Shown here: piece after piece, positions 1 through 63,827 of the stretch
How positions within the stretch are numbered: the stretch's first letter is position 1
Layout of the letters: each line of letters starts with the position of its first letter
Source: Eubacteriales bacterium
GTDB lineage: Bacteria; Bacillota; Clostridia; Oscillospirales; CAG-272
Assembly (NCBI GenBank): GCA_045645205.1
Contig: JAZRIJ010000029.1
Location: forward strand, 1 to 63,827
DNA: 63,827 nucleotides
Reading direction: 5' to 3'
Translations under genes and position numbers: made by a program
Notes under the pieces: generated by a model
Seen by the model: only the letters and a program-made list of their open reading frames with translations
The model's database searches: none
What the model was told of the DNA's origin: nothing

Positions 1-57
1 GCCTCCGACTTTGTTCATATATTTTCGAAAAGCGGTATTGTTCAGCTGTTGAGCCAT
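1..57 (-). CDS. 5' start of a gene running off the window (MAQQLNNTAFRKYMNKVGG...)
   Basis: ATG at 57 with a GGAGGT RBS, just downstream of the metA stop; frame is open to the window edge. Confidence 0.55.
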   Translation of the reverse strand, partial: MAQQLNNTAFRKYMNKVGG

Positions 58-74
58 ATATTACCTCCGTCAGA

Positions 75-995
75 TCAGTTGATCTCGTTGATATCGTACG
101 GTGTCATTTGGTATACGCAGTAGTTGAGCCAGTTTGCAAAAAGAAGATGAGCGTGACTTCTCCATGTGTTAAGAGGTTTTTTTGACGGATCATCATTGGG
201 AAAATAGTTGTAGGGAACCTGAATATCAAGTCCTTTGTTTGCATCCCTAAAATATTCTTTAGACAAAGTATCGTAATCGTATTCAAGATGTCCTGTCGCA
301 AAAAATCTTCTCATAGACTTGTCTGCAATAAGGAATATACCGGCTTTTTCTGATTCTGCAAGAACCTCAAGGTTTTCATTTTTTCTTACCAGGTCGGAGT
401 CAATATCTGTGTGTCTTGAGTGCGGAGCGTTAAACATCTCATCAAAACCGCGAATCAGGGGATGATCGGGATTGTTTATGGTATGAGGGAATATACCGAA
501 CATTTTCTGCGGAATAATGTGTTTGGGGATACCGTAATGATAATAGAGAGCCGCCTGGGCTGCCCAGCATATATGCAGTGTTGAATAAACATGTGTTTTT
601 GACCATTCCATTATCTTACAAAGCTCATCCCAGTAGCCAACCTCTGAAAAATCAAGATTTTCAACGGGAGCGCCGGTTATAATTAGACCGTCAAATTTTT
701 CATTCATAACATCAGCACAGCTTGTGTAAAAATGATGCATGTGCTCCTCAGGGGTATGCTTGGGTTTATGCGCGGTAGAGGGGTACAGCAGAGTAAGCTC
801 AACCTGTAATGATGTATTGGATAGCAGTCTAATAAGCTGAGTCTCGGTAACAATTTTTGTTGGCATTAGGTTAAGAACGGCTATCTTCAAGGGACGAATG
901 TCCTGATGAACTGCTCGGTTTTCGTCCATTACAAATATATTTTCATTTTCAAGTATGCCGACAGCAGGCAGACCTGCGGGAACTTTAATAGGCAT
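75..995 (-). CDS. metA: Homoserine O-acyltransferase of the MetA family, probably acetyl-specific
   Basis: MPIKVP start, LNLMP, ICWAAQA catalytic Cys, GHLEY; GAPVE has Glu at the specificity position associated with acetyl-CoA use. Confidence 0.93.
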
Positions 996-1151
996 AATGT
1001 TATCACCTCATAAAAAATATTTTGCTATTAAACTATTATATCAATTATTGTTCCTTATATCAAGAGTTTTTGAAAAAATATTACACAACAAACAATTCTG
1101 TTATACTCTTTGAATACAGTTGCAAAGAGCCAATATTGCACAAACAAAAAA

Positions 1152-1179
1152 TGTGCAGAAGGCAATACCCTTCTGCACA
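1152..1179 (-). terminator. Intrinsic terminator of the dehydrogenase operon
   Basis: TGTGCAGAAGG/CCTTCTGCACA 11-bp stem followed by a T-run on the minus strand. Confidence 0.75.
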
Positions 1180-1202
1180 AAGATTTATTTTGGTTTAATA
1201 AA

Positions 1203-3686
1203 TTAAACACCCTTCTTGTATCTTTCGATCTTTTCTACATCGCTAAAGTTGTGTGTAGGAACATAACCGGGAATAGGCATGATTTTTTCGTGGATGCAAT
1301 CAATAATTGTATCGGGATAGGGGAAGAATGCTGTTTCAAGCTCGTGAGCAGGAGTAATCCAGTTGCGTGAGCCGAGAGCAATCGCGGGAGCATCGAGGTA
1401 ATCAAATGCAAGCTCGGAGATGTTTGCAGCCATATCCTTCATAATGGAACCACGTTCAACAGCGTCGCCAACAATAACTATCTTACCTGTCTTCTTAACA
1501 GATTCAATAACTTTTGTGTAATCAAAAGGAACGATAGAGCGTGTGTCAATTACTTCTGCGGAAATGCCGTACTTTTCTTCGAGTGTCTTTGCAGCCTCAA
1601 GAGCGCGGTAAAGAACTGCGCCGATAGTAAGAATTGTGATATCCTTACCCTCCTTCTTAACATCGGGTTCGCCCATTGTGATCTCGTATGTGCCTTCAGG
1701 AACGCCGCCTGCCATGAATTCCTCGCCCTTGTCGTAGATTCTTTGGGATTCAAAGAATACAACGGGGTCGGTTCCTTCGAGAGCTGCTGTCATAAGACCT
1801 TTCGCGTCTGCGGGAGTAGAGGGGAATACGACCTTAAGACCCGGAATGTGAGCAGCGAGAGCTGTCCAGTCTTGAGAGTGCTGTGCGCCGTATTTTGAAC
1901 CAACGGATACACGGAGAACGATAGGCATCTTGAGGATACCTGCGGACATTGACTGCCACTTAGCCATCTGGTTGAATATTTCGTCGCCTGCGCATCCCAT
2001 AAAGTCAGCATACATAAGCTCAACGATAGCGCGGCCGCCGCACATTGCGTAACCAACTGCAGAACCAACGATTGCAGACTCGGAAATGGGAGCGTTGAAA
2101 AATCTGTGATAAGGAATAGCTTCGGTCATTTTCTTATATACACCGAATGCGCCGCCCCAGTCTCTGTTGTCTTCGCCGTAAGCGATAAGTGTGGGATCAT
2201 CATAGAATTTATCAATGATAGGCTCAGCGAGACCGTCTCTGATGTTGTACATCTTCATCTTGGAAACAGGCTTGCCGTTTGCATCTGTAGCAGTACGGAT
2301 CTTGCCCTTAATTTCCTTAACACGAGGGCATTCTTCCTTGGGAACAAGCATTTCTGCTTCTCTTGAGGGATCCATACTCTTGACCTTTTCATTGGAGAAC
2401 ATAATGGATGAAATAGCCTCGGGGTTCTTTGTAAGGTTCATACGGGGAGAAATTTCATCATTGATAGCAAGCTTCATAACTGTTGTCATACGGTTAATAA
2501 TATCTTCATCAATTGCAGCAAATTCAGCTTCTGTAGCAACCTTACCCTTAATCATTTTTGCCTTGTAAGCGGCAATAGGATCTGCTGCGATCCAAGTATC
2601 TATTTCTTCCTGTGTTCTGTATGTGGAGGAGTCGGAAGGAGAGTGTCCGGAAACACGGTATGTTACAACGTCGAGAAGCGCGGGTCCCTTACCTGCAAGG
2701 AGAAGCTCTTTCTTTCTTGAAACAGCATCAATAACTGCAAAGGGATCGTAACCGTTAACTCTTTCAGCGTGCATCATATCGGGGTTGAAGCCGGCACCCA
2801 AACGTGCAGCCATATCGTAACCCATTGTTTCGCCTCTTGTTTGACCGCCCATACCGTAATTATTGTTGAATACGTTGAATAGGATGGGGAGTCCGCCGTT
2901 GGGATATTTGCCGTCCATACCCCAGAGCTTTGTGATCTGGTCCATAGAAGCAAAGTTGAAGGATTCGAGAACGGGACCGCGTCCGAGCGCGCCGTCACCT
3001 GAGTTAGCAATAACAATACCGGGCTTGTGGTTAGCTCTCTTGTAGAGCGCAGCACCGAGAGCAATAGGACCTGAACCGCCGACGATAGCGTTGTTTGGCA
3101 TAAGACCGAAGGGAATGAAGAACGCGTGCATAGAACCGCCGAGACCCTTGTTGAAACCTGTTGTTCTTGCAAAGATCTCTGCCAAAGCTCCGTAAAGGAT
3201 GAAGTTCTTTGCGAGTTCCTTGATGTCCGAGGTGGGCATATGTTTTTCAACAATTGAAAGGAGTGTTCCGCCGAGGAATTCCTTCATAATATCGTAAACT
3301 TCTTTTTCGTCAAGCTTGTGAATAGAGGACAAGCTTTTTGCAATAATTTCGCCGTGGCTTCTGTGTGAACCGAATGAAAAGTCATTCATATCGAGAGCGT
3401 ATGCTTCACCTACTGCGGATGCCTCTTGACCTATTGAAAGGTGGGCAGGTCCTGGGTTGTTGTATTCAACGCCGTTGTAAGCAGACTTTGTCTTAACCTC
3501 GTTAAGCATTGTCTCAAATTCACGGATAACGCGCATATCGTGGTAAATACGCATCATATCGTCTTTTGTGTATATTTTCTTTTCTTCTGCAAGTGTTTTA
3601 TTGTACTGGCAGACCGGAATATCCTTAAATGTGATAAATCCGGGTTCAAAGACTTTTTTAGGGTCTACAAATTGACTTTTAGGCAT
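1203..3686 (-). CDS. TPP-dependent 2-oxoacid/acyloin dehydrogenase E1, fused alpha and beta subunits
   Basis: HLSIGQEA, GDG...NN TPP motif and YRVSGHS loop (alpha); GED, PISE and QHSQ (beta). Confidence 0.88.
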   Translation of the reverse strand: MPKSQFVDPKKVFEPGFITFKDIPVCQYNKTLAEEKKIYTKDDMMRIYHDMRVIREFETMLNEVKTKSAYNGVEYNNPGPAHLSIGQEASAVGEAYALDMNDFSFGSHRSHGEIIAKSLSSIHKLDEKEVYDIMKEFLGGTLLSIVEKHMPTSDIKELAKNFILYGALAEIFARTTGFNKGLGGSMHAFFIPFGLMPNNAIVGGSGPIALGAALYKRANHKPGIVIANSGDGALGRGPVLESFNFASMDQITKLWGMDGKYPNGGLPILFNVFNNNYGMGGQTRGETMGYDMAARLGAGFNPDMMHAERVNGYDPFAVIDAVSRKKELLLAGKGPALLDVVTYRVSGHSPSDSSTYRTQEEIDTWIAADPIAAYKAKMIKGKVATEAEFAAIDEDIINRMTTVMKLAINDEISPRMNLTKNPEAISSIMFSNEKVKSMDPSREAEMLVPKEECPRVKEIKGKIRTATDANGKPVSKMKMYNIRDGLAEPIIDKFYDDPTLIAYGEDNRDWGGAFGVYKKMTEAIPYHRFFNAPISESAIVGSAVGYAMCGGRAIVELMYADFMGCAGDEIFNQMAKWQSMSAGILKMPIVLRVSVGSKYGAQHSQDWTALAAHIPGLKVVFPSTPADAKGLMTAALEGTDPVVFFESQRIYDKGEEFMAGGVPEGTYEITMGEPDVKKEGKDITILTIGAVLYRALEAAKTLEEKYGISAEVIDTRSIVPFDYTKVIESVKKTGKIVIVGDAVERGSIMKDMAANISELAFDYLDAPAIALGSRNWITPAHELETAFFPYPDTIIDCIHEKIMPIPGYVPTHNFSDVEKIERYKKGV

Positions 3687-3766
3687 AGTTTTTATCTCCT
3701 TTATTTGATTTATATTTTATAAATTTTAAAAGTTACGGAAGCGGTAAAAACCTAACTCCCTTTTAA

Positions 3767-5128
3767 TTATATCTGAAACAGGCCTTCGCGGATAACTTCA
3801 CAAACTGTGGGGTGTGGGAATACCATCTTGTGAACATCTTCAACACGCATTTCGTTTTCGACCATCATAGCCGCCCCATATATAATTTCGGATGCATAAG
3901 AGCCTATCATGTGAACACCAAGAATAGTGCGGTGTTTTTTGTCGATAATGATCTTAACAATACCGTCTCCGCCTTCGTTTTCAGCAATGTATCTGCCCGA
4001 GTAACGAAGGGTGAAGCTTTCTGTTTTTGTTTCAAGGCCCTTAGCTTTAACTGTTTCCGAAGTTTCGCCTACACTTGCAACCTCTGGGTTTGTATAGATA
4101 ACAGCAGGAATAGCGTTGTAGTTCATCTTATCTTTCTTGCCAAGAATATTATTTATGCAAACCTCGCCTTCACGGTATGCGGTATGAGCAAGCATGGATT
4201 TGCCGTTAATATCGCCTGCAGCCCAAACACCCGGAACGTTTGTCTTTCCGTCTTCACCTGTAACGATAGCGCCTCTTTCTGTAAGAACGCCAATGTTTTC
4301 AAGTCCGAGACCTACAGAGGAGGGTCTTCTTCCGATAGAAACGAGAACGCAGTCAGCCTTAACTGTCTTTGCCTCGCCTGCAAGCTCATAGTTTACGCAG
4401 TCGGTTCCGATAGATGTAACCTTTGCGGAGAGAATAAACTCAACGCCCTTCTTCTTGTAATTTTTAAGAAGAATAGAAGAGATTTCGCTGTCTGTAGGTC
4501 CTGCGATGTGGTCGAGCATTTCGATAACCTTAACGTTTGAACCGATGGAGTTGAAATAGCTTGCCATTTCAAGACCGATAACACCGCCGCCGATTACAAC
4601 AAGTTCTTTTGGAACGGTTGTCATATCAAGTATCTCGCGGTTTGTCTTTCCAAAACCGGAAGAAACAGCCTCTCTGAGACCGGGAATAGGAGGAACAGCA
4701 GCTTCAGAGCCTGCGCAGATAAGCAACTGTTTGCCTGTGTATTCTTTATCGCCGGCTTTTACAACAAAACCGCCAGCAGTCTTTTCTTTTATTTCTGCAA
4801 GTTCTTTTACAACCTCAACGCCCGCTCTTTTCATTGTGCCTTCAATACCTGAAACGAGAGTTTTTACGACCTTGCCCTTTCTTTCAATAACTTTTGCGTG
4901 GTCAATTGAGGCACCGTCAAACTTAACGCCGTAAGCTTCGCTGTGCTTTGCATAGTCATAGATCTTTGCTGAGTAAAGCAGTGTCTTTGTGGGAATACAA
5001 CCCTCGTTGAGACAAACTCCGCCCATCGCGCGTTTTTCAATAACAAGAGTCTTAAGACCGCCGTGTGCGGCTTTTTCGGCTGCATTATAACCTGCCGGTC
5101 CGCCGCCGATTACAATAAGATCGTACAT
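3767..5128 (-). CDS. lpdA: Dihydrolipoyl dehydrogenase (E3)
   Basis: GGGPAG, GGVCLNEGCIP redox disulfide, HPTxxE. Confidence 0.93.
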   Translation of the reverse strand: MYDLIVIGGGPAGYNAAEKAAHGGLKTLVIEKRAMGGVCLNEGCIPTKTLLYSAKIYDYAKHSEAYGVKFDGASIDHAKVIERKGKVVKTLVSGIEGTMKRAGVEVVKELAEIKEKTAGGFVVKAGDKEYTGKQLLICAGSEAAVPPIPGLREAVSSGFGKTNREILDMTTVPKELVVIGGGVIGLEMASYFNSIGSNVKVIEMLDHIAGPTDSEISSILLKNYKKKGVEFILSAKVTSIGTDCVNYELAGEAKTVKADCVLVSIGRRPSSVGLGLENIGVLTERGAIVTGEDGKTNVPGVWAAGDINGKSMLAHTAYREGEVCINNILGKKDKMNYNAIPAVIYTNPEVASVGETSETVKAKGLETKTESFTLRYSGRYIAENEGGDGIVKIIIDKKHRTILGVHMIGSYASEIIYGAAMMVENEMRVEDVHKMVFPHPTVCEVIREGLFQI

Positions 5129-5159
5129 TTATATTTTCTTCCTTTCTTAAACCGATAGC

Positions 5160-6473
5160 TTATTTAGCCATAAGGAGATTAAAGTTTTCAAGGTTGGTGC
5201 AGAGTTCTTTCAAAAACCTTGCGGCAGGAGCGCCGTCGAGAGCTCTGTGGTCGAATGTAAGAGAAAGTCCCATTGCATTATAGAATACATCTTGACCGTT
5301 AACTTCCTTTACGCGGCGTGTGATGTTACAAACACCGAGGATACAGGTCTGAGGGGGATTGATAACGGGAGTGAAGCTTTCAACGCCCATAGCTCCGAGA
5401 TTGGTAACGGTGAACGTACCGCCGGAGAGAAGGTCGGGGCTAATAGAGCCTCCCTGAGCCGCCTTAATAACGGTCTTTGCGTTTACGGAAAGTTCGTTGA
5501 GGCTCATCTTGTCAGCGTTGAATACTGTGGGAACGAGGAGACCTCTTTCGGTGTCAACGGCGATGCCGAGGTTAACATTGTTGAAATATCTCATCTTGTC
5601 GCCGAGGAAGTGAGCGTTGCAGTCTTTGTGGCTTTTCAATGTTTTTGCAACTGCAAAGAGAACCATATCGTTGAATGTAATATTGTTAAGACCCATAGAC
5701 TCTGCGTTCTTCTTAAGAAGCGCGCGGTATTCTATAAGCTGTGTTGCATCGAAAGACGCGTTGAGTGTAAGCTGTGCCATGGAAGAGAGTGATTCGTGCA
5801 TTGACTTTGCAATAACTTTTCTGACATTGGAGAGCTTAACGTCTTCGTATTCAGCAATTGGAGCTACAGCGGCAGAGGGAGCCTGTACGGGAACTTCTTC
5901 AGTTGCCGCAGTAGGAGCAACACCTGTTTTTATAAATGTTTCATACTGTTCGGGAGTAAGTCTCTGACCGTTGTCAAGCAGTCTGTTTACATCTCTTTCG
6001 ATAATTCTTCCGTTAGGACCTGTTGGGGTAGCCTGTGAAAGATCGGCGTATGTTTTGTTTGCAAGGTTTTTTGCGCGGGGAGAGATTTTCATTGCTCCGT
6101 CCTTGTCGGCGCTTGCCGTTACAATAACAACTTCCTCTTTCTTAGCTTCCTCTTTCTTTTCTTCTGTGGGAGTGGATACTTCTGCAGGAGCTTGTTCAGC
6201 GTTTGCTTTAGGCATAAGGGTGCTTATATCTTCGCCTGCCTGACCTATAATACATACAGGTTCAAGGCAGGGAACATCGTCGCCTTCCTCTGCAAATACT
6301 TCAAGAAGAGTACCCGAAACTGTTGCGGGTTCATCAAAAGATGACTTGTCTGTTTCATAGGAGAAGAGAACATCGCCTTCGGCAATGGCATCTCCTTTTT
6401 TCTTTTTCCATTCAGTAATGACGCAACTTTCGACAGACTGTCCTTGGCGCGGCATTATAACTAATGTTGCCAT
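5160..6473 (-). CDS. Dihydrolipoamide acyltransferase (E2) with one lipoyl domain
   Basis: ETDKS lipoyl Lys, TGPNGRI subunit-binding domain, DHRALDG; start moved to the ATG after a GGAGGT RBS. Confidence 0.9.
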   Translation of the reverse strand: MATLVIMPRQGQSVESCVITEWKKKKGDAIAEGDVLFSYETDKSSFDEPATVSGTLLEVFAEEGDDVPCLEPVCIIGQAGEDISTLMPKANAEQAPAEVSTPTEEKKEEAKKEEVVIVTASADKDGAMKISPRAKNLANKTYADLSQATPTGPNGRIIERDVNRLLDNGQRLTPEQYETFIKTGVAPTAATEEVPVQAPSAAVAPIAEYEDVKLSNVRKVIAKSMHESLSSMAQLTLNASFDATQLIEYRALLKKNAESMGLNNITFNDMVLFAVAKTLKSHKDCNAHFLGDKMRYFNNVNLGIAVDTERGLLVPTVFNADKMSLNELSVNAKTVIKAAQGGSISPDLLSGGTFTVTNLGAMGVESFTPVINPPQTCILGVCNITRRVKEVNGQDVFYNAMGLSLTFDHRALDGAPAARFLKELCTNLENFNLLMAK

Positions 6474-6500
6474 AAGTTTTACCTCCAAAAATTGTATATA

Positions 6501-7271
6501 TTAATTATATGCTCTGATTATGTTAACACCGTTTTGTTCTGCAATTAATGCAATATCTTCCGGAAGTTTACCGTTTGTAATAATAGAAGAAACACTCTTA
6601 AGGTCGCAGAAGGTGTAGGGAAGACTCTTGTCCAATTTTGATGTATCAAGAAGAACTATAATTTTTCTTGCTTTTTCAACAATAAGCTTTTTAAGTTCAC
6701 ACTCGCTGTAGTTGCCGCAGGTAAGACCGGTTTGCGCCGATGCACCCGATGGTACTATAAATGCAATATCTATATTTATGTCATCAAGAAATTGTAAAGC
6801 CTGTGTTCCCGAAACGGAAATGTTGTCTCTGTTTAGCATACCGCCTACAAGGTTAACGAGAGTCTGCTTTTTGTGAAGAAGCTCAAGGGCAATATTGGGG
6901 CCTGTTGTGGTAATTGTAAGTCTTTCTTCAGGGAGAAGGGATGCCATTTTTAACATAGTTGTACCAGAGTCAAGAAATATGGAACGTCCCGTTTCGAGCA
7001 ATTCAATAGCTTTATTTGCCAAAGCTTCTTTTGCGGGAACGTTTTTTTGCATACGTCTTGGAAACTCTTCTTCCATCGAGGTTGTAATAAATTTCATGGA
7101 TCGTGCGCCGCCTCTTACCTTTATAGCTTCACCTTGCTGTTCAAAGTAATCAATATCACGGCGGATAGTCATACTTGAAACATCGGGAAACAGTTCTATA
7201 AGTTCCTTTAAAGAAACAAATGGTTTCGAATGAAGCAGCTCCTTAACTATTCTTCTTCTTTCGGAATTCAT
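6501..7271 (-). CDS. DeoR/GlpR family transcriptional regulator
   Basis: VSxMTIRRD helix-turn-helix, IFLDSGTT sensor domain. Confidence 0.9.
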   Translation of the reverse strand: MNSERRRIVKELLHSKPFVSLKELIELFPDVSSMTIRRDIDYFEQQGEAIKVRGGARSMKFITTSMEEEFPRRMQKNVPAKEALANKAIELLETGRSIFLDSGTTMLKMASLLPEERLTITTTGPNIALELLHKKQTLVNLVGGMLNRDNISVSGTQALQFLDDINIDIAFIVPSGASAQTGLTCGNYSECELKKLIVEKARKIIVLLDTSKLDKSLPYTFCDLKSVSSIITNGKLPEDIALIAEQNGVNIIRAYN

Positions 7272-7669
7272 AAAATGGATTCTCCTTGTTTTTTTAATAA
7301 TAATTGATTAAAATTACACACATTATGTTATATTTAACATTAAATCAATATAATTATAGTATGTTATTATCACAATGTCAACAATTTTATTATTAAATTA
7401 CGTATTATTACAACTAAATTATTGCACAATCGCAATTTGTATTATTTAGGTGTAAAAAATCACATTTGTCTAACAGTTGTATTGTGTACTATAAAATTAA
7501 AAAGTAAAATAATATTCATTTAATTATAACATATTATTTGTAATTATTTAAGTGTTTTGGTAAAAAAGTCATTGTAATTTATACAAAAATTTTAGCTTAG
7601 AATTTGTGCAAACTGTAATATAAAACACTGTCGTACATATTAATACGGCAGTGTCGTTAATTGTATTTT

Positions 7670-9685
7670 TTAAGTTGCGTTATTTTGAGTTGCCGGAGGT
7701 TCAGTTTGTAGCGGTTCTGTTGCCGGAGGCTCGGTCCGAGGAGGATCGGTCACCTCAGGTTCGGGACCGTTGCTTACATAAATCGTAATCATAGTGCCCT
7801 CTTCCGAGTCTTTACTGGGAGTTACTTGAACATTGTATGCAGGTCCTGTCTTAAATACATAACCTGCGCGCTGGGTTGAATTATATTCTGTAATTGTTGT
7901 ATAACGAAGATTGAGTCTGTCAAGATCTGCTCTTACAGAGTCTATATGCTGTCCGACATAGTTTGGAAGAGCTATTGTTTTGGGACCTTCTGTTTCAGCA
8001 GGACCTTTGCTTGCTATAATGTGAATATCGGTACCTGTTGGGAGCTCAATGCCCTCTTCGCTGCTTTGTTCGAGTATCTCACCCTTAGGTTTGTTGGAAT
8101 CCTGATAGGTAATGTTGCCTAAACTCAGCTGATTGCTTTCGAGCAGTTTTTTTGCGTCATCAAGAGTTTTGCCTATAAGATTGGGCATCTTTACCATTTT
8201 AAGATCCGGTCCGTCGCTAACGTACAGTTTAATAACCGTATCCTTGGATACTATTGTTCCCGGTGCAGGCTCGGTTCTTATAACCATACCTTCGGAAATA
8301 AGATCGTGCTTTTCAAATTTAACGGTTGTTTTGAGACCTATCTTTTCTGCCTTTATCTCTACAGTTCTGTAATCTGTCATAGTATAATTGGGCAGTTCAA
8401 GAGTCATAGCGTTTTCGTCTCTGCATATTGTCAGTGTAAGATCGCACTTCTGCTTACCTTCAATAATAATTCTTTTTGAATCCTTAACAGGTTTTTGTTT
8501 TACTATTGTGTAAGGCGCATAATCCTTGTTGTCTGTATAGTCGATAATAACATTGTAGCCTTGCGCTTCAAGCTCTTCTTTCATTTCTTCGCTATAAATC
8601 TGATTAATGAAGTCGGGGACAATAATCTCTTTTCTTGTTGAAGGATCATCCTTAAATAAATTTGTTATAATAGAGATAAGAGAAATCGCCAATATAATAA
8701 TAAAAGCAATACTTATTCCGGCAATAACCGGAAGCATAGAACTGTTCTGTCTCTTTCCCTTAGGTTTTTTTCTTTTCAACTTTGCCAAAACTCCTTTTAT
8801 GCCTGTGGGGGCAGGAATGGCTGACATTTTCTTGTTGCTGAATATATACGTGGGATTGGCAAGCATTTGTTCAACGTGTTTGCGCATAACAGTAGCTGTC
8901 TGGAAACGTTTATCTGCATTTTTTTCCATAGCGGTCAGAATTATCTGTTCAACACCCACAGCAAGTCTCGGAACTTTTTCTCTTGGATTCTTCGGTTGTT
9001 CATTTATCTGTTTCAATGCAACGGATACGGGAGTGTCTGCCTTAAAGGGCAAATCGCCTGTCAACATCTCATACATAACTATACCCAACGAATAAAGGTC
9101 GCTTCTGGGATCAATGGTCTTTCCGCTTGCCTGCTCGGGACTGATGTAATAAACAGTTCCGATAGCCTTGTCCGCAACGGTGACGGTTTCCGCATTTGGA
9201 AGCTTGGCTATGCCAAAGTCGGTAACTTTTATTACACCGTTTTTCAAAAGCATAATATTCTGAGGTTTAATATCACGGTGGATAATTCCCTTAGAATGCG
9301 CGTGTTCAAGAGCTTTCAGTATTTGCTGTGTGTACACGAGAGCTTCACGGGTGCTTAATGCGCCCTTTATTGTAATGTAATTCTTCAGTGTAATACCCTC
9401 GACTCTTTCCATAACAATGTATTTTAGATCGCCCTTTATGGAAATATCGTAAATTGATACAATGTTAGGGTGTGATAACATAGATATAGCTTTGGATTCA
9501 TTTATAAATCTTTTAACTGATTGAGGGTCTTTCGCAATATCATCCTTGAGTACCTTCAATGCAACAACGCGCTTCATAGCAAGGTCTAATGCTTCAAATA
9601 CAATAGCCATACCGCCCTTGCCAATTACTTTTACTATTTTATATCTATTGTCGAGAACATTCCCGATATATTTTTCAAGTTCCAT
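7670..9685 (-). CDS. prkC: PASTA-domain Ser/Thr kinase (PrkC/Stk1)
   Basis: GKGGMA, HRDIKPQN, DFG, one TM helix, several PASTA repeats. Confidence 0.93.
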   Translation of the reverse strand: MELEKYIGNVLDNRYKIVKVIGKGGMAIVFEALDLAMKRVVALKVLKDDIAKDPQSVKRFINESKAISMLSHPNIVSIYDISIKGDLKYIVMERVEGITLKNYITIKGALSTREALVYTQQILKALEHAHSKGIIHRDIKPQNIMLLKNGVIKVTDFGIAKLPNAETVTVADKAIGTVYYISPEQASGKTIDPRSDLYSLGIVMYEMLTGDLPFKADTPVSVALKQINEQPKNPREKVPRLAVGVEQIILTAMEKNADKRFQTATVMRKHVEQMLANPTYIFSNKKMSAIPAPTGIKGVLAKLKRKKPKGKRQNSSMLPVIAGISIAFIIILAISLISIITNLFKDDPSTRKEIIVPDFINQIYSEEMKEELEAQGYNVIIDYTDNKDYAPYTIVKQKPVKDSKRIIIEGKQKCDLTLTICRDENAMTLELPNYTMTDYRTVEIKAEKIGLKTTVKFEKHDLISEGMVIRTEPAPGTIVSKDTVIKLYVSDGPDLKMVKMPNLIGKTLDDAKKLLESNQLSLGNITYQDSNKPKGEILEQSSEEGIELPTGTDIHIIASKGPAETEGPKTIALPNYVGQHIDSVRADLDRLNLRYTTITEYNSTQRAGYVFKTGPAYNVQVTPSKDSEEGTMITIYVSNGPEPEVTDPPRTEPPATEPLQTEPPATQNNAT

Positions 9686-9701
9686 TAAAACTCACCTCAT
9701 T

Positions 9702-10511
9702 TTACTCTTCCGTTTCTTCGGGGTGGTTATTTTCCGAAGCGGCAGAGTTAAGTTTTATTATCACGGTTGTAATATTGTCTCCCCCACCGTTTTTGTTTGC
9801 TCTGTCGATCAAAGCCGTGCACATGCTTTCAAGGTCTTTTCCTTCATTTATAATGCTATGTATCACGTTTTCCTCAACAAAGTTTGTGAGTCCGTCGGAA
9901 CACAGTAACAGATATTTTATTCCGTCTGTTGATAGGTCCTTAAAGAAAACATCGGGTTCGGTTTTCTTCTGTGTGCCTATAGCTTTTGTTATTATATTTT
10001 TGTGCGGATTTTTTGAAGCCTCTTCGGGAGTAAGCTGTCCTAAGTCTATAAGAGTTTGTACATAGGAATGGTCTCTTGTAAACTGTGTTATGCTTTCATT
10101 ATTAACAAAATACAGTCTGGAGTCGCCAATGTTTGTGACATAAAGCTTGTTGTCCACTATCAAAGCTGCAACAAGGGTAGTACCCATCCCTGACAAGTTT
10201 TTTTCCTTGGAAGCTTTTTTAAACACAGTTGTATTTGTTAAAGATACTGACTTTTTCAAAAGCTTTTCAATTTCAAGGCTTTCTCCGTTAAATTGCAATT
10301 GTTCTTCCTGTCTTATATCGGACAGTTTTTTCTTTACATGCTTGACAAAATCACGGCATGCCAAAGAGCTGGCAATGCTTCCGCCGTTGGCGCCTCCCAT
10401 TCCATCACATACAAGACATAAAATTGCATTGTCATATAGCTGTTCGGTTATAAAGCTGTCTTGATTTTCTTGACGTTTCATGCCTGTGTCGCTTTTTCCG
10501 AAAAACTGCAT
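9702..10511 (-). CDS. prpC: PP2C Ser/Thr phosphatase (PrpC/Stp1)
   Basis: RQENQD, DGMGG, GDSR, CSDGL, DNIT motifs; adjacent to the kinase. Confidence 0.92.
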   Translation of the reverse strand: MQFFGKSDTGMKRQENQDSFITEQLYDNAILCLVCDGMGGANGGSIASSLACRDFVKHVKKKLSDIRQEEQLQFNGESLEIEKLLKKSVSLTNTTVFKKASKEKNLSGMGTTLVAALIVDNKLYVTNIGDSRLYFVNNESITQFTRDHSYVQTLIDLGQLTPEEASKNPHKNIITKAIGTQKKTEPDVFFKDLSTDGIKYLLLCSDGLTNFVEENVIHSIINEGKDLESMCTALIDRANKNGGGDNITTVIIKLNSAASENNHPEETEE

Positions 10512-10663
10512 ATATTACCTCCGTTAAAATGAAAAAATGCTTAATATAAAATGTAAAAATACTTCTATAAATAATGTAATTGTTTTTATAAATTTACTTA
10601 TGTTTTGCGCAATTGTCCGCAAGTTACGCTTGGGTTTATTTATTTTCCAAAAAGAAATAAACT

Positions 10664-11701
10664 TTATAAATTCATTTCCGTTCTGCGTAATTGTCCGCAG
10701 GAAGCGTTTATATCACTGCCGAGCTTTCGGCGGATAGTGGCATTTACTCCTTTTTTTTCAAGATTTCCTTGAAACTGCAATACAGACTTGTTGCCGCTTG
10801 TAAAACCTGTACCTTCAACCGAATTCACGGGAATAAGATTAATATGAAACGGTATTCCGGGGAGTTTTGTGTTAAGAAGGTTAGCCAGTGCGTTTGCCTG
10901 AACAGCATTGTCATTTACGCCAGAAATGACCGCATACTCAAAAGATATTCGTCTTCCTGTTTTTTCGAAGAATACCTTGCAGGCTGTGAGCAAAGCATCT
11001 ATATTCCATTTTTTATTTATAGGCATAAGAGCCGAGCGGTCGGTGTCGTTTGAGTGGTGAAGCGATATTGACAAAGTAACCGGTAGGCCTTCCTCAGCCA
11101 AAGAATATATTTTGTCAACCACACCGCAGGTAGAAAGCGATATGTGGCGCAGACCTATGTTTAATCCATCGTCAAGGCTGACGAGATGAAGAAATTTTAT
11201 AACATTGTCATAATTATCAAGCGGTTCTCCGATGCCCATAAGGACAATGTTCGATATTCGAAGCCCAGTATCTTTTTGAGCAACAAGTACTTGGCCGAGC
11301 ATTTCCGATGGGGTAAGATTTCTTGCCCAACCGTTTTGAGTAGAGGCGCAAAACTTGCATCCCATCTTACAGCCGGCTTGACTTGATATACATATTGTAT
11401 TCCCGTGTTTGTATTTCATGACAACACTCTCAATACATTGCCAGTCGTAAAGCTTAAAAAGGTATTTAACCGTACCGTCAATTTTAGATACATATTTTTT
11501 TAAAATTTCGGGCAAAGCAATGTATGTTGCTTCATTCAAGGTATCGCGCATTTTTTTTGGAAGGTTTGTCATTTCATCAAAGTTTGCTCCCTTGTGAAGC
11601 CAACCAAAAAGCTGTTTTACTCTGTATTTAGGCTCGTTTTCAAGAAGTTTTACAAGTTCCTCGGGGAAAAGGCTCAATATATCTGTCTTTTGATTTTTCA
11701 T
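10664..11701 (-). CDS. rlmN: 23S rRNA m2A2503 methyltransferase RlmN (radical SAM)
   Basis: CKMGCKFC, MGIGEP, ASCGQL. Confidence 0.93.
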   Translation of the reverse strand: MKNQKTDILSLFPEELVKLLENEPKYRVKQLFGWLHKGANFDEMTNLPKKMRDTLNEATYIALPEILKKYVSKIDGTVKYLFKLYDWQCIESVVMKYKHGNTICISSQAGCKMGCKFCASTQNGWARNLTPSEMLGQVLVAQKDTGLRISNIVLMGIGEPLDNYDNVIKFLHLVSLDDGLNIGLRHISLSTCGVVDKIYSLAEEGLPVTLSISLHHSNDTDRSALMPINKKWNIDALLTACKVFFEKTGRRISFEYAVISGVNDNAVQANALANLLNTKLPGIPFHINLIPVNSVEGTGFTSGNKSVLQFQGNLEKKGVNATIRRKLGSDINASCGQLRRTEMNL

Positions 11702-12276
11702 AATTCATCAAGTGTTCCCGAAAAAGCGGGAAGAAAGTTTTCTATAAAATAGTCAAGTTCCTCAAAGCTCATCTCTTTAAGCGCTCTTTCGGTTGCCGCT
11801 CTTGCGCTTGAAAAGTCATTGTTGCCTGACTTTTCTTCCTCAATGCATTTTATCAAAGCGCAGATTTTGTCGGCTGATTTAACTAATTTTTTTAAATCCA
11901 TATCTTCGGGGGTAATTTCAAGAAGATTTTTGTATTCGCTCCGAAGCTCGTCGGGTAGTCTGGCGGTAAGCTGTTCCACAGCCTTTTCCTCAAGCTGAGC
12001 ATAACAACGGCGAAGCGTGTCGTTTGCATACTTAACGGGAGTGGGTAGGTCGCCCGTGAATACCTCGGGCATATCGTGATAAAGAGCTAAGGTTGCAACC
12101 CGGTCGGGATTGTAGTTTTTGTTGAAATATGTGTTTCCGATAACAGCAAGGGCGTGTGCAATGCACGATACCTCAGCTGCATGCGTGGACAAATTTTCGT
12201 TTGTAACGTTGCGCATAAGCCCCCATCGGTTTATATACTTTTGTCTGAAAAATACCGCAAAAAAGCTGTTTTTCAC
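11698..12276 (-). CDS. yfbR: HD-domain 5'-deoxynucleotidase (YfbR-like)
   Basis: INRWGLMRN, LYHD, GDLPTPVK, SADK. Confidence 0.85.
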   Translation of the reverse strand: MKNSFFAVFFRQKYINRWGLMRNVTNENLSTHAAEVSCIAHALAVIGNTYFNKNYNPDRVATLALYHDMPEVFTGDLPTPVKYANDTLRRCYAQLEEKAVEQLTARLPDELRSEYKNLLEITPEDMDLKKLVKSADKICALIKCIEEEKSGNNDFSSARAATERALKEMSFEELDYFIENFLPAFSGTLDEL

Positions 12277-12534
12277 CCTTGTTTCACTCCTTTTTACACG
12301 AAATTATAATAATTCATATTATTATAGCACTTTACACCAAAAGTGTCAAGGTTATAATTTGATGGAAGTGTTATGCATTTCTTAATTTTTAATAAATATA
12401 TCCGTGTTATATTTTTTGGGAAAATACTTTGTAGCTTCCTAAATGTTTTTTGTTCTATTTTTGCGTAACTCCAAATACAATGATACAAAATAAGATTTGC
12501 GTAAAAAAAGAAGAATGAAAGGCAGGAACAGATA

Positions 12535-13485
12535 ATGGAAAACTGTGTATATTACCCCGAGGGATTAAAGCTTGAAACCACTGAGAATAAGGAGTATATT
12601 TCAAGTCTTGCGGGACTTGAAAGAGCCAAGCAGGAAGGCGCGGTTCTTGAAGGAATGGCAGTACTCTGCAATAATTCCCTGTCTCTTCATGTAGAGCTGG
12701 GTAATGGAATTCGAGGAGTTATTCCCAAAGAAGAGGTTATATGGGAATGCAGCGGAAGCGGTGTTAAGGATATTGCCGTTATAACAAGGGTGGGCAAGGC
12801 TGTTTGCTTTAAGGTAAAAGAAATAAGATATAATGAAAGCGGCAGTCCTATTTGTATACTGTCAAGACGGGAGGCGCAAAGGGAGTGCTATGAATGTTAT
12901 TTGTCCCATCTGTCTCCGGGAGATATTATTCCCTCAAAGGTAACGCACCTTGAGCATTTCGGTGCATTTGTAGATATTGGCTGCGGGATAGTGTCGCTGT
13001 TGTCTATAGACTGCATATCGGTTTCAAGGATAGCTCATCCGTCTGATAGGTTTACGGTGGGACAGCACATAAAGACGGTTATAAAGAGCATTGATTTTGA
13101 GACGGGCAGAATATATGTTACCCACAAGGAACTACTTGGAACATGGCTTGAAAACGCAGAGCTTTTTTCGGTGGGACAGACTGTTGCGGGTATAGTAAGA
13201 AGTATAGAGGACTACGGTATTTTTGTTGAACTGACGCCCAACCTTGCAGGGCTTGCGGAATATAGAGAGGGGATAACAGTAGGTCAGACGGCTGCTGTGT
13301 ACATAAAAAATATTATTCCCGAAAGAATGAAGATAAAGCTTGTTCTTATTGATAGTTACAAGGGCGAAAAAAAGGCCGATGTAAACCTTTATGTGCCCCG
13401 TAATAATGATATAAAGCATATTTCTTCGTGGAAATACTCGCCCGATGGCTGTAAGAAGCAAATAGAAACATTTTTTTCTTCCTAA
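12535..13485 (+). CDS. Multi-S1 RNA-binding domain protein
   Basis: Repeated S1 signatures (FGAFVDIG, YGIFVEL). Confidence 0.8.
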   Translation: MENCVYYPEGLKLETTENKEYISSLAGLERAKQEGAVLEGMAVLCNNSLSLHVELGNGIRGVIPKEEVIWECSGSGVKDIAVITRVGKAVCFKVKEIRYNESGSPICILSRREAQRECYECYLSHLSPGDIIPSKVTHLEHFGAFVDIGCGIVSLLSIDCISVSRIAHPSDRFTVGQHIKTVIKSIDFETGRIYVTHKELLGTWLENAELFSVGQTVAGIVRSIEDYGIFVELTPNLAGLAEYREGITVGQTAAVYIKNIIPERMKIKLVLIDSYKGEKKADVNLYVPRNNDIKHISSWKYSPDGCKKQIETFFSS

Positions 13486-13606
13486 AATTATAAATAAATC
13501 TTTAATTTTGATGAAGAATGTAAAAAAATAAAAATAACCTATTGATATTATTTGATATTCGGTGTAAAATATATATAATATATCTTGCAAGGAGTTGAAA
13601 TACAAG

Positions 13607-13864
13607 ATGTTTGATGAGAAAGATAAGACACTAACATTTTCGCTGAATGAGGACAAGGGCGACAATACAAAGAAAATACTTCTTACGGTTTATGCCGCGC
13701 TTATTGAAAAAGGATATGATCCTATTAATCAAATAGTCGGCTATATTCTTTCCGAAGATCCGACATATATAACCAACCACAAGAATGCAAGAAGTCTTAT
13801 CCGCAAGATAGACCGCGACGAGCTTTTGAATATGCTTGTGAAGAATTTTCTCGGAGTCAGATAA
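13607..13864 (+). CDS. IreB/ReoM family phosphoprotein (UPF0297)
   Basis: [22 protein letters not shown]; start moved to the ATG after a GGAG RBS. Confidence 0.9.
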
Positions 13865-13984
13865 TTTCAAAAAAATGAGTTTTTTGTCATGCAAATTTTA
13901 AGCTCTGTTCCTTTCAGACCAACGCGAAGCGTTTCTCTCATTGGAACAGAGTTATTGGTTTTATGACATAAATGGTGAAGGAAA

Positions 13985-14938
13985 TTGAAAATAATAGATT
14001 TAAAAAAAAGCATAGAAACTGACCGAATAAAGGAACCTCTTTGTTTGATTTTGGGTAACTTTGATGGAGTACACCGAGGACATATGAGTTTGATTTCGGC
14101 AGTGCTTGAAGAGGGAAGACGGTTAGGGTTTAAAACAGGAGCTTGGACATTTGGTGAGCATCCGCAGAATGTTTTGTCAAAAAAAAAGGTTGCCTATCTG
14201 ACAACAGTTGAAGAGAAAAACAAGATATTTGCAAAAAGCGGACTTGACTACGTAATATATGAGGATTTTTTAAGTGTCAGGGACTACAGCCCCGAGGAGT
14301 TTGCGGACAAGATACTTATAAACGATTTTGACTGCCGTTGCGTTGTGTGCGGATTTAATTTTAGGTTTGGAAAAAATTGTATTGGGACTCCTTTGTTGTT
14401 GCGTGAGTATATGAACAAACACGGCAGAAATATAGTTATAGTTGACCCTGTTTGCAGATTGGATAAAATAGTAAGCTCGTCGGCAATACGTTTATTTATT
14501 GAAAACGGTAATATGGAAGAAGCCTGTGAAATGCTTGGAAGACCGTATTCTATTGATGCTCCTGTTTTACACGGAAAAAGGCTGGGCAGAACTTTGGGAC
14601 TGCCTACTATAAATCAGGCTTTTCCCGATGATATGATAATGCCTCAAAAAGGGATATATGCCTGTACATGTGATATTGACGGTGAAATATACCTGGGAGT
14701 TGCCAATGTAGGCAGCCGCCCGACAGTGAATGATGATATACAGGATGTTAACTGTGAGACACATATTCTTAACTATGACGGTGTACTTTACGATAAGAAT
14801 ATAAAGGTAAGCTTTTACAAAAAGCTGCGAGATGAAAAAAAGTTTTTCAATGTGGACAGTTTAAAGGCGGCTATTGAAGATGATATATGCAATACTGTTG
14901 AATATTTTTCAAAAAATAAAGGAATTATAAAAAAGTGA
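13985..14938 (+). CDS. ribF: Bifunctional riboflavin kinase/FAD synthetase
   Basis: GNFDGVHRGH, VSSSAIR, GRTLGLPTIN, GSRPT, ETHI. Confidence 0.93.
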   Translation: MKIIDLKKSIETDRIKEPLCLILGNFDGVHRGHMSLISAVLEEGRRLGFKTGAWTFGEHPQNVLSKKKVAYLTTVEEKNKIFAKSGLDYVIYEDFLSVRDYSPEEFADKILINDFDCRCVVCGFNFRFGKNCIGTPLLLREYMNKHGRNIVIVDPVCRLDKIVSSSAIRLFIENGNMEEACEMLGRPYSIDAPVLHGKRLGRTLGLPTINQAFPDDMIMPQKGIYACTCDIDGEIYLGVANVGSRPTVNDDIQDVNCETHILNYDGVLYDKNIKVSFYKKLRDEKKFFNVDSLKAAIEDDICNTVEYFSKNKGIIKK

Positions 14939-16248
14939 AAAAAATAATATTATTTTTGAATTTTACAATTTTAATATTTTTATTTTGCGCAATATCAATA
15001 GGCGCTGAAGAAGGATTACCGGATCTTTCTATGGTGCAAAATATTTACATATACAATTTGGAAAATGATCAAGTTCTTTACTCAAAAAACGAGGCCGATA
15101 AGGTATATCCTGCTTCAACCGCCAAAATAATGACGGGTATGCTTGCCGTTGATTTTTACAGGGGAAGATATTCAGAGCAGATAACGGTTACCAAGGAGGC
15201 TTTGGGAAGCTATAAGGGTAAAAATATTCAGCTTAAGGCAGGAGAGGTGGTAACCGTAGAAGACCTGCTTTATGCAACCATTGTAGGCGGTGCGAATGAT
15301 GCTGCAAACGTACTTGCATACGAGATATCGGGAGGACATGACATTTTTATAGATATGATGAATTACAAGGCAAGCGAAATAGGTATGAAAAATACCCATT
15401 ATACTAATGCCTACGGCTATTCGGACCCCGATATGTATACCACTGCTGAGGATACTCTGTACCTTGCAAAATATGCATATCTTGTGCAGGGGTATATGGA
15501 TATATGCTCTGTATCACGTTATGTTTTGCCTGAAACAAACACATCTAAGATACGTTATATTTATAATAGCAACTATCTTATTTCTACAAATATTGAAACA
15601 AAGTACCGAAACAAAGAGGCACAGGGTATAAATGCAGGTTCGACTGTTGAGGGAGGAGATGTTGTGGTAACCTCTGTGTCAAGAAATGGTATGACGAATT
15701 TTTATGTGCTTATTGGAGGCGCGAGTGACGAGGAAAACATTTATGTCTACAAAGCTGTGAATGAGCTTATAGATTGGTCGTATGATAATTTTGAATACAA
15801 GAAGGTAGTAGACTCCAGCGAAATGATATGCGAGGTAGACGTTAAGCTTTCAAGCCAAGTCGATTATGTGGTGCTTACTCCTGAGAAGTCTGTTCAATAT
15901 TTTTTGCCCGTTTCAGTTGATGTTTCAAAGGAAGTAACGAGAAATATAGAGCTTGCGGAAAATGTGCTTGAAGCACCGATTGAAGCAGGATATGTGGCAG
16001 GGACTCTTACTCTTAGCTATAGGGGTGAGGAAATAGCAAAAATCAACCTTATTACCAAGAACAATGTTGATCGTAACAGCTTTCTTTATGTGCTTGCAAG
16101 AATACAGAACTTTACTAGATCTCCCAAATTTAAAATAATGATTTTGTGTATAGCTGTTGTTGTTTTAATGTACATAATAAGCTTTATTTACAGAAAAACC
16201 AGAAGCAACAGATACAGATATAAATATAACAAATACAGAAGAAAATAA
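14935..16248 (+). CDS. D-alanyl-D-alanine carboxypeptidase (peptidase S11) with degenerate motifs
   Basis: Signal peptide, PASTAK (SxxK), GAN in place of SxN, NAG in place of KTG, C-terminal TM. Confidence 0.8.
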   Translation: MKKIILFLNFTILIFLFCAISIGAEEGLPDLSMVQNIYIYNLENDQVLYSKNEADKVYPASTAKIMTGMLAVDFYRGRYSEQITVTKEALGSYKGKNIQLKAGEVVTVEDLLYATIVGGANDAANVLAYEISGGHDIFIDMMNYKASEIGMKNTHYTNAYGYSDPDMYTTAEDTLYLAKYAYLVQGYMDICSVSRYVLPETNTSKIRYIYNSNYLISTNIETKYRNKEAQGINAGSTVEGGDVVVTSVSRNGMTNFYVLIGGASDEENIYVYKAVNELIDWSYDNFEYKKVVDSSEMICEVDVKLSSQVDYVVLTPEKSVQYFLPVSVDVSKEVTRNIELAENVLEAPIEAGYVAGTLTLSYRGEEIAKINLITKNNVDRNSFLYVLARIQNFTRSPKFKIMILCIAVVVLMYIISFIYRKTRSNRYRYKYNKYRRK

Positions 16249-16354
16249 ACAAAAAGGACTTTGCTCAAAATTATCACGTTGAGTAAGTCCTTGTTCTTTT
16301 CTTTATTTAATTATGTAAAACGAAGCGTAATTTATCTGTATAATAAAATATTAA

Positions 16355-17179
16355 TTATACAGACAGTGCCGCGCCGATAACCGTACTGAACTGTGCATTT
16401 TCGGGAATTATAAAGTTTACTCCAAACAATGAGTTGAGAGTTTGAAAAATTTCTTTGCTTTGTGGCACACGGGTCAGGTTTCCTGTTAGTACAATGTTCT
16501 TTATATTATGGTTGCGCGCGGCAAAAACAGCAAGCATGCCTGCAACCTCAAATACCATATTTATTATACCAATGGCAATATCCTCTCTTGTCGCTATATC
16601 GCTTATCTTTCCGAAGTTTGCGGCAGTCATTATATCGGGCAGACCGCCAAAGTCTGCCTTGTTTGATATATCTTTAATGCGAAGATCAATATTATTAAGG
16701 TTACCGTTTTTAGCAAGCTCAACTATATGGTCAATGTCATCCATTTGGAGAAGCTGTTTACTGAGTCCCATAAGTGTACCGCCGCCGACACCTGTGCCTC
16801 CTAAATATTTTATTTCATTGTTTTCCTTTGCGTGAACAAGAGCTGTACCCGTTCCCAAACTTACAACTATGGTTTCTTTAAGCTTTGAAAGATACAGACC
16901 TCCGCGCCCCACACATTCAAATTCGGGAACACTTTCACATTTTAAGCCGTAAAGCGGTTTGGTTATAAAAGTCGAGCCAACCCCCGTCATCATAACTCGG
17001 GTAATCTCGTTTAATTCGATGGAATTTTCGGATGTAAATTTCCCGAATGCCCCGTATATTGATGTAACCTGGTCTGTGGCTCTGACAAAAAGTGGGGTTA
17101 TAAGCTTATTATTTTCATCAAAACCAACAATTTTTGTTGTACTTCCGCCCACATCAATACCGATTACATATTTTGACAT
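16355..17179 (-). CDS. coaW: Type II pantothenate kinase
   Basis: GIDVGGSTTK, MTGVG, LGTG, GGTGVGGGTLMGL, ANFGK; start set at the ATG at 17179. Confidence 0.78.
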   Translation of the reverse strand: MSKYVIGIDVGGSTTKIVGFDENNKLITPLFVRATDQVTSIYGAFGKFTSENSIELNEITRVMMTGVGSTFITKPLYGLKCESVPEFECVGRGGLYLSKLKETIVVSLGTGTALVHAKENNEIKYLGGTGVGGGTLMGLSKQLLQMDDIDHIVELAKNGNLNNIDLRIKDISNKADFGGLPDIMTAANFGKISDIATREDIAIGIINMVFEVAGMLAVFAARNHNIKNIVLTGNLTRVPQSKEIFQTLNSLFGVNFIIPENAQFSTVIGAALSV

Positions 17180-17378
17180 AATAAAACCGCCTTTTTTGTA
17201 GTGTTTATAATAACATAATAACATTATATTATTAAAAATTCAAGTAATTAAGTCAAATATCCCTTAACCAAGTCAAATTTTTTTAAAAAATATAGAAAAA
17301 ACAAAAATATTGGTTGCAAACTGATGGATTTTATGTTAATATTAAAGGTGTAAATAAAATTTACGAAACGAGGTCGGT

Positions 17379-18086
17379 TTGATGAGCGACAGGAAAATAA
17401 AATTCAGAATTTCCATGAGAGGCTATAACAAGGAAGATGTAAATAGTTATATTGAGTCATTAAACATAAAATGTTTTGAAGCGGAAGTGGAGAGCAAAAA
17501 GAAAATTGCTGAATTAGAGAATAAGGTAACAGAGCTTGAACAAGCTGCTAAATCAAACAGTGATGCCGAATTGGAAGAGCTTCGGGCAAAGTATACAGAA
17601 CTCGATAACCTTGTTGTCGGAATGAATGATACTATAGATAAGCTTAACGAAGAAAAGAATGCATTGGAAAAAGAGAATGCAGACCTTGCCACAAAGGTTG
17701 CCGATTATGAAAGGATGAATGAAGCAAGTTCGGAAATATACGAAAAGTCAAGCAAGTATGACAAGGTAAGCGAGCAAATCGGTTCTATGATAGTAAGTGC
17801 AAGCGCCAGGGCAGAAAGTATTGTAAGCGAGGCAGAGCTTAAGGCAAGGGTTGCTTCAAAGAATATGATAGATACTACTTTGGAAAAGCTTAACGAAATA
17901 AACGAGAAGTATACCGGTAAGATAGCTTCAAAGACCATACAGCTTACAGATGCGTTGCGTGAGCTATCGCTGTCTGCCGAAAGTTTTCGTACAGATACAA
18001 ATACTTCAATTGAAGAAGATTGCATAAAATTAAAAGAATCTCTCGAATACACAAAGAGAGTTATTTTGGAGGATAACAATGAGTAA
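17379..18086 (+). CDS. DivIVA/GpsB-domain coiled-coil protein
   Basis: FRISMRGYNKEDVNSY N-terminal motif followed by a long coiled coil. Confidence 0.75.
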   Translation: MMSDRKIKFRISMRGYNKEDVNSYIESLNIKCFEAEVESKKKIAELENKVTELEQAAKSNSDAELEELRAKYTELDNLVVGMNDTIDKLNEEKNALEKENADLATKVADYERMNEASSEIYEKSSKYDKVSEQIGSMIVSASARAESIVSEAELKARVASKNMIDTTLEKLNEINEKYTGKIASKTIQLTDALRELSLSAESFRTDTNTSIEEDCIKLKESLEYTKRVILEDNNE

Positions 18087-18609
18087 ATCTTATAACACAG
18101 CAAACATATCGGAATGGGCTGACAAGATTGTATGCGGAGAAGAAATTTTACTTTCGGGTGTTGTATATACTGCGCGTGATGCGGCGCACAAAAGAATCAA
18201 GGCGCTTATAGACGAGGGGAAGCCTTTGCCTTTTGAATTGAAGGATGCGACTGTTTATTATGCAGGACCTACTCCCGAAAAACCGGGTATGCCTATCGGT
18301 TCGTGCGGTCCTACAACATCTACACGTATGGACGTTTTTGTTCCTCAGTTTATGGATCTGGGACTGAAATGTATGATTGGTAAGGGAAATAGAAGTCAGG
18401 ATGTTATTGATGCAATTGTAAGAAATAAGGGGGTGTATCTTTGTGCTATAGGAGGCGCTGGCGCACTTGCTGCAAGATGTGTAAAGAAGCTTGATGTTAT
18501 TGCTTTTGAGGACTTGGGATGTGAATCGGTCAAAAGACTTGAAGTGGTTGATTTTCCACTTTATGTATGTATTGACTCGCAGGGAAAATCTCTTTTCGGA
18601 GACAAATAA
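18079..18609 (+). CDS. Fe-S hydro-lyase (fumarate hydratase) beta subunit
   Basis: TARDAAH, GPTTSTRM, MIGKG, GGAG. Confidence 0.88.
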   Translation: MSKSYNTANISEWADKIVCGEEILLSGVVYTARDAAHKRIKALIDEGKPLPFELKDATVYYAGPTPEKPGMPIGSCGPTTSTRMDVFVPQFMDLGLKCMIGKGNRSQDVIDAIVRNKGVYLCAIGGAGALAARCVKKLDVIAFEDLGCESVKRLEVVDFPLYVCIDSQGKSLFGDK

Positions 18610-18612
18610 TTT

Positions 18613-19416
18613 ATGAAGCTTGGTGAAAAAATACGTTTGGCAAGATTGAATGCGGGAATGACACAGGCAGAGCTTGCGGGCGATTTTATAACACGAAATA
18701 TGTTGAGCCAGATAGAAAATGGGCTTGCAATGCCGTCTCTTCAGACGGCTTTGTATATTGCAGACAAGTTAGGTATAGATATTGGTCTGCTTTTTTCAGA
18801 AAGAGACAATAAAAGTGTTTATTTTTTGACAAGAAAATTGCCTGAACTGAAAAAAAAATTTAGGAATTACGAATATGACAAGTGTATAGATCTTTGCTCT
18901 GATGAAGCAGAGGGCTGTGATGAGACATATATCATTTTAGCTGAGTGTTATATAAAAAAAGCATATGATGCATTTGACAAGGGCGAGCTTCGCCATGCAT
19001 TAAAAAACGGAGAAAATGCTGTAAAATATGCTTCTAAAACTATATATTCTTCAGATAGCATAAAAATTAAGAATGAAATGCTTGAGGTTATGATATCATC
19101 AATAACTCCATATCTTAAGCAGACTAAGCATAAGTCAGAAGAACGGAAATATCTTATTGACCGTTTTATTGAAACATCTGACAGGCGCACTGCTGTTTTG
19201 AAAAAGAACGAAGTGCACAGCCTTATGGAAAGCGGCAGATATGCGGAAGCCTTGGAAATAGGCAGAAGGCTGTTACGGGAAAAGGATTTGGGTGTTCCCT
19301 TTGAATATACCATTTACTGTGACTTGGAAATATGTTGCCGTGAGCTTAAGGATTATGAAAATGCGTATAAGTATTCGCAGATTTCAAAGAAAATGTTTGA
19401 AGAAATGCAGCAATAA
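18613..19416 (+). CDS. XRE helix-turn-helix plus TPR-like regulator
   Basis: MTQAELAG...LSQIENG HTH followed by helical repeats. Confidence 0.75.
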   Translation: MKLGEKIRLARLNAGMTQAELAGDFITRNMLSQIENGLAMPSLQTALYIADKLGIDIGLLFSERDNKSVYFLTRKLPELKKKFRNYEYDKCIDLCSDEAEGCDETYIILAECYIKKAYDAFDKGELRHALKNGENAVKYASKTIYSSDSIKIKNEMLEVMISSITPYLKQTKHKSEERKYLIDRFIETSDRRTAVLKKNEVHSLMESGRYAEALEIGRRLLREKDLGVPFEYTIYCDLEICCRELKDYENAYKYSQISKKMFEEMQQ

Positions 19417-19585
19417 ACTGTATCAAAAAAACTGTTACAGTCAGCGGACAAACTATTTGAGCAATGAAAAGCTTGAAGCGTGGATGATGCCTTCAGATTC
19501 TGCTTAAACAGCAGCATCATAAATTTTGTAATATTTTAAAAACTTTCCGAAAAAAGTTTAGGCTTATTTTCGGAAAGTTTTTAGT

Positions 19586-19954
19586 TTATATAATGTTGTC
19601 AAGCCTTAGTCTTTGCACATCACGGATATATTCGAGAATGTTTACCATGGATTTTTTTGCGGCGAGATATGTGCCGGGGTCGTCGGCGGTGCAGCCTGCC
19701 TTGGCAGCGCTTATTTCTTTTGAGAAGTTGTAGACGAAATCGAACTTGATTATTGCGGAATATATTTCTTTGTGTTTGTTCCACTCTTTTTCGATTTTGT
19801 TTATTTCATCGAGGGTATGCTCGTCGGGATTATCGGGCAGAGCGTTTGTTTGTTTTATAAGGTCTGAGAGGGAGCTGTTTGTGGAAAAACCGACGGTGAT
19901 CACAAAGGCTAAGACGGATATAAGCAGAATAATGGGCAGAATAATTGATTTCAT
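19586..19954 (-). CDS. DUF4363-like membrane-anchored protein
   Basis: N-terminal TM; usual partner of DUF421. Confidence 0.6.
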   Translation of the reverse strand: MKSIILPIILLISVLAFVITVGFSTNSSLSDLIKQTNALPDNPDEHTLDEINKIEKEWNKHKEIYSAIIKFDFVYNFSKEISAAKAGCTADDPGTYLAAKKSMVNILEYIRDVQRLRLDNII

Positions 19955-20628
19955 GAAATATCTCCGTTTTTGATTAGATTTATTTTTCCCGTGTCGTCAA
20001 CTGTTAGCAGAAAAATGTCCCGAAGACTGCATTTTTGTTTTTTTAATTGGGAATAAAGCCATTTTCGGTTATGACCTATAATTTTAAGGTTGAAGTCGCT
20101 GATCTGACCGTCGGCAACAATGGTATGTGTTATGCCTTTTTCTGCGGTTTTGATGTTAAGGTCGCCGAGGGTTGCATTTCGGGCATGCATTTTCGGAATA
20201 ACGGATATTTGTCCGTTTTCTTCAAGAATAGCGTATTCGACATCGGAAATGTCGGATATGTCTTTTATGCGGAGCTGGGCAAGCAGCTCGTCAAGGCTTA
20301 TCCGTACCTTTTCCATTTCGGATTTGCATATTTTTCCTTTGTTGATGATTATACTTGGACTTCCGCCTATGATCTTTTTCATCTTGCGGTTTTTGATTGC
20401 AACAAAGGAAACTATGACTTCGAGGGAGAGAAGTACAATGATGGGTAGCAACGAAAAAGTCAGCGGTATTGTGTTGTCGGCGATAGGGATGGATGCTAAC
20501 TCGGACAAAAGCATTGTTATGACAAATTCGGACAGCTCAAGCTCGCCAAGCTGTCTTTTTCCCATAAGGCGCATTGCTCCGATAAGCAGAATATATGTTA
20601 TGATCGTTCTGAATAATAGTGTATACAT
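19951..20628 (-). CDS. DUF421 (YetF/YrbG) membrane protein
   Basis: MRLMGKRQLGEL, ILEENGQISVIPK. Confidence 0.88.
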   Translation of the reverse strand: MYTLLFRTIITYILLIGAMRLMGKRQLGELELSEFVITMLLSELASIPIADNTIPLTFSLLPIIVLLSLEVIVSFVAIKNRKMKKIIGGSPSIIINKGKICKSEMEKVRISLDELLAQLRIKDISDISDVEYAILEENGQISVIPKMHARNATLGDLNIKTAEKGITHTIVADGQISDFNLKIIGHNRKWLYSQLKKQKCSLRDIFLLTVDDTGKINLIKNGDIS

Positions 20629-20704
20629 ATACCAACCTCATATGTTTTTTGTTATTATTCCATAAATATAAGGAATTTAAACCTACAAAAATTACAAAAA
20701 AGTA

Positions 20705-20733
20705 TTGACAAACATATTTTTGTGTGATATTAT
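20705..20733 (+). promoter_or_regulatory. sigma-A promoter of tRNA-Lys
   Basis: TTGACA-N17-TATTAT with an extended TG. Confidence 0.75.
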
Positions 20734-20769
20734 ATTAAAGCTTGATTTAGAGAGCATAATATTTGTGTT

Positions 20770-20845
20770 GCCCCATTAGCTCAGATGGTAGAGCACTTGA
20801 CTTTTAATCAAGGTGTCCGGAGTTCGACTCTCCGATGGAGCACCA
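20770..20845 (+). tRNA. tRNA-Lys(TTT)
   Basis: 76-nt cloverleaf, CTTGA-CTTTTAA-TCAAG anticodon arm, TTCGA T-loop, encoded CCA; C3-A70 mismatch. Confidence 0.95.
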
Positions 20846-20846
20846 G

Positions 20847-20891
20847 GAAACTTCCCAAAAAATAGCGGATATAAGCTTTTTGGGAAGTTTT
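20847..20891 (+). terminator. Hairpin after tRNA-Lys
   Basis: AAACTTCCCAAAAA/TTTTTGGGAAGTTT inverted repeat followed by T-rich sequence. Confidence 0.65.
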
Positions 20892-21025
20892 CTTTTTGTT
20901 GTTATGTTGAGTGTTGTGTATTTCTTTAGTTTACATACCATTATATTACAAAATCGGCTGAGGTAGCATCCTCTGCCGATTTTTAAATATTCTTATGAAA
21001 AACAACGTAATATACGTTATTTTAA

Positions 21026-21208
21026 TTATTTTACCACTTCAACCATATCAATTTTTTTCTCTAAACATTCTTCAATATATGCCACATACTCTTCATATAA
21101 TAACCCATCGTAACATATTTCCATATGGCCATCGGGTTCTATGCCAAAAAGTTCATAATATTGATCATATAACCTTTGGAGTTTTTCGTCAATGTTGCCT
21201 TCCCACAT
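21026..21208 (-). CDS. Small acidic protein, candidate toxin immunity protein
   Basis: GAGGT RBS, 60 aa, acidic; lies downstream of the toxin-like remnant. Confidence 0.55.
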   Translation of the reverse strand: MWEGNIDEKLQRLYDQYYELFGIEPDGHMEICYDGLLYEEYVAYIEECLEKKIDMVEVVK

Positions 21209-21405
21209 TCAAATTACCTCTTCCATGAGTAGTGTAGTATATTTTTCAAAGTTTGTAAATTCTTTTTTTAGCATTTTTATAACATAAATATTTTTTACAG
21301 AGTGTACGGAGTTGCTCTTTCTAACCCACTCTGGTTTTCCTAATAATGCTTTTTCTGGCAATGTGTTTACAAAATGTAAATCCCGCTTTATACTAGTACT
21401 TATTT

Positions 21406-21561
21406 TTAATTTTCTTGTGAGTGTGTTTCTGTTACAGAAGCTTGCTCGTCTATTTCTAACTCATCAAAAGACTGGTCCGGACGCAAGCCACAAAACTCTT
21501 TAATTTCAGCAATATTTTCTTCTAAAGTACCACCGTCAAGCTGAGTCTTTATTTTATCCAT
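21406..21561 (-). CDS. 51-aa acidic ORF (MDKIKTQLDGG...), candidate immunity protein; not in the ORF track
   Basis: Hand-translated; AAAGGAG RBS; start overlaps the stop of the upstream HEYGH ORF. Confidence 0.5.
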   Translation of the reverse strand: MDKIKTQLDGGTLEENIAEIKEFCGLRPDQSFDELEIDEQASVTETHSQEN

Positions 21562-22490
21562 TCAATCATCTCCTTTGAGCTAATCAAAAATTTCTTCAAT
21601 ACCTCCGATATCATATCTGTAATATATTTAGGTAATGCATCGCCCATTTCTCGCATAGCAAAAACTTTCGAGAAAAACTCTTTTTCGTTTGTTTCTGCAT
21701 GTTTGGAAATGTTGAAAATATCACCGTTTTGTATAGCTCTATTGTATGTGGCTTTTACTTTATCGCGTAGTCTGCTGTAAACCGCGTCTTTGTTCTTATC
21801 ATACGACGGTATAACTCTATTACCATTACCTAAACCTATACACTGGTCGCTTAATATATGCCCGTATTCGTGTGTAATAGTACCGCGTACACCGTAGCCG
21901 TCGCCCGAAACACTACGCCGTTTGAATTTGTTATACCTTTCCAACTCGGCTATCTTAGTTCTAAGTTCTGCCCGTTTTTGTGGCGTTTCTCTTAACCATT
22001 GTTTTTCTAACTCAGCTATCTTCTTTTGATTACGTTTTACTTGTCCCGCCCAGTCGTAGCGTTCCGCTTTTGAATTGATAAACTCTCTGTCTATCCTCAT
22101 TCTCTTAGCGTTTGCGCTTGCTTTTCCTCTCGGATTAACTATATCGTCTATAAATATACGGTCTAATTTCTCCGTCGGGTATCGCGCTGTTAGATAGTCT
22201 AACGTATCATTAACAGTCTTTATATTGTCGGGATTAGTAGCACCTTTAAAAGAAACGTGGTTAGCGTATTTTTTGCTCGTGTCTCTTCCTTTTGAATATC
22301 GAGAGCTTGTTTAAGTGTGGGCTTTTCTGTTATTCTATCAGATTTTACATTTTTTGTCAATCTTGCAACCTCGTTTTCTTCGGATAGTACGTCAATACTA
22401 TTCTGTTTCGCCCATTCTTTATACGAGATATTATCTATAATCTCGGTTTTGCCCGTTATAGTGTTTCTTACACGCTGAGGCTGGTATTTG
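21549..22490 (-). pseudogene. Truncated, frameshifted phage minor head (MuF/SPP1 gp7-like) protein with a C-terminal HExxH metallopeptidase-like domain
   Basis: Upstream frame reads RNTITGKTEIIDNISYKEWAK; frameshift near the T-run at about 22270; downstream frame contains THEYGH; no start codon. Confidence 0.6.
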
Positions 22491-22600
22491 AGCCGTTGTC
22501 CTTTACATAATGCTCCTATAGCAGAAAATGCAAGTCCTTGTTGCAGAAACTAATAAAATATGATACAATAAAATTACAATAGTAGTAAGGGGTGTTTATT

Positions 22601-23164
22601 ATGAGCAAAGATATGAAAGATATGCTTTTTGAAAAAAGAATAGACGGGGAAGTTAAGTTTTCCGGTAGGATAATCAGAATAGAGACCGACACGGTCGAGC
22701 TGCCTAACGGTCATGCATCATACCGTGAGGTTGTCAGAAAAAACGGCGGAGTGTGCATTGTTCCGTTGACGGATAACGGAGAGGTTATTTTTGTTAATCA
22801 GTATAGATACCCTTACGGCGAGGTGGTAAAGGAAGTGCCTGCAGGAAAGATGGAGGCTGACGAAGATCCGCTGGTATGCGGTATCCGAGAACTGTCTGAG
22901 GAAACAGGCTGTGCGGCGGGGAAAATAATCCCACTCGGCGTATTCTATCCGTCGCCCGGAATTATGGACGAGGTTTTGTATATGTATCTTGCAACGGACT
23001 TAAAAAAAGGCGATGTTCATCTTGATGAGGACGAATTTTTAACAAGCGAAAAAATACCTCTTGAAGATGCTGTGCAAATGATTCTTGACGGAAAGCTTCC
23101 CGACGGCAAAACACAGGCTGCTGTTTTGAAAACGTGGGCGTTAAAGCAAAAGGGTGAAATATAA
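22601..23164 (+). CDS. nudF: ADP-ribose pyrophosphatase (Nudix)
   Basis: PAGKME...RELSEETG Nudix box, QYRYP. Confidence 0.85.
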   Translation: MSKDMKDMLFEKRIDGEVKFSGRIIRIETDTVELPNGHASYREVVRKNGGVCIVPLTDNGEVIFVNQYRYPYGEVVKEVPAGKMEADEDPLVCGIRELSEETGCAAGKIIPLGVFYPSPGIMDEVLYMYLATDLKKGDVHLDEDEFLTSEKIPLEDAVQMILDGKLPDGKTQAAVLKTWALKQKGEI

Positions 23165-23165
23165 T

Positions 23166-24038
23166 ATGTGGAGTATAACCAAATTATCCGATGCGCTTTC
23201 TCTTATTCCCGAAAGAAAAAAAGAAAGCTCAAAGCATGATTACGGCAAGCTTCTTGCAGTTTGCGGAAGCGCATATTACAGAGGCGCGGCATATTTAAGC
23301 TGTGTGGCGGCACTGCGTTGCGGTGTGGGTATTGCAACATTGTGTTCGATCGAAAAAGTTGTTTCAGCCGTTGCGGTCTCTTTACCCGAATGTACGTTTT
23401 TGCCCCTTAGTGAGAGCGCAAACGGTACAATATCGGCAAATAATTGTGATTTTATTATACAAAATGCAAAAAGGTGTACAACGCTTCTTATAGGTTGCGG
23501 TCTTGCTCTTGACAGTGATACAAGACAGCTTGTAAAAAGAATAGTAACCGAGTCAGAGTGTCAGCTTGTTCTTGATGCAGACGCGCTGAATGTGCTGTCG
23601 GAATGTCCCGGCTTGATAAGACAGGCGAAAATGCCGCCCGTTATAACTCCCCATTTCGGCGAAATGTCGAGGTTGAGCGGAAAAACACGGGAGGAGATTG
23701 CAAAAACTCCCGAAGAAACAGCTCTAAAATTCGCGGCTGAATATAACTGTATTGTTGTGCTGAAATCACATATAACATATATTTCAACCCCGGACGGAAA
23801 AATAGCTGTAAACAGCAAGACGGGCAATCCCGGACTGGCAAGAGGGGGGAGCGGAGATGTGCTTGCAGGTATGATAAGCTCATTCTGCGCACAAAAAATT
23901 CCGCCATTTAATGCGGCAAAATGCGGAGTATATCTCCATGGGGAGGCGGCAGACCGTTGCGCCGACCGTCTGTCAGAACATGCAATGCTCCCAAGCGATA
24001 TTCTGACAGACCTGTGCGAAATTTTCTTGGAGAAATAA
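23166..24038 (+). CDS. nnrD: ADP-dependent NAD(P)H-hydrate dehydratase
   Basis: SKHDYG, LDADAL, TPHFGEM, GGSGDVLAG. Confidence 0.9.
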   Translation: MWSITKLSDALSLIPERKKESSKHDYGKLLAVCGSAYYRGAAYLSCVAALRCGVGIATLCSIEKVVSAVAVSLPECTFLPLSESANGTISANNCDFIIQNAKRCTTLLIGCGLALDSDTRQLVKRIVTESECQLVLDADALNVLSECPGLIRQAKMPPVITPHFGEMSRLSGKTREEIAKTPEETALKFAAEYNCIVVLKSHITYISTPDGKIAVNSKTGNPGLARGGSGDVLAGMISSFCAQKIPPFNAAKCGVYLHGEAADRCADRLSEHAMLPSDILTDLCEIFLEK

Positions 24039-24119
24039 TAAAAAATAAGAAATGGATTTTTTGAAACAGACCATTTCTTATTTTTTATTATATGTGTATT
24101 AATTGAAGTATTTATGCCT

Positions 24120-26330
24120 TTATTCTTTTGCAATTTCATCAAGGCGTTTACATACCTCGTCGGCGCGTAAGCGGTCTTCAGCGTAGGCGCGTCGTAAAAG
24201 CTCACCGGGAATGAAGGAATCGTATTTTTCAAATACGGGCATTTCTGCTGTTCCGACCAGAGAATATGTGTCGATACCGTACATTTTTGCCCTTTCGTCT
24301 AAGATTTTTATAAAGCCTTTTGGGTTGTTTTGTTCCATTTTGAACATTATATAATAACCCTCGGATTCAATGTTGCTTATCTTGAAATTGTCTCTGTTTT
24401 GAGCAATATATTTACGCAGGGTACGTATTGAGCGTGTGCCGAGCCAAGGGAACAGGCACCAAGTATAACCTCCGAGGTGTACAAGGGAGTTTTTCAACAT
24501 ACCCGTATTCCTTGCAACTGTTCGCGCCGATTGCAGACGGGCGGCGGCATTTGGTTTAAGATAGGGGTAGATTGTATCTTCTGCCAAAACCTGCTTCATA
24601 CGTTGTAAAATTCTTGTATGAACCTCGCCGTAGTCGCCGGGCCATGCGATCTCCATTTTGCCCTTAACATATTTAACATACACAAGACGCCGAGGAATGT
24701 CCAGTTCTTCAACCTCCCAGACCTTGCCTGCAAGGGCAAAGCGGTCGCCGACGGGGGGCGGGGATGTTATCGTGCCTATCTCGTCAGACTCGCATCTTAC
24801 GGTGAAATCCTCGCTGTCCTTGAAAACGGCGTAAAATTTAAAGCTGTTTGTTATTTTTTCTCCTTCAAGACCGACAATAAGCCCCTTTTCCTCGGTCTGT
24901 TGTATATAACCGTTTTGGAGCATAGAAATGAGAAGAGTCTTGTAATCCTCTTTTGAAACATTTTGGAATGGCGGCAGTTCAAGCACTTTTTCGGCAAGGG
25001 CTTTTGGTGTCAGCTCGCCTGATGCGTTGAGTATGGACAATGTCTGCTGAAACAGCAGGCTGAATGGCATTTTCTTGACCCTCGGCGGCTCGATAAACCT
25101 TTCCTCGATATAAAGCTGAACAATGGCTATAGCTTTGATAAGCTCCCAGGGTATAAGCTGGGGGAGAGGAGCGTTTGGCAACGGGTTTTCCTCGCGGAAG
25201 ACCATCATCATTTCGGGGGGCGCATCACGTCTGCCTGACCGTCCGAGTCTCTGCAAAAAGCTTGAAACGGAGTTTGGCGAATTATTTTGCACTATTCTTT
25301 CAAGTTTGCCTATATCAATCCCAAGCTCAAGTGTAACGGTGGCGCAGGTAACGGTATGGCAGTCATCGTCTTTAAGCTTCATTTCTGCTTCTTCGCGCAA
25401 TGATGCCGACAGGTTTCCGTGGTGTATAGTAAAAATATCCTCCTCTTTTTTTGCGTCGGCAATTTGACGTAAGGTTGCCGTAACATATTCGGTCTCCTCG
25501 CGGGAATTGGAGAAAACAAGGCACTTTTTGTTTTTTACGCAGTTGTATATATATTCATACCCGGGATCAAACAACGCCTTTCCGTCGTTATTTTCCGTAG
25601 AGGGAACAGCTTGGTTTTCGTTTTGATTTTGAATATAAAAATGCTCCATACCGAGCCGCCATTTCAGCTTTTCGGCAGGAATATCGGGCATTTCGGTGTC
25701 CCGTCCGCTGCCCGTTCCAAGCCAGTCGGCGGCGATCTTTGCATCGCCTACAGTTGCCGAAAGACCTATTCTGCGCGGGCTGTTGCAAATAAGCCGTTGC
25801 AGTCTTGAAAGCTGGCAGATGATCTGGTTGCCTCTATCTGTACCCGTCAATGTGTGTATCTCGTCAATAACGATGTATCTTAAATCGTGAAACAGCCTTA
25901 CTATATCGTTTGAGCGGTTCATCAACATACTTTCGAGTGATTCGGGAGTTATCTGCAAAATACCGCTCGGATTTTTCAGCGCTTTCGTTTTGTGGGAGGC
26001 TGAAACATCTCCGTGCCAGTGAAATACGGGTATTCCCGATAGGTCGAGAAGCTCATCCATACGGTTGAATTGGTCATTTATAAGGCTTTTCAGCGGTGAA
26101 ATATAAAGCACGCCGAAGGAGGTCGACGGGGCTTCCGACAGCTCGGTCAATATTGGAAAAAACACAGCCTCGGTCTTACCCGATGCAGTGGATGACGTAA
26201 GCAAAAGGTTATTGTCGGTGTCAAAAATGACTCTTGCCGCCTCGATCTGAACGGGACGCAGCTCTTTCCAGTTATTCTTGTATATAAAATCCTGTATAAA
26301 CGGCGCGTATCTTTCAAAAATATCGCTCAT
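24120..26330 (-). CDS. Lhr-like DEAD/DEAH-box helicase
   Basis: TASGKTEA, TPESLE, DEIH, SAT, HHG, LELGID, QRLGRSGR. Confidence 0.88.
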   Translation of the reverse strand: MSDIFERYAPFIQDFIYKNNWKELRPVQIEAARVIFDTDNNLLLTSSTASGKTEAVFFPILTELSEAPSTSFGVLYISPLKSLINDQFNRMDELLDLSGIPVFHWHGDVSASHKTKALKNPSGILQITPESLESMLMNRSNDIVRLFHDLRYIVIDEIHTLTGTDRGNQIICQLSRLQRLICNSPRRIGLSATVGDAKIAADWLGTGSGRDTEMPDIPAEKLKWRLGMEHFYIQNQNENQAVPSTENNDGKALFDPGYEYIYNCVKNKKCLVFSNSREETEYVTATLRQIADAKKEEDIFTIHHGNLSASLREEAEMKLKDDDCHTVTCATVTLELGIDIGKLERIVQNNSPNSVSSFLQRLGRSGRRDAPPEMMMVFREENPLPNAPLPQLIPWELIKAIAIVQLYIEERFIEPPRVKKMPFSLLFQQTLSILNASGELTPKALAEKVLELPPFQNVSKEDYKTLLISMLQNGYIQQTEEKGLIVGLEGEKITNSFKFYAVFKDSEDFTVRCESDEIGTITSPPPVGDRFALAGKVWEVEELDIPRRLVYVKYVKGKMEIAWPGDYGEVHTRILQRMKQVLAEDTIYPYLKPNAAARLQSARTVARNTGMLKNSLVHLGGYTWCLFPWLGTRSIRTLRKYIAQNRDNFKISNIESEGYYIMFKMEQNNPKGFIKILDERAKMYGIDTYSLVGTAEMPVFEKYDSFIPGELLRRAYAEDRLRADEVCKRLDEIAKE

Positions 26331-26576
26331 AATATTTCTCCTCGCAATTGTTTTAATTAATGCCTTAAAAAGATTATATCACATAATACGGTGTTTGTAA
26401 ATTTTTTTATAAACTTTGGTTTTGCTTGTGTTTCTATAATAATCTTATTTGATAAAAACATATTTTTAGACTTACAAAACTTTACCAAACTTATTGAAAA
26501 ATATTATATTATATTGTATAATAAGGGGTACGAATATAAAATGTTGAAAAAACAATATGCAAAAGAGGTCGAAGTA

Positions 26577-27686
26577 ATGAGAAAATATATTGATTGGGAG
26601 AAGTCAACGCATTTTGTATATCCTATTGACGGCGATGTTTTGAACGAATATGACGGCGAGGTGCGGGGCGGAAAGCTTTACATCAAAGCAAAAGTCGAGT
26701 CTGACTCTCCGGTTAAGATAAACGGTGTCGATGCAGAAAAGTGCGGCGATTTTTATACAGCAGAGGTTTGTATTAATGACGGTAAAACATTGCTTGTTGC
26801 AGAGGGCAATAATGTAACAGATGAAATATCCGTTTTTACTTTGAAAAAGCATATCGGTTACTACAGACTTTCCAGCGATGACAATATAATTTTTCTTTAT
26901 GATATAAACAAAAATAAAGATAAATACAATTCTATTTTTGATAATCCGTATCTTGCGGTCTACAAAAAGGCACATGACCTTTACGGCGCTTGCGTTCATA
27001 TAAACATATACTATGAGATGACTGCAGAACACAAATATTTTTCCGAAAAGAGAGAATATTTTAACCTGTCCATGATGACTGATAAGTTTAAATCCGAATG
27101 GCAGGCAAACTCTGATTGGTTGAAGCTTAACTTTCACGCAAAGGCGGATCAGCCCGATAAGCCTTATATAGACACAGACTATGACAGAATCTACGGAGAC
27201 TGTAAAAAAGTGCAGGACGAAATAATTCGTTTTGCGGGTAAGGAAGCTCTTTCCAATGAAACAACTGTACATTGGGGTGAGTGCACATACAAGGGGACAA
27301 AGGCTGTTCGTGATCTCGGCATTAAAAACCTTGCAGGTTATTTTGTGCTTGAGGGCGGTTGTCCGATAGTTTCCTACTTCTATCCTAAGTATTTGACAGA
27401 TTATCTCTCACAGAGAGACTTTTGGTATGATACGGAGCTTGATATACTTTACTGCAAGATAGACAGAGTTTTGAATCTGCATACGGCTGACGAGTGCATT
27501 GAACTGCTCAATTACATGAATACACAAAAAACACGTTCAGGATTTATTGAGCTTATGATGCACGAAGAATACTTCTATGAGGACTTTACATTTTATGAGT
27601 CTGATTTTGAAGAAAGAGTTCTTGAGCCTTGCCGCTGGGTATACGAACACGGCTATAAGGGAATTTTCCTCGATGAAGTAAGATAA
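26577..27686 (+). CDS. Hypothetical protein: N-terminal beta-rich domain plus a possible deacetylase/glycoside-hydrolase barrel
   Basis: GAGGT RBS before the ATG at 26577; SSDD, FH, HWG and MHEEY motifs resemble NodB-like metal sites (inference). Confidence 0.6.
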   Translation: MRKYIDWEKSTHFVYPIDGDVLNEYDGEVRGGKLYIKAKVESDSPVKINGVDAEKCGDFYTAEVCINDGKTLLVAEGNNVTDEISVFTLKKHIGYYRLSSDDNIIFLYDINKNKDKYNSIFDNPYLAVYKKAHDLYGACVHINIYYEMTAEHKYFSEKREYFNLSMMTDKFKSEWQANSDWLKLNFHAKADQPDKPYIDTDYDRIYGDCKKVQDEIIRFAGKEALSNETTVHWGECTYKGTKAVRDLGIKNLAGYFVLEGGCPIVSYFYPKYLTDYLSQRDFWYDTELDILYCKIDRVLNLHTADECIELLNYMNTQKTRSGFIELMMHEEYFYEDFTFYESDFEERVLEPCRWVYEHGYKGIFLDEVR

Positions 27687-27713
27687 AATCAAAGAATACG
27701 GAGATACAGAAAT

Positions 27714-28976
27714 ATGATACAGAAACCGAGAGGCACAATGGATATATTGCCGAAGGATGTTGCTATATGGCAGTTTATTGAAGCAAAGGCAAGAGAGGTT
27801 GCAGCAAAGTTTGGTTTTTCCGAGATACGTTTTCCTACATTTGAGTCAACAGAGCTGTTTCAAAGAGGTGTTGGAGATTCCACCGATGTTGTCCAAAAAG
27901 AAATGTATACATTTACCGACAGAGAGGGCAGAAGCTTAACACTACGCCCTGAGGGTACTGCATCTGTTGCAAGAACTCTTATCGAAAACGGTATGTGTTC
28001 CGATACAATGCCGCTGAAACTTTACTATCTCATAAACTGCTTCAGATATGAAAAACCGCAGGCGGGCAGAAGCCGCGAATTTTATCAGTTTGGCGTTGAA
28101 TTGTTTGGCGCGGCAGATGCTGCGGCAGACGCGGAAATAATTGCAGTAGCACATTCGCTCATAAAGGAGCTTGGTATAAAAAATACAAAACTACACATTA
28201 ACTCCATAGGCTGTCCCGAATGTCGTCCTGCATACAGACAGGCTTTGAAGGATTATTTTAAAGCAAATTCCGCTGAACTTTGCGATACCTGCAAGGGAAG
28301 ACTTGAGACAAACCCTTTGCGTATTCTTGACTGCAAGAGTCCTATATGCTCTGATATTGCAAAGAATGCCCCAAAGACTATAGATCACCTTTGTCCTGAC
28401 TGCAAACAGCATATGGATGAACTTGAATGTTATTTGCAGGAAGTGGGTATTGAATATGAGATTGATACACATATTGTAAGAGGTCTCGACTATTATACAA
28501 GAACGGTATATGAGTTTATTGCAACAGACATCGGCGCGCAGAGTACCATTCTCGGCGGCGGCAGATATGACGGACTTATAAAAGACCTTGGCGGTCCGGC
28601 ACTTTCGGGTATAGGCTTTGCTGCAGGAATAACAAGACTTATTCTTGCAATGGAAAAGTCGGGCATTAATATTGAGAACGAAAACCGTCCCTATCTCTAT
28701 ATTGCAAGTATGGGTAAAAATGCGGCTAAATACGCTATGGGTGTTGTTGCAAAGCTGCGTAATGAGGGACTTTACGCTGAAACAGACCTTGTTGGACGTT
28801 CACTTAAGGCGCAGATGAAATACGCGGATAAGAAAAATGCAAAATATACGTTGATAATCGGAGACTCCGAGCTTGAAGCGAACAAGGCGCAGCTTAAGAA
28901 TATGGATAACAGTCAACAGAGCGAGATTTTGCTTGATGATATAACGGCGCTTAAAGATATTCTTTCAGCCGAATAA
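27714..28976 (+). CDS. hisS: Histidine--tRNA ligase
   Basis: LRPEGTA, FRYEKPQAGR, VRGLDYY, GGRYD. Confidence 0.96.
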   Translation: MIQKPRGTMDILPKDVAIWQFIEAKAREVAAKFGFSEIRFPTFESTELFQRGVGDSTDVVQKEMYTFTDREGRSLTLRPEGTASVARTLIENGMCSDTMPLKLYYLINCFRYEKPQAGRSREFYQFGVELFGAADAAADAEIIAVAHSLIKELGIKNTKLHINSIGCPECRPAYRQALKDYFKANSAELCDTCKGRLETNPLRILDCKSPICSDIAKNAPKTIDHLCPDCKQHMDELECYLQEVGIEYEIDTHIVRGLDYYTRTVYEFIATDIGAQSTILGGGRYDGLIKDLGGPALSGIGFAAGITRLILAMEKSGINIENENRPYLYIASMGKNAAKYAMGVVAKLRNEGLYAETDLVGRSLKAQMKYADKKNAKYTLIIGDSELEANKAQLKNMDNSQQSEILLDDITALKDILSAE

Positions 28977-29006
28977 AGAGACAACAAGAAAGAGAGATGA
29001 AAATTT

Positions 29007-30797
29007 ATGGCAGAATTGCTTAGTAAAACAGATAAAAGAACGAAATACTGCGGTGAGTTTACAAAGGCAGATGTAGGACTTGACGTATGTGTTATGGGAT
29101 GGGTACAGCGCCAGAGAGACCTTGGTAAGCTGATATTTATTGATCTTCGCGACAGAACGGGTATTGTTCAGCTTGCTTTTGACAGTGAGACAAACAGAGA
29201 AGCTTTTGAAAAAGCGTTTACCGTGCGTTCAGAATATGTTCTATGTGCAAAGGGCGTTGTAAGAGCAAGAGAAGAGGGTGCAATTAATAAGGACAGAGCG
29301 ACCGGTGAGATCGAAATTTTCGTTAAGGAGCTGAAGATACTTTCCGTTTCGCAGACTCCTCCTTTTGAAATCGTAGAAAACAGCAACGTTAAGACAGAGC
29401 TTCGTTTGAAGCACCGTTATCTCGACCTTCGCCGTCCCGATATGATGAACAATATTTTGATGAGAAGTAAGATCGCAAAGATAGTACGCGACTACTATGC
29501 GGAAAACGGCTTTGTTGAGATCGAGACACCTAACCTTATCAAGCCTACTCCCGAGGGGGCAAGAGATTATCTTGTTCCCAGCCGTGTACATCCCGGAAAG
29601 TTCTATGCGCTCCCACAGTCTCCCCAGCTTTATAAGCAGATATTGATGCTGTCGGGCTTTGACAGATATATCCAGCTTGCGCGTTGCTACAGAGACGAGG
29701 ACCTGCGTGCGGACAGACAGCCGGAATTTACACAGATCGACCTTGAAATGTCTTTTGTAACAGAAGATGATGTTATGGCGATCAACGAAGGATTTCTCAA
29801 AAGAGTATTCAAGGAGTTTCTTGGCAAGGATATAGAGACACCCATTCAGAGAATGACTTATGCGGAAGCTATGGAACGCTTTGGCTCGGACAAACCTGAC
29901 CTTCGATTTGGCTTTGAGCTTAAGAACCTTTCCCATGTTGCAGAAAACTGTGAATTTAGAGTGTTTAAGGGCGCTATTGAAATGGGCGGCAGTGTCCGCG
30001 GTATTAATGTTAAGGGCGGAGCAAGCCGTTTCAGCCGTAAGGAAATTGATGCGCTGGGCGAGTTTGTAAAGACCTACCGCGCAAAGGGACTTGCTTGGTC
30101 AAAGAATGTTGACGGTGAAATTTCGTCTTCCTATGCAAAATTCCTTACAGAAGAAGAAAATAACGCCATTTATAACGCGCTCGGATTTGAAAAAGGCGAC
30201 CTTGTATTCATTGTTGCAGATAAGGATAATGTTGTATTTGATGCGCTCGGTGCACTCCGTTGCGAGGTTGCAAAGCGTATGGAACTCTGTGATCCTATGG
30301 ACTTCAAGCTTCTCTGGGTAACGGAATTCCCCTTGTTTGAATATGACGAGGAAGAGGGAAGATACTACGCAAAGCACCATCCCTTTACATCACCTATGGA
30401 TGAAGACCTTCCCCTTATGGACACCGATCCTTCAAAGGTAAGAGCGAAGGCCTACGATATGGTTATCAACGGTATGGAAGCGGGCGGCGGCTCTATCAGA
30501 ATCCATAACCCTGAAATACAGTGGAAGATGTTCGACGTTCTCGGACTTACAAAGGAAGAGGCAGAGGAAAAATTCGGATTCCTGCTTGAAGCGTTCAAGT
30601 ATGGAACACCTCCTCACGGCGGCTTGGCTTTCGGTTTCGACAGACTCTGCACACTCATGCTCGGTCTTGACGATATCAGGAATGTTATCGCTTTCCCGAA
30701 GGTACAAAATGCAACCGAACTTATGACCGAATGTCCCAATCTCCCCGAAGCAAAAGCTCTCGAAGAATTGAAAATAAAAGTAGATGTAGAAGAATAA
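29007..30797 (+). CDS. aspS: Aspartate--tRNA ligase
   Basis: FIDLRD, PEGARDY, PQSPQ, RDEDLRADRQPEFTQID, PPHGG. Confidence 0.96.
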   Translation: MAELLSKTDKRTKYCGEFTKADVGLDVCVMGWVQRQRDLGKLIFIDLRDRTGIVQLAFDSETNREAFEKAFTVRSEYVLCAKGVVRAREEGAINKDRATGEIEIFVKELKILSVSQTPPFEIVENSNVKTELRLKHRYLDLRRPDMMNNILMRSKIAKIVRDYYAENGFVEIETPNLIKPTPEGARDYLVPSRVHPGKFYALPQSPQLYKQILMLSGFDRYIQLARCYRDEDLRADRQPEFTQIDLEMSFVTEDDVMAINEGFLKRVFKEFLGKDIETPIQRMTYAEAMERFGSDKPDLRFGFELKNLSHVAENCEFRVFKGAIEMGGSVRGINVKGGASRFSRKEIDALGEFVKTYRAKGLAWSKNVDGEISSSYAKFLTEEENNAIYNALGFEKGDLVFIVADKDNVVFDALGALRCEVAKRMELCDPMDFKLLWVTEFPLFEYDEEEGRYYAKHHPFTSPMDEDLPLMDTDPSKVRAKAYDMVINGMEAGGGSIRIHNPEIQWKMFDVLGLTKEEAEEKFGFLLEAFKYGTPPHGGLAFGFDRLCTLMLGLDDIRNVIAFPKVQNATELMTECPNLPEAKALEELKIKVDVEE

Positions 30798-30801
30798 AGA
30801 C

Positions 30802-30832
30802 AAAGGACTGTCAGAGAAAGGCAGTCCTTTTT
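30802..30832 (+). terminator. Terminator after aspS
   Basis: AAAGGACTG/CAGTCCTTT stem plus a T-run. Confidence 0.7.
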
Positions 30833-30843
30833 AATGTGAAGAA

Positions 30844-30993
30844 TGTGGGAACTTTTTTTAAAAAAAGTTCCCACACCCTCAAAAAACTATAAATAACGAA
30901 CCGAATGTTGTTTATTTCAAAGTTTTGATGGAGTCAAGAGGGCACTTTTTCAAAAGTGCGTCTCTTGTCGGGTTTCAGGGCGGATAGCCCTGA
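30844..30993. repeat. Multi-palindrome intergenic element (REP- or MITE-like)
   Basis: Three inverted repeats at 30844-30875, 30935-30967 and 30975-30993. Confidence 0.55.
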
Positions 30994-31042
30994 CTGTTTG
31001 TCTGCTTCTAAAACTCGCGGAAGCGAGTTTTTTATTTAATAA

Positions 31043-31645
31043 TCAGCCTATAAACATTTGTGTCCAATAATGTCCGTTTGCAACATAGCCGACACCTATT
31101 TGGGTGTAGTTTGCATTCAAAATGTTAGCTCTGTGTCCTTCTGAGTTCATCCAGCCGTTTACAACTGCGGCAGGGGTTGAGTAACCCATAGCAATGTTTT
31201 CGCCTGCATATCTAAAATAAATATTGAAGGCGCGTATCATATCAAAGGGTGAGCCGTAGGTGGGGCTTGTGTGTGAAAAATATCTGTTATCCAGCATATC
31301 CTGAGACTTGTATCTTGCAACACGGGACAACTGCCAGTTTATGGTTAGCTCTCTCAGACCGTAATTTCTTCTGATTTCGTTAACAAGCCGCACGACCTCT
31401 TCTTCATAGCTTAAAACACCTGAGTCAATTGAAGGAACGGTTATAACATCCCCCGGATAGATAAGATCCGGATTTTTAATTTGCGGATTTGCGGATATTA
31501 TTTCGGAAAGACCTATTTCATATCTGACGGCAATTTTCCATAGACTGTCGCCCTTTACAACAGTGTACTGGGTTGCTGCTGCCGATGAAATACACAAGGA
31601 CATAAATATTAGTATTGTAATTAAAAAACATAATATTTTTTTCAT
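31043..31645 (-). CDS. SafA/YkwD-like LysM plus CAP (SCP) domain protein
   Basis: YTVVKGDSLWKIA LysM; FSHTSP, GENIA, WMNSEGHRANIL. Confidence 0.88.
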   Translation of the reverse strand: MKKILCFLITILIFMSLCISSAAATQYTVVKGDSLWKIAVRYEIGLSEIISANPQIKNPDLIYPGDVITVPSIDSGVLSYEEEVVRLVNEIRRNYGLRELTINWQLSRVARYKSQDMLDNRYFSHTSPTYGSPFDMIRAFNIYFRYAGENIAMGYSTPAAVVNGWMNSEGHRANILNANYTQIGVGYVANGHYWTQMFIG

Positions 31646-31842
31646 AGTTTTTTCTCCTTAAGTTATTTTATAGTTATAGTATTTGTAAATACAGTTAAAT
31701 ATAGTGATGTATTATTCTGGAAAAGTGTACAATAATAGAATAATATCGACAATTGTTTCTTTTTTGTCTTGATTTACTTTATAGTTTATGATATAATTTA
31801 TAATTGAGGAAATTATAGGGAAAGAAAGGTGATTAAATACGA

Positions 31843-32631
31843 ATGTATAACAATATAAAATACGTATGTAAAAAATATAGTTTTCTCTTAAAACAGCTTG
31901 TATCCCGTGATTTTAAGGTTAAATACAAAAGAAGCGTTTTGGGGGTTTTGTGGAGTCTTTTGTACCCCGTTCTTACTATGGCGGTAATGGCGCTTGTGTT
32001 TACTAATGTGTTTAAGTTTACAACTCCGGGTGTAAACTATCTGGCATATCTTATGAGCGGACTTGTTATGTTTAACTATTTCAGTGAAGCTTCAAACCTT
32101 GCAATGAGCAGCGTTGTTGCAAACTTCAGTCTGATAAACAAAGTTTATATGCCGAAATATATTTTCCCGGTTTCGAAATGCGTGTTCGTAGGAATAAACT
32201 TTTTGTTGTCCCTTATTCCGCTTTATGTTATATTGCTTACAACGGGAACAGGGGTAAATATATATCATTTGTTCCTGCCTTACGCTTATGTGTGCCTGTT
32301 TTTGTTTACCTTGGGTTTTAGTATGATACTATCCTCTGTGGCAGTCTTTTTGAGAGATATGTTTTATATCTACGGTGTTGTGATTTCGCTCTGGACTTAT
32401 TTGACACCTATTATGTATGATATTGCTATAATAGACAAGCCTGGGCTGTTGTTTATTTTTAAGCTCAATCCACTTTACTGGATAATATATTTTGTGAGAA
32501 GAATTATGCTTTATAATACTATTCCTGAGATTAATTCATGGATTTATTGCGCTGTATTCGCAATAGGCGCATTGATGATAGGTGTATTCGTATTTAAGAA
32601 AACTCAAGATAAATTTATTTATTATGTTTAA
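31843..32631 (+). CDS. wzm: Polysaccharide ABC exporter permease (Wzm/RgpC)
   Basis: RDFKVKYKRSVLGVLWSLL, multiple TM helices. Confidence 0.87.
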   Translation: MYNNIKYVCKKYSFLLKQLVSRDFKVKYKRSVLGVLWSLLYPVLTMAVMALVFTNVFKFTTPGVNYLAYLMSGLVMFNYFSEASNLAMSSVVANFSLINKVYMPKYIFPVSKCVFVGINFLLSLIPLYVILLTTGTGVNIYHLFLPYAYVCLFLFTLGFSMILSSVAVFLRDMFYIYGVVISLWTYLTPIMYDIAIIDKPGLLFIFKLNPLYWIIYFVRRIMLYNTIPEINSWIYCAVFAIGALMIGVFVFKKTQDKFIYYV

Positions 32632-32644
32632 GTGAGGTTGGCGT

Positions 32645-33394
32645 ATGGAACGAGAAAATTACATGGTTGAAGTTGACAATGTTTCGATGCGTTTTAACCT
32701 TGGTATAGAAAAAGGTTTTTCGCTGAAACAGTGGTTTGTTGACGTAGGAAGCGGAAAGAAGAAAGAGAAAAAAGAATTTTGGGCACTGACCGATGTTAGC
32801 TTTAAGGTGAAAAAAGGCGAGGTTATTGGTTTTATAGGCTCTAACGGCGCGGGAAAATCAACAATGTTGAAAATTGTTGCCGGAGTAATGAAGCCAACAA
32901 AGGGAGAAATTAAGTCATATGGCAATATTTGCCCGATGATTGAGCTTGGCGCAGGCTTTGACCCACAGCTTACTGCAAGAGAGAATATATATCTTAACGG
33001 TGCGATAATGGGGTACTCAAAGGAATTCATTGATTCTAAGTTTAACGAGATAGTTGATTTTTCTGAGCTTCATGATTTCCTTGATGTTCCGGTACAAAAC
33101 TTTTCATCCGGTATGGTTGCAAGACTTGCATTTTCGGTTGCAACAATAGTTGATCCGGAGATTTTGATAGTTGACGAAATTTTGTCAGTAGGCGACATTG
33201 CATTTCAGGCAAAGAGTGAACAAAAAATGTTAAGTATGATAAACGGCGGTACTACAGTGTTGTTTGTTTCTCATTCAATAGAACAAATCAAAAAAATGTG
33301 CGATACGGTCGTTTGGCTTGAACACGGCGTTGTTCAAAAAATCGGTGGCAAAGAAGTTTGTGATGAGTATAAGAATGCTATGATGGGATGCTAA
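32645..33394 (+). CDS. wzt: Polysaccharide ABC exporter ATPase (Wzt/RgpD), no C-terminal carbohydrate-binding domain
   Basis: GSNGAGKST, FSSGM, VDEILSVGD. Confidence 0.88.
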   Translation: MERENYMVEVDNVSMRFNLGIEKGFSLKQWFVDVGSGKKKEKKEFWALTDVSFKVKKGEVIGFIGSNGAGKSTMLKIVAGVMKPTKGEIKSYGNICPMIELGAGFDPQLTARENIYLNGAIMGYSKEFIDSKFNEIVDFSELHDFLDVPVQNFSSGMVARLAFSVATIVDPEILIVDEILSVGDIAFQAKSEQKMLSMINGGTTVLFVSHSIEQIKKMCDTVVWLEHGVVQKIGGKEVCDEYKNAMMGC

Positions 33395-33396
33395 AA

Positions 33397-34491
33397 ATGT
33401 CAGAGGGTAAAAAAATAATTTTTTTTAGTCGCGATTTGAAAGTCGGTGGTATGGAAAAAGCCTTGGTTGTGCTTTTGAATGCTTTGATATCGTCTGATTA
33501 TAACGTAACATTGGTGCTTGAAAAGAAGGAAGGTGGGCTTTTAAAAGCACTTGACAAAAGAATAACAGTTAGAGAATACCGCCTTTCTTATAATAGAAAC
33601 GTATTGATTCGAAAGGCAGTTAACTTTTTACACCGTTTTATGTGGTCGGCATTAAATTACAATAAATATGATTTTTCTTGTAATTATGCAACATATTCTG
33701 TTATAGGAAGCAAGTTGGCTGCTGTGGCATCAAGAAATTCATCGTTATACGTTCACTCTGATTATTATGAGTATTATTCGGGAGATGAAGGAGTAATCAA
33801 GACTTTTTTTGTTCAACAGGGGATAACGGAGCTGAAGCATATCATTTTTGTATCGAACGAGGCGAAGACAAAAATTGAGTTGGTGTGTCCTGACTGTGCT
33901 CAAAAGTTTTGTGTTATAAGTAATTTGATTGATTCTTGCGGAATAGTTTCAGACAGTACAAAAAAAACGGAATACGAAAAAGTGGCGGGGAAACAGTTAA
34001 TATTGTTTGTTGGGAGACTGGAAGAAAAGTCGAAGCGGCTTTCCAGATTGATTAAAAGCTTTAAGCATGTTGCCGAACAGTCAGATGCATACCGTTTATT
34101 GATCGTAGGGGATGGGGCAGACAGGGACTTGTGCGAAAAATATATTGAGAAGTACAAGCTGTCGCATTATGTAAAAATGCTGGGAGAGACCAATAATCCG
34201 TATCCGTATATAAAAATGGCAGATTGCGTGATACTTACATCAGATTTTGAGGGATTTCCCGTTATATACAACGAGTGTTTGGTTTTAAAGACACCGATTA
34301 TAACCACAATTCCTGTATCGGATAACTATTTAGATTTCAGAAATTATTCTGTTTTGACAGAAAAAGATTCGAAACAGATTGCCGAAGAGTTGTTGAAAAA
34401 AAGTTATGCTAATATTATTTTTAAAAAAGTAGATATAGAAGAAATTAATCGTAAAAGATTAGAAAATATAAAACAAATTATTAATAATTAG
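33397..34491 (+). CDS. GT-B (GT4-like) glycosyltransferase
   Basis: GGMEK, FVGRL, EGFPVIYNE. Confidence 0.85.
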   Translation: MSEGKKIIFFSRDLKVGGMEKALVVLLNALISSDYNVTLVLEKKEGGLLKALDKRITVREYRLSYNRNVLIRKAVNFLHRFMWSALNYNKYDFSCNYATYSVIGSKLAAVASRNSSLYVHSDYYEYYSGDEGVIKTFFVQQGITELKHIIFVSNEAKTKIELVCPDCAQKFCVISNLIDSCGIVSDSTKKTEYEKVAGKQLILFVGRLEEKSKRLSRLIKSFKHVAEQSDAYRLLIVGDGADRDLCEKYIEKYKLSHYVKMLGETNNPYPYIKMADCVILTSDFEGFPVIYNECLVLKTPIITTIPVSDNYLDFRNYSVLTEKDSKQIAEELLKKSYANIIFKKVDIEEINRKRLENIKQIINN

Positions 34492-34503
34492 AAAGGTTTT
34501 TTT

Positions 34504-36309
34504 ATGAGTAAGATAATTCATTACTGTTGGTTTGGAGATAAAAAACCGGACAAGCTTGCCCAAAAATGTATGAAGAGCTGGGGAAAATTTCTCCCGGATT
34601 ATAAGATAATGCTGTGGAATGAAGAAACGTTTGATGTAAACAGTACGCCTTTTTCCAAAACGGCTTATACAGAAAAAAAGTGGGCATTTGTAAGCGATGT
34701 TGCAAGAATATATGCCTTGCGTGAATATGGTGGCATCTATTTTGATACCGATATGATGATCACAAAAGATGTAAGTGATATAATTGATGTTAACTTTTTT
34801 GCGGGATGGGAAACAAATTACAATGTTGCTGTGGGTGTGTTGGGAGTGAAAGAGAAAAAACATCCTATTATTGAGCAGCTATATTCATATTACAGCAACA
34901 CAGAGTTTGATAAAAATAATCCTTATGGCCAGACTATCCCTACCTTGTTGACCAAGGCTTTGAAGCAGAGATACGGTTTGAAGCATGACCATATGCATAA
35001 TCAGGAGTTGGGGGATGGCGTAGTTATTTATGCAAATGATTATTTTTATCCAATAACGCCCGACAGTTCGGCAAATAAATTTACCGAAAACACATGTATG
35101 ATACATTATTATAACGGTAGTTGGCTTACAAAAGAACAGCGTCATATAAACAAAGTATACTCTGTTCTTGGAACAAGGTTGGCTTCCATATATTATGATT
35201 GGAAGTTTTCGTTCAAGAATTTTCTAAAATGTTCAGCAAAACTTATGTTTTATCCTATAGTAAAGCGAAGACGGGATAAAATAATGCAAAATAATGCTGA
35301 CCTTATGTATGAGACATTTGAAAAAGATTATATAAAGGAACAAAAAAGTGATTACATAGTCTTTTACCAACCTAATTGGCTAGGAACTTCTATTGCAACA
35401 AAGATGTTGTTTGACAGTGTGTGTCCGCTTGAAGAGTTGAGTGAAGATAGTGTAATTAAAAGGATTGCAGACACTCTTATCAAGGATAACTACAGGCTTA
35501 TTGCGTTCAGTGCATTTGCCCTTGGATGGCATAAACTTATTGATGTTTTAAGAGAAAAAGGATACTCCGGGACAATTAAGGTTATTTGGCATGGAAGTAA
35601 TTGTATGAATATTGAAGATTATGACTGGACAGTATTTAACTATTTAATTGAAAGAGTAAAAAATAATAACATAACCAGTCTTTGTTTTGTAAAGAAGAGT
35701 ATGTACGAATTTTACAGAACAAAAGGCTACAGAGTTGAGTTTTTGATGAACACGCTGTCTGTTCCAAAAGGGTTAACTTGTAAAAGACAAACGGATAAAA
35801 AAGATGAAAAAATCAGAGTCGGTCTTTATGCTTCGGGAGACAGATGGGTTAAAAATTATTACAATCAGATCTGTGCGGCAAGTCTGGTTGAAAATGTTAT
35901 TGTTGAATGTACTCCATTGACTTCAAAGACAATTGATTTTGCAAATATTATCGGTGTCGATGTGGTAGGAGCTTCAAAGAGTGTTGAACATGAACAGTTG
36001 TTAAAAATGATGGCTCAAAATGATTTGAATTTGTATGTTACGTTTACGGAATGTGCTCCCTTGGTTCCGTTGGAAAGTTTTGAAGTAGGTGTTCCTTGTA
36101 TTACGGGAAACAATCATCATTATTGGGAAGGGCATGAGTTGAGAGATTACATTGTTGTTAACGAGGCTGATGATGTTATTAAAATTCACGAAAAGATAGA
36201 GTATTGTTTGAAAAACAAAGAACGTATAATGCAACTTTACAGGGAGTGGAAAAAAGACTACGACATACAGGCTAAACAGAGTGTTATTGATTTTTTAAAC
36301 ACAAAATAA
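34504..36309 (+). CDS. Two-domain glycosyltransferase (GT32-like DxD domain plus GT-B-like domain)
   Basis: IIHYCWFG and GGIYFDTD at the N-terminus; ECAPLVPLES at the C-terminus. Confidence 0.78.
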   Translation: MSKIIHYCWFGDKKPDKLAQKCMKSWGKFLPDYKIMLWNEETFDVNSTPFSKTAYTEKKWAFVSDVARIYALREYGGIYFDTDMMITKDVSDIIDVNFFAGWETNYNVAVGVLGVKEKKHPIIEQLYSYYSNTEFDKNNPYGQTIPTLLTKALKQRYGLKHDHMHNQELGDGVVIYANDYFYPITPDSSANKFTENTCMIHYYNGSWLTKEQRHINKVYSVLGTRLASIYYDWKFSFKNFLKCSAKLMFYPIVKRRRDKIMQNNADLMYETFEKDYIKEQKSDYIVFYQPNWLGTSIATKMLFDSVCPLEELSEDSVIKRIADTLIKDNYRLIAFSAFALGWHKLIDVLREKGYSGTIKVIWHGSNCMNIEDYDWTVFNYLIERVKNNNITSLCFVKKSMYEFYRTKGYRVEFLMNTLSVPKGLTCKRQTDKKDEKIRVGLYASGDRWVKNYYNQICAASLVENVIVECTPLTSKTIDFANIIGVDVVGASKSVEHEQLLKMMAQNDLNLYVTFTECAPLVPLESFEVGVPCITGNNHHYWEGHELRDYIVVNEADDVIKIHEKIEYCLKNKERIMQLYREWKKDYDIQAKQSVIDFLNTK

Positions 36310-36342
36310 TGCCTAATAAGCTGAAGTGAATGGGAGTAAATT

Positions 36343-37452
36343 ATGAAAAAAATCAGAGTAATGAGCATCTTTGGTACACGCCCCGAGGCTATAAAGATGG
36401 CTCCCTTAGTAAAAGAACTTGAAAGACGTGAAGAAATCGAGAGTATCGTTTGCGTTACGGCGCAGCACAGAGAAATGCTGGATCAGGTTTTAGCAACATT
36501 TGATATAAAGCCCGATTATGACCTTAATATGATGAAGCAGGGGCAAACACTTGTCGATATCACTAACCACGCTTTGACAGGTGTTTATGCTGTCATTAAG
36601 GAAGCAAAACCTAATATTGTGCTTGTTCACGGTGATACATCAACAACTTTTGCAGGCGCTTTAGCAGCATTTTATAATCAGGTTGCAATAGGCCATGTTG
36701 AAGCAGGTCTTCGTACATATAATAAGTACTCGCCTTACCCTGAGGAAATGAATCGTCAGATGGTTGACTGCATGACCGATATGTACTTTGCTCCAACAGA
36801 GCTGAGTCGCGAAAATCTGCTCAAGGAAAACTATGATGACAGCAAAATTTATGTTACGGGTAACACGGCTATTGATGCTATGAGTACAACTGTCGAAGAA
36901 AACTATACTCACCCCGAGCTTGACTGGCTCGAGGGAGATAAGATGATCCTGCTTACTGCTCACAGACGTGAAAATCTTGGTGAGCCTATGAAAAATATTT
37001 TCAGGGGTATCAGAAAGGTTCTCGACGAGGTTGAGGGTATCAAGGTTATTTACCCGATACATAAAAATCCGCTTGTGCGCGCGGCTGCGGATGAAATATT
37101 CGAAGACTGCGACAGAGTTAAGCTTATTGAGCCTCTGGAAGTATTTGACTTCCATAACTTCCAGAATATTTCTCACTTGATCTTAACAGACAGCGGCGGT
37201 ATTCAAGAGGAAGCACCTTCGCTTGGTAAGCCGGTTCTTGTTCTTCGTGATACCACCGAGCGTCCCGAGGGCATTGCTGCAGGTACTTTGAAGCTTGTAG
37301 GAACGGATTCCGAGGTTATTTACAGAGAAACAATGCGTTTGCTTAATGACAAAGAAGAATATGACCGTATGAGCAAAGCCTCTAACCCCTATGGTGACGG
37401 TCATGCAAGCGAGCGAATCGTTGATGCTATTATAGAGAAATTCAGTAGATAA
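36343..37452 (+). CDS. wecB: UDP-N-acetylglucosamine 2-epimerase (non-hydrolysing)
   Basis: GTRPEAIKMAP, HVEAGLR, TDSGGIQEE. Confidence 0.94.
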   Translation: MKKIRVMSIFGTRPEAIKMAPLVKELERREEIESIVCVTAQHREMLDQVLATFDIKPDYDLNMMKQGQTLVDITNHALTGVYAVIKEAKPNIVLVHGDTSTTFAGALAAFYNQVAIGHVEAGLRTYNKYSPYPEEMNRQMVDCMTDMYFAPTELSRENLLKENYDDSKIYVTGNTAIDAMSTTVEENYTHPELDWLEGDKMILLTAHRRENLGEPMKNIFRGIRKVLDEVEGIKVIYPIHKNPLVRAAADEIFEDCDRVKLIEPLEVFDFHNFQNISHLILTDSGGIQEEAPSLGKPVLVLRDTTERPEGIAAGTLKLVGTDSEVIYRETMRLLNDKEEYDRMSKASNPYGDGHASERIVDAIIEKFSR

Positions 37453-37476
37453 TTATTTAATAAGGAATGTTATTGA

Positions 37477-38745
37477 ATGAGAGAAAAGATTTCAAAGCTT
37501 GTAAATGTCTATAAAAAATACGGTTTTGTCGGCTTCTTAAAAAAGCTGTACGCCTATATTGTTGCAAACTATTTGAATAAAATAAGCTTTGCCGTGTTTT
37601 TTAACCCGAAGAAATACAGAAAACAGATATGCGAAATACTCAATTCTAATTCATATGACCGAATAGTACTGTGGCGAAGCAGTTTTGGATATAATGTTCC
37701 TTTGTTTCAGCGTCCTCAGCATATAGCTAATAACCTTGCAAAGAACCGATGTCTTGTTTTGTATGAGGTAACTACTATGACAGACAAGGTTAAGACATTT
37801 AAATTTTTTAGTAATAATTTTTATCTCATAAATTATAATAATATACTGTTAAATAAAATTCTTATGTCCGAGCTTGAAAAGGTAGACAAGCCTAAATATA
37901 TTCAGCTTTATTCAACCGACTGGAAGCTTTCGGTACAAAATATAAAAGACTATATGTCGAAGGGCTACGGCTTTATCTACGAATACATAGATGATATCAG
38001 TTCCGAGCTTGCGGGAACAAAAAATCTTCCGCAAAACATTGTTGACAAATATGAATTTGCGATGACAAACACTGATGTATTTGTAGTAGTAACGGCAGAT
38101 CTTCTAAGAGAAGATGTAATTAAACACAGGGGTGAAAAAAATCTTGTCATGTCATCAAATGGAGTTGACTATTCTTTCTTTGAAAGTGTTGATGATAACT
38201 TTGATTTTATTCCGGAGTTTCAAGCGGTTCTTGATAAAGGGAAGTCAATAATGTGTTATTACGGTGCTCTGGCAAAATGGTTTGACTATGATCTAATTAA
38301 AAAGATTGCGCAGACAGATAGATACTCTGTAGTACTTTTTGGTATTAAGTATGACGAATCTTACGATGAAAATATGAATAACGAAGAAAATATATATTTT
38401 CTCGGTTCAGTAGACTATAAAGTCTTGAAAAACTATGCAGCAAAGTGTGATATACTTACTATCCCTTTTAAGATTAATAATATAACCAAAGCAACAAGTC
38501 CTGTTAAGCTTTTTGAGTATATGGCACTTCATAAGCCTATTGTTACAACGGATATGAATGAGTGCTGTAAGTACAAAAGTGTTCTTCGGGGTGAAGATCA
38601 TGATGATTTTATTGCTAAGCTTGATAAAGCAATGAAGCTGAAAAATGATAAAGAGTATATTGATTTGCTTGATAAAGAAGCAAAAGACAATGATTGGTCA
38701 ATGAAAGCTAAGGTTATTATAGATCTCATATCAAAATATGAATAA
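37477..38745 (+). CDS. GT-B glycosyltransferase (TuaH-like)
   Basis: QRPQH, NGVD, YYGALAKWFD, SPVKLFEY. Confidence 0.82.
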   Translation: MREKISKLVNVYKKYGFVGFLKKLYAYIVANYLNKISFAVFFNPKKYRKQICEILNSNSYDRIVLWRSSFGYNVPLFQRPQHIANNLAKNRCLVLYEVTTMTDKVKTFKFFSNNFYLINYNNILLNKILMSELEKVDKPKYIQLYSTDWKLSVQNIKDYMSKGYGFIYEYIDDISSELAGTKNLPQNIVDKYEFAMTNTDVFVVVTADLLREDVIKHRGEKNLVMSSNGVDYSFFESVDDNFDFIPEFQAVLDKGKSIMCYYGALAKWFDYDLIKKIAQTDRYSVVLFGIKYDESYDENMNNEENIYFLGSVDYKVLKNYAAKCDILTIPFKINNITKATSPVKLFEYMALHKPIVTTDMNECCKYKSVLRGEDHDDFIAKLDKAMKLKNDKEYIDLLDKEAKDNDWSMKAKVIIDLISKYE

Positions 38746-38865
38746 AGAATAAAAAATTCCTTTCACTTTAAATTTAAAGTAAAAGGAATTTTTTGCATAT
38801 TTAAAAAGGGGTGTCTCAAATACTCTTATAACTTGCATTTTAGACAACCCCTATAATTAGCTTTA

Positions 38866-40482
38866 TTAACCGCCGACGTACATTTTAATGCCTTCTTCGT
38901 TGAGAGAGTAGGGGCATACCGAAATACCGTTTACAGTCATTTCAAAGTGGAGATTTGCGCCGTTTGCAAAGCCGGAGCTTCCTACGTTACCAATAACAGC
39001 GCCTTTTTCAACAATGTCACCCACATTTACTGATATATTGCTCATATTCATATACCACGTTTTTAATCCGTATCCGTGATCTATTACAACCATCTTACCG
39101 CTGTAAAGCTGTTCACCCACATATACGACCTTACCGCCGTTTGCGGCAATTATTTCAGCATTCGGGTTAACAACATAGTCAACACCTGAGTTTACAAACT
39201 GTGTTCCCGTAGCCGAAAGGACAATGGTTCTACCAAATCCCCAACGAATACTTGTACCAACAGGGGGAGTAAAAATATCTGACCAATAACGAGTGGATTC
39301 GTTTTTGTTTACAGTGCTCTTAAGGGCATTGTTGAATGCGTCCATAATGGCTTGAGTTCTTGTTCTGCCTATAATATCTGCTGTAATATTTGAGTAAATG
39401 TTGCTCTTTACGGCTCTCTCTGTTACGGTAAGTGTAAGCTCTTCAGTTACACCGCCCGAGGAGACCGTAAACACATAAGACGGAGAGTATTCCAAATCAA
39501 CAGCGATAGGTATAAGAGCAACAACGAAATCGCCTTCCTGATAGAACGTGGGGGTATATTTAATTTCCGGTTCTGATTTAAAGTTAATAGCGTTAATATC
39601 GAGTATATTTTTTCCTGTAAGAACGACAAATTCGCCTTGTTCAATTGTATCTTCACCGAGGTAGAAAGAGGCGGGAGCGCTTACATTTGCGGTAAATACA
39701 TATTTTGCTTCTCCGTAGTATTCCTTTTCAGCGGTCTCGTACCATTTTGCGTTTACTTCAATGTTAAAAGTTTTGTTGGTTTCACCGATAATAGAGGGGG
39801 TAAGATTTTCATAGAGGTCGTTAAATATCTCTTCCTCTCCGTGCATTATCTTAACGGTAATATAGTCAGGTTGATTTGTAAATGCAAGCTGTAGACTACC
39901 GGAAACAGGATACTGTGCGGAGGTATCTTCTTTACCCGAATAAGAAGTGGAAATATATTCTCCACCGCCTGCCTTGTATTTCCAGTCCATGTTGTATGGC
40001 TCAAGTATGCTTATGTTTGATACAGTAAGCTCGGGTTCGGTGGAAGCTTCGTATGTGCTTTCGGCATATTTCATGGAAAGAAAGTCAATAGCTGTATTGC
40101 TGTTGATGCTGTAAGTTTTGTTCTGTGCATCAATGTAGTATGCTTCATTAGGGTTGGCTGTAAAGAAATACTTGTACACCTTGTCCTTATTGTAGCTCTT
40201 ATAAACTGCTTCGTAGTATTCGGTATTTTTTAGCTGATCGGGGAGTTCCGAAACCTGTTTTGCACTATCGTTCATTTTTACAAAAAATGATATCATATCT
40301 TTTGACTCAGTGCTTTTCTTGTCGAAAACAAACTTGTTTCCGTCAAGGTCGGTAAGGGTTAATTTTTCGACCGTTCTTTCAGCAACAGGTGCATTTTGTG
40401 CGGATATATAATAAGCAACTGCCAAATAAGTAGGAATAAAAATTGCTATTATAATGAGCACAGCAATTATTTTTTTCTTCAT
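38866..40482 (-). CDS. Membrane-anchored M23 family peptidase, metal ligands partly degenerate
   Basis: N-terminal TM; VVIDHGYG and NLHFE; NSGVD replaces HxxxD. Confidence 0.75.
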   Translation of the reverse strand: MKKKIIAVLIIIAIFIPTYLAVAYYISAQNAPVAERTVEKLTLTDLDGNKFVFDKKSTESKDMISFFVKMNDSAKQVSELPDQLKNTEYYEAVYKSYNKDKVYKYFFTANPNEAYYIDAQNKTYSINSNTAIDFLSMKYAESTYEASTEPELTVSNISILEPYNMDWKYKAGGGEYISTSYSGKEDTSAQYPVSGSLQLAFTNQPDYITVKIMHGEEEIFNDLYENLTPSIIGETNKTFNIEVNAKWYETAEKEYYGEAKYVFTANVSAPASFYLGEDTIEQGEFVVLTGKNILDINAINFKSEPEIKYTPTFYQEGDFVVALIPIAVDLEYSPSYVFTVSSGGVTEELTLTVTERAVKSNIYSNITADIIGRTRTQAIMDAFNNALKSTVNKNESTRYWSDIFTPPVGTSIRWGFGRTIVLSATGTQFVNSGVDYVVNPNAEIIAANGGKVVYVGEQLYSGKMVVIDHGYGLKTWYMNMSNISVNVGDIVEKGAVIGNVGSSGFANGANLHFEMTVNGISVCPYSLNEEGIKMYVGG

Positions 40483-40688
40483 ATTACCGCCTCCATAGTG
40501 AAGTGTGTCTCAAGAATATTTGTATTCCATTATATTATATATTATTTTTAACCGCAGGTCAAGACCCAAAGTAATATTTTAGATAAATTAGTAATTTCGG
40601 TGGTGCATAAAAACTGTAAAAAAGTATGCGCCCTTTTTATTTTTAAAAAGGACGCATACAAAGGTTGAGGGAAAAATATTAACTTAGT

Positions 40689-42113
40689 TTATTCAAGAGA
40701 ATTTTTTTTACTGCTCTTTGCCGCCTCGGACACTAATTTACCCAAAGCAAACAAGGCGATAACGTTAGGTATTACCATGAGGTTATTAAACATATCGGTA
40801 AGCTCCCAAACGAGATCGTTTGAAAGAAGCGAACCTGCAAATATAAACAGAATGGCAATTACGGAATATGCAATGTTGAACTTCTTTCCGAAAAGGTAAA
40901 CTGCGTTGATTCTTCCAAAAAGGTTCCAGCTAATGATAGTGGAGAATGCAAAGAAGAAGAGACAAATTGCAACAAATATGTTACCTATATTTGCATTTCC
41001 GAAAGCATTACCGAAAGCAATCTGCGCAAGGTTTGTTTTTGTAAGCTCTGCAGCTGTTACTGCGCCATCAAGTGTTACGCCGTCGGCAAAGTTTGCGGGA
41101 TTGAGAGCTCCGTCGCCTGTAAAGAATGTAGAAATAACAACGAGAGCTGTAAATGTGAGTACGACAAATGTATCTATAAATACACCGATCATAGCAACAA
41201 CGCCCTGGTCATGAGGTTTTTCAACGTTAGCCTGAGCATGCGCGTGGGGAGTTGAACCCATACCTGCTTCGTTTGAGAAAAGACCACGCTTTGCACCCTG
41301 TGTTACAGCTGTATAAATAGCTGCGCCGACGCTTCCTCCAAGAGCTGCCTTTGCATTGAATGCGTACTTAAATATTGAAGCAAATGTTTCGGGAATGTGT
41401 TCGATATTAACAGCCAGAACGATAAGACCGCCGATGATATAAAGACCTGCCATAAAGGGAACTATCTTTTCCGTAACTGAACCGATACGCTGAACACCGC
41501 CGATAAAGATGAAAGCAGCAATTGCCGCAACGATCGCTCCAACTATCCAGCCGGGAATGTTAAAAGCGTTTGTGCATGACTCGGCAATTGAGTTTGACTG
41601 AACCATAGAACCCATAAAACCAAGAGCAAGCATAGCTGCAACAGCAAAGAACCCTGCAAGGAACTTACCGAAACTTCCCTTAAATACGCTTGTTATGTAG
41701 TAAACCGGACCGCCCTTTACAGTACCGTCTTCTTCGACAACACGTGTTTTCTGAGCAACAACTGCTTCTCCGTAAATTGTAGCCATACCGAAGAAAGCAA
41801 TTATCCACATCCAGAAAATAGCACCGGGACCACCTATGAGAATAGCGCCGCAAGCACCGACAACATTACCTGTTCCGACCTGTGCCGCAATAGCGGTTGC
41901 AAGGGACTGGAACGAGCTGAGACCTGACTGATGTTTTTTGCCGTTCAGAGAAAAGCTGCTAAACAGTCTCTTCCAGCCTTCGCCGAAGCAACGAACCTGT
42001 ACAAAGCGTGTTTTTATCGAATAATAAAGACCTACGCCTACAAGAAGAATAATAAGAATGTAGTTTGACAGATATGTATTAATACCTGCAACTATGTTGA
42101 ATAAAAAGTCCAT
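40689..42113 (-). CDS. Alanine/glycine:cation symporter (AGCS family)
   Basis: AAQVGTGN, GGPGAIFWMW, RGLFSNEAGMGS. Confidence 0.92.
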   Translation of the reverse strand: MDFLFNIVAGINTYLSNYILIILLVGVGLYYSIKTRFVQVRCFGEGWKRLFSSFSLNGKKHQSGLSSFQSLATAIAAQVGTGNVVGACGAILIGGPGAIFWMWIIAFFGMATIYGEAVVAQKTRVVEEDGTVKGGPVYYITSVFKGSFGKFLAGFFAVAAMLALGFMGSMVQSNSIAESCTNAFNIPGWIVGAIVAAIAAFIFIGGVQRIGSVTEKIVPFMAGLYIIGGLIVLAVNIEHIPETFASIFKYAFNAKAALGGSVGAAIYTAVTQGAKRGLFSNEAGMGSTPHAHAQANVEKPHDQGVVAMIGVFIDTFVVLTFTALVVISTFFTGDGALNPANFADGVTLDGAVTAAELTKTNLAQIAFGNAFGNANIGNIFVAICLFFFAFSTIISWNLFGRINAVYLFGKKFNIAYSVIAILFIFAGSLLSNDLVWELTDMFNNLMVIPNVIALFALGKLVSEAAKSSKKNSLE

Positions 42114-42220
42114 ACAGACCCTCCTAAAAATAAAAAATGCAAAGCTAAATCGTACAAATAGACAGCAGCTCTGCAGAAAAATATATTACAGCATACAAAT
42201 AATATGCGGTAAAAATATTT

Positions 42221-42420
42221 ATGCTCTGTCCTTTTGCCTGAGAGATTCGTATCAAGAAATTATTACTTCAAGTTACTTACACCTTCGGCACTCAAAACCC
42301 ATATATAAGGGCAAGAGATTCTCCAGAGTGCTATCTGTTTACAGTCTTATCTGAAAAAACAAATTCCTGAGAGATTTACTCCTTCGGCACGGCATTACCC
42401 GACTTTCCTGCAAACTTCAT
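42221..42420 (-). promoter_or_regulatory. Tandem glycine riboswitch
   Basis: Minus strand has two aptamers, each with GCCGAAG...CTCTCAGG, ending CAGGCAAAAGGACAGAG; directly upstream of the symporter. Confidence 0.9.
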
Positions 42421-42644
42421 TTAGCTTATATTTAATTTTGTCGAAAATTATTATATCACATTTTTTACAAAAATCAATAGGTTTTCTTAATATTTTTGCA
42501 CAAAAAAATTTTTCTGATTGTTTTTATATGGTTTAATGTAAATTAAAAATAATTAATGTATAAAAGTATTGACAATATGTCGGAGCTGTGTTAATGTAAT
42601 AGTACACTTTTAGTATAACTTTTTATTAAAAAACGGAGAATTTT

Positions 42645-43322
42645 ATGTTAGTATTAAAAGGTCTAACGAAAATATATGAAATGGGCGCCAATAAGGTATT
42701 TGCTGTTGACAATATTTCGTTAAGTGTGGAAAAAGGAACTTTTTTATCAGTTGTAGGAAAAAGCGGGTCGGGGAAATCTACTCTACTTCATCTTATCGGA
42801 GGACTTGATGAATCTGACTGTGGACAGATAATTGTAAATGGGGTAGACATATCCAAAATGAGTGAAAGAAAGCTGTCTGTTTTTCGTAGAAAAAATATAG
42901 GTTTTGTGTTTCAATTTTTTAATTTAATCCCCGAACTTTCAGCAAAAGATAATATTTTATTTGCCACGCAGCTTTCGGGCAATTTCTTTGATGAAGAATA
43001 TTATAACAAGCTTATAAGTATTTTAGGTTTATACGAAAGACAGGAGCATTTACCCGAGCAGTTGTCAGGGGGGGAAAAACAGCGTGTTGCGATTGCCAGA
43101 GCTCTTATTACTAAACCTAAACTGTTATTACTGGATGAACCAACAGGGAATCTTGACAGCGAGTCGTCTGAAATTGTTATGTCTATGCTGTTAACATTAA
43201 AAAAACAACTTAAACAAACTGTTGTTATGGTAACTCATGATATGGAGAGCGCAAGTAAGGCTGACAGGATGATTACATTGAAGAACGGAAAAATATTATC
43301 AGACGAAAAAATTTATGGGTAA
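42645..43322 (+). CDS. ABC transporter ATP-binding protein (LolD/MacB type)
   Basis: GKSGSGKST, LSGGEKQR, DEPTGNLD. Confidence 0.9.
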   Translation: MLVLKGLTKIYEMGANKVFAVDNISLSVEKGTFLSVVGKSGSGKSTLLHLIGGLDESDCGQIIVNGVDISKMSERKLSVFRRKNIGFVFQFFNLIPELSAKDNILFATQLSGNFFDEEYYNKLISILGLYERQEHLPEQLSGGEKQRVAIARALITKPKLLLLDEPTGNLDSESSEIVMSMLLTLKKQLKQTVVMVTHDMESASKADRMITLKNGKILSDEKIYG

Positions 43323-43328
43323 AATTTT

Positions 43329-45833
43329 ATGTTAAAAACAATGTTAAAATATACGCTAAAGACATTATTTAGGCGAAAGAAAGCACTTATCGGTGCTGTT
43401 ATAACAATTTCTCTTTGCATTGCTTTGTCTCTGGCGGTTTTTTATACCTTCTTTTCCATTAAATCATCTTATGAGGACTATTTTTTAGAAAATTATGGTG
43501 AGTATACGGGGCTTTTGGCAGTAAATTCGCAGGAATTGTTTAACTTTGCAGAAAAAAGTGATTCTGTAACTGGTTTTGTATATAACCTTGGAGCTGTTTG
43601 TTCACCGAAAAGTATGTACGATTCAAGGCTTTCTGTCGGGTATGTATCAAATGCAAACCAAGATAATTCGCATATTAAAATAACAGAAGGCAGATTGCCA
43701 TGCAATAATAATGAGATTGCGGTTGAAAGATCGTTGGGTGAAAAACTGCTTCTTGATTTATCAGTTGGAAGTACCATTGAGCTTGAACTTTTCTTAAAGT
43801 CAGGAGAAAAAGAAACATTTTTATTAACTGTTGTTGGAACAATAAATGACTATTCCGCTTTGTCCGAAATGCAACAAGATAGTGTGATGGTGTTGCCTTC
43901 GGTTCTTGTGTCGGAGAGTTTTGCCAATGGTATTCAAAACAAGGAAATATACGCTTTTGTTTCGAATATTACATCTAATATGCTGTTGGATACAGCAAAT
44001 GAATACAACACGAATTATTATGTAAATCCAATACATAACAAAGCATCAGCAATGTATGCCATTAGTCAGTCCACAAGTGTAATATTTACAATATTAGCAG
44101 TGTGCGCTTTACTTATCGTGTTTGTAAGTATTTATGCTTATGTAAAAATAAGTGAGCCGGAAATGGCGGAGCATTACAAAAATCTTAAGATTATGGGTGC
44201 GGGCAATGTAGAGCTTATTGTTTTTTTCTTTTTAAGATCATTTGTAATATACTGTATGTCGGTTATATTCGGGACATTGCTCGGTATTTTAAGCAGTTAT
44301 TTGTTTGGTAGATTTATAGCCGTAAAATTTATTAATATATATGATTTTTCATTTTCTCCAATCCCTCTTTTGCTCGGAATAGTGTTGCCCCTTGTTTTTA
44401 TTCTTATTCCTTTAGGAATAAGGTTAATATTTGTTTTAAACAAAAAACCTTTTCAGACAGATTCTGCACTGATATATTATGAAAACAGAAATTTGAATAT
44501 AAGAAATATTCTATCTAAGTGGTTTGCAGTATCATTCCTAAACAGCAAAAAAACATATATCGGTCTTGCATTTACAATGAGTTTTTGCTTTTTTACTGTT
44601 TTTATTGGAGCAATGTTCAATTATACGATTAGGGATGAATATGAAAAAGATTTTTTTGATGATTATTCAATAAATGCATATGATGGAAATTTTGCAACCT
44701 CTTTTGAACTGCCTTTACTTCCATATTACGGTGTTACGGACGGTTTGATTGAAGAATTAAAAAGTATCGATAATGTTTCACAGGTATCAACAATAAAGGA
44801 ATTGACGGTAATTGTTGAGGATACTTCAAAAAATACGGCATTGAAAAATTTTTTTGGGAAAAGTATCCGAGAATTTAGTATATCAATGAATGATTTTGAT
44901 TATATTACATCAGCCTTTGGATTGAATTATGATAGTGAATACTACAAAACCAGTTTAGCCGAGATTGACGATCATTTGCTCACAGAACTTATATCTTACG
45001 ACAATATATTAGGAAATCCTACCATAGACAATTTGAAATCGGGGAACGAAATTATAATAGTATGTTTTGATACTGACTATTGTCCGTATAAGCCCGGGGA
45101 TACTGTAAATTTGTTTCAGGCTTTATCTAATGATTCAAGTTATTTTTCTGTGGAAAATTGTGATATTTTAAATATTGCGGTAAAAGTAAATTCTGTGGTT
45201 GAAATAAATGACAGACACTCATATTTGGGTGAAAAGCTTTTTGCGGGTTCGGGGATGAAATGCATCTTTGGAGAAGGTTCGTTTGAGAAGAATGGATTTA
45301 TGCTGAACAACAGAAATGTTTATGTTAATCTTGACAATAAATATCACCACGATGATGTAGATGAAATTTTGGTTAAAATAAAAACTGCACTTCCAAATTC
45401 AAAAATTACTTCTAAAATTGAAACTGAGACCGAGAAACAAGCACTGCTTAATTCAATTAACCTATCTGTGTGGTGTCTTGTGGCTTTTGTTTGGATTATA
45501 TGTATGTTTGTATATATTAATATTATAAACAGCAAGTATCATTCGCAAAAGCGGTTATGGGGAGTACTGCGAGCTATGGGAGTAAAAAGGAGAAATGTTA
45601 TAGTTAATCATATTTGTGAAACGTTTATTGTTTGTTTAACGGCAGTGGCATTTAATCTTTTGTTTATAGCTTTAGTAAAATTGCTTCCGGTGAGAAACGA
45701 TATTCCGTTATTTACACCTCAGTTATTAATTGCATATTTAATTAGTATTATTATTTCATGTGTTGGAACCTTGCCTTCTGTATTGAAGATTTTTAAACCT
45801 AATATAATTGAGCAGATAGAATATATAGATTAA
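43329..45833 (+). CDS. FtsX-like ABC permease with two repeats
   Basis: Two TM clusters with LKIMG and LRAMG motifs; visibly AT-rich. Confidence 0.82.
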   Translation: MLKTMLKYTLKTLFRRKKALIGAVITISLCIALSLAVFYTFFSIKSSYEDYFLENYGEYTGLLAVNSQELFNFAEKSDSVTGFVYNLGAVCSPKSMYDSRLSVGYVSNANQDNSHIKITEGRLPCNNNEIAVERSLGEKLLLDLSVGSTIELELFLKSGEKETFLLTVVGTINDYSALSEMQQDSVMVLPSVLVSESFANGIQNKEIYAFVSNITSNMLLDTANEYNTNYYVNPIHNKASAMYAISQSTSVIFTILAVCALLIVFVSIYAYVKISEPEMAEHYKNLKIMGAGNVELIVFFFLRSFVIYCMSVIFGTLLGILSSYLFGRFIAVKFINIYDFSFSPIPLLLGIVLPLVFILIPLGIRLIFVLNKKPFQTDSALIYYENRNLNIRNILSKWFAVSFLNSKKTYIGLAFTMSFCFFTVFIGAMFNYTIRDEYEKDFFDDYSINAYDGNFATSFELPLLPYYGVTDGLIEELKSIDNVSQVSTIKELTVIVEDTSKNTALKNFFGKSIREFSISMNDFDYITSAFGLNYDSEYYKTSLAEIDDHLLTELISYDNILGNPTIDNLKSGNEIIIVCFDTDYCPYKPGDTVNLFQALSNDSSYFSVENCDILNIAVKVNSVVEINDRHSYLGEKLFAGSGMKCIFGEGSFEKNGFMLNNRNVYVNLDNKYHHDDVDEILVKIKTALPNSKITSKIETETEKQALLNSINLSVWCLVAFVWIICMFVYINIINSKYHSQKRLWGVLRAMGVKRRNVIVNHICETFIVCLTAVAFNLLFIALVKLLPVRNDIPLFTPQLLIAYLISIIISCVGTLPSVLKIFKPNIIEQIEYID

Positions 45834-45903
45834 TTAATAATGCTGTAAGCAGTTTAAAACCGCTTACAGCATTTATAACAATATGATATTAAAGTATTTT
45901 AGG

Positions 45904-46437
45904 TCAAAGTTTGAGCATATCAATAATATTTGCCTTTTTCATTATCCGTATAACTATCACTGACATAGTAATACCTATAATTGCCTGCACGCAGTTTGCA
46001 GGAATGTTAAGAACCGACGCTCCGAAGCTTCCGTGAAGTATTCCGTCATAGAGAAAAAAACCGGCTATCATTACAAGCTCGCCTGCAAGTCCTGCAAGGG
46101 TAACGGGTACAATATTGTAGCTGTCTTTTTCTTTGGACAGGAGGCGGTATACAAAAAATGCAATCAGGGCGGACAGGAACTTAAATATAAATGTTCCCAA
46201 AGCATGATCGAGATGTCCCATAAACAAGTCTCCGAATGCGGCGCCCATACCTGCCGCAATGGGACCGTACAATGGGCCGAGCAACACCCCCGATATAAGC
46301 ACCACGCCGTCGCTCGGACTTATGCAGCCGTGAGGAGAGCCTGGAAAATGGGTATGCAAAGCGACTGCCGCTATACATGTCAAAGCGGCAAAAAGCGCTG
46401 CAATTATCATTTTTTTGATATGTTGGTTTGTTCTCAT
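45904..46437 (-). CDS. ECF transporter S-component (HmpT/PdxU2-like), His-rich paralogue
   Basis: AALFAAL (AxxxA), GxLLGP, predicted six TM helices; start set at the ATG at 46437. Confidence 0.8.
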   Translation of the reverse strand: MRTNQHIKKMIIAALFAALTCIAAVALHTHFPGSPHGCISPSDGVVLISGVLLGPLYGPIAAGMGAAFGDLFMGHLDHALGTFIFKFLSALIAFFVYRLLSKEKDSYNIVPVTLAGLAGELVMIAGFFLYDGILHGSFGASVLNIPANCVQAIIGITMSVIVIRIMKKANIIDMLKL

Positions 46438-46524
46438 AAAAAGTATACCTCTTGACCTATCATGCAAAATATTATATACTATAATTGTAGAAAATGCAAG
46501 AAAAAAACGGAGTATTTTGTCAGA

Positions 46525-47613
46525 ATGAAGTATAAAATTGATACCAAATCCGAAAAAAGTGCATACTTACAGCTATATGAACAGTTAAAAACCGACATCA
46601 TAAACGGCGCGTATACATATCAAACTAAAATACCGTCAAAGCGTTTACTTGCTGAGGAAACAGGTGTAAGCGTTATAACCGTTGAGCATGCCTATTCGCT
46701 GTTGTGCGATGAAGGGTATATAGAGTCAAGGGAGAGAAGCGGATATTTTGTTATCTTCAGTGAGTCTGAATATTTTACTCACTCGAAAATTGATGATAAA
46801 AGCTTTAGAAAACAGAGATTTGCGGAAACAGAAGTACAGTCGGATTTTCCGTTTTCGGTTATAGCAAAGACTATGCGTAAGGTTTTAGCTGAATACGGCG
46901 AGGAGATACTCAAAAAAGCGCCGAACTGCGGTTGCAACGATCTTAGAATTGCTATTTCGCGGTATCTTTCGAGAAGCCGGGGTATAGAGGCTGATTATAA
47001 GCAGATCATTATTGGATCGGGCGCGGAGTATTTGTATGGTCTTATAATAGAAATGTTGGGGCGGGAACGTATTTACGCTATAGAAGACCCTTCATATGAA
47101 AAAATTGAAATGGTGTACAGGGCAGGCGGCGTAAAGTGTGAGATGCTTGCTTTGGGTACAGATGGAATAAAAAGTATATGTCTTGCAAAAACAAATGCAT
47201 CAGTTTTACATATAACTCCTTATAGAAGTTTTCCGAGCGGTGTTACGGCATCTGCGCCAAAACGTATGGAATATCTGCGGTGGGCAGAAAAGTGCGGCGG
47301 TTACATAGTTGAAGATGATTTTGAGTCGGAGTTTACATTGTCCCAAAAACCCGAAGAGACTGTATTTTCTATGTCAGACAAAGATAATGTTATATATCTG
47401 AATACCTTTTCCAAAACAGTATGTCCTGCCGTAAGAGTTGGATATATGGTGTTGCCAATGAGACTTGTGGAGGTTTTTGAAAAAACAGTAGGCTTCTATT
47501 CCTGTACCGTACCCACGTTTGAACAATACGTTCTGGCGGAGCTTATCTCAAGCGGCGATTTTGAACGCCATATCAACCGTGTCAGACGAAAGAAACGAAA
47601 GGAACAAGAATAA
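46525..47613 (+). CDS. MocR/GabR-family (PdxR-like) GntR-PLP regulator, short form
   Basis: KIPSKRLLA winged HTH, IVEDDF, FSKT PLP Lys. Confidence 0.85.
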   Translation: MKYKIDTKSEKSAYLQLYEQLKTDIINGAYTYQTKIPSKRLLAEETGVSVITVEHAYSLLCDEGYIESRERSGYFVIFSESEYFTHSKIDDKSFRKQRFAETEVQSDFPFSVIAKTMRKVLAEYGEEILKKAPNCGCNDLRIAISRYLSRSRGIEADYKQIIIGSGAEYLYGLIIEMLGRERIYAIEDPSYEKIEMVYRAGGVKCEMLALGTDGIKSICLAKTNASVLHITPYRSFPSGVTASAPKRMEYLRWAEKCGGYIVEDDFESEFTLSQKPEETVFSMSDKDNVIYLNTFSKTVCPAVRVGYMVLPMRLVEVFEKTVGFYSCTVPTFEQYVLAELISSGDFERHINRVRRKKRKEQE

Positions 47614-47692
47614 TAGCAAAACGGTGTGTAAGAAATTAATTTTCTCATACACACCGTTTTTTATTGAAGATTGTATTTTTAAAATCGGTATA

Positions 47693-48223
47693 TTATAAGC
47701 TAACTCTAGAAATAAGCTTTGCTTTTTTGAAGATCTGCAAAAGGATAACCGAAAGTACAACACCCGCTATGCCTTGAGCTATGTTACCGGGAACGCTTGC
47801 CAATGCCGCCGCAATGTTAATGCCCGGCAAAGCTGCTTCGTATACAACATAGCCTGAAACCATTACTATTTCACCCAAAACTGCGCCGACTGTAAGGGGT
47901 ACAAGGTTATATTTGGAGGTTTTACCCGAAAGCACTTTGTATATAAGGCAGGCAGTCAAGGCTGTCAGACCCTTTATAACAAAGGTTCCAGGAATATATA
48001 TGAAATATCCGCCAAAAAGATCAGCCAGTCCCGAGCCTATGGCTGCAGCCAAAGTTCCGTATACGGGACCTAACAAAAATCCTGAAACAAGCACTATGCA
48101 GTCGCCAAGGTTAACATATCCATTTGTGGGAGAGGGAATGCGTATAACCATAGTCGCAACGCAGGTCAATGCTGCAAAAAGGGCTGTAAATATTATTTTC
48201 TTTAAAGTAATGTTTTTTGCCAT
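47693..48223 (-). CDS. ECF transporter S-component (HmpT/PdxU2-like)
   Basis: TALFAAL, GYVNLGD, GSGLAD, PGTFVIKG. Confidence 0.83.
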   Translation of the reverse strand: MAKNITLKKIIFTALFAALTCVATMVIRIPSPTNGYVNLGDCIVLVSGFLLGPVYGTLAAAIGSGLADLFGGYFIYIPGTFVIKGLTALTACLIYKVLSGKTSKYNLVPLTVGAVLGEIVMVSGYVVYEAALPGINIAAALASVPGNIAQGIAGVVLSVILLQIFKKAKLISRVSL

Positions 48224-48381
48224 ATAGAACACCTCTTTCGTCTTATGCACTCGATTTTATATTATATTTGGTTATATTAAAATATTCAGATTAGGATTTT
48301 TTTATAATACCAGATTTTGCACGAATAAGAAAAACAGACACTGTGTTTTAAAAATTACAGTGTCCGTTTTGTGTTTTGGCT

Positions 48382-49173
48382 CTATATTTTTCTATATTCT
48401 GTTATTAGAAATTCTACCCTTGTGGTGAGACTGTTAAGTTCATCAAGTTTTTGCCTATCTGCTACCGAAGTATTATAATAATAAGGTGTCATCTTAAAAA
48501 GCGAAATAATATCTTCATTATTTTTAAGGGTTATTTTGTATTTAACCTCTTTTGTTGAATTAATAACGAAACCGTATCTTTCGGGATTAACGTATGAGTT
48601 CTTATAGGGGGTATCATACACGGTATTTTTTAATTCCATAAGATGATTTTTCATAGGTGTTACCATTATAAGCCGACCGTTTGGCTTAAGGACACGCAAA
48701 AATTCTGTCTGACTGTCGGGAGCAAATATGTTTATAACCGTGTCAAAAGCTTCATTCAAAAATGGCAATTCATATATACTTGCAACAGCAAAGTATGCAT
48801 TTTTGCATTTTCTTGATGCAACCTTAAGCGCCTCTTTAGACACATCAATGCCGTAAACTGTGTTGTTTTCGGAAAAAACGCTTGTATAATATCCTTCGCC
48901 GCATCCTGCATCAAGTACAATATTGTCTTGTCCTAAAATATTATTAACCTCTGTGCGCATAGGTAAATAATAGTCTTTTTCAAGAAAATGCTGTCTTGCC
49001 TGTACCATAAGCTTATCGTCGCCGTGATTTCCTTGCTTATTTGACATAAGCAGGTTTACATATCCTTGTTTAGCTTTGTCGAAATTGTGGTTATTGGGGC
49101 AAATAAGGCTTTTTTCGTTTTGCTGCAAAATATTTTTGCATACGGGGCAGGTAAATAATGTTTGGTTTGACAT
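48382..49173 (-). CDS. rlmA: 23S rRNA m1G745/748 methyltransferase (RlmA)
   Basis: CPVC...CPNNHNFD Zn finger, LDAGCGEGYY, MTPY. Confidence 0.85.
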   Translation of the reverse strand: MSNQTLFTCPVCKNILQQNEKSLICPNNHNFDKAKQGYVNLLMSNKQGNHGDDKLMVQARQHFLEKDYYLPMRTEVNNILGQDNIVLDAGCGEGYYTSVFSENNTVYGIDVSKEALKVASRKCKNAYFAVASIYELPFLNEAFDTVINIFAPDSQTEFLRVLKPNGRLIMVTPMKNHLMELKNTVYDTPYKNSYVNPERYGFVINSTKEVKYKITLKNNEDIISLFKMTPYYYNTSVADRQKLDELNSLTTRVEFLITEYRKI

Positions 49174-49187
49174 AATAAACCTCTGAA

Positions 49188-50315
49188 TTATTTTATATCA
49201 ATATCGATACCGTTGACCTCGACACCGCCCTCGGCGCGTATCATGATATATTTTATGCCGTTTATCGTCTGGGTGGAAACAAGGTCTTTTTTTTCGGGAT
49301 TAACTTTTATGGTAACGTCAGGCGTTTCAAGTTCAAATTTTTTAATATCAACAATGCTTTTTGGAGAAATTTCTGCGTTCTTGCCAAACTGTTCATCAAA
49401 CCTTGTGCCGAAGTCTTCGATTTTTTCCTCACCTATACCGCAATATTGCAGAACGGTTTTAAGTGTATCCTTTGAAAGAGAAAAAGGTTCATCATCATTT
49501 GAGTTTTTGTGTTCTTCGATAAGTTCGGCAACCTGATCGTGTACGGTTTTTACTACCTCAAAATCACATTCTCCTGTAAGTGTATCTTTCAGACAGCTTC
49601 CGAAATTCTCTTTTTGTTCCGCTACCGACATAGGAAGGTCTACATTAAACATATTTTGTATAAAGTCGGGGTAAACATTTGAAATATCGTGGGTGTAGTA
49701 AAGAGCGCTGTAGATATTTGCCGCTCTGTTGTCAAAGGCGGGGAACATAAAGCCAAGCTCGGCAGCGCCGAGAACAGTTTGAAGAGATACTGAACGGAGA
49801 AGATTTTCATCATTCTTGAAGTAAAGTCCTGTGGTGAGAGGCTTTATGGGGCAAATACTGCATATTATGTAGGAGAACATCTGGGACGAAGCATCGTCTT
49901 TGTTTCCGCTTTTGGAATATGTAAAAACATCATAAGTGTCATAGGCTATAAGTATTGCAAAACCGCCGTCAAATTTGACGCTGTCTATAACCTTTGTATA
50001 AAAATTATTTAACGCTTCTTCGTCTTTAAGACCCGAAGATCGCAAAGTTGAAAGAAGTCCGTGTTCATCACTGCTTTCAACCTGTTTTGTGCTGAAATTG
50101 AGGGTGAGAAGATTCGTTCCCAGCGAGCCGGAAATAGACCTTTTCATTATAGCAAGAAGTTTTTCAGATTCTTCTGTAGATATTGTCGCCAATGGTTGTG
50201 AAAAGCGGGAAACAATATTTTTTTGTGAATTAACTATACAGCCTTGTATATTTGTAATATTATTTTTATCGGGGCGGAATCGCCTGCGTATTTCACGTAA
50301 ATCTTTATCTGTCAT
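49188..50315 (-). CDS. DUF4317 family protein
   Basis: EIRRRF, YIICSICP, GFMFPAF, VEVNGI motifs typical of the family (recalled, not searched). Confidence 0.75.
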   Translation of the reverse strand: MTDKDLREIRRRFRPDKNNITNIQGCIVNSQKNIVSRFSQPLATISTEESEKLLAIMKRSISGSLGTNLLTLNFSTKQVESSDEHGLLSTLRSSGLKDEEALNNFYTKVIDSVKFDGGFAILIAYDTYDVFTYSKSGNKDDASSQMFSYIICSICPIKPLTTGLYFKNDENLLRSVSLQTVLGAAELGFMFPAFDNRAANIYSALYYTHDISNVYPDFIQNMFNVDLPMSVAEQKENFGSCLKDTLTGECDFEVVKTVHDQVAELIEEHKNSNDDEPFSLSKDTLKTVLQYCGIGEEKIEDFGTRFDEQFGKNAEISPKSIVDIKKFELETPDVTIKVNPEKKDLVSTQTINGIKYIMIRAEGGVEVNGIDIDIK

Positions 50316-50580
50316 AATTATTCTCCCGAAATTTTAAGTAATTTATTATAACATTATTCGACATTGAAAACAATAGCAATATTTAAAAATATAAATTATT
50401 ATTTTTTGGGGGATATACGAAAAAAATAAATGGAGCTTTTGAAAAAAGCTCCATCTTAAATTTGTAACAAATTACATTTTTGAAATGTTTAACTTCCGAG
50501 GTGCTATAAAAAACTACCATAGATTTTTTTATCGGTCTATGGTAGTTTTTATATTCAACCGTAATATTTCTATTAAAAAT

Positions 50581-51419
50581 TTATACAGTGAATTTGTAAT
50601 CTTTTATAAGATTTGTTTCTACTCCGTCATTGCCTGAGGTGAGTACATACAGATTAAATGTATATTCTTTTCCTCTTATAAAACATATGTCTCCAAGATC
50701 AAGCTTTGTCAAGTCATATTCTCTCAAGTGATAATTTGTAGGTGTTCTCAAATTTGCCATAACTACATTGCCGGGACAATCGTATGTCTTTTCTCCGTCA
50801 TCTATAACAGCTCTTACTGAGATAATCTGTCTGTTTGATTTAACCCAACCAAAGAATACTACGTCTGCAAATCTAAAGCTGCTTACATATGTATCTTCTT
50901 CAACATATGCGCCTTCCTGGGTAAGTTCAGAAATTGAAATAGGAAGAGAACCTTCTGCTACAAGGTGATTAAAATTATATTGCACTTCGTGGAAAGAGGA
51001 TTTGTTTTCTTCTTTGATAAAACGGTTAGATGAACCGCCCGCCTGGTCAAGAATAGTGATATAGCTCTTTTCCATATCATATACTTGTTCACCGTTCTCA
51101 TCGATGGTAAATTCAACATGAGGCACATCGATTACAAGACGTACATGACGTCCGTTTCCGTCGGTTTTTCTGATATATGTAACAGCATCGCCGGGCTTAA
51201 GCTGTGAATATGCTTTAGCCATTACCTGCGGACCGTTAACTCTGGTCATTTCCTGTGTATTGTCATCATAAGTGTTTGAATAATCATATTCGCCAACGGC
51301 TACAACACCAGTATTCTTGCCGGGGTTAAAACAAATAAATGTCTCTTTGGGTGTCCATTCAATAGTCGCCATTTTTTCATATAGTCAACGACTTTTTGGC
51401 GAAGTGCTTGTTCGTTCAT
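50581..51419 (-). pseudogene. Hypothetical protein with a frameshift near its 5' end
   Basis: AAAGGAG RBS and ATG at 51419 (MNEQALRQKVVDYMK) are out of frame with the 263-aa ORF across an A6 run at 51372-51377. Confidence 0.55.
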
Positions 51420-51751
51420 CTTTTTTTATCTCCTTTAAAAAGATATTTTATACTCTAACTATTTTACTTTATTATATTGGGGTTTGTCAATGAAATCATA
51501 GATAACCTATCCTTTTTGGGCGTGTTTTGTTTCAAAATGCTCTATTAGGAAATGTTGCTTAAATTAAAAACAACAGCTTTTTAAAAATTATTAATAAACA
51601 TTATCCTCATTTTTATAATTGTACCATACCGTAAATGAGTTTGTCAACACTACTTTTTGATGAGTATGTTGTTTTTATGAAAAAATTTTGACTAAAAACA
51701 GCATATTTTTGACCTATACATAGCAAAAAGCGAAGTGAATTTCACTCCGCT

Positions 51752-52438
51752 TTATATATTTCCGTATGAGTTATTTGTAAGACTTGTTTTGCCGAAAAAG
51801 TTTTCATTTGGGAAATGCGTTTCTCGCCATTTCGGGTTATATTTATCTGTATACTTCGAAAAGCTCCACGCTTTTTCGCTTACAGAGCCTTTGCTCATAT
51901 GCATTCTTTGAGCAAAATTATAACTTGCATAGTATACAACAAAGAATGACAGCGTATCTGCAAACTGATTATAATCATCTAACAGATAAAGTTTGTGAGT
52001 GTATTTATAATCATTGACCGAAAGATAAGTTTCTATCAAAGCAATTTGCATAGTGCCTTGGTAAATTGAAACATAGTTAAATGAGCCACGCGACAAACAA
52101 TAGCAGTGAAAGATTTCTCCGTTATCCAAAGCAATAACATAAAAACTTTTAAGAAAACCGTGTTTTGAAAATACAATACTTCCGTACATGTTGTCGTTTT
52201 TATAAAGGTGGAAAACTCTTGTTAGGTTTGCTTCACCAAACAAATAACGCAACGGTATATAGTTAACCCATTTGGAAATATTGTAAACACCTTTAATTGT
52301 GTTTTCATTATTGGAAAGTTTTATAGATTGCAAACGGCTGATACTACCTGCATCACCGCTATAATAAAAATTATCGCCCTCAATATCGTAGGATTGTTTA
52401 ATGTTAGATGCAGTTTGGGAAATTTTAATAATCATCAA
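51752..52438 (-). CDS. Hypothetical cargo protein, beta-rich, possibly LURP/tubby-like
   Basis: 228-aa ORF with RBS, its own TTTACT-N17-TATAAT promoter and a terminator. Confidence 0.7.
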   Translation of the reverse strand: MMIIKISQTASNIKQSYDIEGDNFYYSGDAGSISRLQSIKLSNNENTIKGVYNISKWVNYIPLRYLFGEANLTRVFHLYKNDNMYGSIVFSKHGFLKSFYVIALDNGEIFHCYCLSRGSFNYVSIYQGTMQIALIETYLSVNDYKYTHKLYLLDDYNQFADTLSFFVVYYASYNFAQRMHMSKGSVSEKAWSFSKYTDKYNPKWRETHFPNENFFGKTSLTNNSYGNI

Positions 52439-52547
52439 ATCACCGCCTTTAAATTATTATAACACAACCACTCTAAAAAGTAAATCTCGGCAGTATAAAT
52501 CTCCTCAAAATACAGATAATAACAACACAATTTGAAAATTTTGTGAT

Positions 52548-52620
52548 GTAGGGCGGTGCCTTGGTGCCGCCGCCAAAACTCGTACAAAACGAAAACGGCG
52601 GGAGCAAGCCCCCGCCCTAC
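52548..52620. repeat. GTAG-type REP doublet (REPIN-like)
   Basis: GTAGGGCGG...CCGCCCTAC inverted ends, each half with its own hairpin; absent from the otherwise matching copy at 54719-54785. Confidence 0.7.
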
Positions 52621-52650
52621 GATATATTTGTAATAAGGAGAAGTGTATAT

Positions 52651-52725
52651 ATGAAAGCAACAGGAATTGTTCGTAGAATAGAGGGATGCGTTATAATAGG
52701 GCAAAAGTTGAGTAAGGCCTTATAA
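52651..52725 (+). pseudogene. Orphan spoVT 5' fragment (MKATGIVRRI) fused to 14 unrelated codons
   Basis: First 10 aa identical to SpoVT, with 3 synonymous codon differences; same promoter and RBS. Confidence 0.85.
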
Positions 52726-52833
52726 ACACCGGGTTTTTGGACGATTTGTAAAGAAAAAATTTTGACAAAAAAACAGCGTATTTTGACCTATACATATCAA
52801 AAGCGAGGGGATCCACCTCGCTTTTTAATGTTA

Positions 52834-54651
52834 TTATTCCTGTAGGTCGCGCTTAATGAGATTTTCAATATGCATCTTGAGTGAAGCATAAGCGGCAGGA
52901 TGATACTTCATTTTCATAACCTTGGAAATCTTATAGCACATAGAAGTGTATGACATACTTCCGTATATACGTATCTTTTTAATGTACTTTACATTACTTA
53001 ACATTCTTATTGCGTGCTGAGCAACTTTAACAATGGTTGTAAGTAAAATTATGCTCGCAAACATAATAGAAACAAGCGAAGAAATATTTTCAAACGAAAA
53101 AGTAATTGATTTAATGCTTATAAAGGCAACACAAAGAAGCAAAATGGATTCAGCAAAATCCTTGCTTTGCAGTATTCTTTGAAGAAAACTAATAATTCCA
53201 CCAAAAAAACTATGAAGCCTGTTTTTATAATATTTTATGACGATGGCCGCAAAATTTTTGTTTTCAAAAGCCTCGCTGGCCTTTCTGTATCGGTTTTTGA
53301 TTTCTTCAAGCGATTCATCAATCTCATTCTCAAAAAGAACATTGAAATGACATCGCCTGTTTGAAGGACTGCCCTGTGATAATTGAGGAAGATTGCCCGA
53401 TATTATCATTCCATGGCAAGACCACGATTCCTTTGTGGAAATCATATTAAGTTCACCATAAGCCTCGCGTGCAATTTCACCCAACAAATCGCTTCGCTTT
53501 TGATTAATATAGACGGTCGGTAGGTCTTCATAAACCGAGTTGTTATAGAATTGAACGTCCTCGTCATAAACCTCGGCATTTCCGTTGACACTTGGATAAA
53601 GAGCACCGCCGTCTATATTTTTAGCAGCGCGTAAGCCGAAAAGAATTTCTTTTTTGGAAGTTTTGATATTGCTGGAAACCCCAATTTGATTTACGTTGTA
53701 ACTGCACTTAATATATTCGTTGATATGGGTAAGGATTTGCTCGTCATCAACATCTTTTACAGAAAGTTCCTCAAACAAACGCATTTTGCAGCAGTCGTCA
53801 TAACTGAAAAATTTTTCAAGATTTTGGCGGCTCTCTTTAAGCAATGGATGACTTATATAATTATCGTCAAATGCGCAAACCGTTGCAAAAGTACTGCGCT
53901 CATATGTAAGCTGATAGTTGGATATTCCGTTGTTTTCAAAATTGTATTTCTGCTTATTAATTTCGAGTGGCTTTAACAAAACACCCGAATAAAACACCCT
54001 TCCAACCAGCAGTTTTATATTTGATTTATTCGCATAAATATCCGAAAAACCGATGCCCCGATCACTTATTTGCCAAACACCGTTCTTATTGACAAATTGG
54101 TATTCCTTTAACCGTTCAATCAAATCAAGGCATGGGCATCCGTGCAGAAGGAGGGTGCCTGCTGCACGATTATGGGAAATTACCGCAGAAAAATCGCTGT
54201 CAATGTCGGATAGGAAGTTTAGTTCAGCGCAATCCTTGAACTCCACTCCATATTTTGAAGCAAGAGTGAGCAAAATCAGTTTTGCAACGTCCAATAAGCA
54301 TTCTGCCTGGTCCTCGTGGAGCATAAATTCGGAACAGTGTTCGGAAATAAACGAATTAAGGCCTTTGGTGGATTTGAAGGAAAGAGCAGATATGGCGTCT
54401 ATTATAGAAAAACTGTCGATTCTCGGGGAAACACCGTAATAAAAATCAGAAAAATCCTCTTTGTAGCCAAAGGTTAAATCCTCGTTAAGAACAGCGTATC
54501 GCGAAAAAAATTGCTCGGGCTTATGGTTCAGTGTGAAGGATATTTTCTTATGTGAAAGAATAATCGCTTTGCAAAAATTAAGTGCCTGCTTTGAAACGTC
54601 TTCCTGCATGGTGTCGTTAAATTTTGAAATTGAAAAATCGTTAAGTTTCAT
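52834..54651 (-). CDS. Hypothetical cargo protein with a Nudix-like region and two C-terminal TM helices
   Basis: GVSSNIKT...FGLR...SVNGNAE...REAYGEL resembles a divergent Nudix fold; two hydrophobic helices follow. Confidence 0.65.
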   Translation of the reverse strand: MKLNDFSISKFNDTMQEDVSKQALNFCKAIILSHKKISFTLNHKPEQFFSRYAVLNEDLTFGYKEDFSDFYYGVSPRIDSFSIIDAISALSFKSTKGLNSFISEHCSEFMLHEDQAECLLDVAKLILLTLASKYGVEFKDCAELNFLSDIDSDFSAVISHNRAAGTLLLHGCPCLDLIERLKEYQFVNKNGVWQISDRGIGFSDIYANKSNIKLLVGRVFYSGVLLKPLEINKQKYNFENNGISNYQLTYERSTFATVCAFDDNYISHPLLKESRQNLEKFFSYDDCCKMRLFEELSVKDVDDEQILTHINEYIKCSYNVNQIGVSSNIKTSKKEILFGLRAAKNIDGGALYPSVNGNAEVYDEDVQFYNNSVYEDLPTVYINQKRSDLLGEIAREAYGELNMISTKESWSCHGMIISGNLPQLSQGSPSNRRCHFNVLFENEIDESLEEIKNRYRKASEAFENKNFAAIVIKYYKNRLHSFFGGIISFLQRILQSKDFAESILLLCVAFISIKSITFSFENISSLVSIMFASIILLTTIVKVAQHAIRMLSNVKYIKKIRIYGSMSYTSMCYKISKVMKMKYHPAAYASLKMHIENLIKRDLQE

Positions 54652-54721
54652 TTTTTGTACCTCGTTACAACAAGTATTGTTTTCATTATATCAAACTGTT
54701 ATCAAAAAGTAAATTCCCGCA

Positions 54722-54750
54722 GTATAAATCTCCTCAAAATACAGATAATA
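54722..54750 (+). promoter_or_regulatory. Forespore sigma-G/F-type promoter of spoVT (identical copy at 52493-52521)
   Basis: GTATA-N17-GATAATA versus the sigma-G consensus GHATA-N17/18-CATAHTA. Confidence 0.6.
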
Positions 54751-54785
54751 ACAACACAATTTGTAATTTAAGGAGAAATGTATAT

Positions 54786-55337
54786 ATGAAAGCAACAGGA
54801 ATAGTTAGAAGAATTGACGACCTCGGTCGTGTGGTAATTCCGAAAGAGATAAGAAGAACAATGAGAATTCGTGAGGGCGATCCGTTAGAGATTTATACAG
54901 ACAGAGAGGGCGAGGTTATCTTCAAGAAATATTCGCCTATTGGGGAGTTGACAAATTTTTCTGCACAGTATGCAGAAACATTGCATAAGGTTTGTGAGCT
55001 GTCTGTTGTAATAACCGACAGAGATACTGTTATTGCTGTATCTGGTCTGCCCAAAAAAGAATATATGGACAAGAGAATATCTTCCGAACTTGAAAATATT
55101 ATTGAAAATCGTTCAATATATATTTACACCCCCGGAGAGCAAAAAATACTTGCCACAAACGATGGCAGAGACAGCCACTTTGTAAGCTGCGCTATGCCTA
55201 TCATAACTGAGGGCGACATTATAGGTTGTGTTGTATCCATGTTACCCATGGAAGCTGACAAAAATGAAAAAAGCGAGGTAGAAACCAAGCTTGTTCAAAC
55301 TGCCGCAAACTTTTTGAGCAAACAGTTGGAAAATTAA
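54786..55337 (+). CDS. spoVT: Stage V sporulation protein T (AbrB domain plus GAF domain)
   Basis: MKATGIVRRIDDLGRVVIPKEIRRTMRIREGDPLEI, KKYSPIGEL. Confidence 0.96.
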   Translation: MKATGIVRRIDDLGRVVIPKEIRRTMRIREGDPLEIYTDREGEVIFKKYSPIGELTNFSAQYAETLHKVCELSVVITDRDTVIAVSGLPKKEYMDKRISSELENIIENRSIYIYTPGEQKILATNDGRDSHFVSCAMPIITEGDIIGCVVSMLPMEADKNEKSEVETKLVQTAANFLSKQLEN

Positions 55338-55382
55338 AAAATGGCTGTGTATAGGTTTTTTGTAACCCTTACACAGCTATTT

Positions 55383-56834
55383 TTATTTTCTTTTCCAAAA
55401 TACAGGGGTAAATACAAGCAAAATCGGATATATTTCCAATCTTCCGAGGAGCATTGCTATCGACAATACTATCTTGGAGAAGCTCGAATACGCCGCAAAA
55501 TTTGCAGTGGGACCTACATTTGCGAGTCCGGGACCAACATTGTTGAAACAGGCGGCTGCTGCCGTAAAATTTGTTTCAAAGTCAAATGCTTCGCCGGATT
55601 CCAAGGAAAGCAATAGTACAATTACAAAAAACAGAATAAAGAATACTGTAAAATAGACACTGACTCCGTTTATTGTTTGGTTGTCAATAGCTTTTCCTTC
55701 AAATTTTACACTTCCGACAGAGCGGGGATGGAGCATACGTTTTATATCTCTAAAAATGGTTTTCACGGCAATAATAATTCTTGATACTTTAATACCGCCG
55801 CTGGTAGAACCTGCGCATCCGCCGATAAACATAAGCAAAACAAGTATCATTTTTGAAAGAGTGGGCCACAGGTTAAAGTCAGTTGTTGCGTAACCCGTTG
55901 TAGTTATTATTGATGATACCTGAAAAAATGCACTTCTGACTGTTTCGGAAACACTGTCATACATATGGTGGATATTTGTTGATATAAGAACTGTTGCTGT
56001 TGCAATAATACCTATATATACCCAAAGCTCTGTACTTTTCAAGGCTGCGCGAAATCTTTTAATAAGTATAAGATAATACAGATTGAAGTTTATTCCGAAA
56101 ATTATCATAAATATTGCGATGACCCATTGCAAATATGCATTGTATCCTGCAATGCTGTCATTTTTTATACCAAATCCACCTGTCCCGGCAGTACCAAAAG
56201 CATGTAAAATACTGTCAAAAAGGGGCATACCGCCCAAGAGAAGCAATACTATTTCAACGAAAGTAATTACTATGTAAATGATGTATAGAAGTTTTGCGGT
56301 ATCACGTATCTTCGGTACAAGCTTTCCGACAATAGGTCCGGGCATTTCTGCTCTCATAATGTGAATAGATCTTCCCGACTCTTGAGGGAAAATTGCCATA
56401 ACAAATACCAGAACACCCATACCGCCGACCCAGTGTGTAAAACTTCGCCAAAAGAGCAATCCGCGGCTCATTTGTTCAATCTCATTTAAAATAGATGCAC
56501 CTGTTGTTGTAAAACCGCTTACGGTCTCAAAGAAAGCATCTATATATGAGGGTGTTTCTCTGCTTATGTAAAAGGGAAGAGCGCCTACAAGGGACAGGCA
56601 TATCCATGCCAATGCAACTATGGCAAAACCCTCTTTTGCAAAAATCATTTTGTCATTTTTGCCAAAAAGATTCGTAAGTATTATGCCGGCAGCCAGTGCA
56701 ATCAAAGCTGAAATAGCAAAAGATATTGCACATTTTTCGCGGTAGATAATGCTTGTTATCAGAGGAAGTACAAACAGTAAGGCTTCGATCTGAAGAATGC
56801 GTCCTACCATATATGAAACAATTTTGTGATTCAT
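55383..56834 (-). CDS. trkH: Trk potassium uptake membrane protein
   Basis: SGFTTTG, GTGGF, TTTGY, NNVGPG pore loops. Confidence 0.93.
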   Translation of the reverse strand: MNHKIVSYMVGRILQIEALLFVLPLITSIIYREKCAISFAISALIALAAGIILTNLFGKNDKMIFAKEGFAIVALAWICLSLVGALPFYISRETPSYIDAFFETVSGFTTTGASILNEIEQMSRGLLFWRSFTHWVGGMGVLVFVMAIFPQESGRSIHIMRAEMPGPIVGKLVPKIRDTAKLLYIIYIVITFVEIVLLLLGGMPLFDSILHAFGTAGTGGFGIKNDSIAGYNAYLQWVIAIFMIIFGINFNLYYLILIKRFRAALKSTELWVYIGIIATATVLISTNIHHMYDSVSETVRSAFFQVSSIITTTGYATTDFNLWPTLSKMILVLLMFIGGCAGSTSGGIKVSRIIIAVKTIFRDIKRMLHPRSVGSVKFEGKAIDNQTINGVSVYFTVFFILFFVIVLLLSLESGEAFDFETNFTAAAACFNNVGPGLANVGPTANFAAYSSFSKIVLSIAMLLGRLEIYPILLVFTPVFWKRK

Positions 56835-56849
56835 AAAAATTTACCCGAT

Positions 56850-58211
56850 TTATTTTTCAAGAATATCCGACAGGTCTTGCAGTCTGTGGTTTGCCGCAAT
56901 TACAACGACCTTGTCGCCGTTAAGGATCATATCATCACCGGCTGGAATTATTGTTTTTCTGTCTCGGATAATTCCACCGATAAGTATATTTTTACGTATT
57001 TTCATATCCTTAAGAGGAGTACCGATAACTTTTGAATCGTCTCTTACATTGAATTCCAAGGCTTCGGCTTTGTCATCCATAAGCTTGTACAGTAACTCAA
57101 CGCTGCTACCCATTGAATTTTGCAAAGCCCGAGCATAACTGATTATAAGATCGGAAACGATTTTTTTGGGAGAAACTATTGAGTCAAGACCCAGTTTTTC
57201 TGCCATGCCTGCAAGCTCATCGCGGTTAACTTTTGCTATAACCTTTGGAACATTTTGGGATAATGCAAAGATTGAAATGAGCATATTTTCTTCGTCCATA
57301 CCTGTTAGAGATACGAGCGCATCTGTATTTAAAAGGCCTTCTTCAACGAGTAACTCTTGTTGTGCACCGTCGCCGTGTATTACAGTAGTTTTAGGGAGTA
57401 GTTCGCATAGCATTTCGCATGTTTTTTCATCTTGTTCAATAATTTTCACCGATGTTCCAATATTAGTAAGCATTTCGGCGAGGTAGTAGGATACTCGTCC
57501 GCCGCCCAAGAGTATAACGTCTTTAGCTTGCTTTTGCATTTGCCCTGAGCCTTTAAAAAGTTTTTGCAATTCTGTGTGAGAGGCTGTTATGCCGATTTTA
57601 TCACCGCTGTTGAGGACAAAGTTACCATTTGGGATAAAAACATCTTCACCGCGTTGAATACAGCATACAAGAACTTTTGCATTAAATTTTGAGCGTATGT
57701 CGCTGAGTTTGACTCCGTCAAGAAAAGAATCTTCTTTGAGACGAATCTCAATTATTTCAAGATAACGGCGAGAAAAGGTTTCAATCTTGACTGCTGATGG
57801 AAATTTAAGTATATTAAAAAGTTCATGAGCGGCAAGTCTTTCGGGGTTAATAGCCATAGAAAGCTCGAGCTGCTGCCTCATGAAGCTTAGGCTTTTGTCG
57901 TTGTATTCGGGATTTCTAATACGCGCGATTGTGTATTTTGCACCCATTTTACGTGCGAGGAAACAGCTTAACATATTTAATTCGTCCGAGCCTGCAACGG
58001 CAACAAAAAGGTCTGTTTCCGATACGCCTGCTTCTTCAAGTATGTCGCTGTCAACACCGTTTCCGCATATGCCCATTACATCATATATGTTTGTAAGCTC
58101 GGAAATTACCGAAGTATTGTTATCAATGGCAACAATATCATGTCCTTCGGAAACAAGACTGGATATCAAAGTTGTTCCAATTTTGCCACAACCTGCAATA
58201 ATTATCTTCAT
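56850..58211 (-). CDS. trkA: Trk potassium uptake regulatory subunit
   Basis: Two RCK/Rossmann repeats (GCGKIG, GGGRV). Confidence 0.93.
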   Translation of the reverse strand: MKIIIAGCGKIGTTLISSLVSEGHDIVAIDNNTSVISELTNIYDVMGICGNGVDSDILEEAGVSETDLFVAVAGSDELNMLSCFLARKMGAKYTIARIRNPEYNDKSLSFMRQQLELSMAINPERLAAHELFNILKFPSAVKIETFSRRYLEIIEIRLKEDSFLDGVKLSDIRSKFNAKVLVCCIQRGEDVFIPNGNFVLNSGDKIGITASHTELQKLFKGSGQMQKQAKDVILLGGGRVSYYLAEMLTNIGTSVKIIEQDEKTCEMLCELLPKTTVIHGDGAQQELLVEEGLLNTDALVSLTGMDEENMLISIFALSQNVPKVIAKVNRDELAGMAEKLGLDSIVSPKKIVSDLIISYARALQNSMGSSVELLYKLMDDKAEALEFNVRDDSKVIGTPLKDMKIRKNILIGGIIRDRKTIIPAGDDMILNGDKVVVIAANHRLQDLSDILEK

Positions 58212-58419
58212 ATAAAATTCCTTTACAATTTGTTATTAAATAAAACGGTATAATAGTATTGACATAATGTATATATTAATATTGTAACATTTATTTTTAA
58301 AATTTGCAATAGAGTTAAGATTAAATATTAGCGTATATTATAAAACTTAAAGGTTTTTTGAGATCTTTGGGGTTATAAATTCAATTAATCTAAATTAATA
58401 ACTTTTTTATTATTTGCTA

Positions 58420-58448
58420 TTGCAAAAAAAATAATATTGTGATATAAT
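58420..58448 (+). promoter_or_regulatory. sigma-A promoter upstream of the tRNA-Ser half array
   Basis: TTGCAA-N17-TATAAT with an extended TG. Confidence 0.75.
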
Positions 58449-58467
58449 CCATTTGCTATAAAAATTT

Positions 58468-58509
58468 GGAGAGGTATCGAAGTGGTCATAACGGGGCTGA
58501 CTCGAAATC
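58468..58509 (+). repeat. Orphan tRNA-Ser 5' half, copy 1
   Basis: 41 of 42 nt identical to the 5' end of the intact tRNA (G instead of C at position 6); ends just past the anticodon loop. Confidence 0.92.
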
Positions 58510-58659
58510 TTCTTCGCCAAACGGAAGCCGAAACGCTGAAAACCCTTTAACCATGCGGGTTTCGGGCATTTCCTTGTTTCTGAAACACTATGAGTTCTAA
58601 CGAGAATTCTAATACAACTAAATATTGCGTTAATACTCCTTTGGGAGTTTAACATACAC

Positions 58660-58699
58660 GGAGACGTATCGAAGTGGTCATAACGGGGCTGACTCGAAA
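58660..58699 (+). repeat. Orphan tRNA-Ser 5' half, copy 2
   Basis: 40 of 40 nt identical to the intact tRNA through the anticodon loop (CTCGAAA). Confidence 0.92.
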
Positions 58700-58843
58700 C
58701 ATAGTCGGGTCTGTCACGCATTACTCTTTGAAACTCCGCTGTTCATCGGCGTTTACGCTGTGTGCATTTGCACTTTTGAAAACTCGCATCTCGCAGTTTT
58801 CTCGCAATTTGGTATCAAGGCGCAAGCCTATACAATTTTATAT

Positions 58844-58932
58844 GGAGACGTATCGAAGTGGTCATAACGGGGCTGACTCGAAATCAGTTAGGGAGCAATC
58901 CCCCGCGAGTTCGAATCTCGCCGTCTCCGCCA
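58844..58932 (+). tRNA. tRNA-Ser(CGA)
   Basis: 89 nt; GGAGACG/CGTCTCC acceptor stem, CT-CGA-AA loop, long variable arm, G discriminator, CCA. Confidence 0.95.
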
Positions 58933-58962
58933 AAGGCGGTACAAGTTATCTTGTACCGCCTT
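58933..58962 (+). terminator. Perfect 13-bp hairpin after tRNA-Ser
   Basis: AAGGCGGTACAAG-TTAT-CTTGTACCGCCTT. Confidence 0.7.
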
Positions 58963-59111
58963 AATCTTTGGTTATTCTCTGCGCTCTGTTGGTACTGATC
59001 CCTGGTACTTATGTTGAATTGGCGTCCCTCATTTTCGCATTTATGCAGACTATATTAGAGGTGAACAGTCAAATGAATACTGAGTTTCTGACGGTGGGAA
59101 AAGGCGTATCT

Positions 59112-59212
59112 GGAGTGACCCAACGAAAGCAGTTAGTATCATATCAGAGAACACCACAGAGCAAAGATGTAGCACTTACGCCGAGAAGGTTCGATACCTT
59201 CACACTCCACCA
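59112..59212 (+). ncRNA. Candidate tRNA-like RNA (acceptor stem, T-arm, CCA; non-canonical middle)
   Basis: GAAGG-TTCGATA-CCTTC-ACACTCC-A-CCA; GGAGTG at 59112 pairs with CACTCC; hairpin follows. Confidence 0.4.
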
Positions 59213-59213
59213 T

Positions 59214-59247
59214 AACTCCTTGAAGGTTTTATCCTTCAAGGAGTTTT
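59214..59247. terminator. Hairpin between the tRNA-like RNA and the integrase stop
   Basis: AACTCCTTGAAGG/CCTTCAAGGAGTT 13-bp stem. Confidence 0.7.
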
Positions 59248-59252
59248 CTCTT

Positions 59253-60440
59253 TTATCCCAAGGCACTTCCTATCGCCATTGCACTTGCTTTCTTACTCTC
59301 GCTATCAATGTGGCTGTAAATATTTGCCGTTGTTCCCATATCACTATGACCAAGCCAGTCCTGAATCATTTTCATCGGCACACCGTTTGCGAGAAGTAGC
59401 GATGCACAACTGTGTCGCAGATCGTGAAAGCGGACAGGTTTTAATCCTTTTTCTTTCAACACGACTTTGAAATGATCGGTCACGTAGTTGGGTTTTATAA
59501 TCTCACCGATTGCATCAACGCAGATGTAGTCGGTGTATTTTTTGCAGTAACCTCGGCGCATCACTCGCATCATTTCATCTTGCTTTTGTTTTTCAGCAAG
59601 GAGAACTTCTTCCACCTGAGGTATCAGAGGCAGTGTGCGGTAGGAGGATTTTGTTTTCATAACGTCCATTCCCACAACACCTTTTTCGTTTTGCACTATT
59701 TTGTGATTAACACTGACTGTCTTGTTTTCAAAGTCCACCGCCGACCATTTAAGACCAAGCACTTCACTTCTCCTGAGTCCGTAATAAGCTGCAAGGAATA
59801 TGACGATGTGGATGGGATCGTTCACCGTTTTATCGAGAAGTTCTTTCAACTCGGTGGCGTTATAATATTTACCGATGTACTGTTGCGCCTTCGGTCTGTC
59901 GGCTTGCTCAACGGGATTGCTCGGTATGATTCTACGCTTGACCGCCGACTTGAAAGCCAGATGCAATAGCGCGTGATGGCGTTGAGCAGTCGTGCCTTTG
60001 AGTCCGTCATTACGGATACGGATATAGTAATCGTTAATTTCATCACCAGTTATATCCTTCACCTTAAGGTCACCGCACTCACGGAAGAACGGAATCATTC
60101 TCGACTCAATCATCAGCTTGTAGCCTTCGTAGGTGGTTTCCGATACGTTTACCTTGTGTGACTCCAACCACTCGGGAAGGTAGTCAGCCACCTGCATATG
60201 CGCCACACGACTGCGCTCGCGATCAGCGTGGGACATATTCTCACGCTTGTATAAGTCGTCGGTGTTATAGTGATCAAGGAGTTGGCGGAGGCGGTGTTCC
60301 GCCTCACGCTTGTTACCTTTGTTTGCATCAAGATTCAAACCTTGCCATTTCTCTTTTCGCTTGCCGTCGGTATCATACAGATTGATGACCGCATACCACT
60401 TTTTGTTTTTCTCGGTCAGGTGTCCTGTGATTCGTTTCAT
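59253..60440 (-). CDS. int: Tyrosine recombinase/integrase
   Basis: R (GLRRSE), K (KTKSS), HDLRH, LGH and catalytic Y (NIYSH); N-terminal arm-binding-like region; start set at the ATG at 60440 after AAGGAG. Confidence 0.93.
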   Translation of the reverse strand: MKRITGHLTEKNKKWYAVINLYDTDGKRKEKWQGLNLDANKGNKREAEHRLRQLLDHYNTDDLYKRENMSHADRERSRVAHMQVADYLPEWLESHKVNVSETTYEGYKLMIESRMIPFFRECGDLKVKDITGDEINDYYIRIRNDGLKGTTAQRHHALLHLAFKSAVKRRIIPSNPVEQADRPKAQQYIGKYYNATELKELLDKTVNDPIHIVIFLAAYYGLRRSEVLGLKWSAVDFENKTVSVNHKIVQNEKGVVGMDVMKTKSSYRTLPLIPQVEEVLLAEKQKQDEMMRVMRRGYCKKYTDYICVDAIGEIIKPNYVTDHFKVVLKEKGLKPVRFHDLRHSCASLLLANGVPMKMIQDWLGHSDMGTTANIYSHIDSESKKASAMAIGSALG

Positions 60441-60444
60441 TTGC

Positions 60445-60759
60445 TCACGCTCCTTTCTTTTGAAGTTGTCCTTTGTCATCTCGGGCAACACCAACACTAT
60501 CACAACCATCTTCATAAGTCCAGAGATTATTCGGGACTGTCGGGGACGGAGTCTGATAGTTTCCTGCATTGGTCAGAAACTCAACCAAACAAACCTTCGG
60601 TACAATAATTTTCTTGCCCTGCTTGATGCTGCCAATCCTACCTTCTTTGATAAGACCATAGACGGTATTCTTCCCGAACTGCAACAGCCTTACCACATCC
60701 GGCACGGTCAACACATCGGGTTCATTCTTAAACATTTTGAAATAATATCTGTAACTCAT
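60445..60759 (-). CDS. Excisionase-like HTH protein
   Basis: PDVLTVPDVVRLLQFGKNTVYGLIKEGRI; directly upstream of int. Confidence 0.82.
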   Translation of the reverse strand: MSYRYYFKMFKNEPDVLTVPDVVRLLQFGKNTVYGLIKEGRIGSIKQGKKIIVPKVCLVEFLTNAGNYQTPSPTVPNNLWTYEDGCDSVGVARDDKGQLQKKGA

Positions 60760-61157
60760 GAAGGTTCTCCTTTCATTTTTTCGATATTTCGAGTATTAAA
60801 TGGGTGGTGGAATAATTTCCAAAGGTAGCACATTTGCGGCGCTAATCGCAAAAAGGTAGCACACCTGTAATTTAACTTGTGAATAGCCCACAAAGCCCCT
60901 AACGGTCGGCATTGCCGTCCGATGTGAGTCGGAAAGGTGGCGTTTTGCGGCACCTTTCCTTTCTCCTGCTTTCTTTTCATCCAAGTGTGTTACCACTACG
61001 GCAGAAAAGAAGGAAATAAGGCAGAGATTGCATTTCCACCAGCTTATTGCGCTTTATATTAGCTGCTTATATATTTTTTATTCTGTTGTAAGATTACTGG
61101 GTTTTGTTCTATGGGTCTTGTTATTGATAAGAAGTTTCGAACCTACCCAACTGAGAT

Positions 61158-61472
61158 TTATTCGCTATTGATTTTTGTTAGATCGACTACATGATAGAGG
61201 TTGGATGTTTTACTGCCATCGAACCGAGTTCGTGTTATCTTTCTAATCAATCCGATATCAATTAAATTGTTGAGAGCTATGTCTACCGTCTTTTTGTCAA
61301 TCTGACATTCTTCCGAAATCAATCGCCTTGACGGAAAGCAAGTATGGTTTGCAATATCAGCGTGTCGTAGCAGGCAACAGTACACTGTAAAATCTCGCGG
61401 CTTGAGTTGGAGTTCAAAAATTCTGTTTGCCACTACAAAGAAATCTCTCCTTGATGGTTGGGTATTTATCAT
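61158..61472 (-). CDS. Winged-helix (HTH_36-like) protein of replication-initiator type
   Basis: VYCCLLRHAD, CFPSRRLI, SNLY; ATG at 61472 after AAGGAG. Confidence 0.75.
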   Translation of the reverse strand: MINTQPSRRDFFVVANRIFELQLKPRDFTVYCCLLRHADIANHTCFPSRRLISEECQIDKKTVDIALNNLIDIGLIRKITRTRFDGSKTSNLYHVVDLTKINSE

Positions 61473-62030
61473 ATAAATTCTCCTTTGCAAAAAATTAAGA
61501 CCACTCACAATGAAACGATTAGTTCCTTGTAAGTGGTCTTTCTGTTAGTATTTAATTTTGGATATAGTACTCCCTTGGCATTGCATTAGAATCACATAAA
61601 AATTCTTTGTTCTTTCTCGTTGCGCATAAGGGTCATAAGGGAAGTGATGTTAATAAGGTCTGTGCTAAAATTAATTTGCTGTGTTAAACGAAGGATGTTT
61701 GGTTTCTCGCAACATCTATCTCTTGGATTGTACCGTGAGAACGAGAGAATCATATGTAACAAATAGGGCTTCAATTCCATCCCTGTCCGTCCACATCTCA
61801 TATGCCTATGAGCTGCCATGCAGAAGTATCATCATACCAATCGTGGGTCATCGCAAACCGAAAAAATGTTGTCGCTATTTCGGTTCGGCACATACGCTTA
61901 TCGCTCGCTCACTTGTTTGAGGTCATGGCGGCGTTGTCCATCTTTGCTTTCCTGTTAAGGTCACGACGGCTTTGTACCCGACATCCTTTTTTATTCAATT
62001 GTAAGCACCATTTTCCATTGGTACAACCTC

Positions 62031-62059
62031 ATTATAACAACCGAAAATCACCTTGTCAA
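62031..62059 (-). promoter_or_regulatory. Consensus sigma-A promoter pointing toward HTH-xis-int
   Basis: TTGACA-N17-TATAAT with an extended TG on the minus strand. Confidence 0.75.
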
Positions 62060-62303
62060 CACCCCGAAAACCGCATGGCATCAACGTTTTCAGCAAAAAA
62101 TCGTCCATTATTTCCATACAGTGTTTTTGTTAATTTTGCGTAGTTTTTAGTAATAAATATTCTACGAAAAAATTTTTCAAAAAATTTTTTGATCTACTAT
62201 AATTCTGGCGTTTTCGGGCGTTATTTTGCTCCTTGTTGCGATTAAAAAGAAAAAGCGAGTGTTTACTCGCCCGAGCAAACGCCCGCCTCAAATCGCCTTG
62301 TTT

Positions 62304-63137
62304 TTATCCACCGTAGTTTTCTTTGCTCATACAGATGCAGACATACCATTTATCGTTTGCTTTGATTACACCTACAGCAATGTATGGATACTTGGAGTTA
62401 CCGACATACGACCAGTGACCTTCGCTGTGATGAAAGCCATCTGCGATACGATCTGACATACTTTCTGCCGTGCCGAACCATTCTCCCATACCTATGGCTT
62501 CACGGCTGTAACCCTGATAGTAACTATCCTCGGCGGTCATACCATAGCGTGTCATATCTACGAACTCGCCGTATTTTAATTCTCTACACACATCACGAAT
62601 ATCTGTGTGGGAAAAGTTGGTCGTGAGCTCATTTGCTCTGTACCGTGCTACATCTGTCAATCCTGGGAGCATTGTTGCTGCCATGTCACCCTGCGCTATT
62701 CGATAGGCATTTATCTTTTCAATTACAAGCCTTTCGATGTCTGAAACATCAACCTCCGGCCACTCTATTCCCGCATATGTTTTTTCCGCTTTTGGAGTTT
62801 CTTCAACCTTTGGCTCGGTATTTTCCGCCGCCGACAGTTTTGCTATTTCAGTAGGCTTTGTTTCCTCTTTCGGCTTTGCCGTTGTTGAAGGCGCTGTGGC
62901 GGTCACAGTCGGTTTGGTTGCCTGATCCACGCTCTCGGTCGGGAGAGGCTCTTTTTCTTTCTCTGTCGGCTCTACCGCCGTTGTAGGCGGTATTGGTTCG
63001 GCAGGTGTTTCAGCTGTTATTATTTTCGATATCGTTGTCGGCGGACTTTCTGTAGGTGGCGGTGCAGAGTTGCCACCGCATCCCACCATACTTACGAGCA
63101 CCCCACAGCAGAGAAGAAGGATTATGATTTTTCTCAT
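62304..63137 (-). CDS. Lipoprotein with a Pro/Thr-rich linker and CAP (SCP)-like domain
   Basis: MVGC lipobox; INAYR, NFSH, SEGHW, IAVG. Confidence 0.72.
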   Translation of the reverse strand: MRKIIILLLCCGVLVSMVGCGGNSAPPPTESPPTTISKIITAETPAEPIPPTTAVEPTEKEKEPLPTESVDQATKPTVTATAPSTTAKPKEETKPTEIAKLSAAENTEPKVEETPKAEKTYAGIEWPEVDVSDIERLVIEKINAYRIAQGDMAATMLPGLTDVARYRANELTTNFSHTDIRDVCRELKYGEFVDMTRYGMTAEDSYYQGYSREAIGMGEWFGTAESMSDRIADGFHHSEGHWSYVGNSKYPYIAVGVIKANDKWYVCICMSKENYGG

Positions 63138-63418
63138 ATATCCTCGACCTCCTCCAAGCCCTGCATCACTTCCACCATAATGCGCGTTGCAAGGATAAAC
63201 CCCGAACCGAATGCCTCACGCTCGGTGATGCATGACAGTTCGCTTGTGCAATCCTTGAACTTTTCAAAGATTTCCTTTTGTTTCTCTGTGAGTCCCGAAT
63301 TGAGTTCTTCCTCATTCTTGCATATCAGCTTTACGAGTTTGTCTACTCTCGTTCCTCGTTTAATATACCTTTCGTGTGGACTGATGTTGCCATAGTATAA
63401 ATCTTCAAGTGTTGTCAT
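63134..63418 (-). CDS. DUF6809-like small protein
   Basis: LEDLYYGNISPHE...GFILATRIMVEV (recalled family pattern). Confidence 0.65.
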   Translation of the reverse strand: MTTLEDLYYGNISPHERYIKRGTRVDKLVKLICKNEEELNSGLTEKQKEIFEKFKDCTSELSCITEREAFGSGFILATRIMVEVMQGLEEVEDI

Positions 63419-63597
63419 TTCTGCACCTCCCCATAAGAGAAGAGCGACTCTACACCATTCGGTGCAAAACCGCTCTTTTTGATTGTATTTTCTTTTCGTG
63501 CCATATCAGCACCTCCTTTGCAGTACAAACATATACCACAAAGATTTTGCGAAGTCCAGAGAAAATAACCGCAAATTACAATATAGTCAAACCACAA

Positions 63598-63827
63598 TCA
63601 ACTAACGGCTTTTTCATACTCACAATTTTTCATTCTCATCAAAGTGTTCATTGTATTTGTTGAAATATCTGAACGATCTTTTAATAAGGTTAATAAAATT
63701 ACAATATTATCATCTGCACGAGTATAATATATACGATAATTTGGATTAGACACTCTATATTCGAAAAGATTATCGTTGATTTTTAACACACGACTGGTGT
63801 TTCGCCCATGGAAGTGCCCGAGTTTAT
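63598..63827 (-). CDS. RelE/HigB (Gp49-like) toxin family protein, 5'-partial
   Basis: LFEYRV...YRIYY...IVILL; frame is open to the window edge. Confidence 0.55.
   Translation of the reverse strand, partial: KLGHFHGRNTSRVLKINDNLFEYRVSNPNYRIYYTRADDNIVILLTLLKDRSDISTNTMNTLMRMKNCEYEKAVS

What the first reader, a model, noticed from the sequence alone, without database searches (positions are those of the whole stretch)
51679..54817. Integrase-free gene-cassette array stacked into the 5' end of spoVT
Seen: two tandem units share one layout: left-end block with TTTTGAC..TTTTGACCTATACATA and a hairpin (51679-51753, 52753-52826), one minus-strand cargo gene with its own TTTACT-N17-TATAAT promoter, then a spoVT promoter, RBS and codons 1-10. 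The promoter block is 45 of 45 bp identical (52490-52534, 54719-54763). The orphan start encodes MKATGIVRRI exactly but differs at three codons, all synonymous, and homology stops inside codon 11. Neither unit has a recombinase. Inference: each cassette integrates around codons 10-11 of spoVT, supplies a replacement promoter and 5' end, and pushes the previous one upstream. This gives an integron-like array with the newest cassette next to the gene, anchored on a sporulation regulator. It resembles CIME accretion known from streptococcal ICEs, but I do not know of it at spoVT or with such compact single-gene units.
Basis: partly seen in the sequence, partly recalled or inferred. Interest (0 to 1): 0.9.

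Follow-up and report, generated by a model that had tools for sequence, protein, structure and literature searches.

The report
Gene-cassette array upstream of spoVT
Upstream of the sporulation regulator gene spoVT lies a stack of unrelated genes separated by copies of the gene's own promoter and first ten codons, and this recombinase-free layout recurs with different genes in many gut Clostridia, marking a hotspot where genes are swapped between species.

Summary
Window 51.6-54.8 kb holds two minus-strand cargo genes, each followed by a copy of the spoVT promoter (45 of 45 nt identical). The first copy ends in an orphan RBS plus codons 1-10, joined to a ~150-nt linker.

The same linker (hairpin element, TTTTGAC repeats, terminator) occurs in 32 of 401 genomes of the order and in at least 119 stretches of species genomes, all gut-type Clostridia MAGs. 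The junction is the same in nearly all copies read. Where enough sequence is held, an intact spoVT lies 0.8-8.6 kb downstream, with different cargo between.

Cassettes and the spoVT promoter/5' end are 85-100 % identical between families whose spoVT bodies are about 50 % identical. That is horizontal transfer. No recombinase was found in 40 arrays.

A second junction, at codon 34, is the attL of a large serine recombinase that splits spoVT in three genomes. The linker's inner hairpin and TTTTGAC repeats also occur beside orphan tRNA-Pro 5' halves and at guaA junctions of tyrosine-integrase elements.

I read the locus as an accretion array of recombinase-less units at a site-specific hotspot, later shuffled by homologous recombination. 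The enzyme for the codon-10 junction is unknown, and exchanged tracts do not end at codons 10-11.

The parts
51625..51760 (+). Decayed older linker with no orphan start. It keeps a remnant of the inner hairpin motif (~51640-51662), TTTTGAC repeats (51686-51692, 51707-51713) and the terminator hairpin (~51727-51751).
   Evidence: (alignment A7). In G037 homology to the 228-aa cassette starts at this hairpin (51726).
51752..52438 (-). Cargo gene 1, 228 aa, function unknown. The model is a 12-strand barrel plus helix; a Tubby/LURP-like fold is only a weak lead.
   Evidence: No Pfam, PADLOC, NCBIfam or PHROG family. 157 unnamed homologues. AF2 pLDDT 79.6; best PDB lead has probability 0.77. 85.5 % nt identity to G037, another family.
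52455..52483 (-). Promoter-like site of cargo 1 (TTTACT-N17-TATAAT on the minus strand).
   Evidence: Read. The same layout occurs in G009, G010, G414 and G037.
52475..52540 (+). spoVT-type promoter block, copy 1 (identical core 52490-52534).
   Evidence: The block is also 100 % identical over 44 nt to the G009 spoVT promoter.
52541..52633 (.). 94-nt GC-rich palindromic insertion (MITE-like) between the orphan promoter and its RBS.
   Evidence: Absent from copy 2 and from the G037 homologue. Its 25-28-nt arms recur, mostly in inverted pairs, on contigs C58, C4, C83, C11 and C78. Fold -42.3 kcal/mol, z -5.25.
52634..52682 (+). Orphan RBS plus spoVT codons 1-10 (ATG at 52651).
52681..52830 (+). 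Linker element ('class A'), somewhat decayed. It holds a TATAAT box (52692-52697), the inner hairpin motif (~52715-52740), TTTTGAC repeats (52760-52766, 52781-52787) and the terminator hairpin (~52799-52826).
   Evidence: It matches the pattern with 0 mismatches and aligns with 30 other copies. The second arm of the long hairpin is lost.
52834..54651 (-). Cargo gene 2, 605 aa: a NUDIX-fold domain plus C-terminal helices, function unknown.
   Evidence: No family in four libraries. 130 unnamed homologues. AF2 pLDDT 89.6; human NUDT22 at E 1.5e-6, with 7 PDB chains at E <= 0.001. Contigs of 4 gut metagenome runs cover 52769-54777 at about 96-98 % identity.
54685..54713 (-). Promoter-like site of cargo 2 (TTTACT-N17-TATAAT on the minus strand).
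   Evidence: Read.
54704..54785 (+). spoVT promoter block, copy 2, and RBS of the real gene.
   Evidence: Positions -45 to -1 are 100 % identical to G242, another family.
54786..55337 (+). Intact spoVT (183 aa).
   Evidence: Pfam SpoVT_C 8.6e-42 and MazE_antitoxin (AbrB-type) 7.8e-11. 87-91 % identical to five same-genus genomes, with trkH-trkA downstream.

Best explanation
The locus is an accretion array at an insertion hotspot in the 5' end of spoVT.

Each incoming piece of DNA carries, at its spoVT-proximal end, a working promoter, an RBS and the first codons of spoVT. At its distal end it carries an attachment-site-derived linker: hairpin element, TTTTGAC repeats and a bidirectional terminator. 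Insertion keeps spoVT intact and pushes the previous promoter and start upstream as an orphan fused to the linker.

The two units in the window are recombinase-less remnants or cassettes of this kind. One carries the 228-aa gene and one the 605-aa gene. An older linker stump lies on the left, and the middle orphan is silenced by a small palindromic insertion.

Shown:
- the repeated layout and the constant junction;
- variable cargo and copy number;
- horizontal transfer of cassettes and of the promoter/5' end between families;
- absence of recombinases inside the arrays examined;
- a large serine recombinase that uses spoVT codon 32-34 as its attachment site in other genomes.

Inferred:
- that the codon-10 linker is also the arm of a recombinase site, because its inner hairpin and TTTTGAC repeats recur at tRNA-Pro 5' orphans and at guaA junctions of tyrosine-integrase elements;
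- that, once spread, the ~400-nt linkers serve as portable homology, so cassettes are now mostly exchanged by general homologous recombination.
For: 1. Layout and junction. The window's units are confirmed. The 25-nt post-junction pattern occurs in 32 of 401 genomes of the order, with 0 matches to the reversed control, and in at least 119 stretches of species genomes. Of 91 copies in 80 loci, 79 are preceded by the spoVT start.

2. Position relative to spoVT. An intact spoVT lies downstream on the same strand in 12 of 19 loci fetched from the order and in 19 of 80 loci from the collection scan. Most of the other loci end too soon to tell.

3. Arrays of 2-3 copies occur in G135, G418, G300 and G181. 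Ten of the 80 loci show two or more copies, one of which is the G181 record again. G011 has three orphans plus the real gene.

4. Cargo is unrelated between genomes. The 92 ORFs from 34 arrays match 73 Pfam families, led by AraC (4), zinc ribbon (4), N6_Mtase (3) and Fic (3).

5. Horizontal transfer:
- Window 51726-52540 is 85.5 % identical to G037, while the SpoVT proteins are 53.8 % identical.
- G037 and G135 share 3.4 kb at 86 %.
- G244 and G386 share 1.4 kb at 90 %.
- L124 and L126 share 5 kb at 99.7 %. This tract abuts the real spoVT in one genome and another linker in the other.
- The 45 nt upstream of the real ATG are 100 % identical in G242/window, G010/G135 and G011/G135, while codons 61-100 are 41-48 % identical. 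Inside the genus, G002 versus the window is 53 % in this stretch and 82-87 % in the gene body.

6. Site-specific ancestry:
- Orphans cut at codon 34 carry the inverted-repeat arm of a large serine recombinase. Its gene reads in frame into spoVT residues ~32-183 in G024, G022 and record MT836658.
- The linker's inner hairpin motif occurs in 24 of 151 genomes with 0 control matches.
- It follows orphan 5' halves of tRNA-Pro in the window's own genome (twice), G026, G069 and G070.
- It sits between the guaA stop codon and elements with an arm-binding tyrosine integrase plus Mob_Pre, NikA-like and AAA_25 genes in G066 and G041.
- Alignment A7 shows the shared order: hairpin, about 25 nt, then TTTTGAC repeats.

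7. Later homologous exchange. Tract ends are scattered over the linker. L124 carries one variant of the first arm inside a tract that is otherwise 99.7 % identical to a copy with the other variant.
Against: - No element with a recombinase was found at the codon-10 junction. None of the 92 cargo ORFs matched three serine recombinases or one tyrosine recombinase by phmmer. No recombinase family appears among the 25 most frequent of 73 Pfam families; families hit only once beyond that list were not shown.
- None of 24 ORFs from six further loci showed a recombinase (25 of 27 families shown).
- The tyrosine integrase next to the one out-of-place linker copy (G298) has homologues in only 2 of the 32 linker-bearing genomes, against 57 of the 369 others.
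- The idea that the linker's first arm is a serine-recombinase arm is not significant: 22, 259 and 316 of 500 shuffles reach the score.
- Orphans cut at codon 34 upstream of an intact spoVT cannot be made by serine-recombinase integration alone, so another step is needed.
- The inner hairpin motif lies in both orientations relative to guaA. It could therefore be a general terminator or insulator rather than a recombinase arm.
- The linker pattern is absent from 2.9 million viral contigs, and no vehicle is known.
- No read evidence for circles or empty sites.
Confidence: 0.55

Rival explanations
1. Homologous recombination only. One ancient event created an orphan start fused to the linker. Since then the linker and the conserved spoVT promoter/5' end have served simply as portable homology arms. 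Cargo is gained, lost and stacked by RecA-type double crossovers after DNA uptake, as in the 'minimal mobile elements' of Neisseria (recalled). No site-specific enzyme ever acts on the codon-10 junction.
For: - No recombinase in 40 arrays or loci.
- Ends of shared tracts are scattered and never lie at the junction itself: -96 to -24, +13, +55 and +98 to +180 relative to it, and +20, +29, about +40 and about codon 30 in the real gene.
- Hybrid combinations of the two arm variants are common.
- The flanks offer 45-100 nt of perfect identity between families.
Against: - It does not explain why the same hairpin plus TTTTGAC block sits behind orphan 5' halves of tRNA-Pro and at integrase-element junctions at guaA.
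- It does not explain the second, recombinase-linked junction class at codon 34 in the same arrays.
- Left homology can be as short as about 35-60 nt, yet cassettes spread between families and at 99.7 % identity between genomes filed as different species.
Confidence: 0.25
2. An active integron-like system. Recombinase-less cassettes are excised and captured today by a recombinase encoded elsewhere in the genome or on a visiting element, acting on the long imperfect hairpin of the linker.
For: - The linker holds a 23-nt inverted repeat around a conserved inner hairpin. Two helix variants differ by compensatory changes among 158 distinct copies.
- In two pairs of shared cassettes the break in similarity falls between the two arms.
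- Near-identical cassettes occur in different genomic contexts.
Against: - No candidate enzyme co-occurs with the linker.
- The window's own copy has lost the second arm.
- Only two helix variants exist, so the covariation may reflect one or two events.
- RNAalifold gave no consensus structure on the mixed alignment.
- No circle junctions were seen in four metagenome runs, though contigs cannot show rare forms.
Confidence: 0.12
3. The linker is conserved because it is a functional gene. It would be a forespore-expressed small RNA or 20-residue peptide driven by a spoVT-type promoter, or a small RNA started from the TGnTATAAT box. The cargo merely accumulates between it and spoVT.
For: - Conservation inside the linker is uneven. 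The TATAAT-AGG-CAA stretch and the inner loop are invariant or nearly so in 31 copies.
- G-T wobbles fall on the top strand.
- An unrelated hit of the pattern is an ordinary TTGACT-N17-TGn-TATAAT promoter.
- SpoVT is sigma-G controlled in Bacillus subtilis (passage of PMC5061766).
Against: - Orphans are often disabled. The start codon is ATA or ATT in G003 and G011. Small GC-rich insertions lie in codons 3-6 in G010, G135 (twice), G288, G395 and G181. The window has a 94-nt insertion between promoter and RBS.
- No Rfam family matches.
- No RNA data were available.
Confidence: 0.06
4. A one-off local duplication of the spoVT upstream region, or an assembly artefact of this MAG.
For: The window comes from an 84.6 %-complete MAG of 89 contigs, and no run holds the whole stretch.
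Against: The same layout, with the same junction, is seen in many independent assemblies. The two copies in the window differ in sequence, and the cargo genes are unrelated.
Confidence: 0.02

Closest known systems
Accretion of integrative elements and cis-mobilisable elements (CIMEs) at one attachment site in streptococci (recalled; reviews seen only as search listings: PMC5704250, PMC5357655, PMC5812530)
   Same: Tandem units are separated by repeats derived from the end of the target gene. Many units lack a recombinase. The target gene stays intact because the element supplies the replaced end.
   Different: The target here is the 5' end of a protein-coding regulator, so each unit brings a promoter, an RBS and start codons. 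Units can be a single gene of 0.8-1.2 kb. No cognate integrase-bearing element has been found for the codon-10 junction.
SCC / pseudo-SCC composite islands at rlmH (orfX) in staphylococci, moved by Ccr large serine recombinases (recalled)
   Same: Stacks of cargo blocks bounded by repeated site sequences at the end of a conserved gene, with many blocks lacking recombinase genes. A large serine recombinase is linked to the same gene here (codon 32-34).
   Different: The serine recombinase found here splits spoVT instead of preserving it. It is not found in the window's genus: identity is <= 32 % outside G022. The codon-10 junction is not its crossover site.
Minimal mobile elements of Neisseria: cassette exchange by homologous recombination between conserved flanks (recalled)
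   Same: Different whole-gene cassettes sit in the same slot in different genomes. There are no mobility genes. Tract ends are scattered over the conserved flanks.
   Different: The left flank is not a host gene but a repeated, horizontally spread ~400-nt linker, which lets arrays build up. Exchange crosses family boundaries.
Integron cassette arrays and CALINs (recalled)
   Same: An array of mostly small cassettes next to a fixed site, with hairpin-forming repeats between cassettes and no recombinase in the array.
   Different: Cargo genes have their own promoters and lie in both orientations (23 plus, 27 minus). The hairpin does not show the recalled attC core. Each unit duplicates a promoter and gene start. 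The hosts are Clostridia.
Sporulation-gene intervening elements (skin, SPbeta, gin in gerE, yin in yabG; abstracts of PMC5595907 and PMC10747680 seen)
   Same: In G024, G022 and MT836658 a recombinase-bearing element interrupts a sporulation gene.
   Different: In the window spoVT is intact. spoVT is not mentioned in those two papers (0 occurrences). It is a forespore gene, at least in Bacillus, so excision would remove the element from the germ line.

Membership tests
Integron / CALIN | attC sites with paired R''-L'' / L'-R' boxes and a GTTRRRY core (consensus recalled) | tested here: not met
   By reading 31 aligned linkers. The first arm reads GTTATAA, which does not fit. No attC model was run.
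Integron / CALIN | Promoterless cassettes, all in one orientation, read from a common promoter | tested here: not met
   Both window cargo genes have their own TTTACT-N17-TATAAT. Cargo lies on both strands, 23 plus and 27 minus of 50.
Integron / CALIN | IntI-type integrase in the genome | not tested
   No IntI search was made. Integrons are not expected in Clostridia (recalled).
Accretion array / CIME | Units bounded by direct repeats derived from the end of the target gene, with the target kept intact | tested here: met
Accretion array / CIME | A related autonomous element with an integrase that uses the same site | tested here: inconclusive
   Met for the codon-34 junction: a large serine recombinase in G024, G022 and MT836658. 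Not found for the codon-10 junction. Related arms occur beside tyrosine-integrase elements at guaA.
Accretion array / CIME | Excision as a circle and an empty site | not testable with these tools
   Only assembled contigs of partial holders were available.
Minimal mobile element (exchange by homologous recombination) | Different cassettes between the same conserved flanks, with no mobility genes | tested here: met
Minimal mobile element (exchange by homologous recombination) | Both flanks are conserved host genes | tested here: not met
   Right flank: spoVT-trkH-trkA is conserved in the genus. Left flank: different in every same-genus genome; the recurring left border is the linker.
Sporulation-gene intervening element | The element splits the coding sequence and carries its recombinase | tested here: not met
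   The window's spoVT is whole, and no recombinase lies among the window genes scanned, 42.6-55.3 kb. The feature is met only in G024, G022 and MT836658.

The most novel reading that the evidence does not exclude
A family of integrases in gut Clostridia recognises a shared arm (inner hairpin plus TTTTGAC repeats) combined with different cores. It captures recombinase-less cassettes into the 5' end of target genes: spoVT at codon 10 and tRNA-Pro at the anticodon loop. Each capture replaces the target's promoter and start. This would be an integron-like gene-capture system that also rewires the control of a master forespore regulator with every insertion.
Probability: 0.2. Interest if true: 0.85.

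Novelty: new variant of a known kind. Interest (0 to 1): 0.68.

Why it matters
If this reading holds, the 5' end of spoVT is a major and apparently undescribed gene-exchange site in uncultured gut Clostridia (MAGs labelled Acutalibacteraceae, Oscillospiraceae, Ruminococcus, Faecousia and others).

- It moves restriction-modification, Fic, surface-modification and metabolic genes between families without any mobility gene in the moved block.
- Each event also swaps the promoter and first codons of a key sporulation regulator, so gene flow and sporulation control are coupled.
- The conserved linker gives a simple sequence handle for finding such cassettes in metagenomes.
- The linker could also serve as a possible landing pad for engineering these hard-to-manipulate bacteria.
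- The side finding that a large serine recombinase element splits spoVT adds a forespore gene to the list of interrupted sporulation genes.

My four literature searches found no paper that treats spoVT as an attachment site. Supplements were not consulted.

Tried and rejected
- Rfam: no family in window 50300-55400 above chance and none in eight full linkers.
- RNAalifold on the mixed 31-sequence alignment gave no consensus structure.
- 'The first arm of the linker is the P arm of the spoVT serine recombinase': local alignment scores were reached by 22, 259 and 316 of 500 shuffles, so I dropped the idea. Only the 3' half, mainly the terminator hairpin, matches the codon-34 tails of G003 and G011 (2 of 500 shuffles).
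- Phage or plasmid origin. The linker has no match in 50,697 phage records. In 72,556 plasmids the only match is the 5' end of an AbrB-family gene. The codon-10 and codon-34 patterns each give 0 matches in IMG/VR. The serine recombinase has no relative there. Its two 'Bacteriophage sp.' matches include one that is really a bacterial chromosome fragment.
- Sequencing runs. No run holds more than 0.28 of the sampled words. In four runs only the 605-aa cassette and the high-copy promoter/start segments are covered. The flanks without cover, and the listed joints (side 23-46 nt, likeness threshold 88), cannot be read as excision or empty sites.
- A dif/Xer-like site in the TATACATA segment: no convincing match by eye to the recalled consensus. 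Not pursued.
- A target for the conserved loop. Its 10-nt complement occurs 5 times in the own genome against about 3 expected, with no pattern.
- The G298 tyrosine integrase as the cognate enzyme: no co-occurrence with the linker.
- Cargo function. The protein atlas gave only hypothetical clusters. The fold search for the 228-aa protein gave no hit at E <= 0.001.
- Caveat. L126, L157 and L171 are short contigs (3.5-5.3 kb) of MAGs from one project, so 'four species' may be inflated by mis-binning. L124 (159-kb contig) and L126 do differ in both flanks. L101/L148, L099/L145 and L089/L150 are the same records fetched twice; I left these 100 % rows out when listing shared cassettes.

Full report
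WHAT IS IN THE WINDOW.

The window is a whole 63.8-kb contig of an 84.6 %-complete, 1.75-Mb MAG. At 54786-55337 lies an intact spoVT (Pfam SpoVT_C 8.6e-42 plus the AbrB-type MazE_antitoxin domain). It is followed on the other strand by trkH- and trkA-like genes, and this order is conserved in the genus.

Upstream lie two minus-strand genes of 605 and 228 aa with no hit in Pfam, PADLOC, NCBIfam or PHROGs. Each has a TTTACT-N17-TATAAT site. Each is followed on the plus strand by the same promoter block: 45 of 45 nt identical at 52490-52534 and 54719-54763, and 92 % over 66 nt.

The upstream block runs into an orphan RBS and ATG (52651) that encode MKATGIVRRI. They carry four synonymous differences in three codons, and homology ends in codon 11. 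Two partly conserved left blocks with hairpins lie at 51679-51753 and 52753-52826.

Three corrections:
- Nothing resembling an orphan start lies left of unit 1.
- A 94-nt GC-rich palindrome (52541-52633) separates the orphan promoter from its RBS. Its arms recur on five other contigs.
- The left block is only the 3' half of a ~150-nt element that starts at the junction (52681-52830).

The genes scanned upstream (42.6-51.4 kb) are ordinary: DUF4317, an RlmA-type methylase, an ECF riboflavin S component, a GntR regulator and an ABC exporter. None is a recombinase.

THE SAME THING IN RELATIVES.

In five same-genus genomes with spoVT (87-91 % protein identity) the downstream genes are conserved. 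The upstream side differs in every genome and again holds orphan spoVT starts.

The orphans fall into two junction classes.

Class A stops after codon 10 and continues with a conserved sequence. It occurs in the window, twice in G011 and once in G002.

Class B stops at codon 34 and continues with a different conserved tail. It occurs in G003, G011, G010 and, on other contigs, in G009 and G003.

The cargo between orphan and gene differs in each genome:
- G002: a Phd-like gene plus an 857-aa N6_Mtase/Eco57I/HSDR_N enzyme;
- G011: Fic, a PASTA protein, a GntP-type permease and a truncated MBOAT;
- G010: Acyl_transf_3;
- G003 and G009: small genes with no family.

None of these is a recombinase.

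HOW WIDESPREAD.

The 25-nt class A pattern (at most 2 mismatches) occurs in 32 of 401 genomes sampled from the order, across many families. The reversed control gave 0 matches. All are MAGs, labelled Acutalibacteraceae, Oscillospiraceae, Faecousia, Ruminococcus, Candidatus Fimenecus, Ruminiclostridium, Clostridia or Eubacteriales, with one Lachnospiraceae.

In the 80 loci returned, 79 of 91 copies are preceded by the spoVT start. A full spoVT lies downstream on the same strand in 12 of 19 loci fetched from the order (0.8-8.6 kb) and in 19 of the 80 (0.9-6.4 kb). Most of the rest end too early to tell.

Arrays of two or three class A copies occur in four of the 19 loci. Ten of the 80 show two or more, one of which is a record already counted among the 19. 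Class B orphans are mixed into the same arrays.

In all I saw 158 distinct linker copies.

ANATOMY OF THE LINKER.

After codon 10 the linker contains, in order:
- a first arm holding a TGn-TATAAT-like box;
- an inner hairpin with a nearly invariant loop;
- a second arm complementary to the first;
- a stretch with TTTTGAC direct repeats;
- a terminator hairpin that also ends the convergent cargo gene.

Two helix variants differ by compensatory changes, with G-T wobbles on the top strand. Mixed pairs of the two arm variants are common.

To the right of the cargo, the conserved part includes the cargo promoter's -35, the spoVT promoter, the RBS and the start. Cargo slots are thus separated by a conserved ~400-nt linker.

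The window's copy has lost the second arm. Many orphans elsewhere are disabled. ATA or ATT replaces ATG in G003 and G011, and small GC-rich insertions lie in codons 3-6 in G010, G135 (twice), G288, G395 and G181. No Rfam family matches.

HORIZONTAL TRANSFER.

Cassettes are shared between families:
- The 228-aa cassette with its promoter (51726-52540) is 85.5 % identical to G037 and 86 % to L162, while the SpoVT proteins are about 54 % identical.
- G037 and G135 share 3.4 kb at 86 %. The tract lies next to spoVT in one genome and in the middle of an array in the other.
- G244 and G386 share 1.4 kb at 90 %.
- L124 and L126 share 5 kb at 99.7 %. The tract ends at base +29 of the real spoVT in L124 and at another linker in L126.

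That last cassette holds a LuxR-type regulator and zinc-ribbon proteins and no mobility gene. Three of its four holders are short contigs from one project, so the number of host species is uncertain.

Contigs of four gut metagenome runs from three studies cover the 605-aa cassette at about 96-98 % identity.

The real promoter is itself exchanged. The 45 nt before the ATG are 100 % identical in G242/window, G010/G135 and G011/G135 and 98 % in G002/G042, all cross-family pairs whose codons 61-100 are 41-52 % identical. Inside the genus, G002 versus the window is 53 % there and 82-87 % in the gene body.

WHERE DO EXCHANGED TRACTS END?

In the real gene the identity runs end at +20 (G242/window, G010/G135), at +29 (G011/G135), near +40 (G002/G042, G414/window) and near codon 30 (a second tract in G242/window).

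I then took the shared tracts (64 pairwise matches of at least 500 nt and 80 % identity) and dropped matches between copies of the same record and matches confined to host flanks. Among the rest:
- left ends cluster at -96 to -24 relative to the class A junction, or at +98 to +180;
- right ends lie at -300 to -100, -49, -10, +13 and +55;
- none lies at the junction itself.

L124 has one arm variant inside a tract otherwise 99.7 % identical to a copy with the other variant. That places a crossover inside the linker.

This spread is what general homologous recombination in a conserved linker would give. It does not support a single crossover at codons 10-11.

RECOMBINASES.

I scanned 92 cargo ORFs from 34 arrays. 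They matched 73 Pfam families. None of the 25 shown, which include every family with two or more members, is a recombinase. phmmer with three large serine recombinases and one tyrosine integrase gave 0 hits. A further 24 ORFs from six loci without a nearby spoVT showed none either (25 of 27 families shown).

Class B is nevertheless the work of a recombinase. In G024 and G022 a 750/725-aa large serine recombinase (PHROG integrase 2.1e-85) reads in frame into SpoVT residues ~32-183. The sequence just before the junction is the inverted repeat of the arm that follows class B orphans. The spoVT start, with that arm and a short coding tail, sits elsewhere in the same genomes.

A 'Bacteriophage sp.' record (MT836658) is a third case. 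There the fused gene is followed by bacterial housekeeping-like genes, which I named recN, argR and NAD kinase from their sequence starts alone.

So this recombinase gene spans its own attachment site and splits spoVT. Apart from the G022 copy (59 % identical), the 41 genomes searched hold no relative closer than 32 % identity, and that includes the window's genus.

How a class B orphan comes to lie upstream of an intact spoVT is not explained by serine-recombinase integration alone.

A CLUE TO THE ORIGIN OF CLASS A.

The inner hairpin motif of the linker occurs in 24 of 151 genomes, with 0 control matches. It is found in several settings:
- spoVT linkers;
- directly downstream of the guaA stop codon, in either orientation;
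- directly upstream of the spoVT RBS in some genomes;
- behind orphan 5' halves of tRNA-Pro(TGG).

The tRNA orphans are cut in the anticodon loop and lie just upstream of the intact tRNA. They occur twice in the window's own genome (contig C73), and in G026, G069 and G070. In each case TTTGACC-type direct repeats follow, in the same order and spacing as the window's 'TTTTGAC..TTTTGACC' block (alignment A7).

In G066 and G041 the motif lies between the guaA stop and a mobilisable element. That element encodes a tyrosine integrase with Arm-DNA-bind_4, Phage_int_SAM_3 and Phage_integrase domains, plus Mob_Pre, NikA-like, AAA_25 and XRE genes. About 90 nt after the motif are nearly the same in G013 and G051, which belong to different families. 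This places the motif on the element side of the junction.

I infer that the linker descends from the arm of an attachment site. The elements using it would replace the 5' part of their target, and the TTTTGAC repeats are candidate arm-type binding sites. This is inference; no enzyme was tied to class A.

The one linker copy found away from spoVT beside a tyrosine integrase is in G298. That integrase does not co-occur with linkers elsewhere: 2 of 32 linker genomes against 57 of 369 others. The window's genome also has a second full linker, on contig C85, with no spoVT nearby.

MOST LIKELY MECHANISM.

Step 1 (inferred). Elements with a site-specific recombinase integrate in the 5' end of spoVT. 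They carry a replacement promoter, RBS and start, so the gene survives. The old start is left upstream, fused to the element's arm.

Step 2 (inferred from the lack of recombinases and the disabled orphans). Elements decay to cargo plus linker.

Step 3 (supported by the tract ends, the hybrid arms and the 45-100-nt perfect identities). The linkers, now spread over many families, act as portable homology. Cargo is swapped or stacked by homologous recombination after DNA uptake. Stacking happens when an incoming orphan start pairs with the resident real start.

The window fits this sequence: an old linker stump, then the 228-aa unit, then a silenced orphan with a decaying linker, then the 605-aa unit, then the live promoter and gene.

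I put 0.55 on this combined reading, 0.25 on homologous recombination alone, and 0.12 on a system that is still actively moved by a recombinase in trans.

CARGO.

The 605-aa protein folds with high confidence (pLDDT 89.6). It has a NUDIX-fold domain most like human NUDT22 (E 1.5e-6; 7 chains at E <= 0.001) followed by long C-terminal helices. In 31 aligned homologues E392, R395, E396 and E400 are invariant.

The 228-aa protein is a 12-strand barrel with a following helix (pLDDT 79.6). The Tubby/LURP-like likeness is weak (probability 0.77; atlas rows at 0.90-0.91).

Both proteins belong to families of unnamed proteins from Clostridia MAGs, with 130 and 157 homologues. Their function is unknown.

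COMPARISON WITH WHAT IS KNOWN, AND NOVELTY.

The locus works most like accretion arrays of integrative elements and their recombinase-less derivatives (CIMEs, pseudo-SCC blocks). Cassette turnover resembles that of Neisseria minimal mobile elements. It is not an integron, because the cargo genes have their own promoters, lie in both orientations, and the linkers show no attC-like core.

What is unusual:
- the target is the 5' end of a regulator gene;
- every event replaces that gene's promoter;
- units are very compact;
- the linker itself has spread across families;
- related arms occur at tRNA-Pro and guaA.

Four full-text searches found no paper on spoVT as an attachment or insertion site. 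The papers on gin and yin do not mention spoVT. Of PMC5061766 I read passages only. All other papers were seen as listings or abstracts, and supplements were not consulted.

I rate the finding a new variant of a known kind, with interest 0.68.

Noticed in passing
L034 (G024:C5) 5170-7422; L035 (G022:C8) 5284-7461; L104 (MT836658) 489-2591: A large serine recombinase gene reads in frame into spoVT residues ~32-183, so spoVT is split at codon 32-34. The start (codons 1-34) lies elsewhere, fused to what looks like the recombinase's own C-terminal tail. This would be an intervening element in a forespore-expressed sporulation gene.
   Followed up: partly
G000:C73 = L228 2575-3205: Two orphan 5' halves of tRNA-Pro(TGG), each followed by the linker's inner hairpin motif and TTTGACC repeats, lie upstream of the intact tRNA-Pro (2955-3030). 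An orphan tRNA 3' part lies at 3178-3205. The same small unit (~180 nt, no cargo) occurs in G069 and G070.
   Followed up: partly
G000:C85 (L229) ~4130-4400: A second full linker in the same genome: promoter-like block, RBS, ATG, nine spoVT codons and the class A element. It lies between an araD-like gene and a MarR gene, with no spoVT on this 6.3-kb contig.
   Followed up: no
window 52541-52633; also C58:868-1070 and 5833-5910, C4:2494-2696, C83:10037-10233, C11:9329-9522: A MITE-like family with ~25-nt GC-rich terminal inverted repeats around a ~150-nt core. The window copy is a short form with arms only. Similar small GC-rich insertions disrupt orphan spoVT starts in other genomes.
   Followed up: partly
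The genome search: Six of 11 same-genus genomes (two of them 97-99 % complete) gave only a 52-residue AbrB-type match and no full spoVT. One of them (G007) still carries an orphan start with a linker at a contig end.
   Followed up: no
G298:C56 (L095/L106/L107), linker at oriented position 16085: A linker copy with only a remnant of the spoVT codons lies away from any spoVT. Next to it are DUF6557, a 456-aa tyrosine integrase, a D5-type primase and a family A DNA polymerase: an island of satellite or integrative-plasmid type.
   Followed up: partly
L124 ~800-880; L075; L236/L257 (G076); L242 (G036): In some genomes the inner hairpin motif lies 35 nt upstream of the RBS of spoVT or of an orphan, in place of the usual promoter block. 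It looks like a truncated linker joined to the next start. G036 shows yet another junction, at codon 11-12.
   Followed up: no
L263 (G066:C1) 4934-11700; L264 (G041:C32) 4084-9700: Mobilisable integrative elements at the 3' end of guaA, carrying a tyrosine integrase with an arm-binding domain, NikA-like, AAA_25, Mob_Pre and XRE genes. The sequence next to guaA is nearly the same in G013 and G051, which belong to different families.
   Followed up: partly
window 50581-51372 (-): A 263-aa gene just left of the array has its own TTGACA-N18-TAAAAT site and no hit in Pfam, PADLOC, NCBIfam or PHROGs. It may be a still older cargo gene.
   Followed up: no

Follow-up and report, generated by a model that had tools for sequence, protein, structure and literature searches.

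In the attP site of phage lambda, the IHF site H' lies between the core and the arm-type sites P'1-P'3, and the bending of DNA by IHF (binding consensus WATCAANNNNTTR) at H' lets one integrase bridge core and arm, with the Xis sites about 60-100 nt before the core, on the P arm. In streptococci, integrase-less CIME elements accrete beside ICEs. Further accounts describe tRNA-dependent lysogeny in Fionnbharth and other mycobacteriophages (Guerrero-Bustamante and Hatfull 2024, PMC10865867), tycheposons and tandem islands at tRNA genes (Hackl et al., preprint 10.1101/2020.12.28.424599), and dusA-specific integrase islands, whose target is a protein-gene 5' end (Farrugia et al. 2015, PMC4482086).

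Here, a locus of an Oscillospirales genome was compared with these systems. The window, i.e. the whole 63,827-nt stretch of DNA that was analyzed, holds four copies of a motif. As judged from sequence comparisons, this motif is conserved in the attachment-site arms that a large family of lambda-like tyrosine-integrase elements carries in gut Clostridia of the order Oscillospirales.

Attachment-site arms at tRNA-Ser and spoVT

The tRNA-Ser stack of the window lies on the plus strand, where the chromosomal promoter TTGCAA-17-TATAAT (58420-58448) precedes a first orphaned tRNA 5' half (58468-58509; acceptor strand GGAGAGG), ending in the anticodon loop CTCGAAATC. Spacer 1 (58510-58659), the post-core arm of an older element, comprises a motif copy, the direct repeats GTTCTAAC and ATTCTAAT (58594 and 58606) and a promoter that serves the tRNA copy behind it. 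Four other genomes of the family have this spacer at 82-85% conservation (G005, which belongs to the same genus, and G013, G020 and G024, which belong to other genera), and G034, from another family, has it at 68%; the flank upstream is not conserved in the compared genomes. A second orphaned 5' half (58660-58699, acceptor strand GGAGACG) leads into spacer 2 (58700-58843). This spacer is the arm that follows the core in the integrase element E2; it contains the motif, TCTCGCA repeats (58789, 58800) and, at 58809-58836, the promoter TTGGTA-16-TACAAT. Next comes the complete tRNA-Ser(CGA) of E2 (58844-58932, acceptor GGAGACG/CGTCTCC). A terminator (58933-58962) is found at a 281-nt insert (58934-59214, plus strand), which is absent from most E2-like elements and whose end resembles a tRNA 3' end. 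The integrase gene of E2 (59253-60569, minus strand, 438 aa) is positioned tail to tail with the tRNA, and an HTH_17 excisionase-like gene occupies 60445-60759 (minus strand). Phage_integrase (E 3.6e-25) and SAM-like (E 6e-12) domains were identified in the integrase, which thus has the tyrosine recombinase catalytic domain, while Arm-DNA-bind_4 stayed below its 22.3-bit cut-off in the integrases of the window and of G066 (16.9 and 18.6 bits; E 0.005 and 0.001, respectively). E2 has int and xis and no phage structural genes within the reach of the window, and its far arm falls beyond the window end.

At 64 of the 79 loci with relatives of the window's integrase, a tRNA-Ser adjoins int, and in 25 of the 79 the E2 tRNA-Ser(CGA) is 100% identical over 89 nt. 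Furthermore, of 12 arrays examined, 9 have a related integrase (35-67% identity) immediately behind the tRNA. Spacer 2 and the full tRNA-Ser(CGA) travel together with int; the initial annotation had taken the tRNA spacers for cassettes of a second array, a view that was abandoned since spacer 2, full tRNA and integrase are one element. Past the core, the arms have approximately 30 variable nt, then the motif (+31 to +56) and two element-specific repeats (about +80 to +105), and beyond the arm a promoter, the element's own complete tRNA-Ser and int. These repeats recur in the far arm, in two or three copies. In the complete element of G066, the spacer contains two copies of TTCTTGC, the region beside int two of GCAAGAA, and the far arm two of each, while in the complete element of G098 TTCTCTCC is found twice in the spacer, as an inverted pair beside int and three times in the far arm. 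With the same word at all three places, i.e. on both attP arms and distinct from the core, the direct repeats appear to behave as arm-type sites, as had been proposed.

The leftmost 5' half in G066 and G098 matches a 3' half 17.6 and 16.9 kb downstream, respectively, and not the intervening tRNA. The inner and the split host tRNA differ in the acceptor strand in both genomes and in G098 also in the anticodon stem. The host tRNA is rebuilt at neither junction: its 5' half runs into a non-tRNA arm, while at the other end a bare 3' half adjoins the far arm. At eight loci the far arm of another element was joined to the 3' half beside int, a case of nested insertion. The elements evidently insert into the anticodon loop of tRNA-Ser(CGA), each with its own complete tRNA-Ser; each new element by all indications enters the tRNA delivered by its predecessor, so that 5' halves stack about 190 bp apart, and these halves are evidently stubs left by nested insertion.

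At spoVT, an orphaned promoter, RBS and first 32 nt (52475-52682, plus strand; ATG at 52651) are split by the insertion of a 93-nt repeat (52541-52633). The 32 nt are a duplicate, and similarity to intact spoVT stops at 52682, marking the crossover region. The post-junction arm of spoVT cassette B (52683-52833, plus strand), 72-83% conserved in other genomes, contains a TATAAT-containing near-palindrome (+6 to +20), a motif copy, TTTTGAC repeats (52760 and 52781) and a strong terminator (52799-52825). The cargo ORF (52834-54651, minus strand, 605 aa) had no match in Pfam or PADLOC, and is followed by the spoVT promoter and intact spoVT (54704-55337, plus strand; spoVT at 54786-55337), the promoter and first 32 nt of which would have been supplied by cassette B.

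Across genomes, spoVT cassettes form arrays of up to four, with cargo that includes metabolic and Abi genes. An integron, i.e. IntI with attI and attC hairpins, was rejected as a description of these arrays, as each cassette ends with a spoVT promoter and 5' end copy instead of attC, and a recombinase was missing from the cassettes: tblastn with the two integrases gave no homologue in 27 spoVT sequences, and Pfam assigned none of the 12 ORFs at the G037 spoVT locus (10 from the array and 2 upstream of it) to a recombinase family. The single architecture proposed for spoVT cassettes and tRNA spacers holds for the arm layout, but not for the units themselves, as the former have no integrase and the latter are not cassettes.

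A motif at a fixed distance from the crossover point

Four copies of a 6-N11-6 palindrome had been reported in the window, the first three 31-33 nt past the end of target homology and with short direct repeats beyond. A direct sequence check bore this out. Site 1, AAGGCC-N11-GGGTTT (52714-52736), starts 32 nt past the end of spoVT homology at 52682, site 2, AAACCC-N11-GGGTTT (58540-58562), 31 nt past 58509, and site 3, AACTCC-N11-GCGTTT (58732-58754), 33 nt past 58699. Site 4, AAACCG-N11-CGTTTT (62068-62090), does lie beside a promoter in the integrase element, but is internal to E2 and not at a junction. In this region (62031-62090, minus strand) the motif adjoins the -35 of a 12/12 promoter, TTGACA-17-TATAAT (minus strand, 62059 to 62031), that reads toward the xis-int genes, and GGTTGT occurs twice, 14 nt apart, across the -10 and the start. 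The promoter is invariant, and the motif pattern is kept in 10 of 10 aligned E2-like elements.

By an unsupervised motif search in 39 non-redundant post-break tRNA-Ser arms, nearly all from outside this genome, we found one 26-nt motif, located at nt 31-33 past the anticodon-loop break in 30 arms, at 41-42 in seven and elsewhere in two. The consensus is AAAACCC-TGTATTTATGC-GGGTTTYS (about 26 bp), with invariant columns C6 and T23 and conserved loop columns T8, T12, T13, A15 and T16. In spoVT arms the motif is inverted (minus strand) at 28-30 nt, with 12-26 bits, in 13 of 20 non-redundant cases; six have none and one further arm reaches only 7 bits (four with an internal deletion). In 9 of 12 far arms, the best plus-strand match begins 86-89 nt ahead of the core (eight of these with at least 10 bits), and three are without a plus-strand motif. 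The same layout, with the motif inverted, appears in a tRNA-Pro(TGG) array on contig C73. While the approximately 30 nt ahead of the motif and the repeats beyond differ among arm families, the motif persists. Its proposed placing, with the crossover point on one side, the direct repeats specific to each element on the other and a constant spacing, is thus seen in the sequences of both tRNA-Ser and spoVT arms.

A matrix was derived from 29 arms of other genomes, with no window arm used. Since homologues of spacers 1 and 2 were present in this training set, sites 2 (58539-58564, plus strand, 26.9 bits) and 3 (58731-58756, plus strand, 23.7 bits) are not independent, whereas sites 1 and 4 are. 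Site 1 (52712-52737) scored 22.6 bits on the minus strand vs. 9.2 bits on the plus strand, and is therefore inverted relative to the tRNA arms; site 4 (62065-62090, minus strand) scored 15.4 bits. At 15 bits or more, the window had exactly four places, namely the four sites above, and the 1.75-Mb genome had 62 positions (53 places with overlaps merged) vs. 3-13 across five shuffles. At 20 bits or more there were 13 positions, and none in each of the five shuffles.

These scans bear on the extremely improbable explanation that a loose 6-N11-6 pattern was spotted by chance, after the fact. As first written, the pattern does sit at the background of the window (36 matches with up to three mismatches, 29.8 expected), and a degenerate pattern from the four sites gave 10 matches at 7 places in the window vs. 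3.6 expected. Chance is nonetheless refuted by the same motif emerging at the same distance from independent arms of other genomes and by the genome excess of 13 vs. 0; the recovery of sites 1 and 4 by a matrix that had seen neither also speaks against it. Background frequency, named at the outset as grounds for refutation, is thus true of the loose pattern, while the refined motif is enriched and fixed near junctions.

Candidate roles of the motif

The palindrome itself did not prove to be the conserved feature. Paired cells were complementary in 151 of 210 cases, vs. 148.5 +/- 3.2 in column shuffles, conservation extends to the loop, and spoVT arms have the motif in inverted orientation; with no covariation beyond the shuffles, what is conserved is sequence and not pairing. 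This also weakens an unlikely reading as insulator, in which a weak bidirectional terminator would keep transcripts from the orphaned tRNA and spoVT promoters out and element transcripts in, and shield the xis-int promoter at site 4. The shape (A-tract, GC stem, loop, stem, T-tract) speaks for it, and an orphaned promoter lies upstream of all junction copies. The matrix also catches ordinary bidirectional terminators, e.g. AAAACCCGAGATTTTCTCGGGTTTTC on contig C67, and a genuine tRNA-Arg terminator on C82 has the motif as its core, so that the motif is terminator-like in shape and may descend from a terminator. On average, folding is more stable in motif windows than in their shuffles (mean z -1.19, 7 of 39 below -2), with a mean energy of -7.1 kcal/mol vs. 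-2.3 in control windows. However, the loop is 11 nt long and conserved in sequence, the T-run is just 3-4 nt and within the stem, and the common variant AAAGCC...GGGTTT has a G.G mismatch in the stem. None of the four sites passed a terminator rule (stem of at least 5 pairs, loop of 3-8, T-run after) or was among the 15 terminator-like calls in 52400-62400. Moreover, a strong terminator is already present 70 nt on in the spoVT arms and ahead of the motif on C73 and C25, and termination needs no fixed distance from the core.

A terminator that followed the tRNA 3' part in an ancestral attP could also have been inherited as a relic without present function. A hairpin of this form does lie between tRNA end and arm repeats where the arrangement is an ordinary one, in C82 and in G066 beside int, and the arms are probably all homologous, so that conservation partly reflects common descent. 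Still, we find a relic very unlikely, as motif and distance are kept in several families of the order and at three targets while the 30-nt flank and the repeats have diverged beyond recognition.

A motif common to elements with differing repeats fits a shared factor, and the reading we prefer, at about even chances, is an accessory-factor site where a DNA-shaping helper protein would be seated. The N-terminal arm domain of the integrase would bind the direct repeats, and a sequence-specific helper common to all elements, either host-encoded or conserved in the elements, would bind the motif and bend the DNA so that a single integrase bridges core and arm. At site 4, the same factor may act beside the promoter of the xis-int operon. 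Given the inverted motif in spoVT and tRNA-Pro arms, such a factor would have to be indifferent to orientation, which counts against it, as do the arms that lack the motif, its terminator-like shape and the probable common descent of the arms. Exactly one HU-type gene was matched in 17 of 21 genomes of relatives, which makes a sequence-specific IHF pair unlikely, and none was found in the present, 85%-complete genome; HU is not known to read sequence. As to a match with the IHF consensus, TTGAT(T/A) is, as judged by eye, present in many copies of the motif.

The bound protein might instead be encoded by the elements, e.g. the HTH_17 excisionase or a small regulator, with a role in directionality at the arms and in xis-int repression at site 4. 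E2 has an HTH_17 gene, site 4 adjoins the operon -35 with its pattern kept in all ten E2-like elements, and by analogy the far-arm copy sits where the lambda P arm has Xis sites. Such a protein is nevertheless quite improbable, as the motif occurs on both arms, is common to elements with integrases of only 35-67% identity and different arm repeats, and is also found in the spoVT cassettes, which encode neither an integrase nor a protein of this kind.

The helper-site reading has a wider and more doubtful form, in which a single host protein with sequence specificity would use the motif as its landing pad, and the whole Oscillospirales superfamily would depend on this protein, including integrase-less units such as the spoVT cassettes that would be moved in trans. 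Arm, motif and target stub would together form a complete attachment site of less than 200 bp, by which integrase-less units could be moved by integrases encoded elsewhere. If true, lambda-type arms would here underlie a gene-cassette system that resembles an integron and is located at a sporulation regulator's 5' end.

Comparison with described systems

As in lambda attP, core, helper-type site and tandem arm-type repeats follow in that order within about 110 bp, helper-type sites (here the motif copies, as candidates) occur on both arms, and the tyrosine recombinase appears to have an extra N-terminal part. Unlike in lambda, the motif is a near-palindrome that looks dissimilar to the consensus of IHF, a single HU-type gene is seen in relatives, and distances are about 15-20 bp longer.

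The unrestored host tRNA and the full tRNA-Ser(CGA) carried by the element are as in tRNA-dependent integration, and in the Fionnbharth account putative arm-type sites likewise flank a short core (PMC10865867). The hosts here are instead Oscillospirales, and the target is tRNA-Ser(CGA). The window's element has int and xis, with no phage structural genes in the window. Another difference is the position of the element tRNA: it is immediately next to attP, at about 150 bp from the core, and so becomes the next target, with 5' halves accumulating.

The spoVT cassettes resemble dusA islands in having their target at a protein-gene 5' end. The islands carry an integrase, whereas none was found in the 27 spoVT sequences searched, with arrays of up to four cassettes.

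Lastly, serial integration at one site that displaces older elements, partial tRNAs that mark old events, and units that are cargo-only or have lost their integrase are shared with tycheposons, tandem islands and CIMEs. The literature consulted describes no common motif at a fixed distance. The stubs that accumulate here differ in being tRNA 5' halves; they lie upstream of the tRNA, and a complete arm and a promoter go with each.

The spoVT and tRNA-Ser arrays

The contig analyzed here, which is entire and belongs to a 1.75-Mb assembly that is 85% complete, harbors two repeat structures with 4 kb between them. In the first, an intact spoVT gene (54786-55337, plus strand) is accompanied by a duplicate of its promoter, ribosome binding site and first 32 nt (52475-52682), and the 2.1-kb unit separating the two holds a single ORF of 605 aa on the minus strand. 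Neither this nor the other cassette ORFs of the window (228 and 263 aa) matched any Pfam or PADLOC family. The second structure comprises a complete tRNA-Ser(CGA) gene (58844-58932) and two tRNA-Ser 5' halves (58468-58509 and 58660-58699), both of which stop exactly at the anticodon loop and are followed by spacers of 150 and 144 nt, respectively. Downstream of the complete tRNA are a tyrosine integrase gene (59253-60569, minus strand), close kin of which occur in metagenome bins of Acutalibacteraceae and further Oscillospirales, together with genes for an HTH_17 excisionase-like protein and an HTH_36 protein. Known RNA families above threshold in the window were limited to two tRNAs and a glycine riboswitch, and no credible family match was obtained for 58200-59300.

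Smaller insertions were observed in both structures. The duplicated spoVT promoter contains one of 93 nt (52541-52633), which looks like a small repeat of the MITE or REP type. A 28-nt GC-rich word within it is found again on contigs C4, C58, C83 and C11, where two inverted copies are spaced by about 150 bp, on C78, where the copies are single, and in many relatives. Another insert, of 281 nt (58934-59214), separates the CCA end of the tRNA-Ser gene from the integrase terminator, and it ends in a sequence resembling a tRNA 3' end (T-arm, acceptor strand and CCA). It is absent from most integrase elements of this type, and at other loci the same joint is occupied by inserts ranging from 169 bp to 1.9 kb. 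Contigs with and without it coexist in two sequencing runs (X2 and X19), which is all that these contigs confirm.

Motif position and nested insertion in tRNA-Ser arrays

A palindrome had been described in the initial annotation at four sites (52714-52736, 58540-58562, 58732-58754 and 62068-62090), with short direct repeats behind the first three. All four, and the direct repeats, were recovered at these positions, the first three sites lying 31-33 nt from a break. As written, the palindrome is not special within the window (36 matches with up to three mismatches versus 29.8 expected), and a degenerate pattern derived from the four sites gave 10 matches at 7 places versus 3.6 expected; a test therefore needed data from outside the window.

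The tRNA 5'-half word was present in 219 out of 401 genomes of the order, approximately 46 of which (by hand count) had two to four copies. Cultured carriers include Oscillibacter valericigenes Sjm18-20, with an array of four or more copies (locus L106), Caproiciproducens galactitolivorans and Caproicibacter fermentans. Copies in the fetched arrays were spaced by 179-225 bp in 28 cases and by 78 bp in two, and one further interval, its bases only partly read, was 342 bp. The block consisting of the first 5' half, the first spacer and the second 5' half is shared at 82-85% identity with four further members of the family (one from the window's genus and three from other genera) and at 68% identity with a genome from a different family. 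Upstream of this block, the DNA showed no conservation.

From all loci, 68 post-break arms, i.e. the DNA following a fragment end, were reduced to 40 non-redundant arms, and to 39 after exclusion of a 38-nt spacer. When a single 26-nt motif was sought in each arm without supervision, it was placed at nt 31-33 in 30 of the 39 arms, at 41-42 in seven and elsewhere in two; such counts overstate independence because the arms share ancestry. Nearly all relatives are metagenome bins. Judged by eye, the A-tract/CC half of the seven shifted arms remains near nt 32-37. The consensus reads AAAACCC-TGTATTTATGC-GGGTTTYS. The 30 nt preceding it vary freely among arms, and downstream lies a pair of direct repeats, each 7-11 bp long and set at a period of 12-14 bp, followed by a promoter and then the next tRNA copy. 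As had been suggested from the window, the repeats are element-specific, with words that change between arm families (TTCTAAC, TTCTTGC, TCTCGCA, GTTCTCTCC, ATCCCTC, GTCTCCCC, TTCTACGC and others) and the motif preceding them. The arms at many loci also contain a second short A/T-rich word (AATTTAATA or ACTAAATAT), located upstream or downstream of the direct repeats, e.g. at 58619-58627.

In one related genome (G066), the leftmost 5' half, with the acceptor GGAGGGT, matches a 3' half (ACCCTCC) 17.6 kb downstream, and the full tRNA in between carries GGAGAGG/CCTCTCC. In another (G098), both the acceptor and the anticodon stem of the leftmost half are complemented by a 3' half located 16.9 kb downstream, the inner tRNA being different in both stems. 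Since the outer halves pair with each other and the inner tRNA differs, one element entered the anticodon loop with its own tRNA-Ser, and the spacer is the post-core arm of an integrase element. The spacer repeat word is found again beside the integrase gene in both genomes, and the far arm, i.e. the opposite end of the element, contains it two or three times; there the motif starts 86-89 nt ahead of the core. The best plus-strand match starts 86-89 nt before the core in nine of 12 non-redundant far arms, eight of the nine scoring at least 10 bits. The notion of the ~190-bp units as deletion remnants or self-standing mini-elements was dropped, because the split host halves in these two genomes are the outer ends of one element.

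Integrases 35-67% identical to that of the window directly follow the tRNA in nine out of 12 arrays examined, and in none of three single-copy loci, whose flanks are short. A scar model, in which excision via the element's own tRNA leaves one unit behind, could account for the three arrays without an integrase. The sequencing runs searched, all of them contigs, contained at most 24% of the sampled words in any run. Joints skipping the first or the second spacer were seen in one contig each, with a short side of 28-30 nt across repeated 5' halves, and were discounted as evidence of excision.

tRNA-Ser adjoins the integrase gene in 64 of the 79 loci related to the window's integrase, and in 25 of the 79 the full tRNA is 100% identical over its 89 nt. 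As most of these 25 loci also have a homolog of the second spacer (58700-58843) and then a 5' half, this spacer, the tRNA and the integrase gene make up one element, hereafter E2, the far end of which is beyond the window. In eight loci, a bare 3' half comes after the integrase gene and is fused to the far arm of another element (repeats, motif, about 60 nt and core), which shows that the tRNA carried by the element was itself a target of insertion. Such nesting explains the regular stacks of tRNA 5' halves. The first 5' half in the window (GGAGAGG) misfits the present 3' strand (CGTCTCC), so the working tRNA was imported. Among viral contigs, the tRNA word was found at 13 loci, two of which had both a 5' half and a spacer. 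Elsewhere in the window's own genome, at C61:2750-3010, a far arm (two copies of TTTTCTAGC, motif and 62 nt) is joined to a tRNA-Ser(CGA) 3' half with an acceptor strand that fits neither 5' half in the window. Within E2, the repeat word of the second spacer (TTTCTCGCAA) occurs once more at 61701-61710, about 350 nt from the motif site at 62068-62090.

spoVT cassettes and other motif sites in the genome

Arrays of spoVT 5' stubs are common among relatives. One genome (G037) has four cassettes ahead of the intact gene, with cargo consisting of a HAD hydrolase, Fe-ADH and a DeoR regulator; a GH30 enzyme and a DUF4190 protein; AbiD and a 228-aa ORF; and AraC, EamA and an oxidoreductase. A post-break module of about 125 nt is 72-83% conserved in the spoVT arms. 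The matrix built from tRNA arms, which contained no spoVT DNA, gave a minus-strand match of 12-26 bits at nt 28-30 in 13 out of 20 non-redundant spoVT arms (12 out of 19 without the window's own arm). Among the other seven, four have an internal deletion, one is a longer spoVT fragment, one reaches only 7 bits and one is degenerate. The architecture that the cassettes had been proposed to share with the tRNA spacers is thus borne out for the motif and its distance, but the motif is inverted and the integrase is missing: no integrase homolog was found in 27 sequences searched (26 spoVT loci and contig C85). Unlike the tRNA elements, the spoVT units supply only a promoter and 5' end, and a second 3' part of spoVT was not found. 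These units would have to rely on an integrase encoded elsewhere. A 20-nt word from a spoVT arm hit a single, unrelated phage locus among viral contigs.

Integrase-less spoVT arrays of up to four cassettes were seen at loci L145 (G037:C22), L146, L147, L149 and L150, and in the window at 50581-54785; each cassette has at its end a new duplicate of the spoVT promoter with the first 32 nt of the gene, and the cargo comprises metabolic, regulatory and AbiD genes. The two cassettes of the window share a 50-nt left-end block with 90% identity and TTTTGAC repeats (51679-51728 and 52753-52802), and one of them, cassette A, has lost its junction and motif. A further spoVT 5' stub with an arm (repeats ATTTTCG) is located on another contig of the window's genome (C85:4180-4330).

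A third target with the same layout is the tRNA-Pro(TGG) gene on contig C73 of the same genome (C73:32580-33030; L160 2083-2530), with two 5' halves upstream, 191 and 181 nt apart, each followed by an inverted motif and then by ATTTTGACC repeats resembling those of the spoVT cassettes. Past the tRNA-Pro, these repeats recur, and behind them are an incomplete 3' fragment and a Fic/HTH_17 gene. Motif copies with near-identical flanks also occur after strong terminators behind tRNA-Ser(TGA) (C73:31041-31066) and behind a tRNA 3' fragment at a contig start (C25:114-139), probably representing another element family that uses tRNA 3' ends.

The genome was scanned, as had been proposed, with a matrix from 29 arms, none of them from the window; homologs of the sites at 58540-58562 and 58732-58754 were included, and none of the other two. 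This gave 62 positions of at least 15 bits versus 3-13 in five shuffles, and 13 of at least 20 bits versus none. Merging left 53 places, of which four fall in the window and coincide with the sites of the initial annotation. The remaining top places are found at contig ends, beside tRNA genes, or beside the integrase genes of C82 and C74, and several top-scoring places are ordinary terminators. The site at 62068-62090 does adjoin a promoter, as first described, but it lies 3.1 kb within E2, away from any junction. All ten aligned E2-like elements keep the motif pattern there on the minus strand, directly abutting an invariant TTGACA-17-TATAAT promoter that reads towards the excisionase-like and integrase genes. 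A binding site for the excisionase or a regulator is a rather improbable account of the motif.

Nature of the motif and comparison with known systems

Another alternative reading of the motif is an insulator hairpin. Folding is slightly more favorable for motif windows than for shuffles (mean z -1.19, with 7 of 39 below -2), and on C82 the motif forms the core of a real tRNA-Arg terminator, which makes a terminator origin plausible. The seven symmetric pairs are, however, complementary in 151 of 210 cells versus 148.5 +/- 3.2 in shuffled columns, a level reached by 525 of 2000 column shuffles, so that pairing is a by-product of two conserved half-sites. Covariation being absent, the RNA-hairpin reading was rejected. 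We regard an insulating function as unlikely. The loop sequence is conserved, none of the four sites qualifies under the terminator rule, and on C73 and C25 a strong terminator already precedes the motif. For these reasons we favor a sequence-specific helper site for a candidate binder, a reading we hold with about even confidence; that the motif is a mere relic seems quite unlikely. In relatives, a single HU-type gene is present and nothing points to an IHF pair, and a search for HU and IHF genes in the window's own 85% complete assembly found none.

The elements concerned are a very common, unstudied mobile group of gut Clostridia. Their attachment sites have a precise anatomy of core, putative helper motif at a fixed distance and specificity repeats, the same layout as in lambda attP. 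The motif matrix can be used as a marker of element ends, and if the binder is a host protein, it would be a common dependency of many elements. Nested insertion also accounts for the tRNA 5'-half stacks at this locus, where many metagenome assemblies are interrupted by them. The spoVT arrays point to putative trans-mobilized cargo units, which integrase-based island finders would miss. Among the papers listed, none dealt with spoVT as an integration site, and no listed title on tRNA-dependent lysogeny concerned Clostridia.

The targeting of the 5' end of a protein gene by the spoVT cassettes is reminiscent of dusA islands (PMC4482086), and the serial integration is reminiscent of tycheposons (10.1101/2020.12.28.424599). 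tRNA-dependent integration was described in 2024 for mycobacteriophages (PMC10865867), in a paper stating that the phenomenon may exist beyond actinobacteriophages; it is here extended to Oscillospirales. In the mycobacteriophages, according to the same paper, the tRNA is likewise not rebuilt and a replacement tRNA is provided. The elements described here differ in that the tRNA adjoins attP, and therefore becomes the next target.

What the first reader, a model, noticed from the sequence alone, without database searches (positions are those of the whole stretch)
58468..58932. Array of tRNA-Ser 5' halves with unrelated but co-structured ~150-bp spacers beside an integrase
Seen: the first 40-42 nt of tRNA-Ser(CGA) occur at 58468, 58660 and 58844 (periods 192 and 184 bp); only the last copy continues to a full tRNA. 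Both orphans stop at the anticodon loop. The spacers (150 and 144 bp) differ in sequence but share a layout: imperfect palindrome about 31 bp after the break, short direct repeats (TTCTAA x2 at 58595 and 58607; TCTCGCA x2 at 58789 and 58800), then a tetraloop hairpin 11-14 nt before the next tRNA start. A sigma-A promoter precedes copy 1 and I see no strong terminator before the intact tRNA. Established: the anticodon loop is a classic tyrosine-integrase crossover site, but islands usually duplicate the 3' part of the tRNA. Inference: these are gene-less att-only mini-elements of about 190 bp, or collapsed scars of successive islands. They may act as integrase decoys, as a record of invasions, or as a source of tRNA-half/spacer RNAs.
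Basis: partly seen in the sequence, partly recalled or inferred. Interest (0 to 1): 0.85.

Follow-up and report, generated by a model that had tools for sequence, protein, structure and literature searches.

The report
Stacked junctions of nested tRNA-carrying islands
The repeated tRNA-Ser front halves are the leftover halves of tRNA genes split by mobile islands that insert into the anticodon loop and bring their own complete replacement tRNA, one island nested inside the previous island's tRNA.

Summary
Three copies of the first 40-42 nt of tRNA-Ser(CGA) lie 192 and 184 bp apart, and only the last copy is a gene.

The mini-element reading is not supported. Each "spacer" is the left attachment arm of a full-size integrative element. 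That element continues rightwards through its own complete tRNA-Ser(CGA) gene into convergent int and xis genes.

Relatives show both ends. The element is joined to the host only through the anticodon loop: CTCGAAA for the window's int-bearing element, 10-11 bp for others. The split host gene's 5' half lies about 145 bp upstream of the element tRNA. Its 3' half lies 10-66 kb downstream, with a complementary acceptor strand.

New elements insert into the previous element's tRNA, so 5' halves stack up (10 nested cases in 79 loci). The window's right end is missing because the contig ends.

The closest known mechanism is tRNA-dependent lysogeny of actinobacteriophages (PMC10865867). Here it occurs in small, apparently non-phage elements of gut Clostridia, with recursive nesting. 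I rate it a new variant of a known kind.

The parts
58420..58448 (+). Promoter-like site (TTGCAA-17-TATAAT, TG-extended) of the resident, now split, tRNA-Ser(CGA) gene
   Evidence: 10 of 12 consensus positions. A similar promoter stands before the single tRNA of the same-genus relative G009 in the same trkA context. Consensus match only.
58468..58509 (+). Orphan 5' half no. 1, left half of the resident tRNA-Ser(CGA). Acceptor strand GGAGAGG, anticodon loop CTCGAAA at 58501-58507. This is the attL of the outer element (B type)
   Evidence: Its acceptor strand does not pair with the 3' strand CGTCTCC of the intact gene. The junction ...CTCGAAATC|T(T/C)CTTCG is shared with G013, G020, G024 and G005.
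58510..58659 (+). Spacer 1, left (P') arm of element family B. It holds GTTCTAAC/ATTCTAAT repeats (58594-58613), a conserved GAAAACCC..GGGTTTCGGG motif and a covarying hairpin (about 58629-58653) just before the B tRNA start
   Evidence: Copy 1 + spacer 1 + copy 2 is 82-85% identical in four other genomes of the family. Spacer 1 alone is 74-79% identical there and in L049 and L055. The B-type right end in G020:C38 has the same TTCTA repeats and an orphan 3' half. Covariation.
58660..58699 (+). Orphan 5' half no. 2, left half of element B's own tRNA-Ser(CGA). Acceptor GGAGACG, loop at 58693-58699. This is the attL of the inner element (A type)
   Evidence: The junction GACTCGAAA|CATAGTCGGG is identical in L068, L054, G421, G422, G423 and G424.
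58700..58843 (+). Spacer 2, left (P') arm of element A. It holds ACTCGCA/TCTCGCA/TCTCGCA repeats (58782-58806) and a promoter-like TTGGTA-16-TACAAT (58809-58836) for the element's tRNA
   Evidence: 72-94% identical next to close relatives of this int. TCTCGCA occurs 3-5 times in the right arm of complete A elements.
58844..58932 (+). Complete tRNA-Ser(CGA) carried by element A. It is the only tRNA-Ser(CGA) found in the assembled genome
   Evidence: The acceptor strands GGAGACG/CGTCTCC pair. It is 100% identical to the tRNA of a genome of another family (G037).
58933..59213 (+). About 280-bp extra segment between the tRNA and the int terminator, starting with a terminator-like hairpin at 58933-58962. 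It is absent from most relatives of element A
   Evidence: 98.7% match only in L057. Contigs of two public runs join 58933 to 59215.
59214..59245 (.). Terminator-like hairpin between the tRNA side and the int stop, conserved in relatives
   Evidence: The 38-nt stretch is 97-100% identical in about 30 loci.
59253..60569 (-). Tyrosine integrase of element A, converging on the tRNA
   Evidence: Pfam Phage_integrase 3.6e-25 and SAM-like domains. PHROG 1 integrase 2.5e-72. 90-97% identical copies occur in about 35 public MAG contigs of different species.
60445..60759 (-). Xis-like HTH_17 protein (recombination directionality factor candidate)
   Evidence: HTH_17 3e-11. Homologs lie upstream of int in relatives.
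60756..63827 (-). Further genes of element A, cut by the contig end: a 74-aa ORF, an HTH_36 replication-initiator-like protein (61158-61508), a 277-aa protein, DUF6809 (63134-63418). The right end is not in the window
   Evidence: The window is the whole contig.

Best explanation
The array is a stack of left junctions (attL) made by two successive, nested insertions of integrative elements that use a 'bring your own tRNA' strategy.

Each element has this order from left to right: attP core, about 145 bp of left arm, complete tRNA-Ser(CGA) with its own promoter, convergent int, xis, cargo, right arm. Its tyrosine integrase recombines a 7-11-bp core, the anticodon loop CTCGAAA and up to 4 flanking bases, with the anticodon loop of a resident tRNA-Ser(CGA) gene.

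Nothing beyond the core is shared, so the resident gene is split and not rebuilt. Its 5' half stays about 145 bp upstream of the element's tRNA. Its 3' half is pushed to the far end of the element. The element's own tRNA takes over.

The element tRNA is now the only complete attB, so the next element lands inside it.

In the window, copy 1 is the resident gene's 5' half. Spacer 1 plus copy 2 is the left arm and tRNA 5' half of an older element, B. Spacer 2, the intact tRNA, int and xis belong to the newest element, A.

Shown by sequence comparison: the crossover position, the element-borne tRNA, the arm repeats at both ends, nesting, and mobility into different host tRNAs.

Inferred: that Int binds the repeats, that the element tRNA complements the loss, and that excision restores the host gene. 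It is also inferred that older units can become fixed scars when the element body is lost, for instance by recombination between the two directly repeated 3' halves.
For: (1) Relatives with both ends.
- L034 (G066): orphan 5' half GGAGGGT, element tRNA GGAGAGG/CCTCTCC, int, and about 17.9 kb on an orphan 3' half ending ACCCTCC, which pairs with the orphan 5' half.
- L040 (G098): the same layout over about 17 kb.
- Complete copies of the window's own element A (int 93-94% identical): L068, about 10.4 kb. G424: orphan 5' GGAAGCG and orphan 3' CGCTTCC, about 24.6 kb. G421: GCAGACG and CGTCTGC, about 23.5 kb.
- In all three A copies the left junction reads ...GACTCGAAA|CATAGTCGGG and the right junction reads ...TTTG|CTCGAAATCAG. 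Only CTCGAAA is common.
- Finished genome of Oscillibacter valericigenes Sjm18-20: four orphan 5' parts, the tRNA, int at 67% identity, and 66.4 kb on one orphan 3' half (CCGCTCC) that pairs with the fourth orphan (GGAGCGG).

(2) Mobility. A 21-nt right-arm-plus-loop word found 8 metagenome contigs. All 8 are right junctions, joined to at least 5 different tRNA-Ser 3' halves and different flanks. In G423 element A sits in a quite different tRNA-Ser 5' half.

(3) Arm repeats. TCTCGCA occurs 3-5 times in the right arm of A and 2-3 times in spacer 2. TTCTA-type repeats occur in the B right arm of G020:C38 and in spacer 1. TTCTTGC (L034) and TTCTCTCC (L040) occur at both ends of those elements.

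(4) Nesting. In G425 the right arm of a third element abuts the 3' half of A's tRNA. Then come int A, the A body, the A right arm and a second 3' half. 10 of 79 int loci show a foreign arm, then a 3' half, then int.

(5) Association with int. Of 15 array loci with downstream sequence visible, 12 have an int homolog (24-67% identical, plus the window itself) converging on the tRNA; 3 do not. None of 8 single-copy loci has a full int. Of 37 int loci with at least 250 nt visible upstream, 28 have at least one orphan. Most periods are 170-202 bp.

(6) Census. 217 of 401 genomes of the order hold the 31-nt 5'-half word with at most 2 mismatches. By my hand count of that table about 45 hold 2-4 copies.

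(7) In the window, the acceptor strand of copy 1 does not pair with the intact gene's 3' strand, while copies 2 and 3 do.
Against: The window itself shows only the left side. The contig ends 4.9 kb into element A.

No orphan 3' half exists anywhere in the 84.6%-complete assembly. A strict search and a loose search both found none. Nesting in this genome therefore rests on relatives.

5' orphans outnumber 3' orphans. O. valericigenes has four against one, with none in the next 52 kb. G302, G063 and G052:C9 show none in 20-40 kb. 3 of 15 arrays have no int. So many units are dead scars, and the unit copy 1 + spacer 1 here may be one.

No excised circle (attP) was found among the 8 metagenome hits. 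Nothing was found in viral contigs.

TCTCGCA is not enriched in the window as a whole.

Binding of Int to the repeats and the need for the element tRNA are untested. tRNA-Ser(UGA) is present and might read UCG.
Confidence: 0.88

Rival explanations
1. Gene-less, att-only mini-elements of about 190 bp. Each unit would be an autonomous attP-sized element mobilised in trans by the neighbouring Int and Xis, perhaps acting as an integrase decoy.
For: The units are attP-sized and carry arm-type repeats. Arrays without any int next to them exist in 3 of 15 loci.
Against: Each spacer is contiguous with a full-size element to its right in many genomes. Both borders of a unit are attL-type, with no right arm beside the second loop, so there is no attL x attR pair (read; the rule itself is the lambda paradigm, from knowledge). 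No unit was seen apart from a tRNA on its right.
Confidence: 0.03
2. Collapsed scars of islands that once lay between the repeats. These would be 5'-restoring islands whose attP carried the promoter and 5' half, later deleted down to about 150 bp.
For: Islands with 5' tDNA fragments are on record: 159 of 3919 in Islander (PMC4383910, passages read). Spacers end in promoter-like sequence.
Against: The uniform 140-160-bp spacer length is the native distance from core to tRNA in intact elements. No relative shows genes between an orphan 5' half and the next tRNA start. The 3' halves that pair with the orphans lie to the right of the intact tRNA.
Confidence: 0.03
3. The orphan halves and spacers are, also or instead, a functional RNA array. 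This could be tRNA-half or leader RNAs made from the resident promoter, or a structured leader needed for the element tRNA.
For: The resident promoter is intact and no terminator-like site precedes the tRNA. Spacer 1 folds better than shuffles (z -3.6). The hairpin 6-11 nt before the tRNA start keeps pairing through changes on both sides at 5 positions in 7 sequences.
Against: Spacer 2 is not unusually structured (z -0.74). No Rfam family reaches gathering score. The conserved repeats recur at the elements' right ends, where they cannot be part of such a transcript. RNA contigs laid here covered only tRNA-like parts and show no transcript (not evidence either way).
Confidence: 0.05
4. Assembly artefact: a metagenome assembler threaded strain variants through a shared 42-nt word.
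For: The genome is a MAG of 89 contigs. Many tRNA-Ser loci sit at contig ends. Logan contigs break at the repeats.
Against: The same order of units occurs in other assemblies (L055, L049). A finished isolate genome has five copies.
Confidence: 0.01

Closest known systems
tRNA-dependent lysogeny of actinobacteriophages (Fionnbharth, LeBron, Gaia and others; Guerrero-Bustamante and Hatfull, mBio 2024, PMC10865867; abstract, sections 10 and 11 and passages read)
   Same: A tyrosine integrase with arm-type sites. attB lies inside a host tRNA gene. The common core is only 8-17 bp, so no tRNA is rebuilt. [quoted passage not shown]
   Different: Here the hosts are gut Clostridia (record titles name Acutalibacteraceae, Oscillospiraceae, Oscillibacter and others). 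The target is tRNA-Ser(CGA). The core is the 7-nt anticodon loop itself. The tRNA sits at a fixed distance of about 145 bp between core and int. The complete 10.4-kb relative has defence-type cargo and no virion genes. The element tRNA is itself re-targeted, giving nested elements and arrays of orphan 5' halves. I found no mention of nesting or tandem integration in the passages and sections read. Need for the tRNA is not tested here.
Lactobacillus johnsonii prophage Lj965
   Same: The Discussion of PMC10865867 cites it as a prophage outside Actinobacteria whose integration fails to rebuild a tRNA and which encodes a cognate tRNA.
   Different: I know it here only through that citation; the original papers were not read. 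It is a prophage, and no arrays are mentioned in the citing text.
Classical anticodon-loop tRNA islands and their tandem arrays (Islander model, PMC4383910, passages read)
   Same: The integrase gene lies beside a tDNA. The crossover is centred on the anticodon loop (2083 of 3919 Islander islands are of that class). A displaced 3' fragment marks the far end. Repeated use of one tDNA is known.
   Different: In classical islands attP carries the 3' (rarely 5') part of the tDNA and the working gene is a host/element hybrid. Arrays are tandem, with 3' fragments only. Here the whole gene is element-borne, a 5' fragment is also left, and later elements sit inside earlier ones. Islander's 2-kb minimum and configuration filters would discard the 5'-half units.
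Tycheposons of Prochlorococcus (bioRxiv 10.1101/2020.12.28.424599, passages read)
   Same: tRNA-targeting tyrosine recombinase elements. Repeated integration at one tRNA pushes older elements further in. Partial tRNAs and degraded remnants are left behind.
   Different: The passages read describe flanking partial tRNAs as the att motif next to a full-length host tRNA. They do not describe an element-borne complete replacement gene or nesting within it.
CIMEs, cis-mobilisable att-flanked remnants of ICEs (recalled from knowledge; no call)
   Same: Int-less DNA bounded by att sites beside an ICE or IME.
   Different: CIMEs keep an attL and an attR and are kilobases long. The units here are bounded by two attL-type junctions and are simply the ends of elements that continue to the right.

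Membership tests
tRNA-dependent lysogeny type integration (PMC10865867) | Tyrosine integrase with putative arm-type sites flanking the attP core | tested here: met
   Pfam and PHROG integrase. Repeats TCTCGCA (A type), TTCTA-type (B type), TTCTTGC and TTCTCTCC occur in both arms. Binding is not shown.
tRNA-dependent lysogeny type integration (PMC10865867) | attB overlaps a host tRNA gene | tested here: met
   Orphan 5' and 3' halves with pairing acceptor strands flank the elements. 8 of 8 metagenome right junctions are joined to tRNA-Ser 3' halves.
tRNA-dependent lysogeny type integration (PMC10865867) | Short common core, so no functional tRNA is rebuilt at attL or attR | tested here: met
   The core is CTCGAAA (7 bp) for A and GACTCGAAAT(C) (10-11 bp) for others. 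ARAGORN calls neither orphan of the window a tRNA.
tRNA-dependent lysogeny type integration (PMC10865867) | [quoted passage not shown] | tested here: met
   tRNA-Ser(cga) lies within 1.5 kb of the int stop in 45 of 79 int loci and in the window. It travels with spacer 2 into different hosts.
tRNA-dependent lysogeny type integration (PMC10865867) | Element tRNA is required for survival of integrants | not testable with these tools
   It is the only tRNA-Ser(cga) in the assembled genome. A tRNA-Ser(tga) is also present, and the assembly is 84.6% complete.
tRNA-dependent lysogeny type integration (PMC10865867) | The element is a temperate phage (lysogeny) | tested here: not met
   No virion or lysis genes were found among the 10 largest ORFs of the 10.4-kb L068 copy or in the window's 4.6 kb. 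No relative was found in viral contigs. Larger relatives, such as the 66-kb one in O. valericigenes, were not annotated.
Classical tRNA-restoring genomic island (Islander model, PMC4383910) | attP holds a tDNA fragment, so the working gene after integration is a host/element hybrid | tested here: not met
   The right arm next to the loop has no tRNA 5' part, and the left arm next to the loop has no 3' part.
Classical tRNA-restoring genomic island (Islander model, PMC4383910) | A displaced tDNA fragment marks the distal end | tested here: inconclusive
   Met in relatives. In the window's genome none was found because the contig ends inside the element.
Gene-less att-flanked mini-element (CIME-like) | Bounded by one attL and one attR that can recombine | tested here: not met
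   Both borders of each unit read 5' half, loop, left arm. Right-arm sequence occurs only 10-66 kb to the right in relatives.
Gene-less att-flanked mini-element (CIME-like) | Excises as a circle when Int and Xis are supplied | not testable with these tools
   No read-level data: only Logan contigs were available and none spans a unit.
Described structured RNA family (Rfam 15) | Match at gathering score to a curated model | tested here: not met
   Only the tRNA passes. The other 6 matches in 58200-59300 are below gathering.

The most novel reading that the evidence does not exclude
The element-borne tRNA works as a portable landing pad. Every invader destroys the current tRNA-Ser(CGA) gene and supplies the attB for the next invader. 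Islands at this locus therefore grow as nested dolls, and the 5' halves form a dated stack, oldest on the left.

Loss of an element body would leave the host permanently dependent on a tRNA gene and promoter of mobile-element origin. Such loss could occur, for example, by recombination between the directly repeated 3' halves. This would be an anchoring or addiction effect.

In a sizeable share of genomes of this order the working tRNA-Ser(CGA) would then be a captured element gene. About 45 of the 217 genomes with the word hold it in multiple copies (hand count).
Probability: 0.45. Interest if true: 0.7.

Novelty: new variant of a known kind. Interest (0 to 1): 0.55.

Why it matters
It extends 'integrate into a tRNA, do not repair it, bring your own' from actinobacteriophages to small defence-carrying integrative elements that are widespread in gut Clostridia.

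It adds a consequence not described in the texts I read. The replacement tRNA becomes the next target, so elements nest and leave ordered stacks of orphan 5' halves.

There are two practical effects. Island finders that rely on a tDNA plus a displaced fragment would place the left border about 190 bp too far to the right. They would also treat an element gene as the host's, and discard the 5'-half units; Islander uses a 2-kb minimum and a configuration filter.

The stacks give a readable order of invasions at one locus. They also suggest that an essential-type gene can be replaced by mobile-element copies.

O. valericigenes Sjm18-20, a cultured strain with five copies, would make the mechanism testable.

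Tried and rejected
- Orphan 3' halves in the window's own genome. A strict search (at most 10 mismatches of 55) and a loose search (loop plus T arm) found none. The nine-base loop words elsewhere are in unrelated sequence.
- Right chromosomal flank. Downstream genes of same-genus single-copy loci hit only a 30%-identical duplicated gene at the start of contig C48, and no tRNA remnant is there. This did not identify the far border.
- Viral contigs. The integrase found no relative: 12 pattern matches, none confirmed.
- Public runs. 21 of the 24 runs listed hold part of the stretch, and none holds half of its words or more (best share 0.36). All are kept as Logan contigs.
- Laying X1, X2, X5 and X15 gave short pieces that break at the repeats. 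No piece spans a unit. RNA contigs covered tRNA-like parts with other flanks. This says nothing for or against continuity or expression. It did show the form lacking the 280-bp post-tRNA segment.
- Arm repeats within the window alone. Spacer 2 and the post-tRNA region share only AGTTTTCTC, and TCTCGCA is at chance level window-wide. The arm-site reading rests on relatives.
- Excised circle. The 8 metagenome hits to the right-arm word are all integrated right junctions.
- Immunity by altered anticodon stems. Some element tRNAs have GCGCA/TGCGT or CCGCA/TGCGG stems, but such genes also occur as orphans (G302, O. valericigenes). A general block on re-targeting is therefore not supported.
- Coding potential. 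ORFs of 103 and 96 aa overlap the array, but spacer-1 relatives differ by 1-nt indels, so I did not pursue them.
Supplementary files of the papers were not consulted. Supplementary figures of PMC10865867 on arm sites may bear on the comparison.
- No literature search was aimed at nested integration into an element-borne tRNA as such. Searches returned nothing on Clostridia or nesting in their listings. That is not proof that it is unpublished.
Full report
**What is in the window**

The repeat finder reports one family of three 46-nt copies at 58464, 58656 and 58840, spaced 192 and 184 bp. ARAGORN calls only 58844-58932 a gene, tRNA-Ser(cga). Rfam agrees at 52.1 bits and matches nothing else above its thresholds in 58200-59300.

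Copy 1 matches the gene for 42 nt, up to ...CTCGAAATC. Copy 2 matches for 40 nt, up to ...CTCGAAA. CTCGAAA is the 7-nt anticodon loop.

The spacers are 150 and 144 bp and are unrelated in sequence.
- TTCTAA twice and TCTCGCA twice.
- A hairpin shortly before each next copy.
- A promoter-like site before copy 1.
- No terminator-like site before 58933.

To the left lie trkH and trkA. To the right lie a tyrosine integrase (59253-60569, minus strand) that converges on the tRNA, an HTH_17 Xis-like gene, an HTH_36 replication-initiator-like gene and DUF6809.

The window is a whole contig of an 84.6%-complete, 89-contig genome. Whatever lies right of 63827 is not available.

**First lead from relatives**

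In 41 related genomes, the stretch copy 1 + spacer 1 + copy 2 is 82-85% identical in four genomes of the family, three of them in other genera. That is higher than the neighbouring trkA gene, which is 66-76% identical.

Several genomes have two to four or more copies, with periods of 179-193 bp and other spacers.

Wherever sequence downstream of the intact tRNA could be read, an integrase homolog usually sat in the same convergent position. This held in 12 of 15 array loci, counting the window; G024, G063 and G052:C9 lack it. None of 8 single-copy loci has a full integrase there. One (G010) has a 65-residue fragment.

An element to the right of an intact tRNA cannot leave 5' halves on its left under the classical scheme. 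The scheme therefore had to be different.

**Both ends**

In G066 (locus L034) the parts are these:
- The orphan 5' half has acceptor strand GGAGGGT.
- The intact tRNA 140 bp further on has GGAGAGG/CCTCTCC.
- An integrase follows.
- About 17.9 kb downstream there is an orphan 3' half beginning at the anticodon loop and ending ACCCTCC, the exact partner of the orphan 5' half.

G098 (L040) is built the same way over about 17 kb.

So a resident tRNA-Ser(CGA) was split in its anticodon loop by an element that carries its own complete tRNA-Ser(CGA) just inside its left end.

**The window's own element**

A scan of species-representative genomes with the window's integrase returned 79 loci. About 35 of them have 90-97% identical integrases, in MAGs labelled as different species of Acutalibacteraceae, Oscillospiraceae, Candidatus Fimenecus and others.

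Spacer 2 travels with this integrase. Sequences 72-94% identical to spacer 2 lie in 27 stored loci other than the window's own copies, which stand for 23 distinct genomic places. All but one of them (L102, a 24-nt match) are next to a close relative of this integrase. The host flanks and host promoters differ wherever I read them.

Complete copies:
- L068: about 10.4 kb.
- G424: about 24.6 kb, orphan 5' GGAAGCG and orphan 3' CGCTTCC.
- G421: about 23.5 kb, GCAGACG and CGTCTGC.

In each, the left junction is ...GACTCGAAA|CATAGTCGGG, exactly as at 58699/58700 in the window. The right junction is ...TTTG|CTCGAAATCAG. The only letters common to both arms and the target are CTCGAAA.

The right arm carries TCTCGCA three to five times within about 140 bp of the crossover.

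A 21-nt word spanning the right arm and loop found 8 metagenome contigs. All are right junctions. They are joined to at least five different tRNA-Ser 3' halves with different downstream flanks.

In G423 the element sits in a clearly different tRNA-Ser 5' half. This is the signature of site-specific insertion into the anticodon loop of many hosts.

**Spacer 1**

Its relatives are followed by a tRNA and then a different integrase lineage. G013 has an integrase 35% identical to the window's.

In G020 the array sits at a contig end. Another contig end (C38) holds the matching right end:
- GTTCTAT, ATTCTAAT, TTTCTAAA and an inverted ATTAGAAC.
- A conserved CCCTTTAA...GGTTC motif.
- Then CCACTT|GACTCGAAATCAGTT..., a 3' half ending CCTCTCC, the partner of G020's orphan GGAGAGG.

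So spacer 1 is the left arm of a second element family (B) with an 11-bp core.

**Nesting**

In G425 the integrase of element A is preceded not by a whole tRNA but by its 3' half. That half is abutted on the left by the right arm of a third element, with GTTCTCTCC three times. 20.9 kb further on, A's own right arm abuts a second 3' half.

Ten of the 79 integrase loci show the same pattern, a foreign arm, then a 3' half, then int. From reading the 130 nt shown for each, several different foreign arms are involved.

This is the mirror image of the window's left side. Each newcomer lands in the only complete attB, the tRNA brought by its predecessor.

Read this way, the window contains, from left to right:
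- The resident promoter and 5' half (copy 1).
- The left arm and tRNA 5' half of element B (spacer 1, copy 2).
- The left arm, tRNA, int and xis of element A.

The same B-then-A order occurs in L055. L049 has it with one more unit in front.

The nearest relative of the window's spacer 2 (94%, L054) sits directly behind a host promoter and half. The B-plus-A combination therefore probably arose by separate hits rather than by joint transfer.

**How common**

The 31-nt 5'-half word (at most 2 mismatches) occurs in 217 of 401 genomes sampled from the order. By my hand count of that table about 45 hold two to four copies.

Among the integrase loci, 45 of 79 have a tRNA-Ser(cga) within 1.5 kb of the int stop. 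Of the 37 with at least 250 nt visible upstream, 28 have at least one recognisable orphan. Most periods are 170-202 bp; the exceptions are 89, 339 and 395 bp.

The uniform 'spacer' length is thus the built-in distance from core to tRNA in these elements.

**What does not fit neatly**

5' orphans outnumber 3' orphans. The finished genome of O. valericigenes Sjm18-20 has four orphan 5' parts before the tRNA. It has only one orphan 3' half, 66.4 kb downstream, which pairs with the fourth orphan. There is none in the next 52 kb.

G302, G063 and G052:C9 show none within 20-40 kb. Three arrays have no integrase.

I infer that element bodies are often lost while the left arm and the now indispensable tRNA stay. 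Recombination between the element tRNA's 3' half and the directly repeated distal 3' half would do exactly this; in L068 the two are identical over 55 nt, from the loop to the CCA end. This is inference.

The unit copy 1 + spacer 1 in the window may be such a scar or the left end of a live outer element. The assembly cannot tell, because no 3' half is found in it.

No excised circle was found.

**RNA reading**

Spacer 1 folds better than shuffles (z -3.6) and spacer 2 does not (z -0.74).

In seven spacer-1 relatives, the 10-bp hairpin that ends 6 nt before the tRNA start keeps pairing through changes on both sides at five positions. That hairpin is probably functional, in tRNA expression or as a DNA structure, and remains unexplained.

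The repeats and the GAAAAGCCTT...GGGTTTCGG-like motif recur in right arms, outside any such transcript. The array as such is therefore explained at the DNA level.

**Comparison with what is known**

The mechanism matches tRNA-dependent lysogeny, described in 2024 for mycobacteriophage Fionnbharth and other actinobacteriophages. Its features are a tyrosine integrase, an attB in a host tRNA, an 8-17-bp core, no rebuilt tRNA, and a phage tRNA of the same isotype that is required for lysogeny (PMC10865867; abstract, sections 10 and 11 and passages). Its authors expected it elsewhere and cite prophage Lj965.

Four of its defining features are met here by sequence. The requirement for the tRNA cannot be tested here. 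The element examined in full is not a phage: its cargo is an HsdM methylase, AAA_13, AbiTii, AAA_25 and HTH regulators.

It differs from the classical island model, in which attP holds a tDNA fragment and only one fragment is displaced (PMC4383910).

In the texts I read and the four searches I ran I did not find three things: the re-targeting of the element-borne tRNA, the resulting nested elements, and the ordered stacks of 5' halves. I did not search specifically for them, so this is not a claim that they are unpublished.

**Verdict**

The feature is a new variant of a known kind, widespread in gut Clostridia. It has practical consequences for island mapping, and a cultured strain is available for testing.

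Noticed in passing
window 58933-59213: An extra segment of about 280 bp lies between the element tRNA and the int terminator. It starts with a terminator-like hairpin at 58933-58962. It is present at 98.7% identity only in L057. It is absent from most relatives of element A and from contigs of two public runs, which join 58933 to 59215.
   Followed up: partly
window about 58629-58653 and 58817-58829; alignment A1 columns 121-145: A hairpin ending 6-14 nt before each element tRNA start. In the spacer-1 family five of its pairs change on both sides and stay paired (ACTCC/GGAGT, CTCGG/CCGAG, CTCGC/GCGAG). Its role is unexplained: leader processing, insulation from read-through, or a DNA structure.
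   Followed up: partly
window 58538-58567; L034, L040, L138, L139 right arms: A motif of the type GAAAAGCCTT(T/G)A...GCGGGTTTCGG occurs about 30-60 nt right of the core in left arms and about 60-100 nt left of the core in right arms. It is found in elements whose arm repeats and integrases differ. It may be a site for a shared host or accessory factor.
   Followed up: no
L040 (G098), L036 (G302), L042 (G273), L087/L124 (O. valericigenes): Some element tRNA-Ser(CGA) genes have a changed anticodon stem (GCGCA/TGCGT or CCGCA/TGCGG instead of GCTGA/TCAGT). Such genes also occur as split orphans, so the change does not generally protect against re-targeting.
   Followed up: partly
L010/L028 (G005) 284-361; L018 (G036); L087 rc 9173-9261: Very short units with a period of 78-89 bp and a spacer of about 35-47 nt (e.g. 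...TCGAAATCATGTTG...), shared between genomes. Either an element family has its tRNA much closer to the core, or these are truncated arms.
   Followed up: no
L135 (G421) rc 150-290; L011, L012, L018, L068 upstream of the tRNA: A conserved block of about 110 nt (…GCGAAGCGAACAGCGAGC…TTTCGGGCACCGCAA…) appears inserted in the D-loop region of an orphan 5' half: GCAGACGTATCGAAGTGG, then the block, then ACATAACGGGGC. It recurs in several genera. Its nature is unknown.
   Followed up: no
L068 1656-9770 (complete 10.4-kb relative of the window's element): The cargo looks like defence: an HsdM type I methylase next to an AAA_13 protein, AbiTii, DUF2513, DUF6809, an AAA_25 ATPase, and HTH_3 and RHH regulators. 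AAA_13 beside HsdM recalls the prr (anticodon nuclease) arrangement; that resemblance is from memory and was not tested.
   Followed up: partly
L025 (G024) 4754-4930: The last roughly 20 nt of the tRNA and its downstream terminator are duplicated about 140 bp further on, in an array locus without an integrase. This looks like the remnant of an almost fully deleted element.
   Followed up: no
L012 (G010) 338-514: A 65-residue integrase C-terminal fragment (35% identical) converges on a single-copy tRNA-Ser(CGA) in a same-genus relative. This is a decayed element at the same locus.
   Followed up: no
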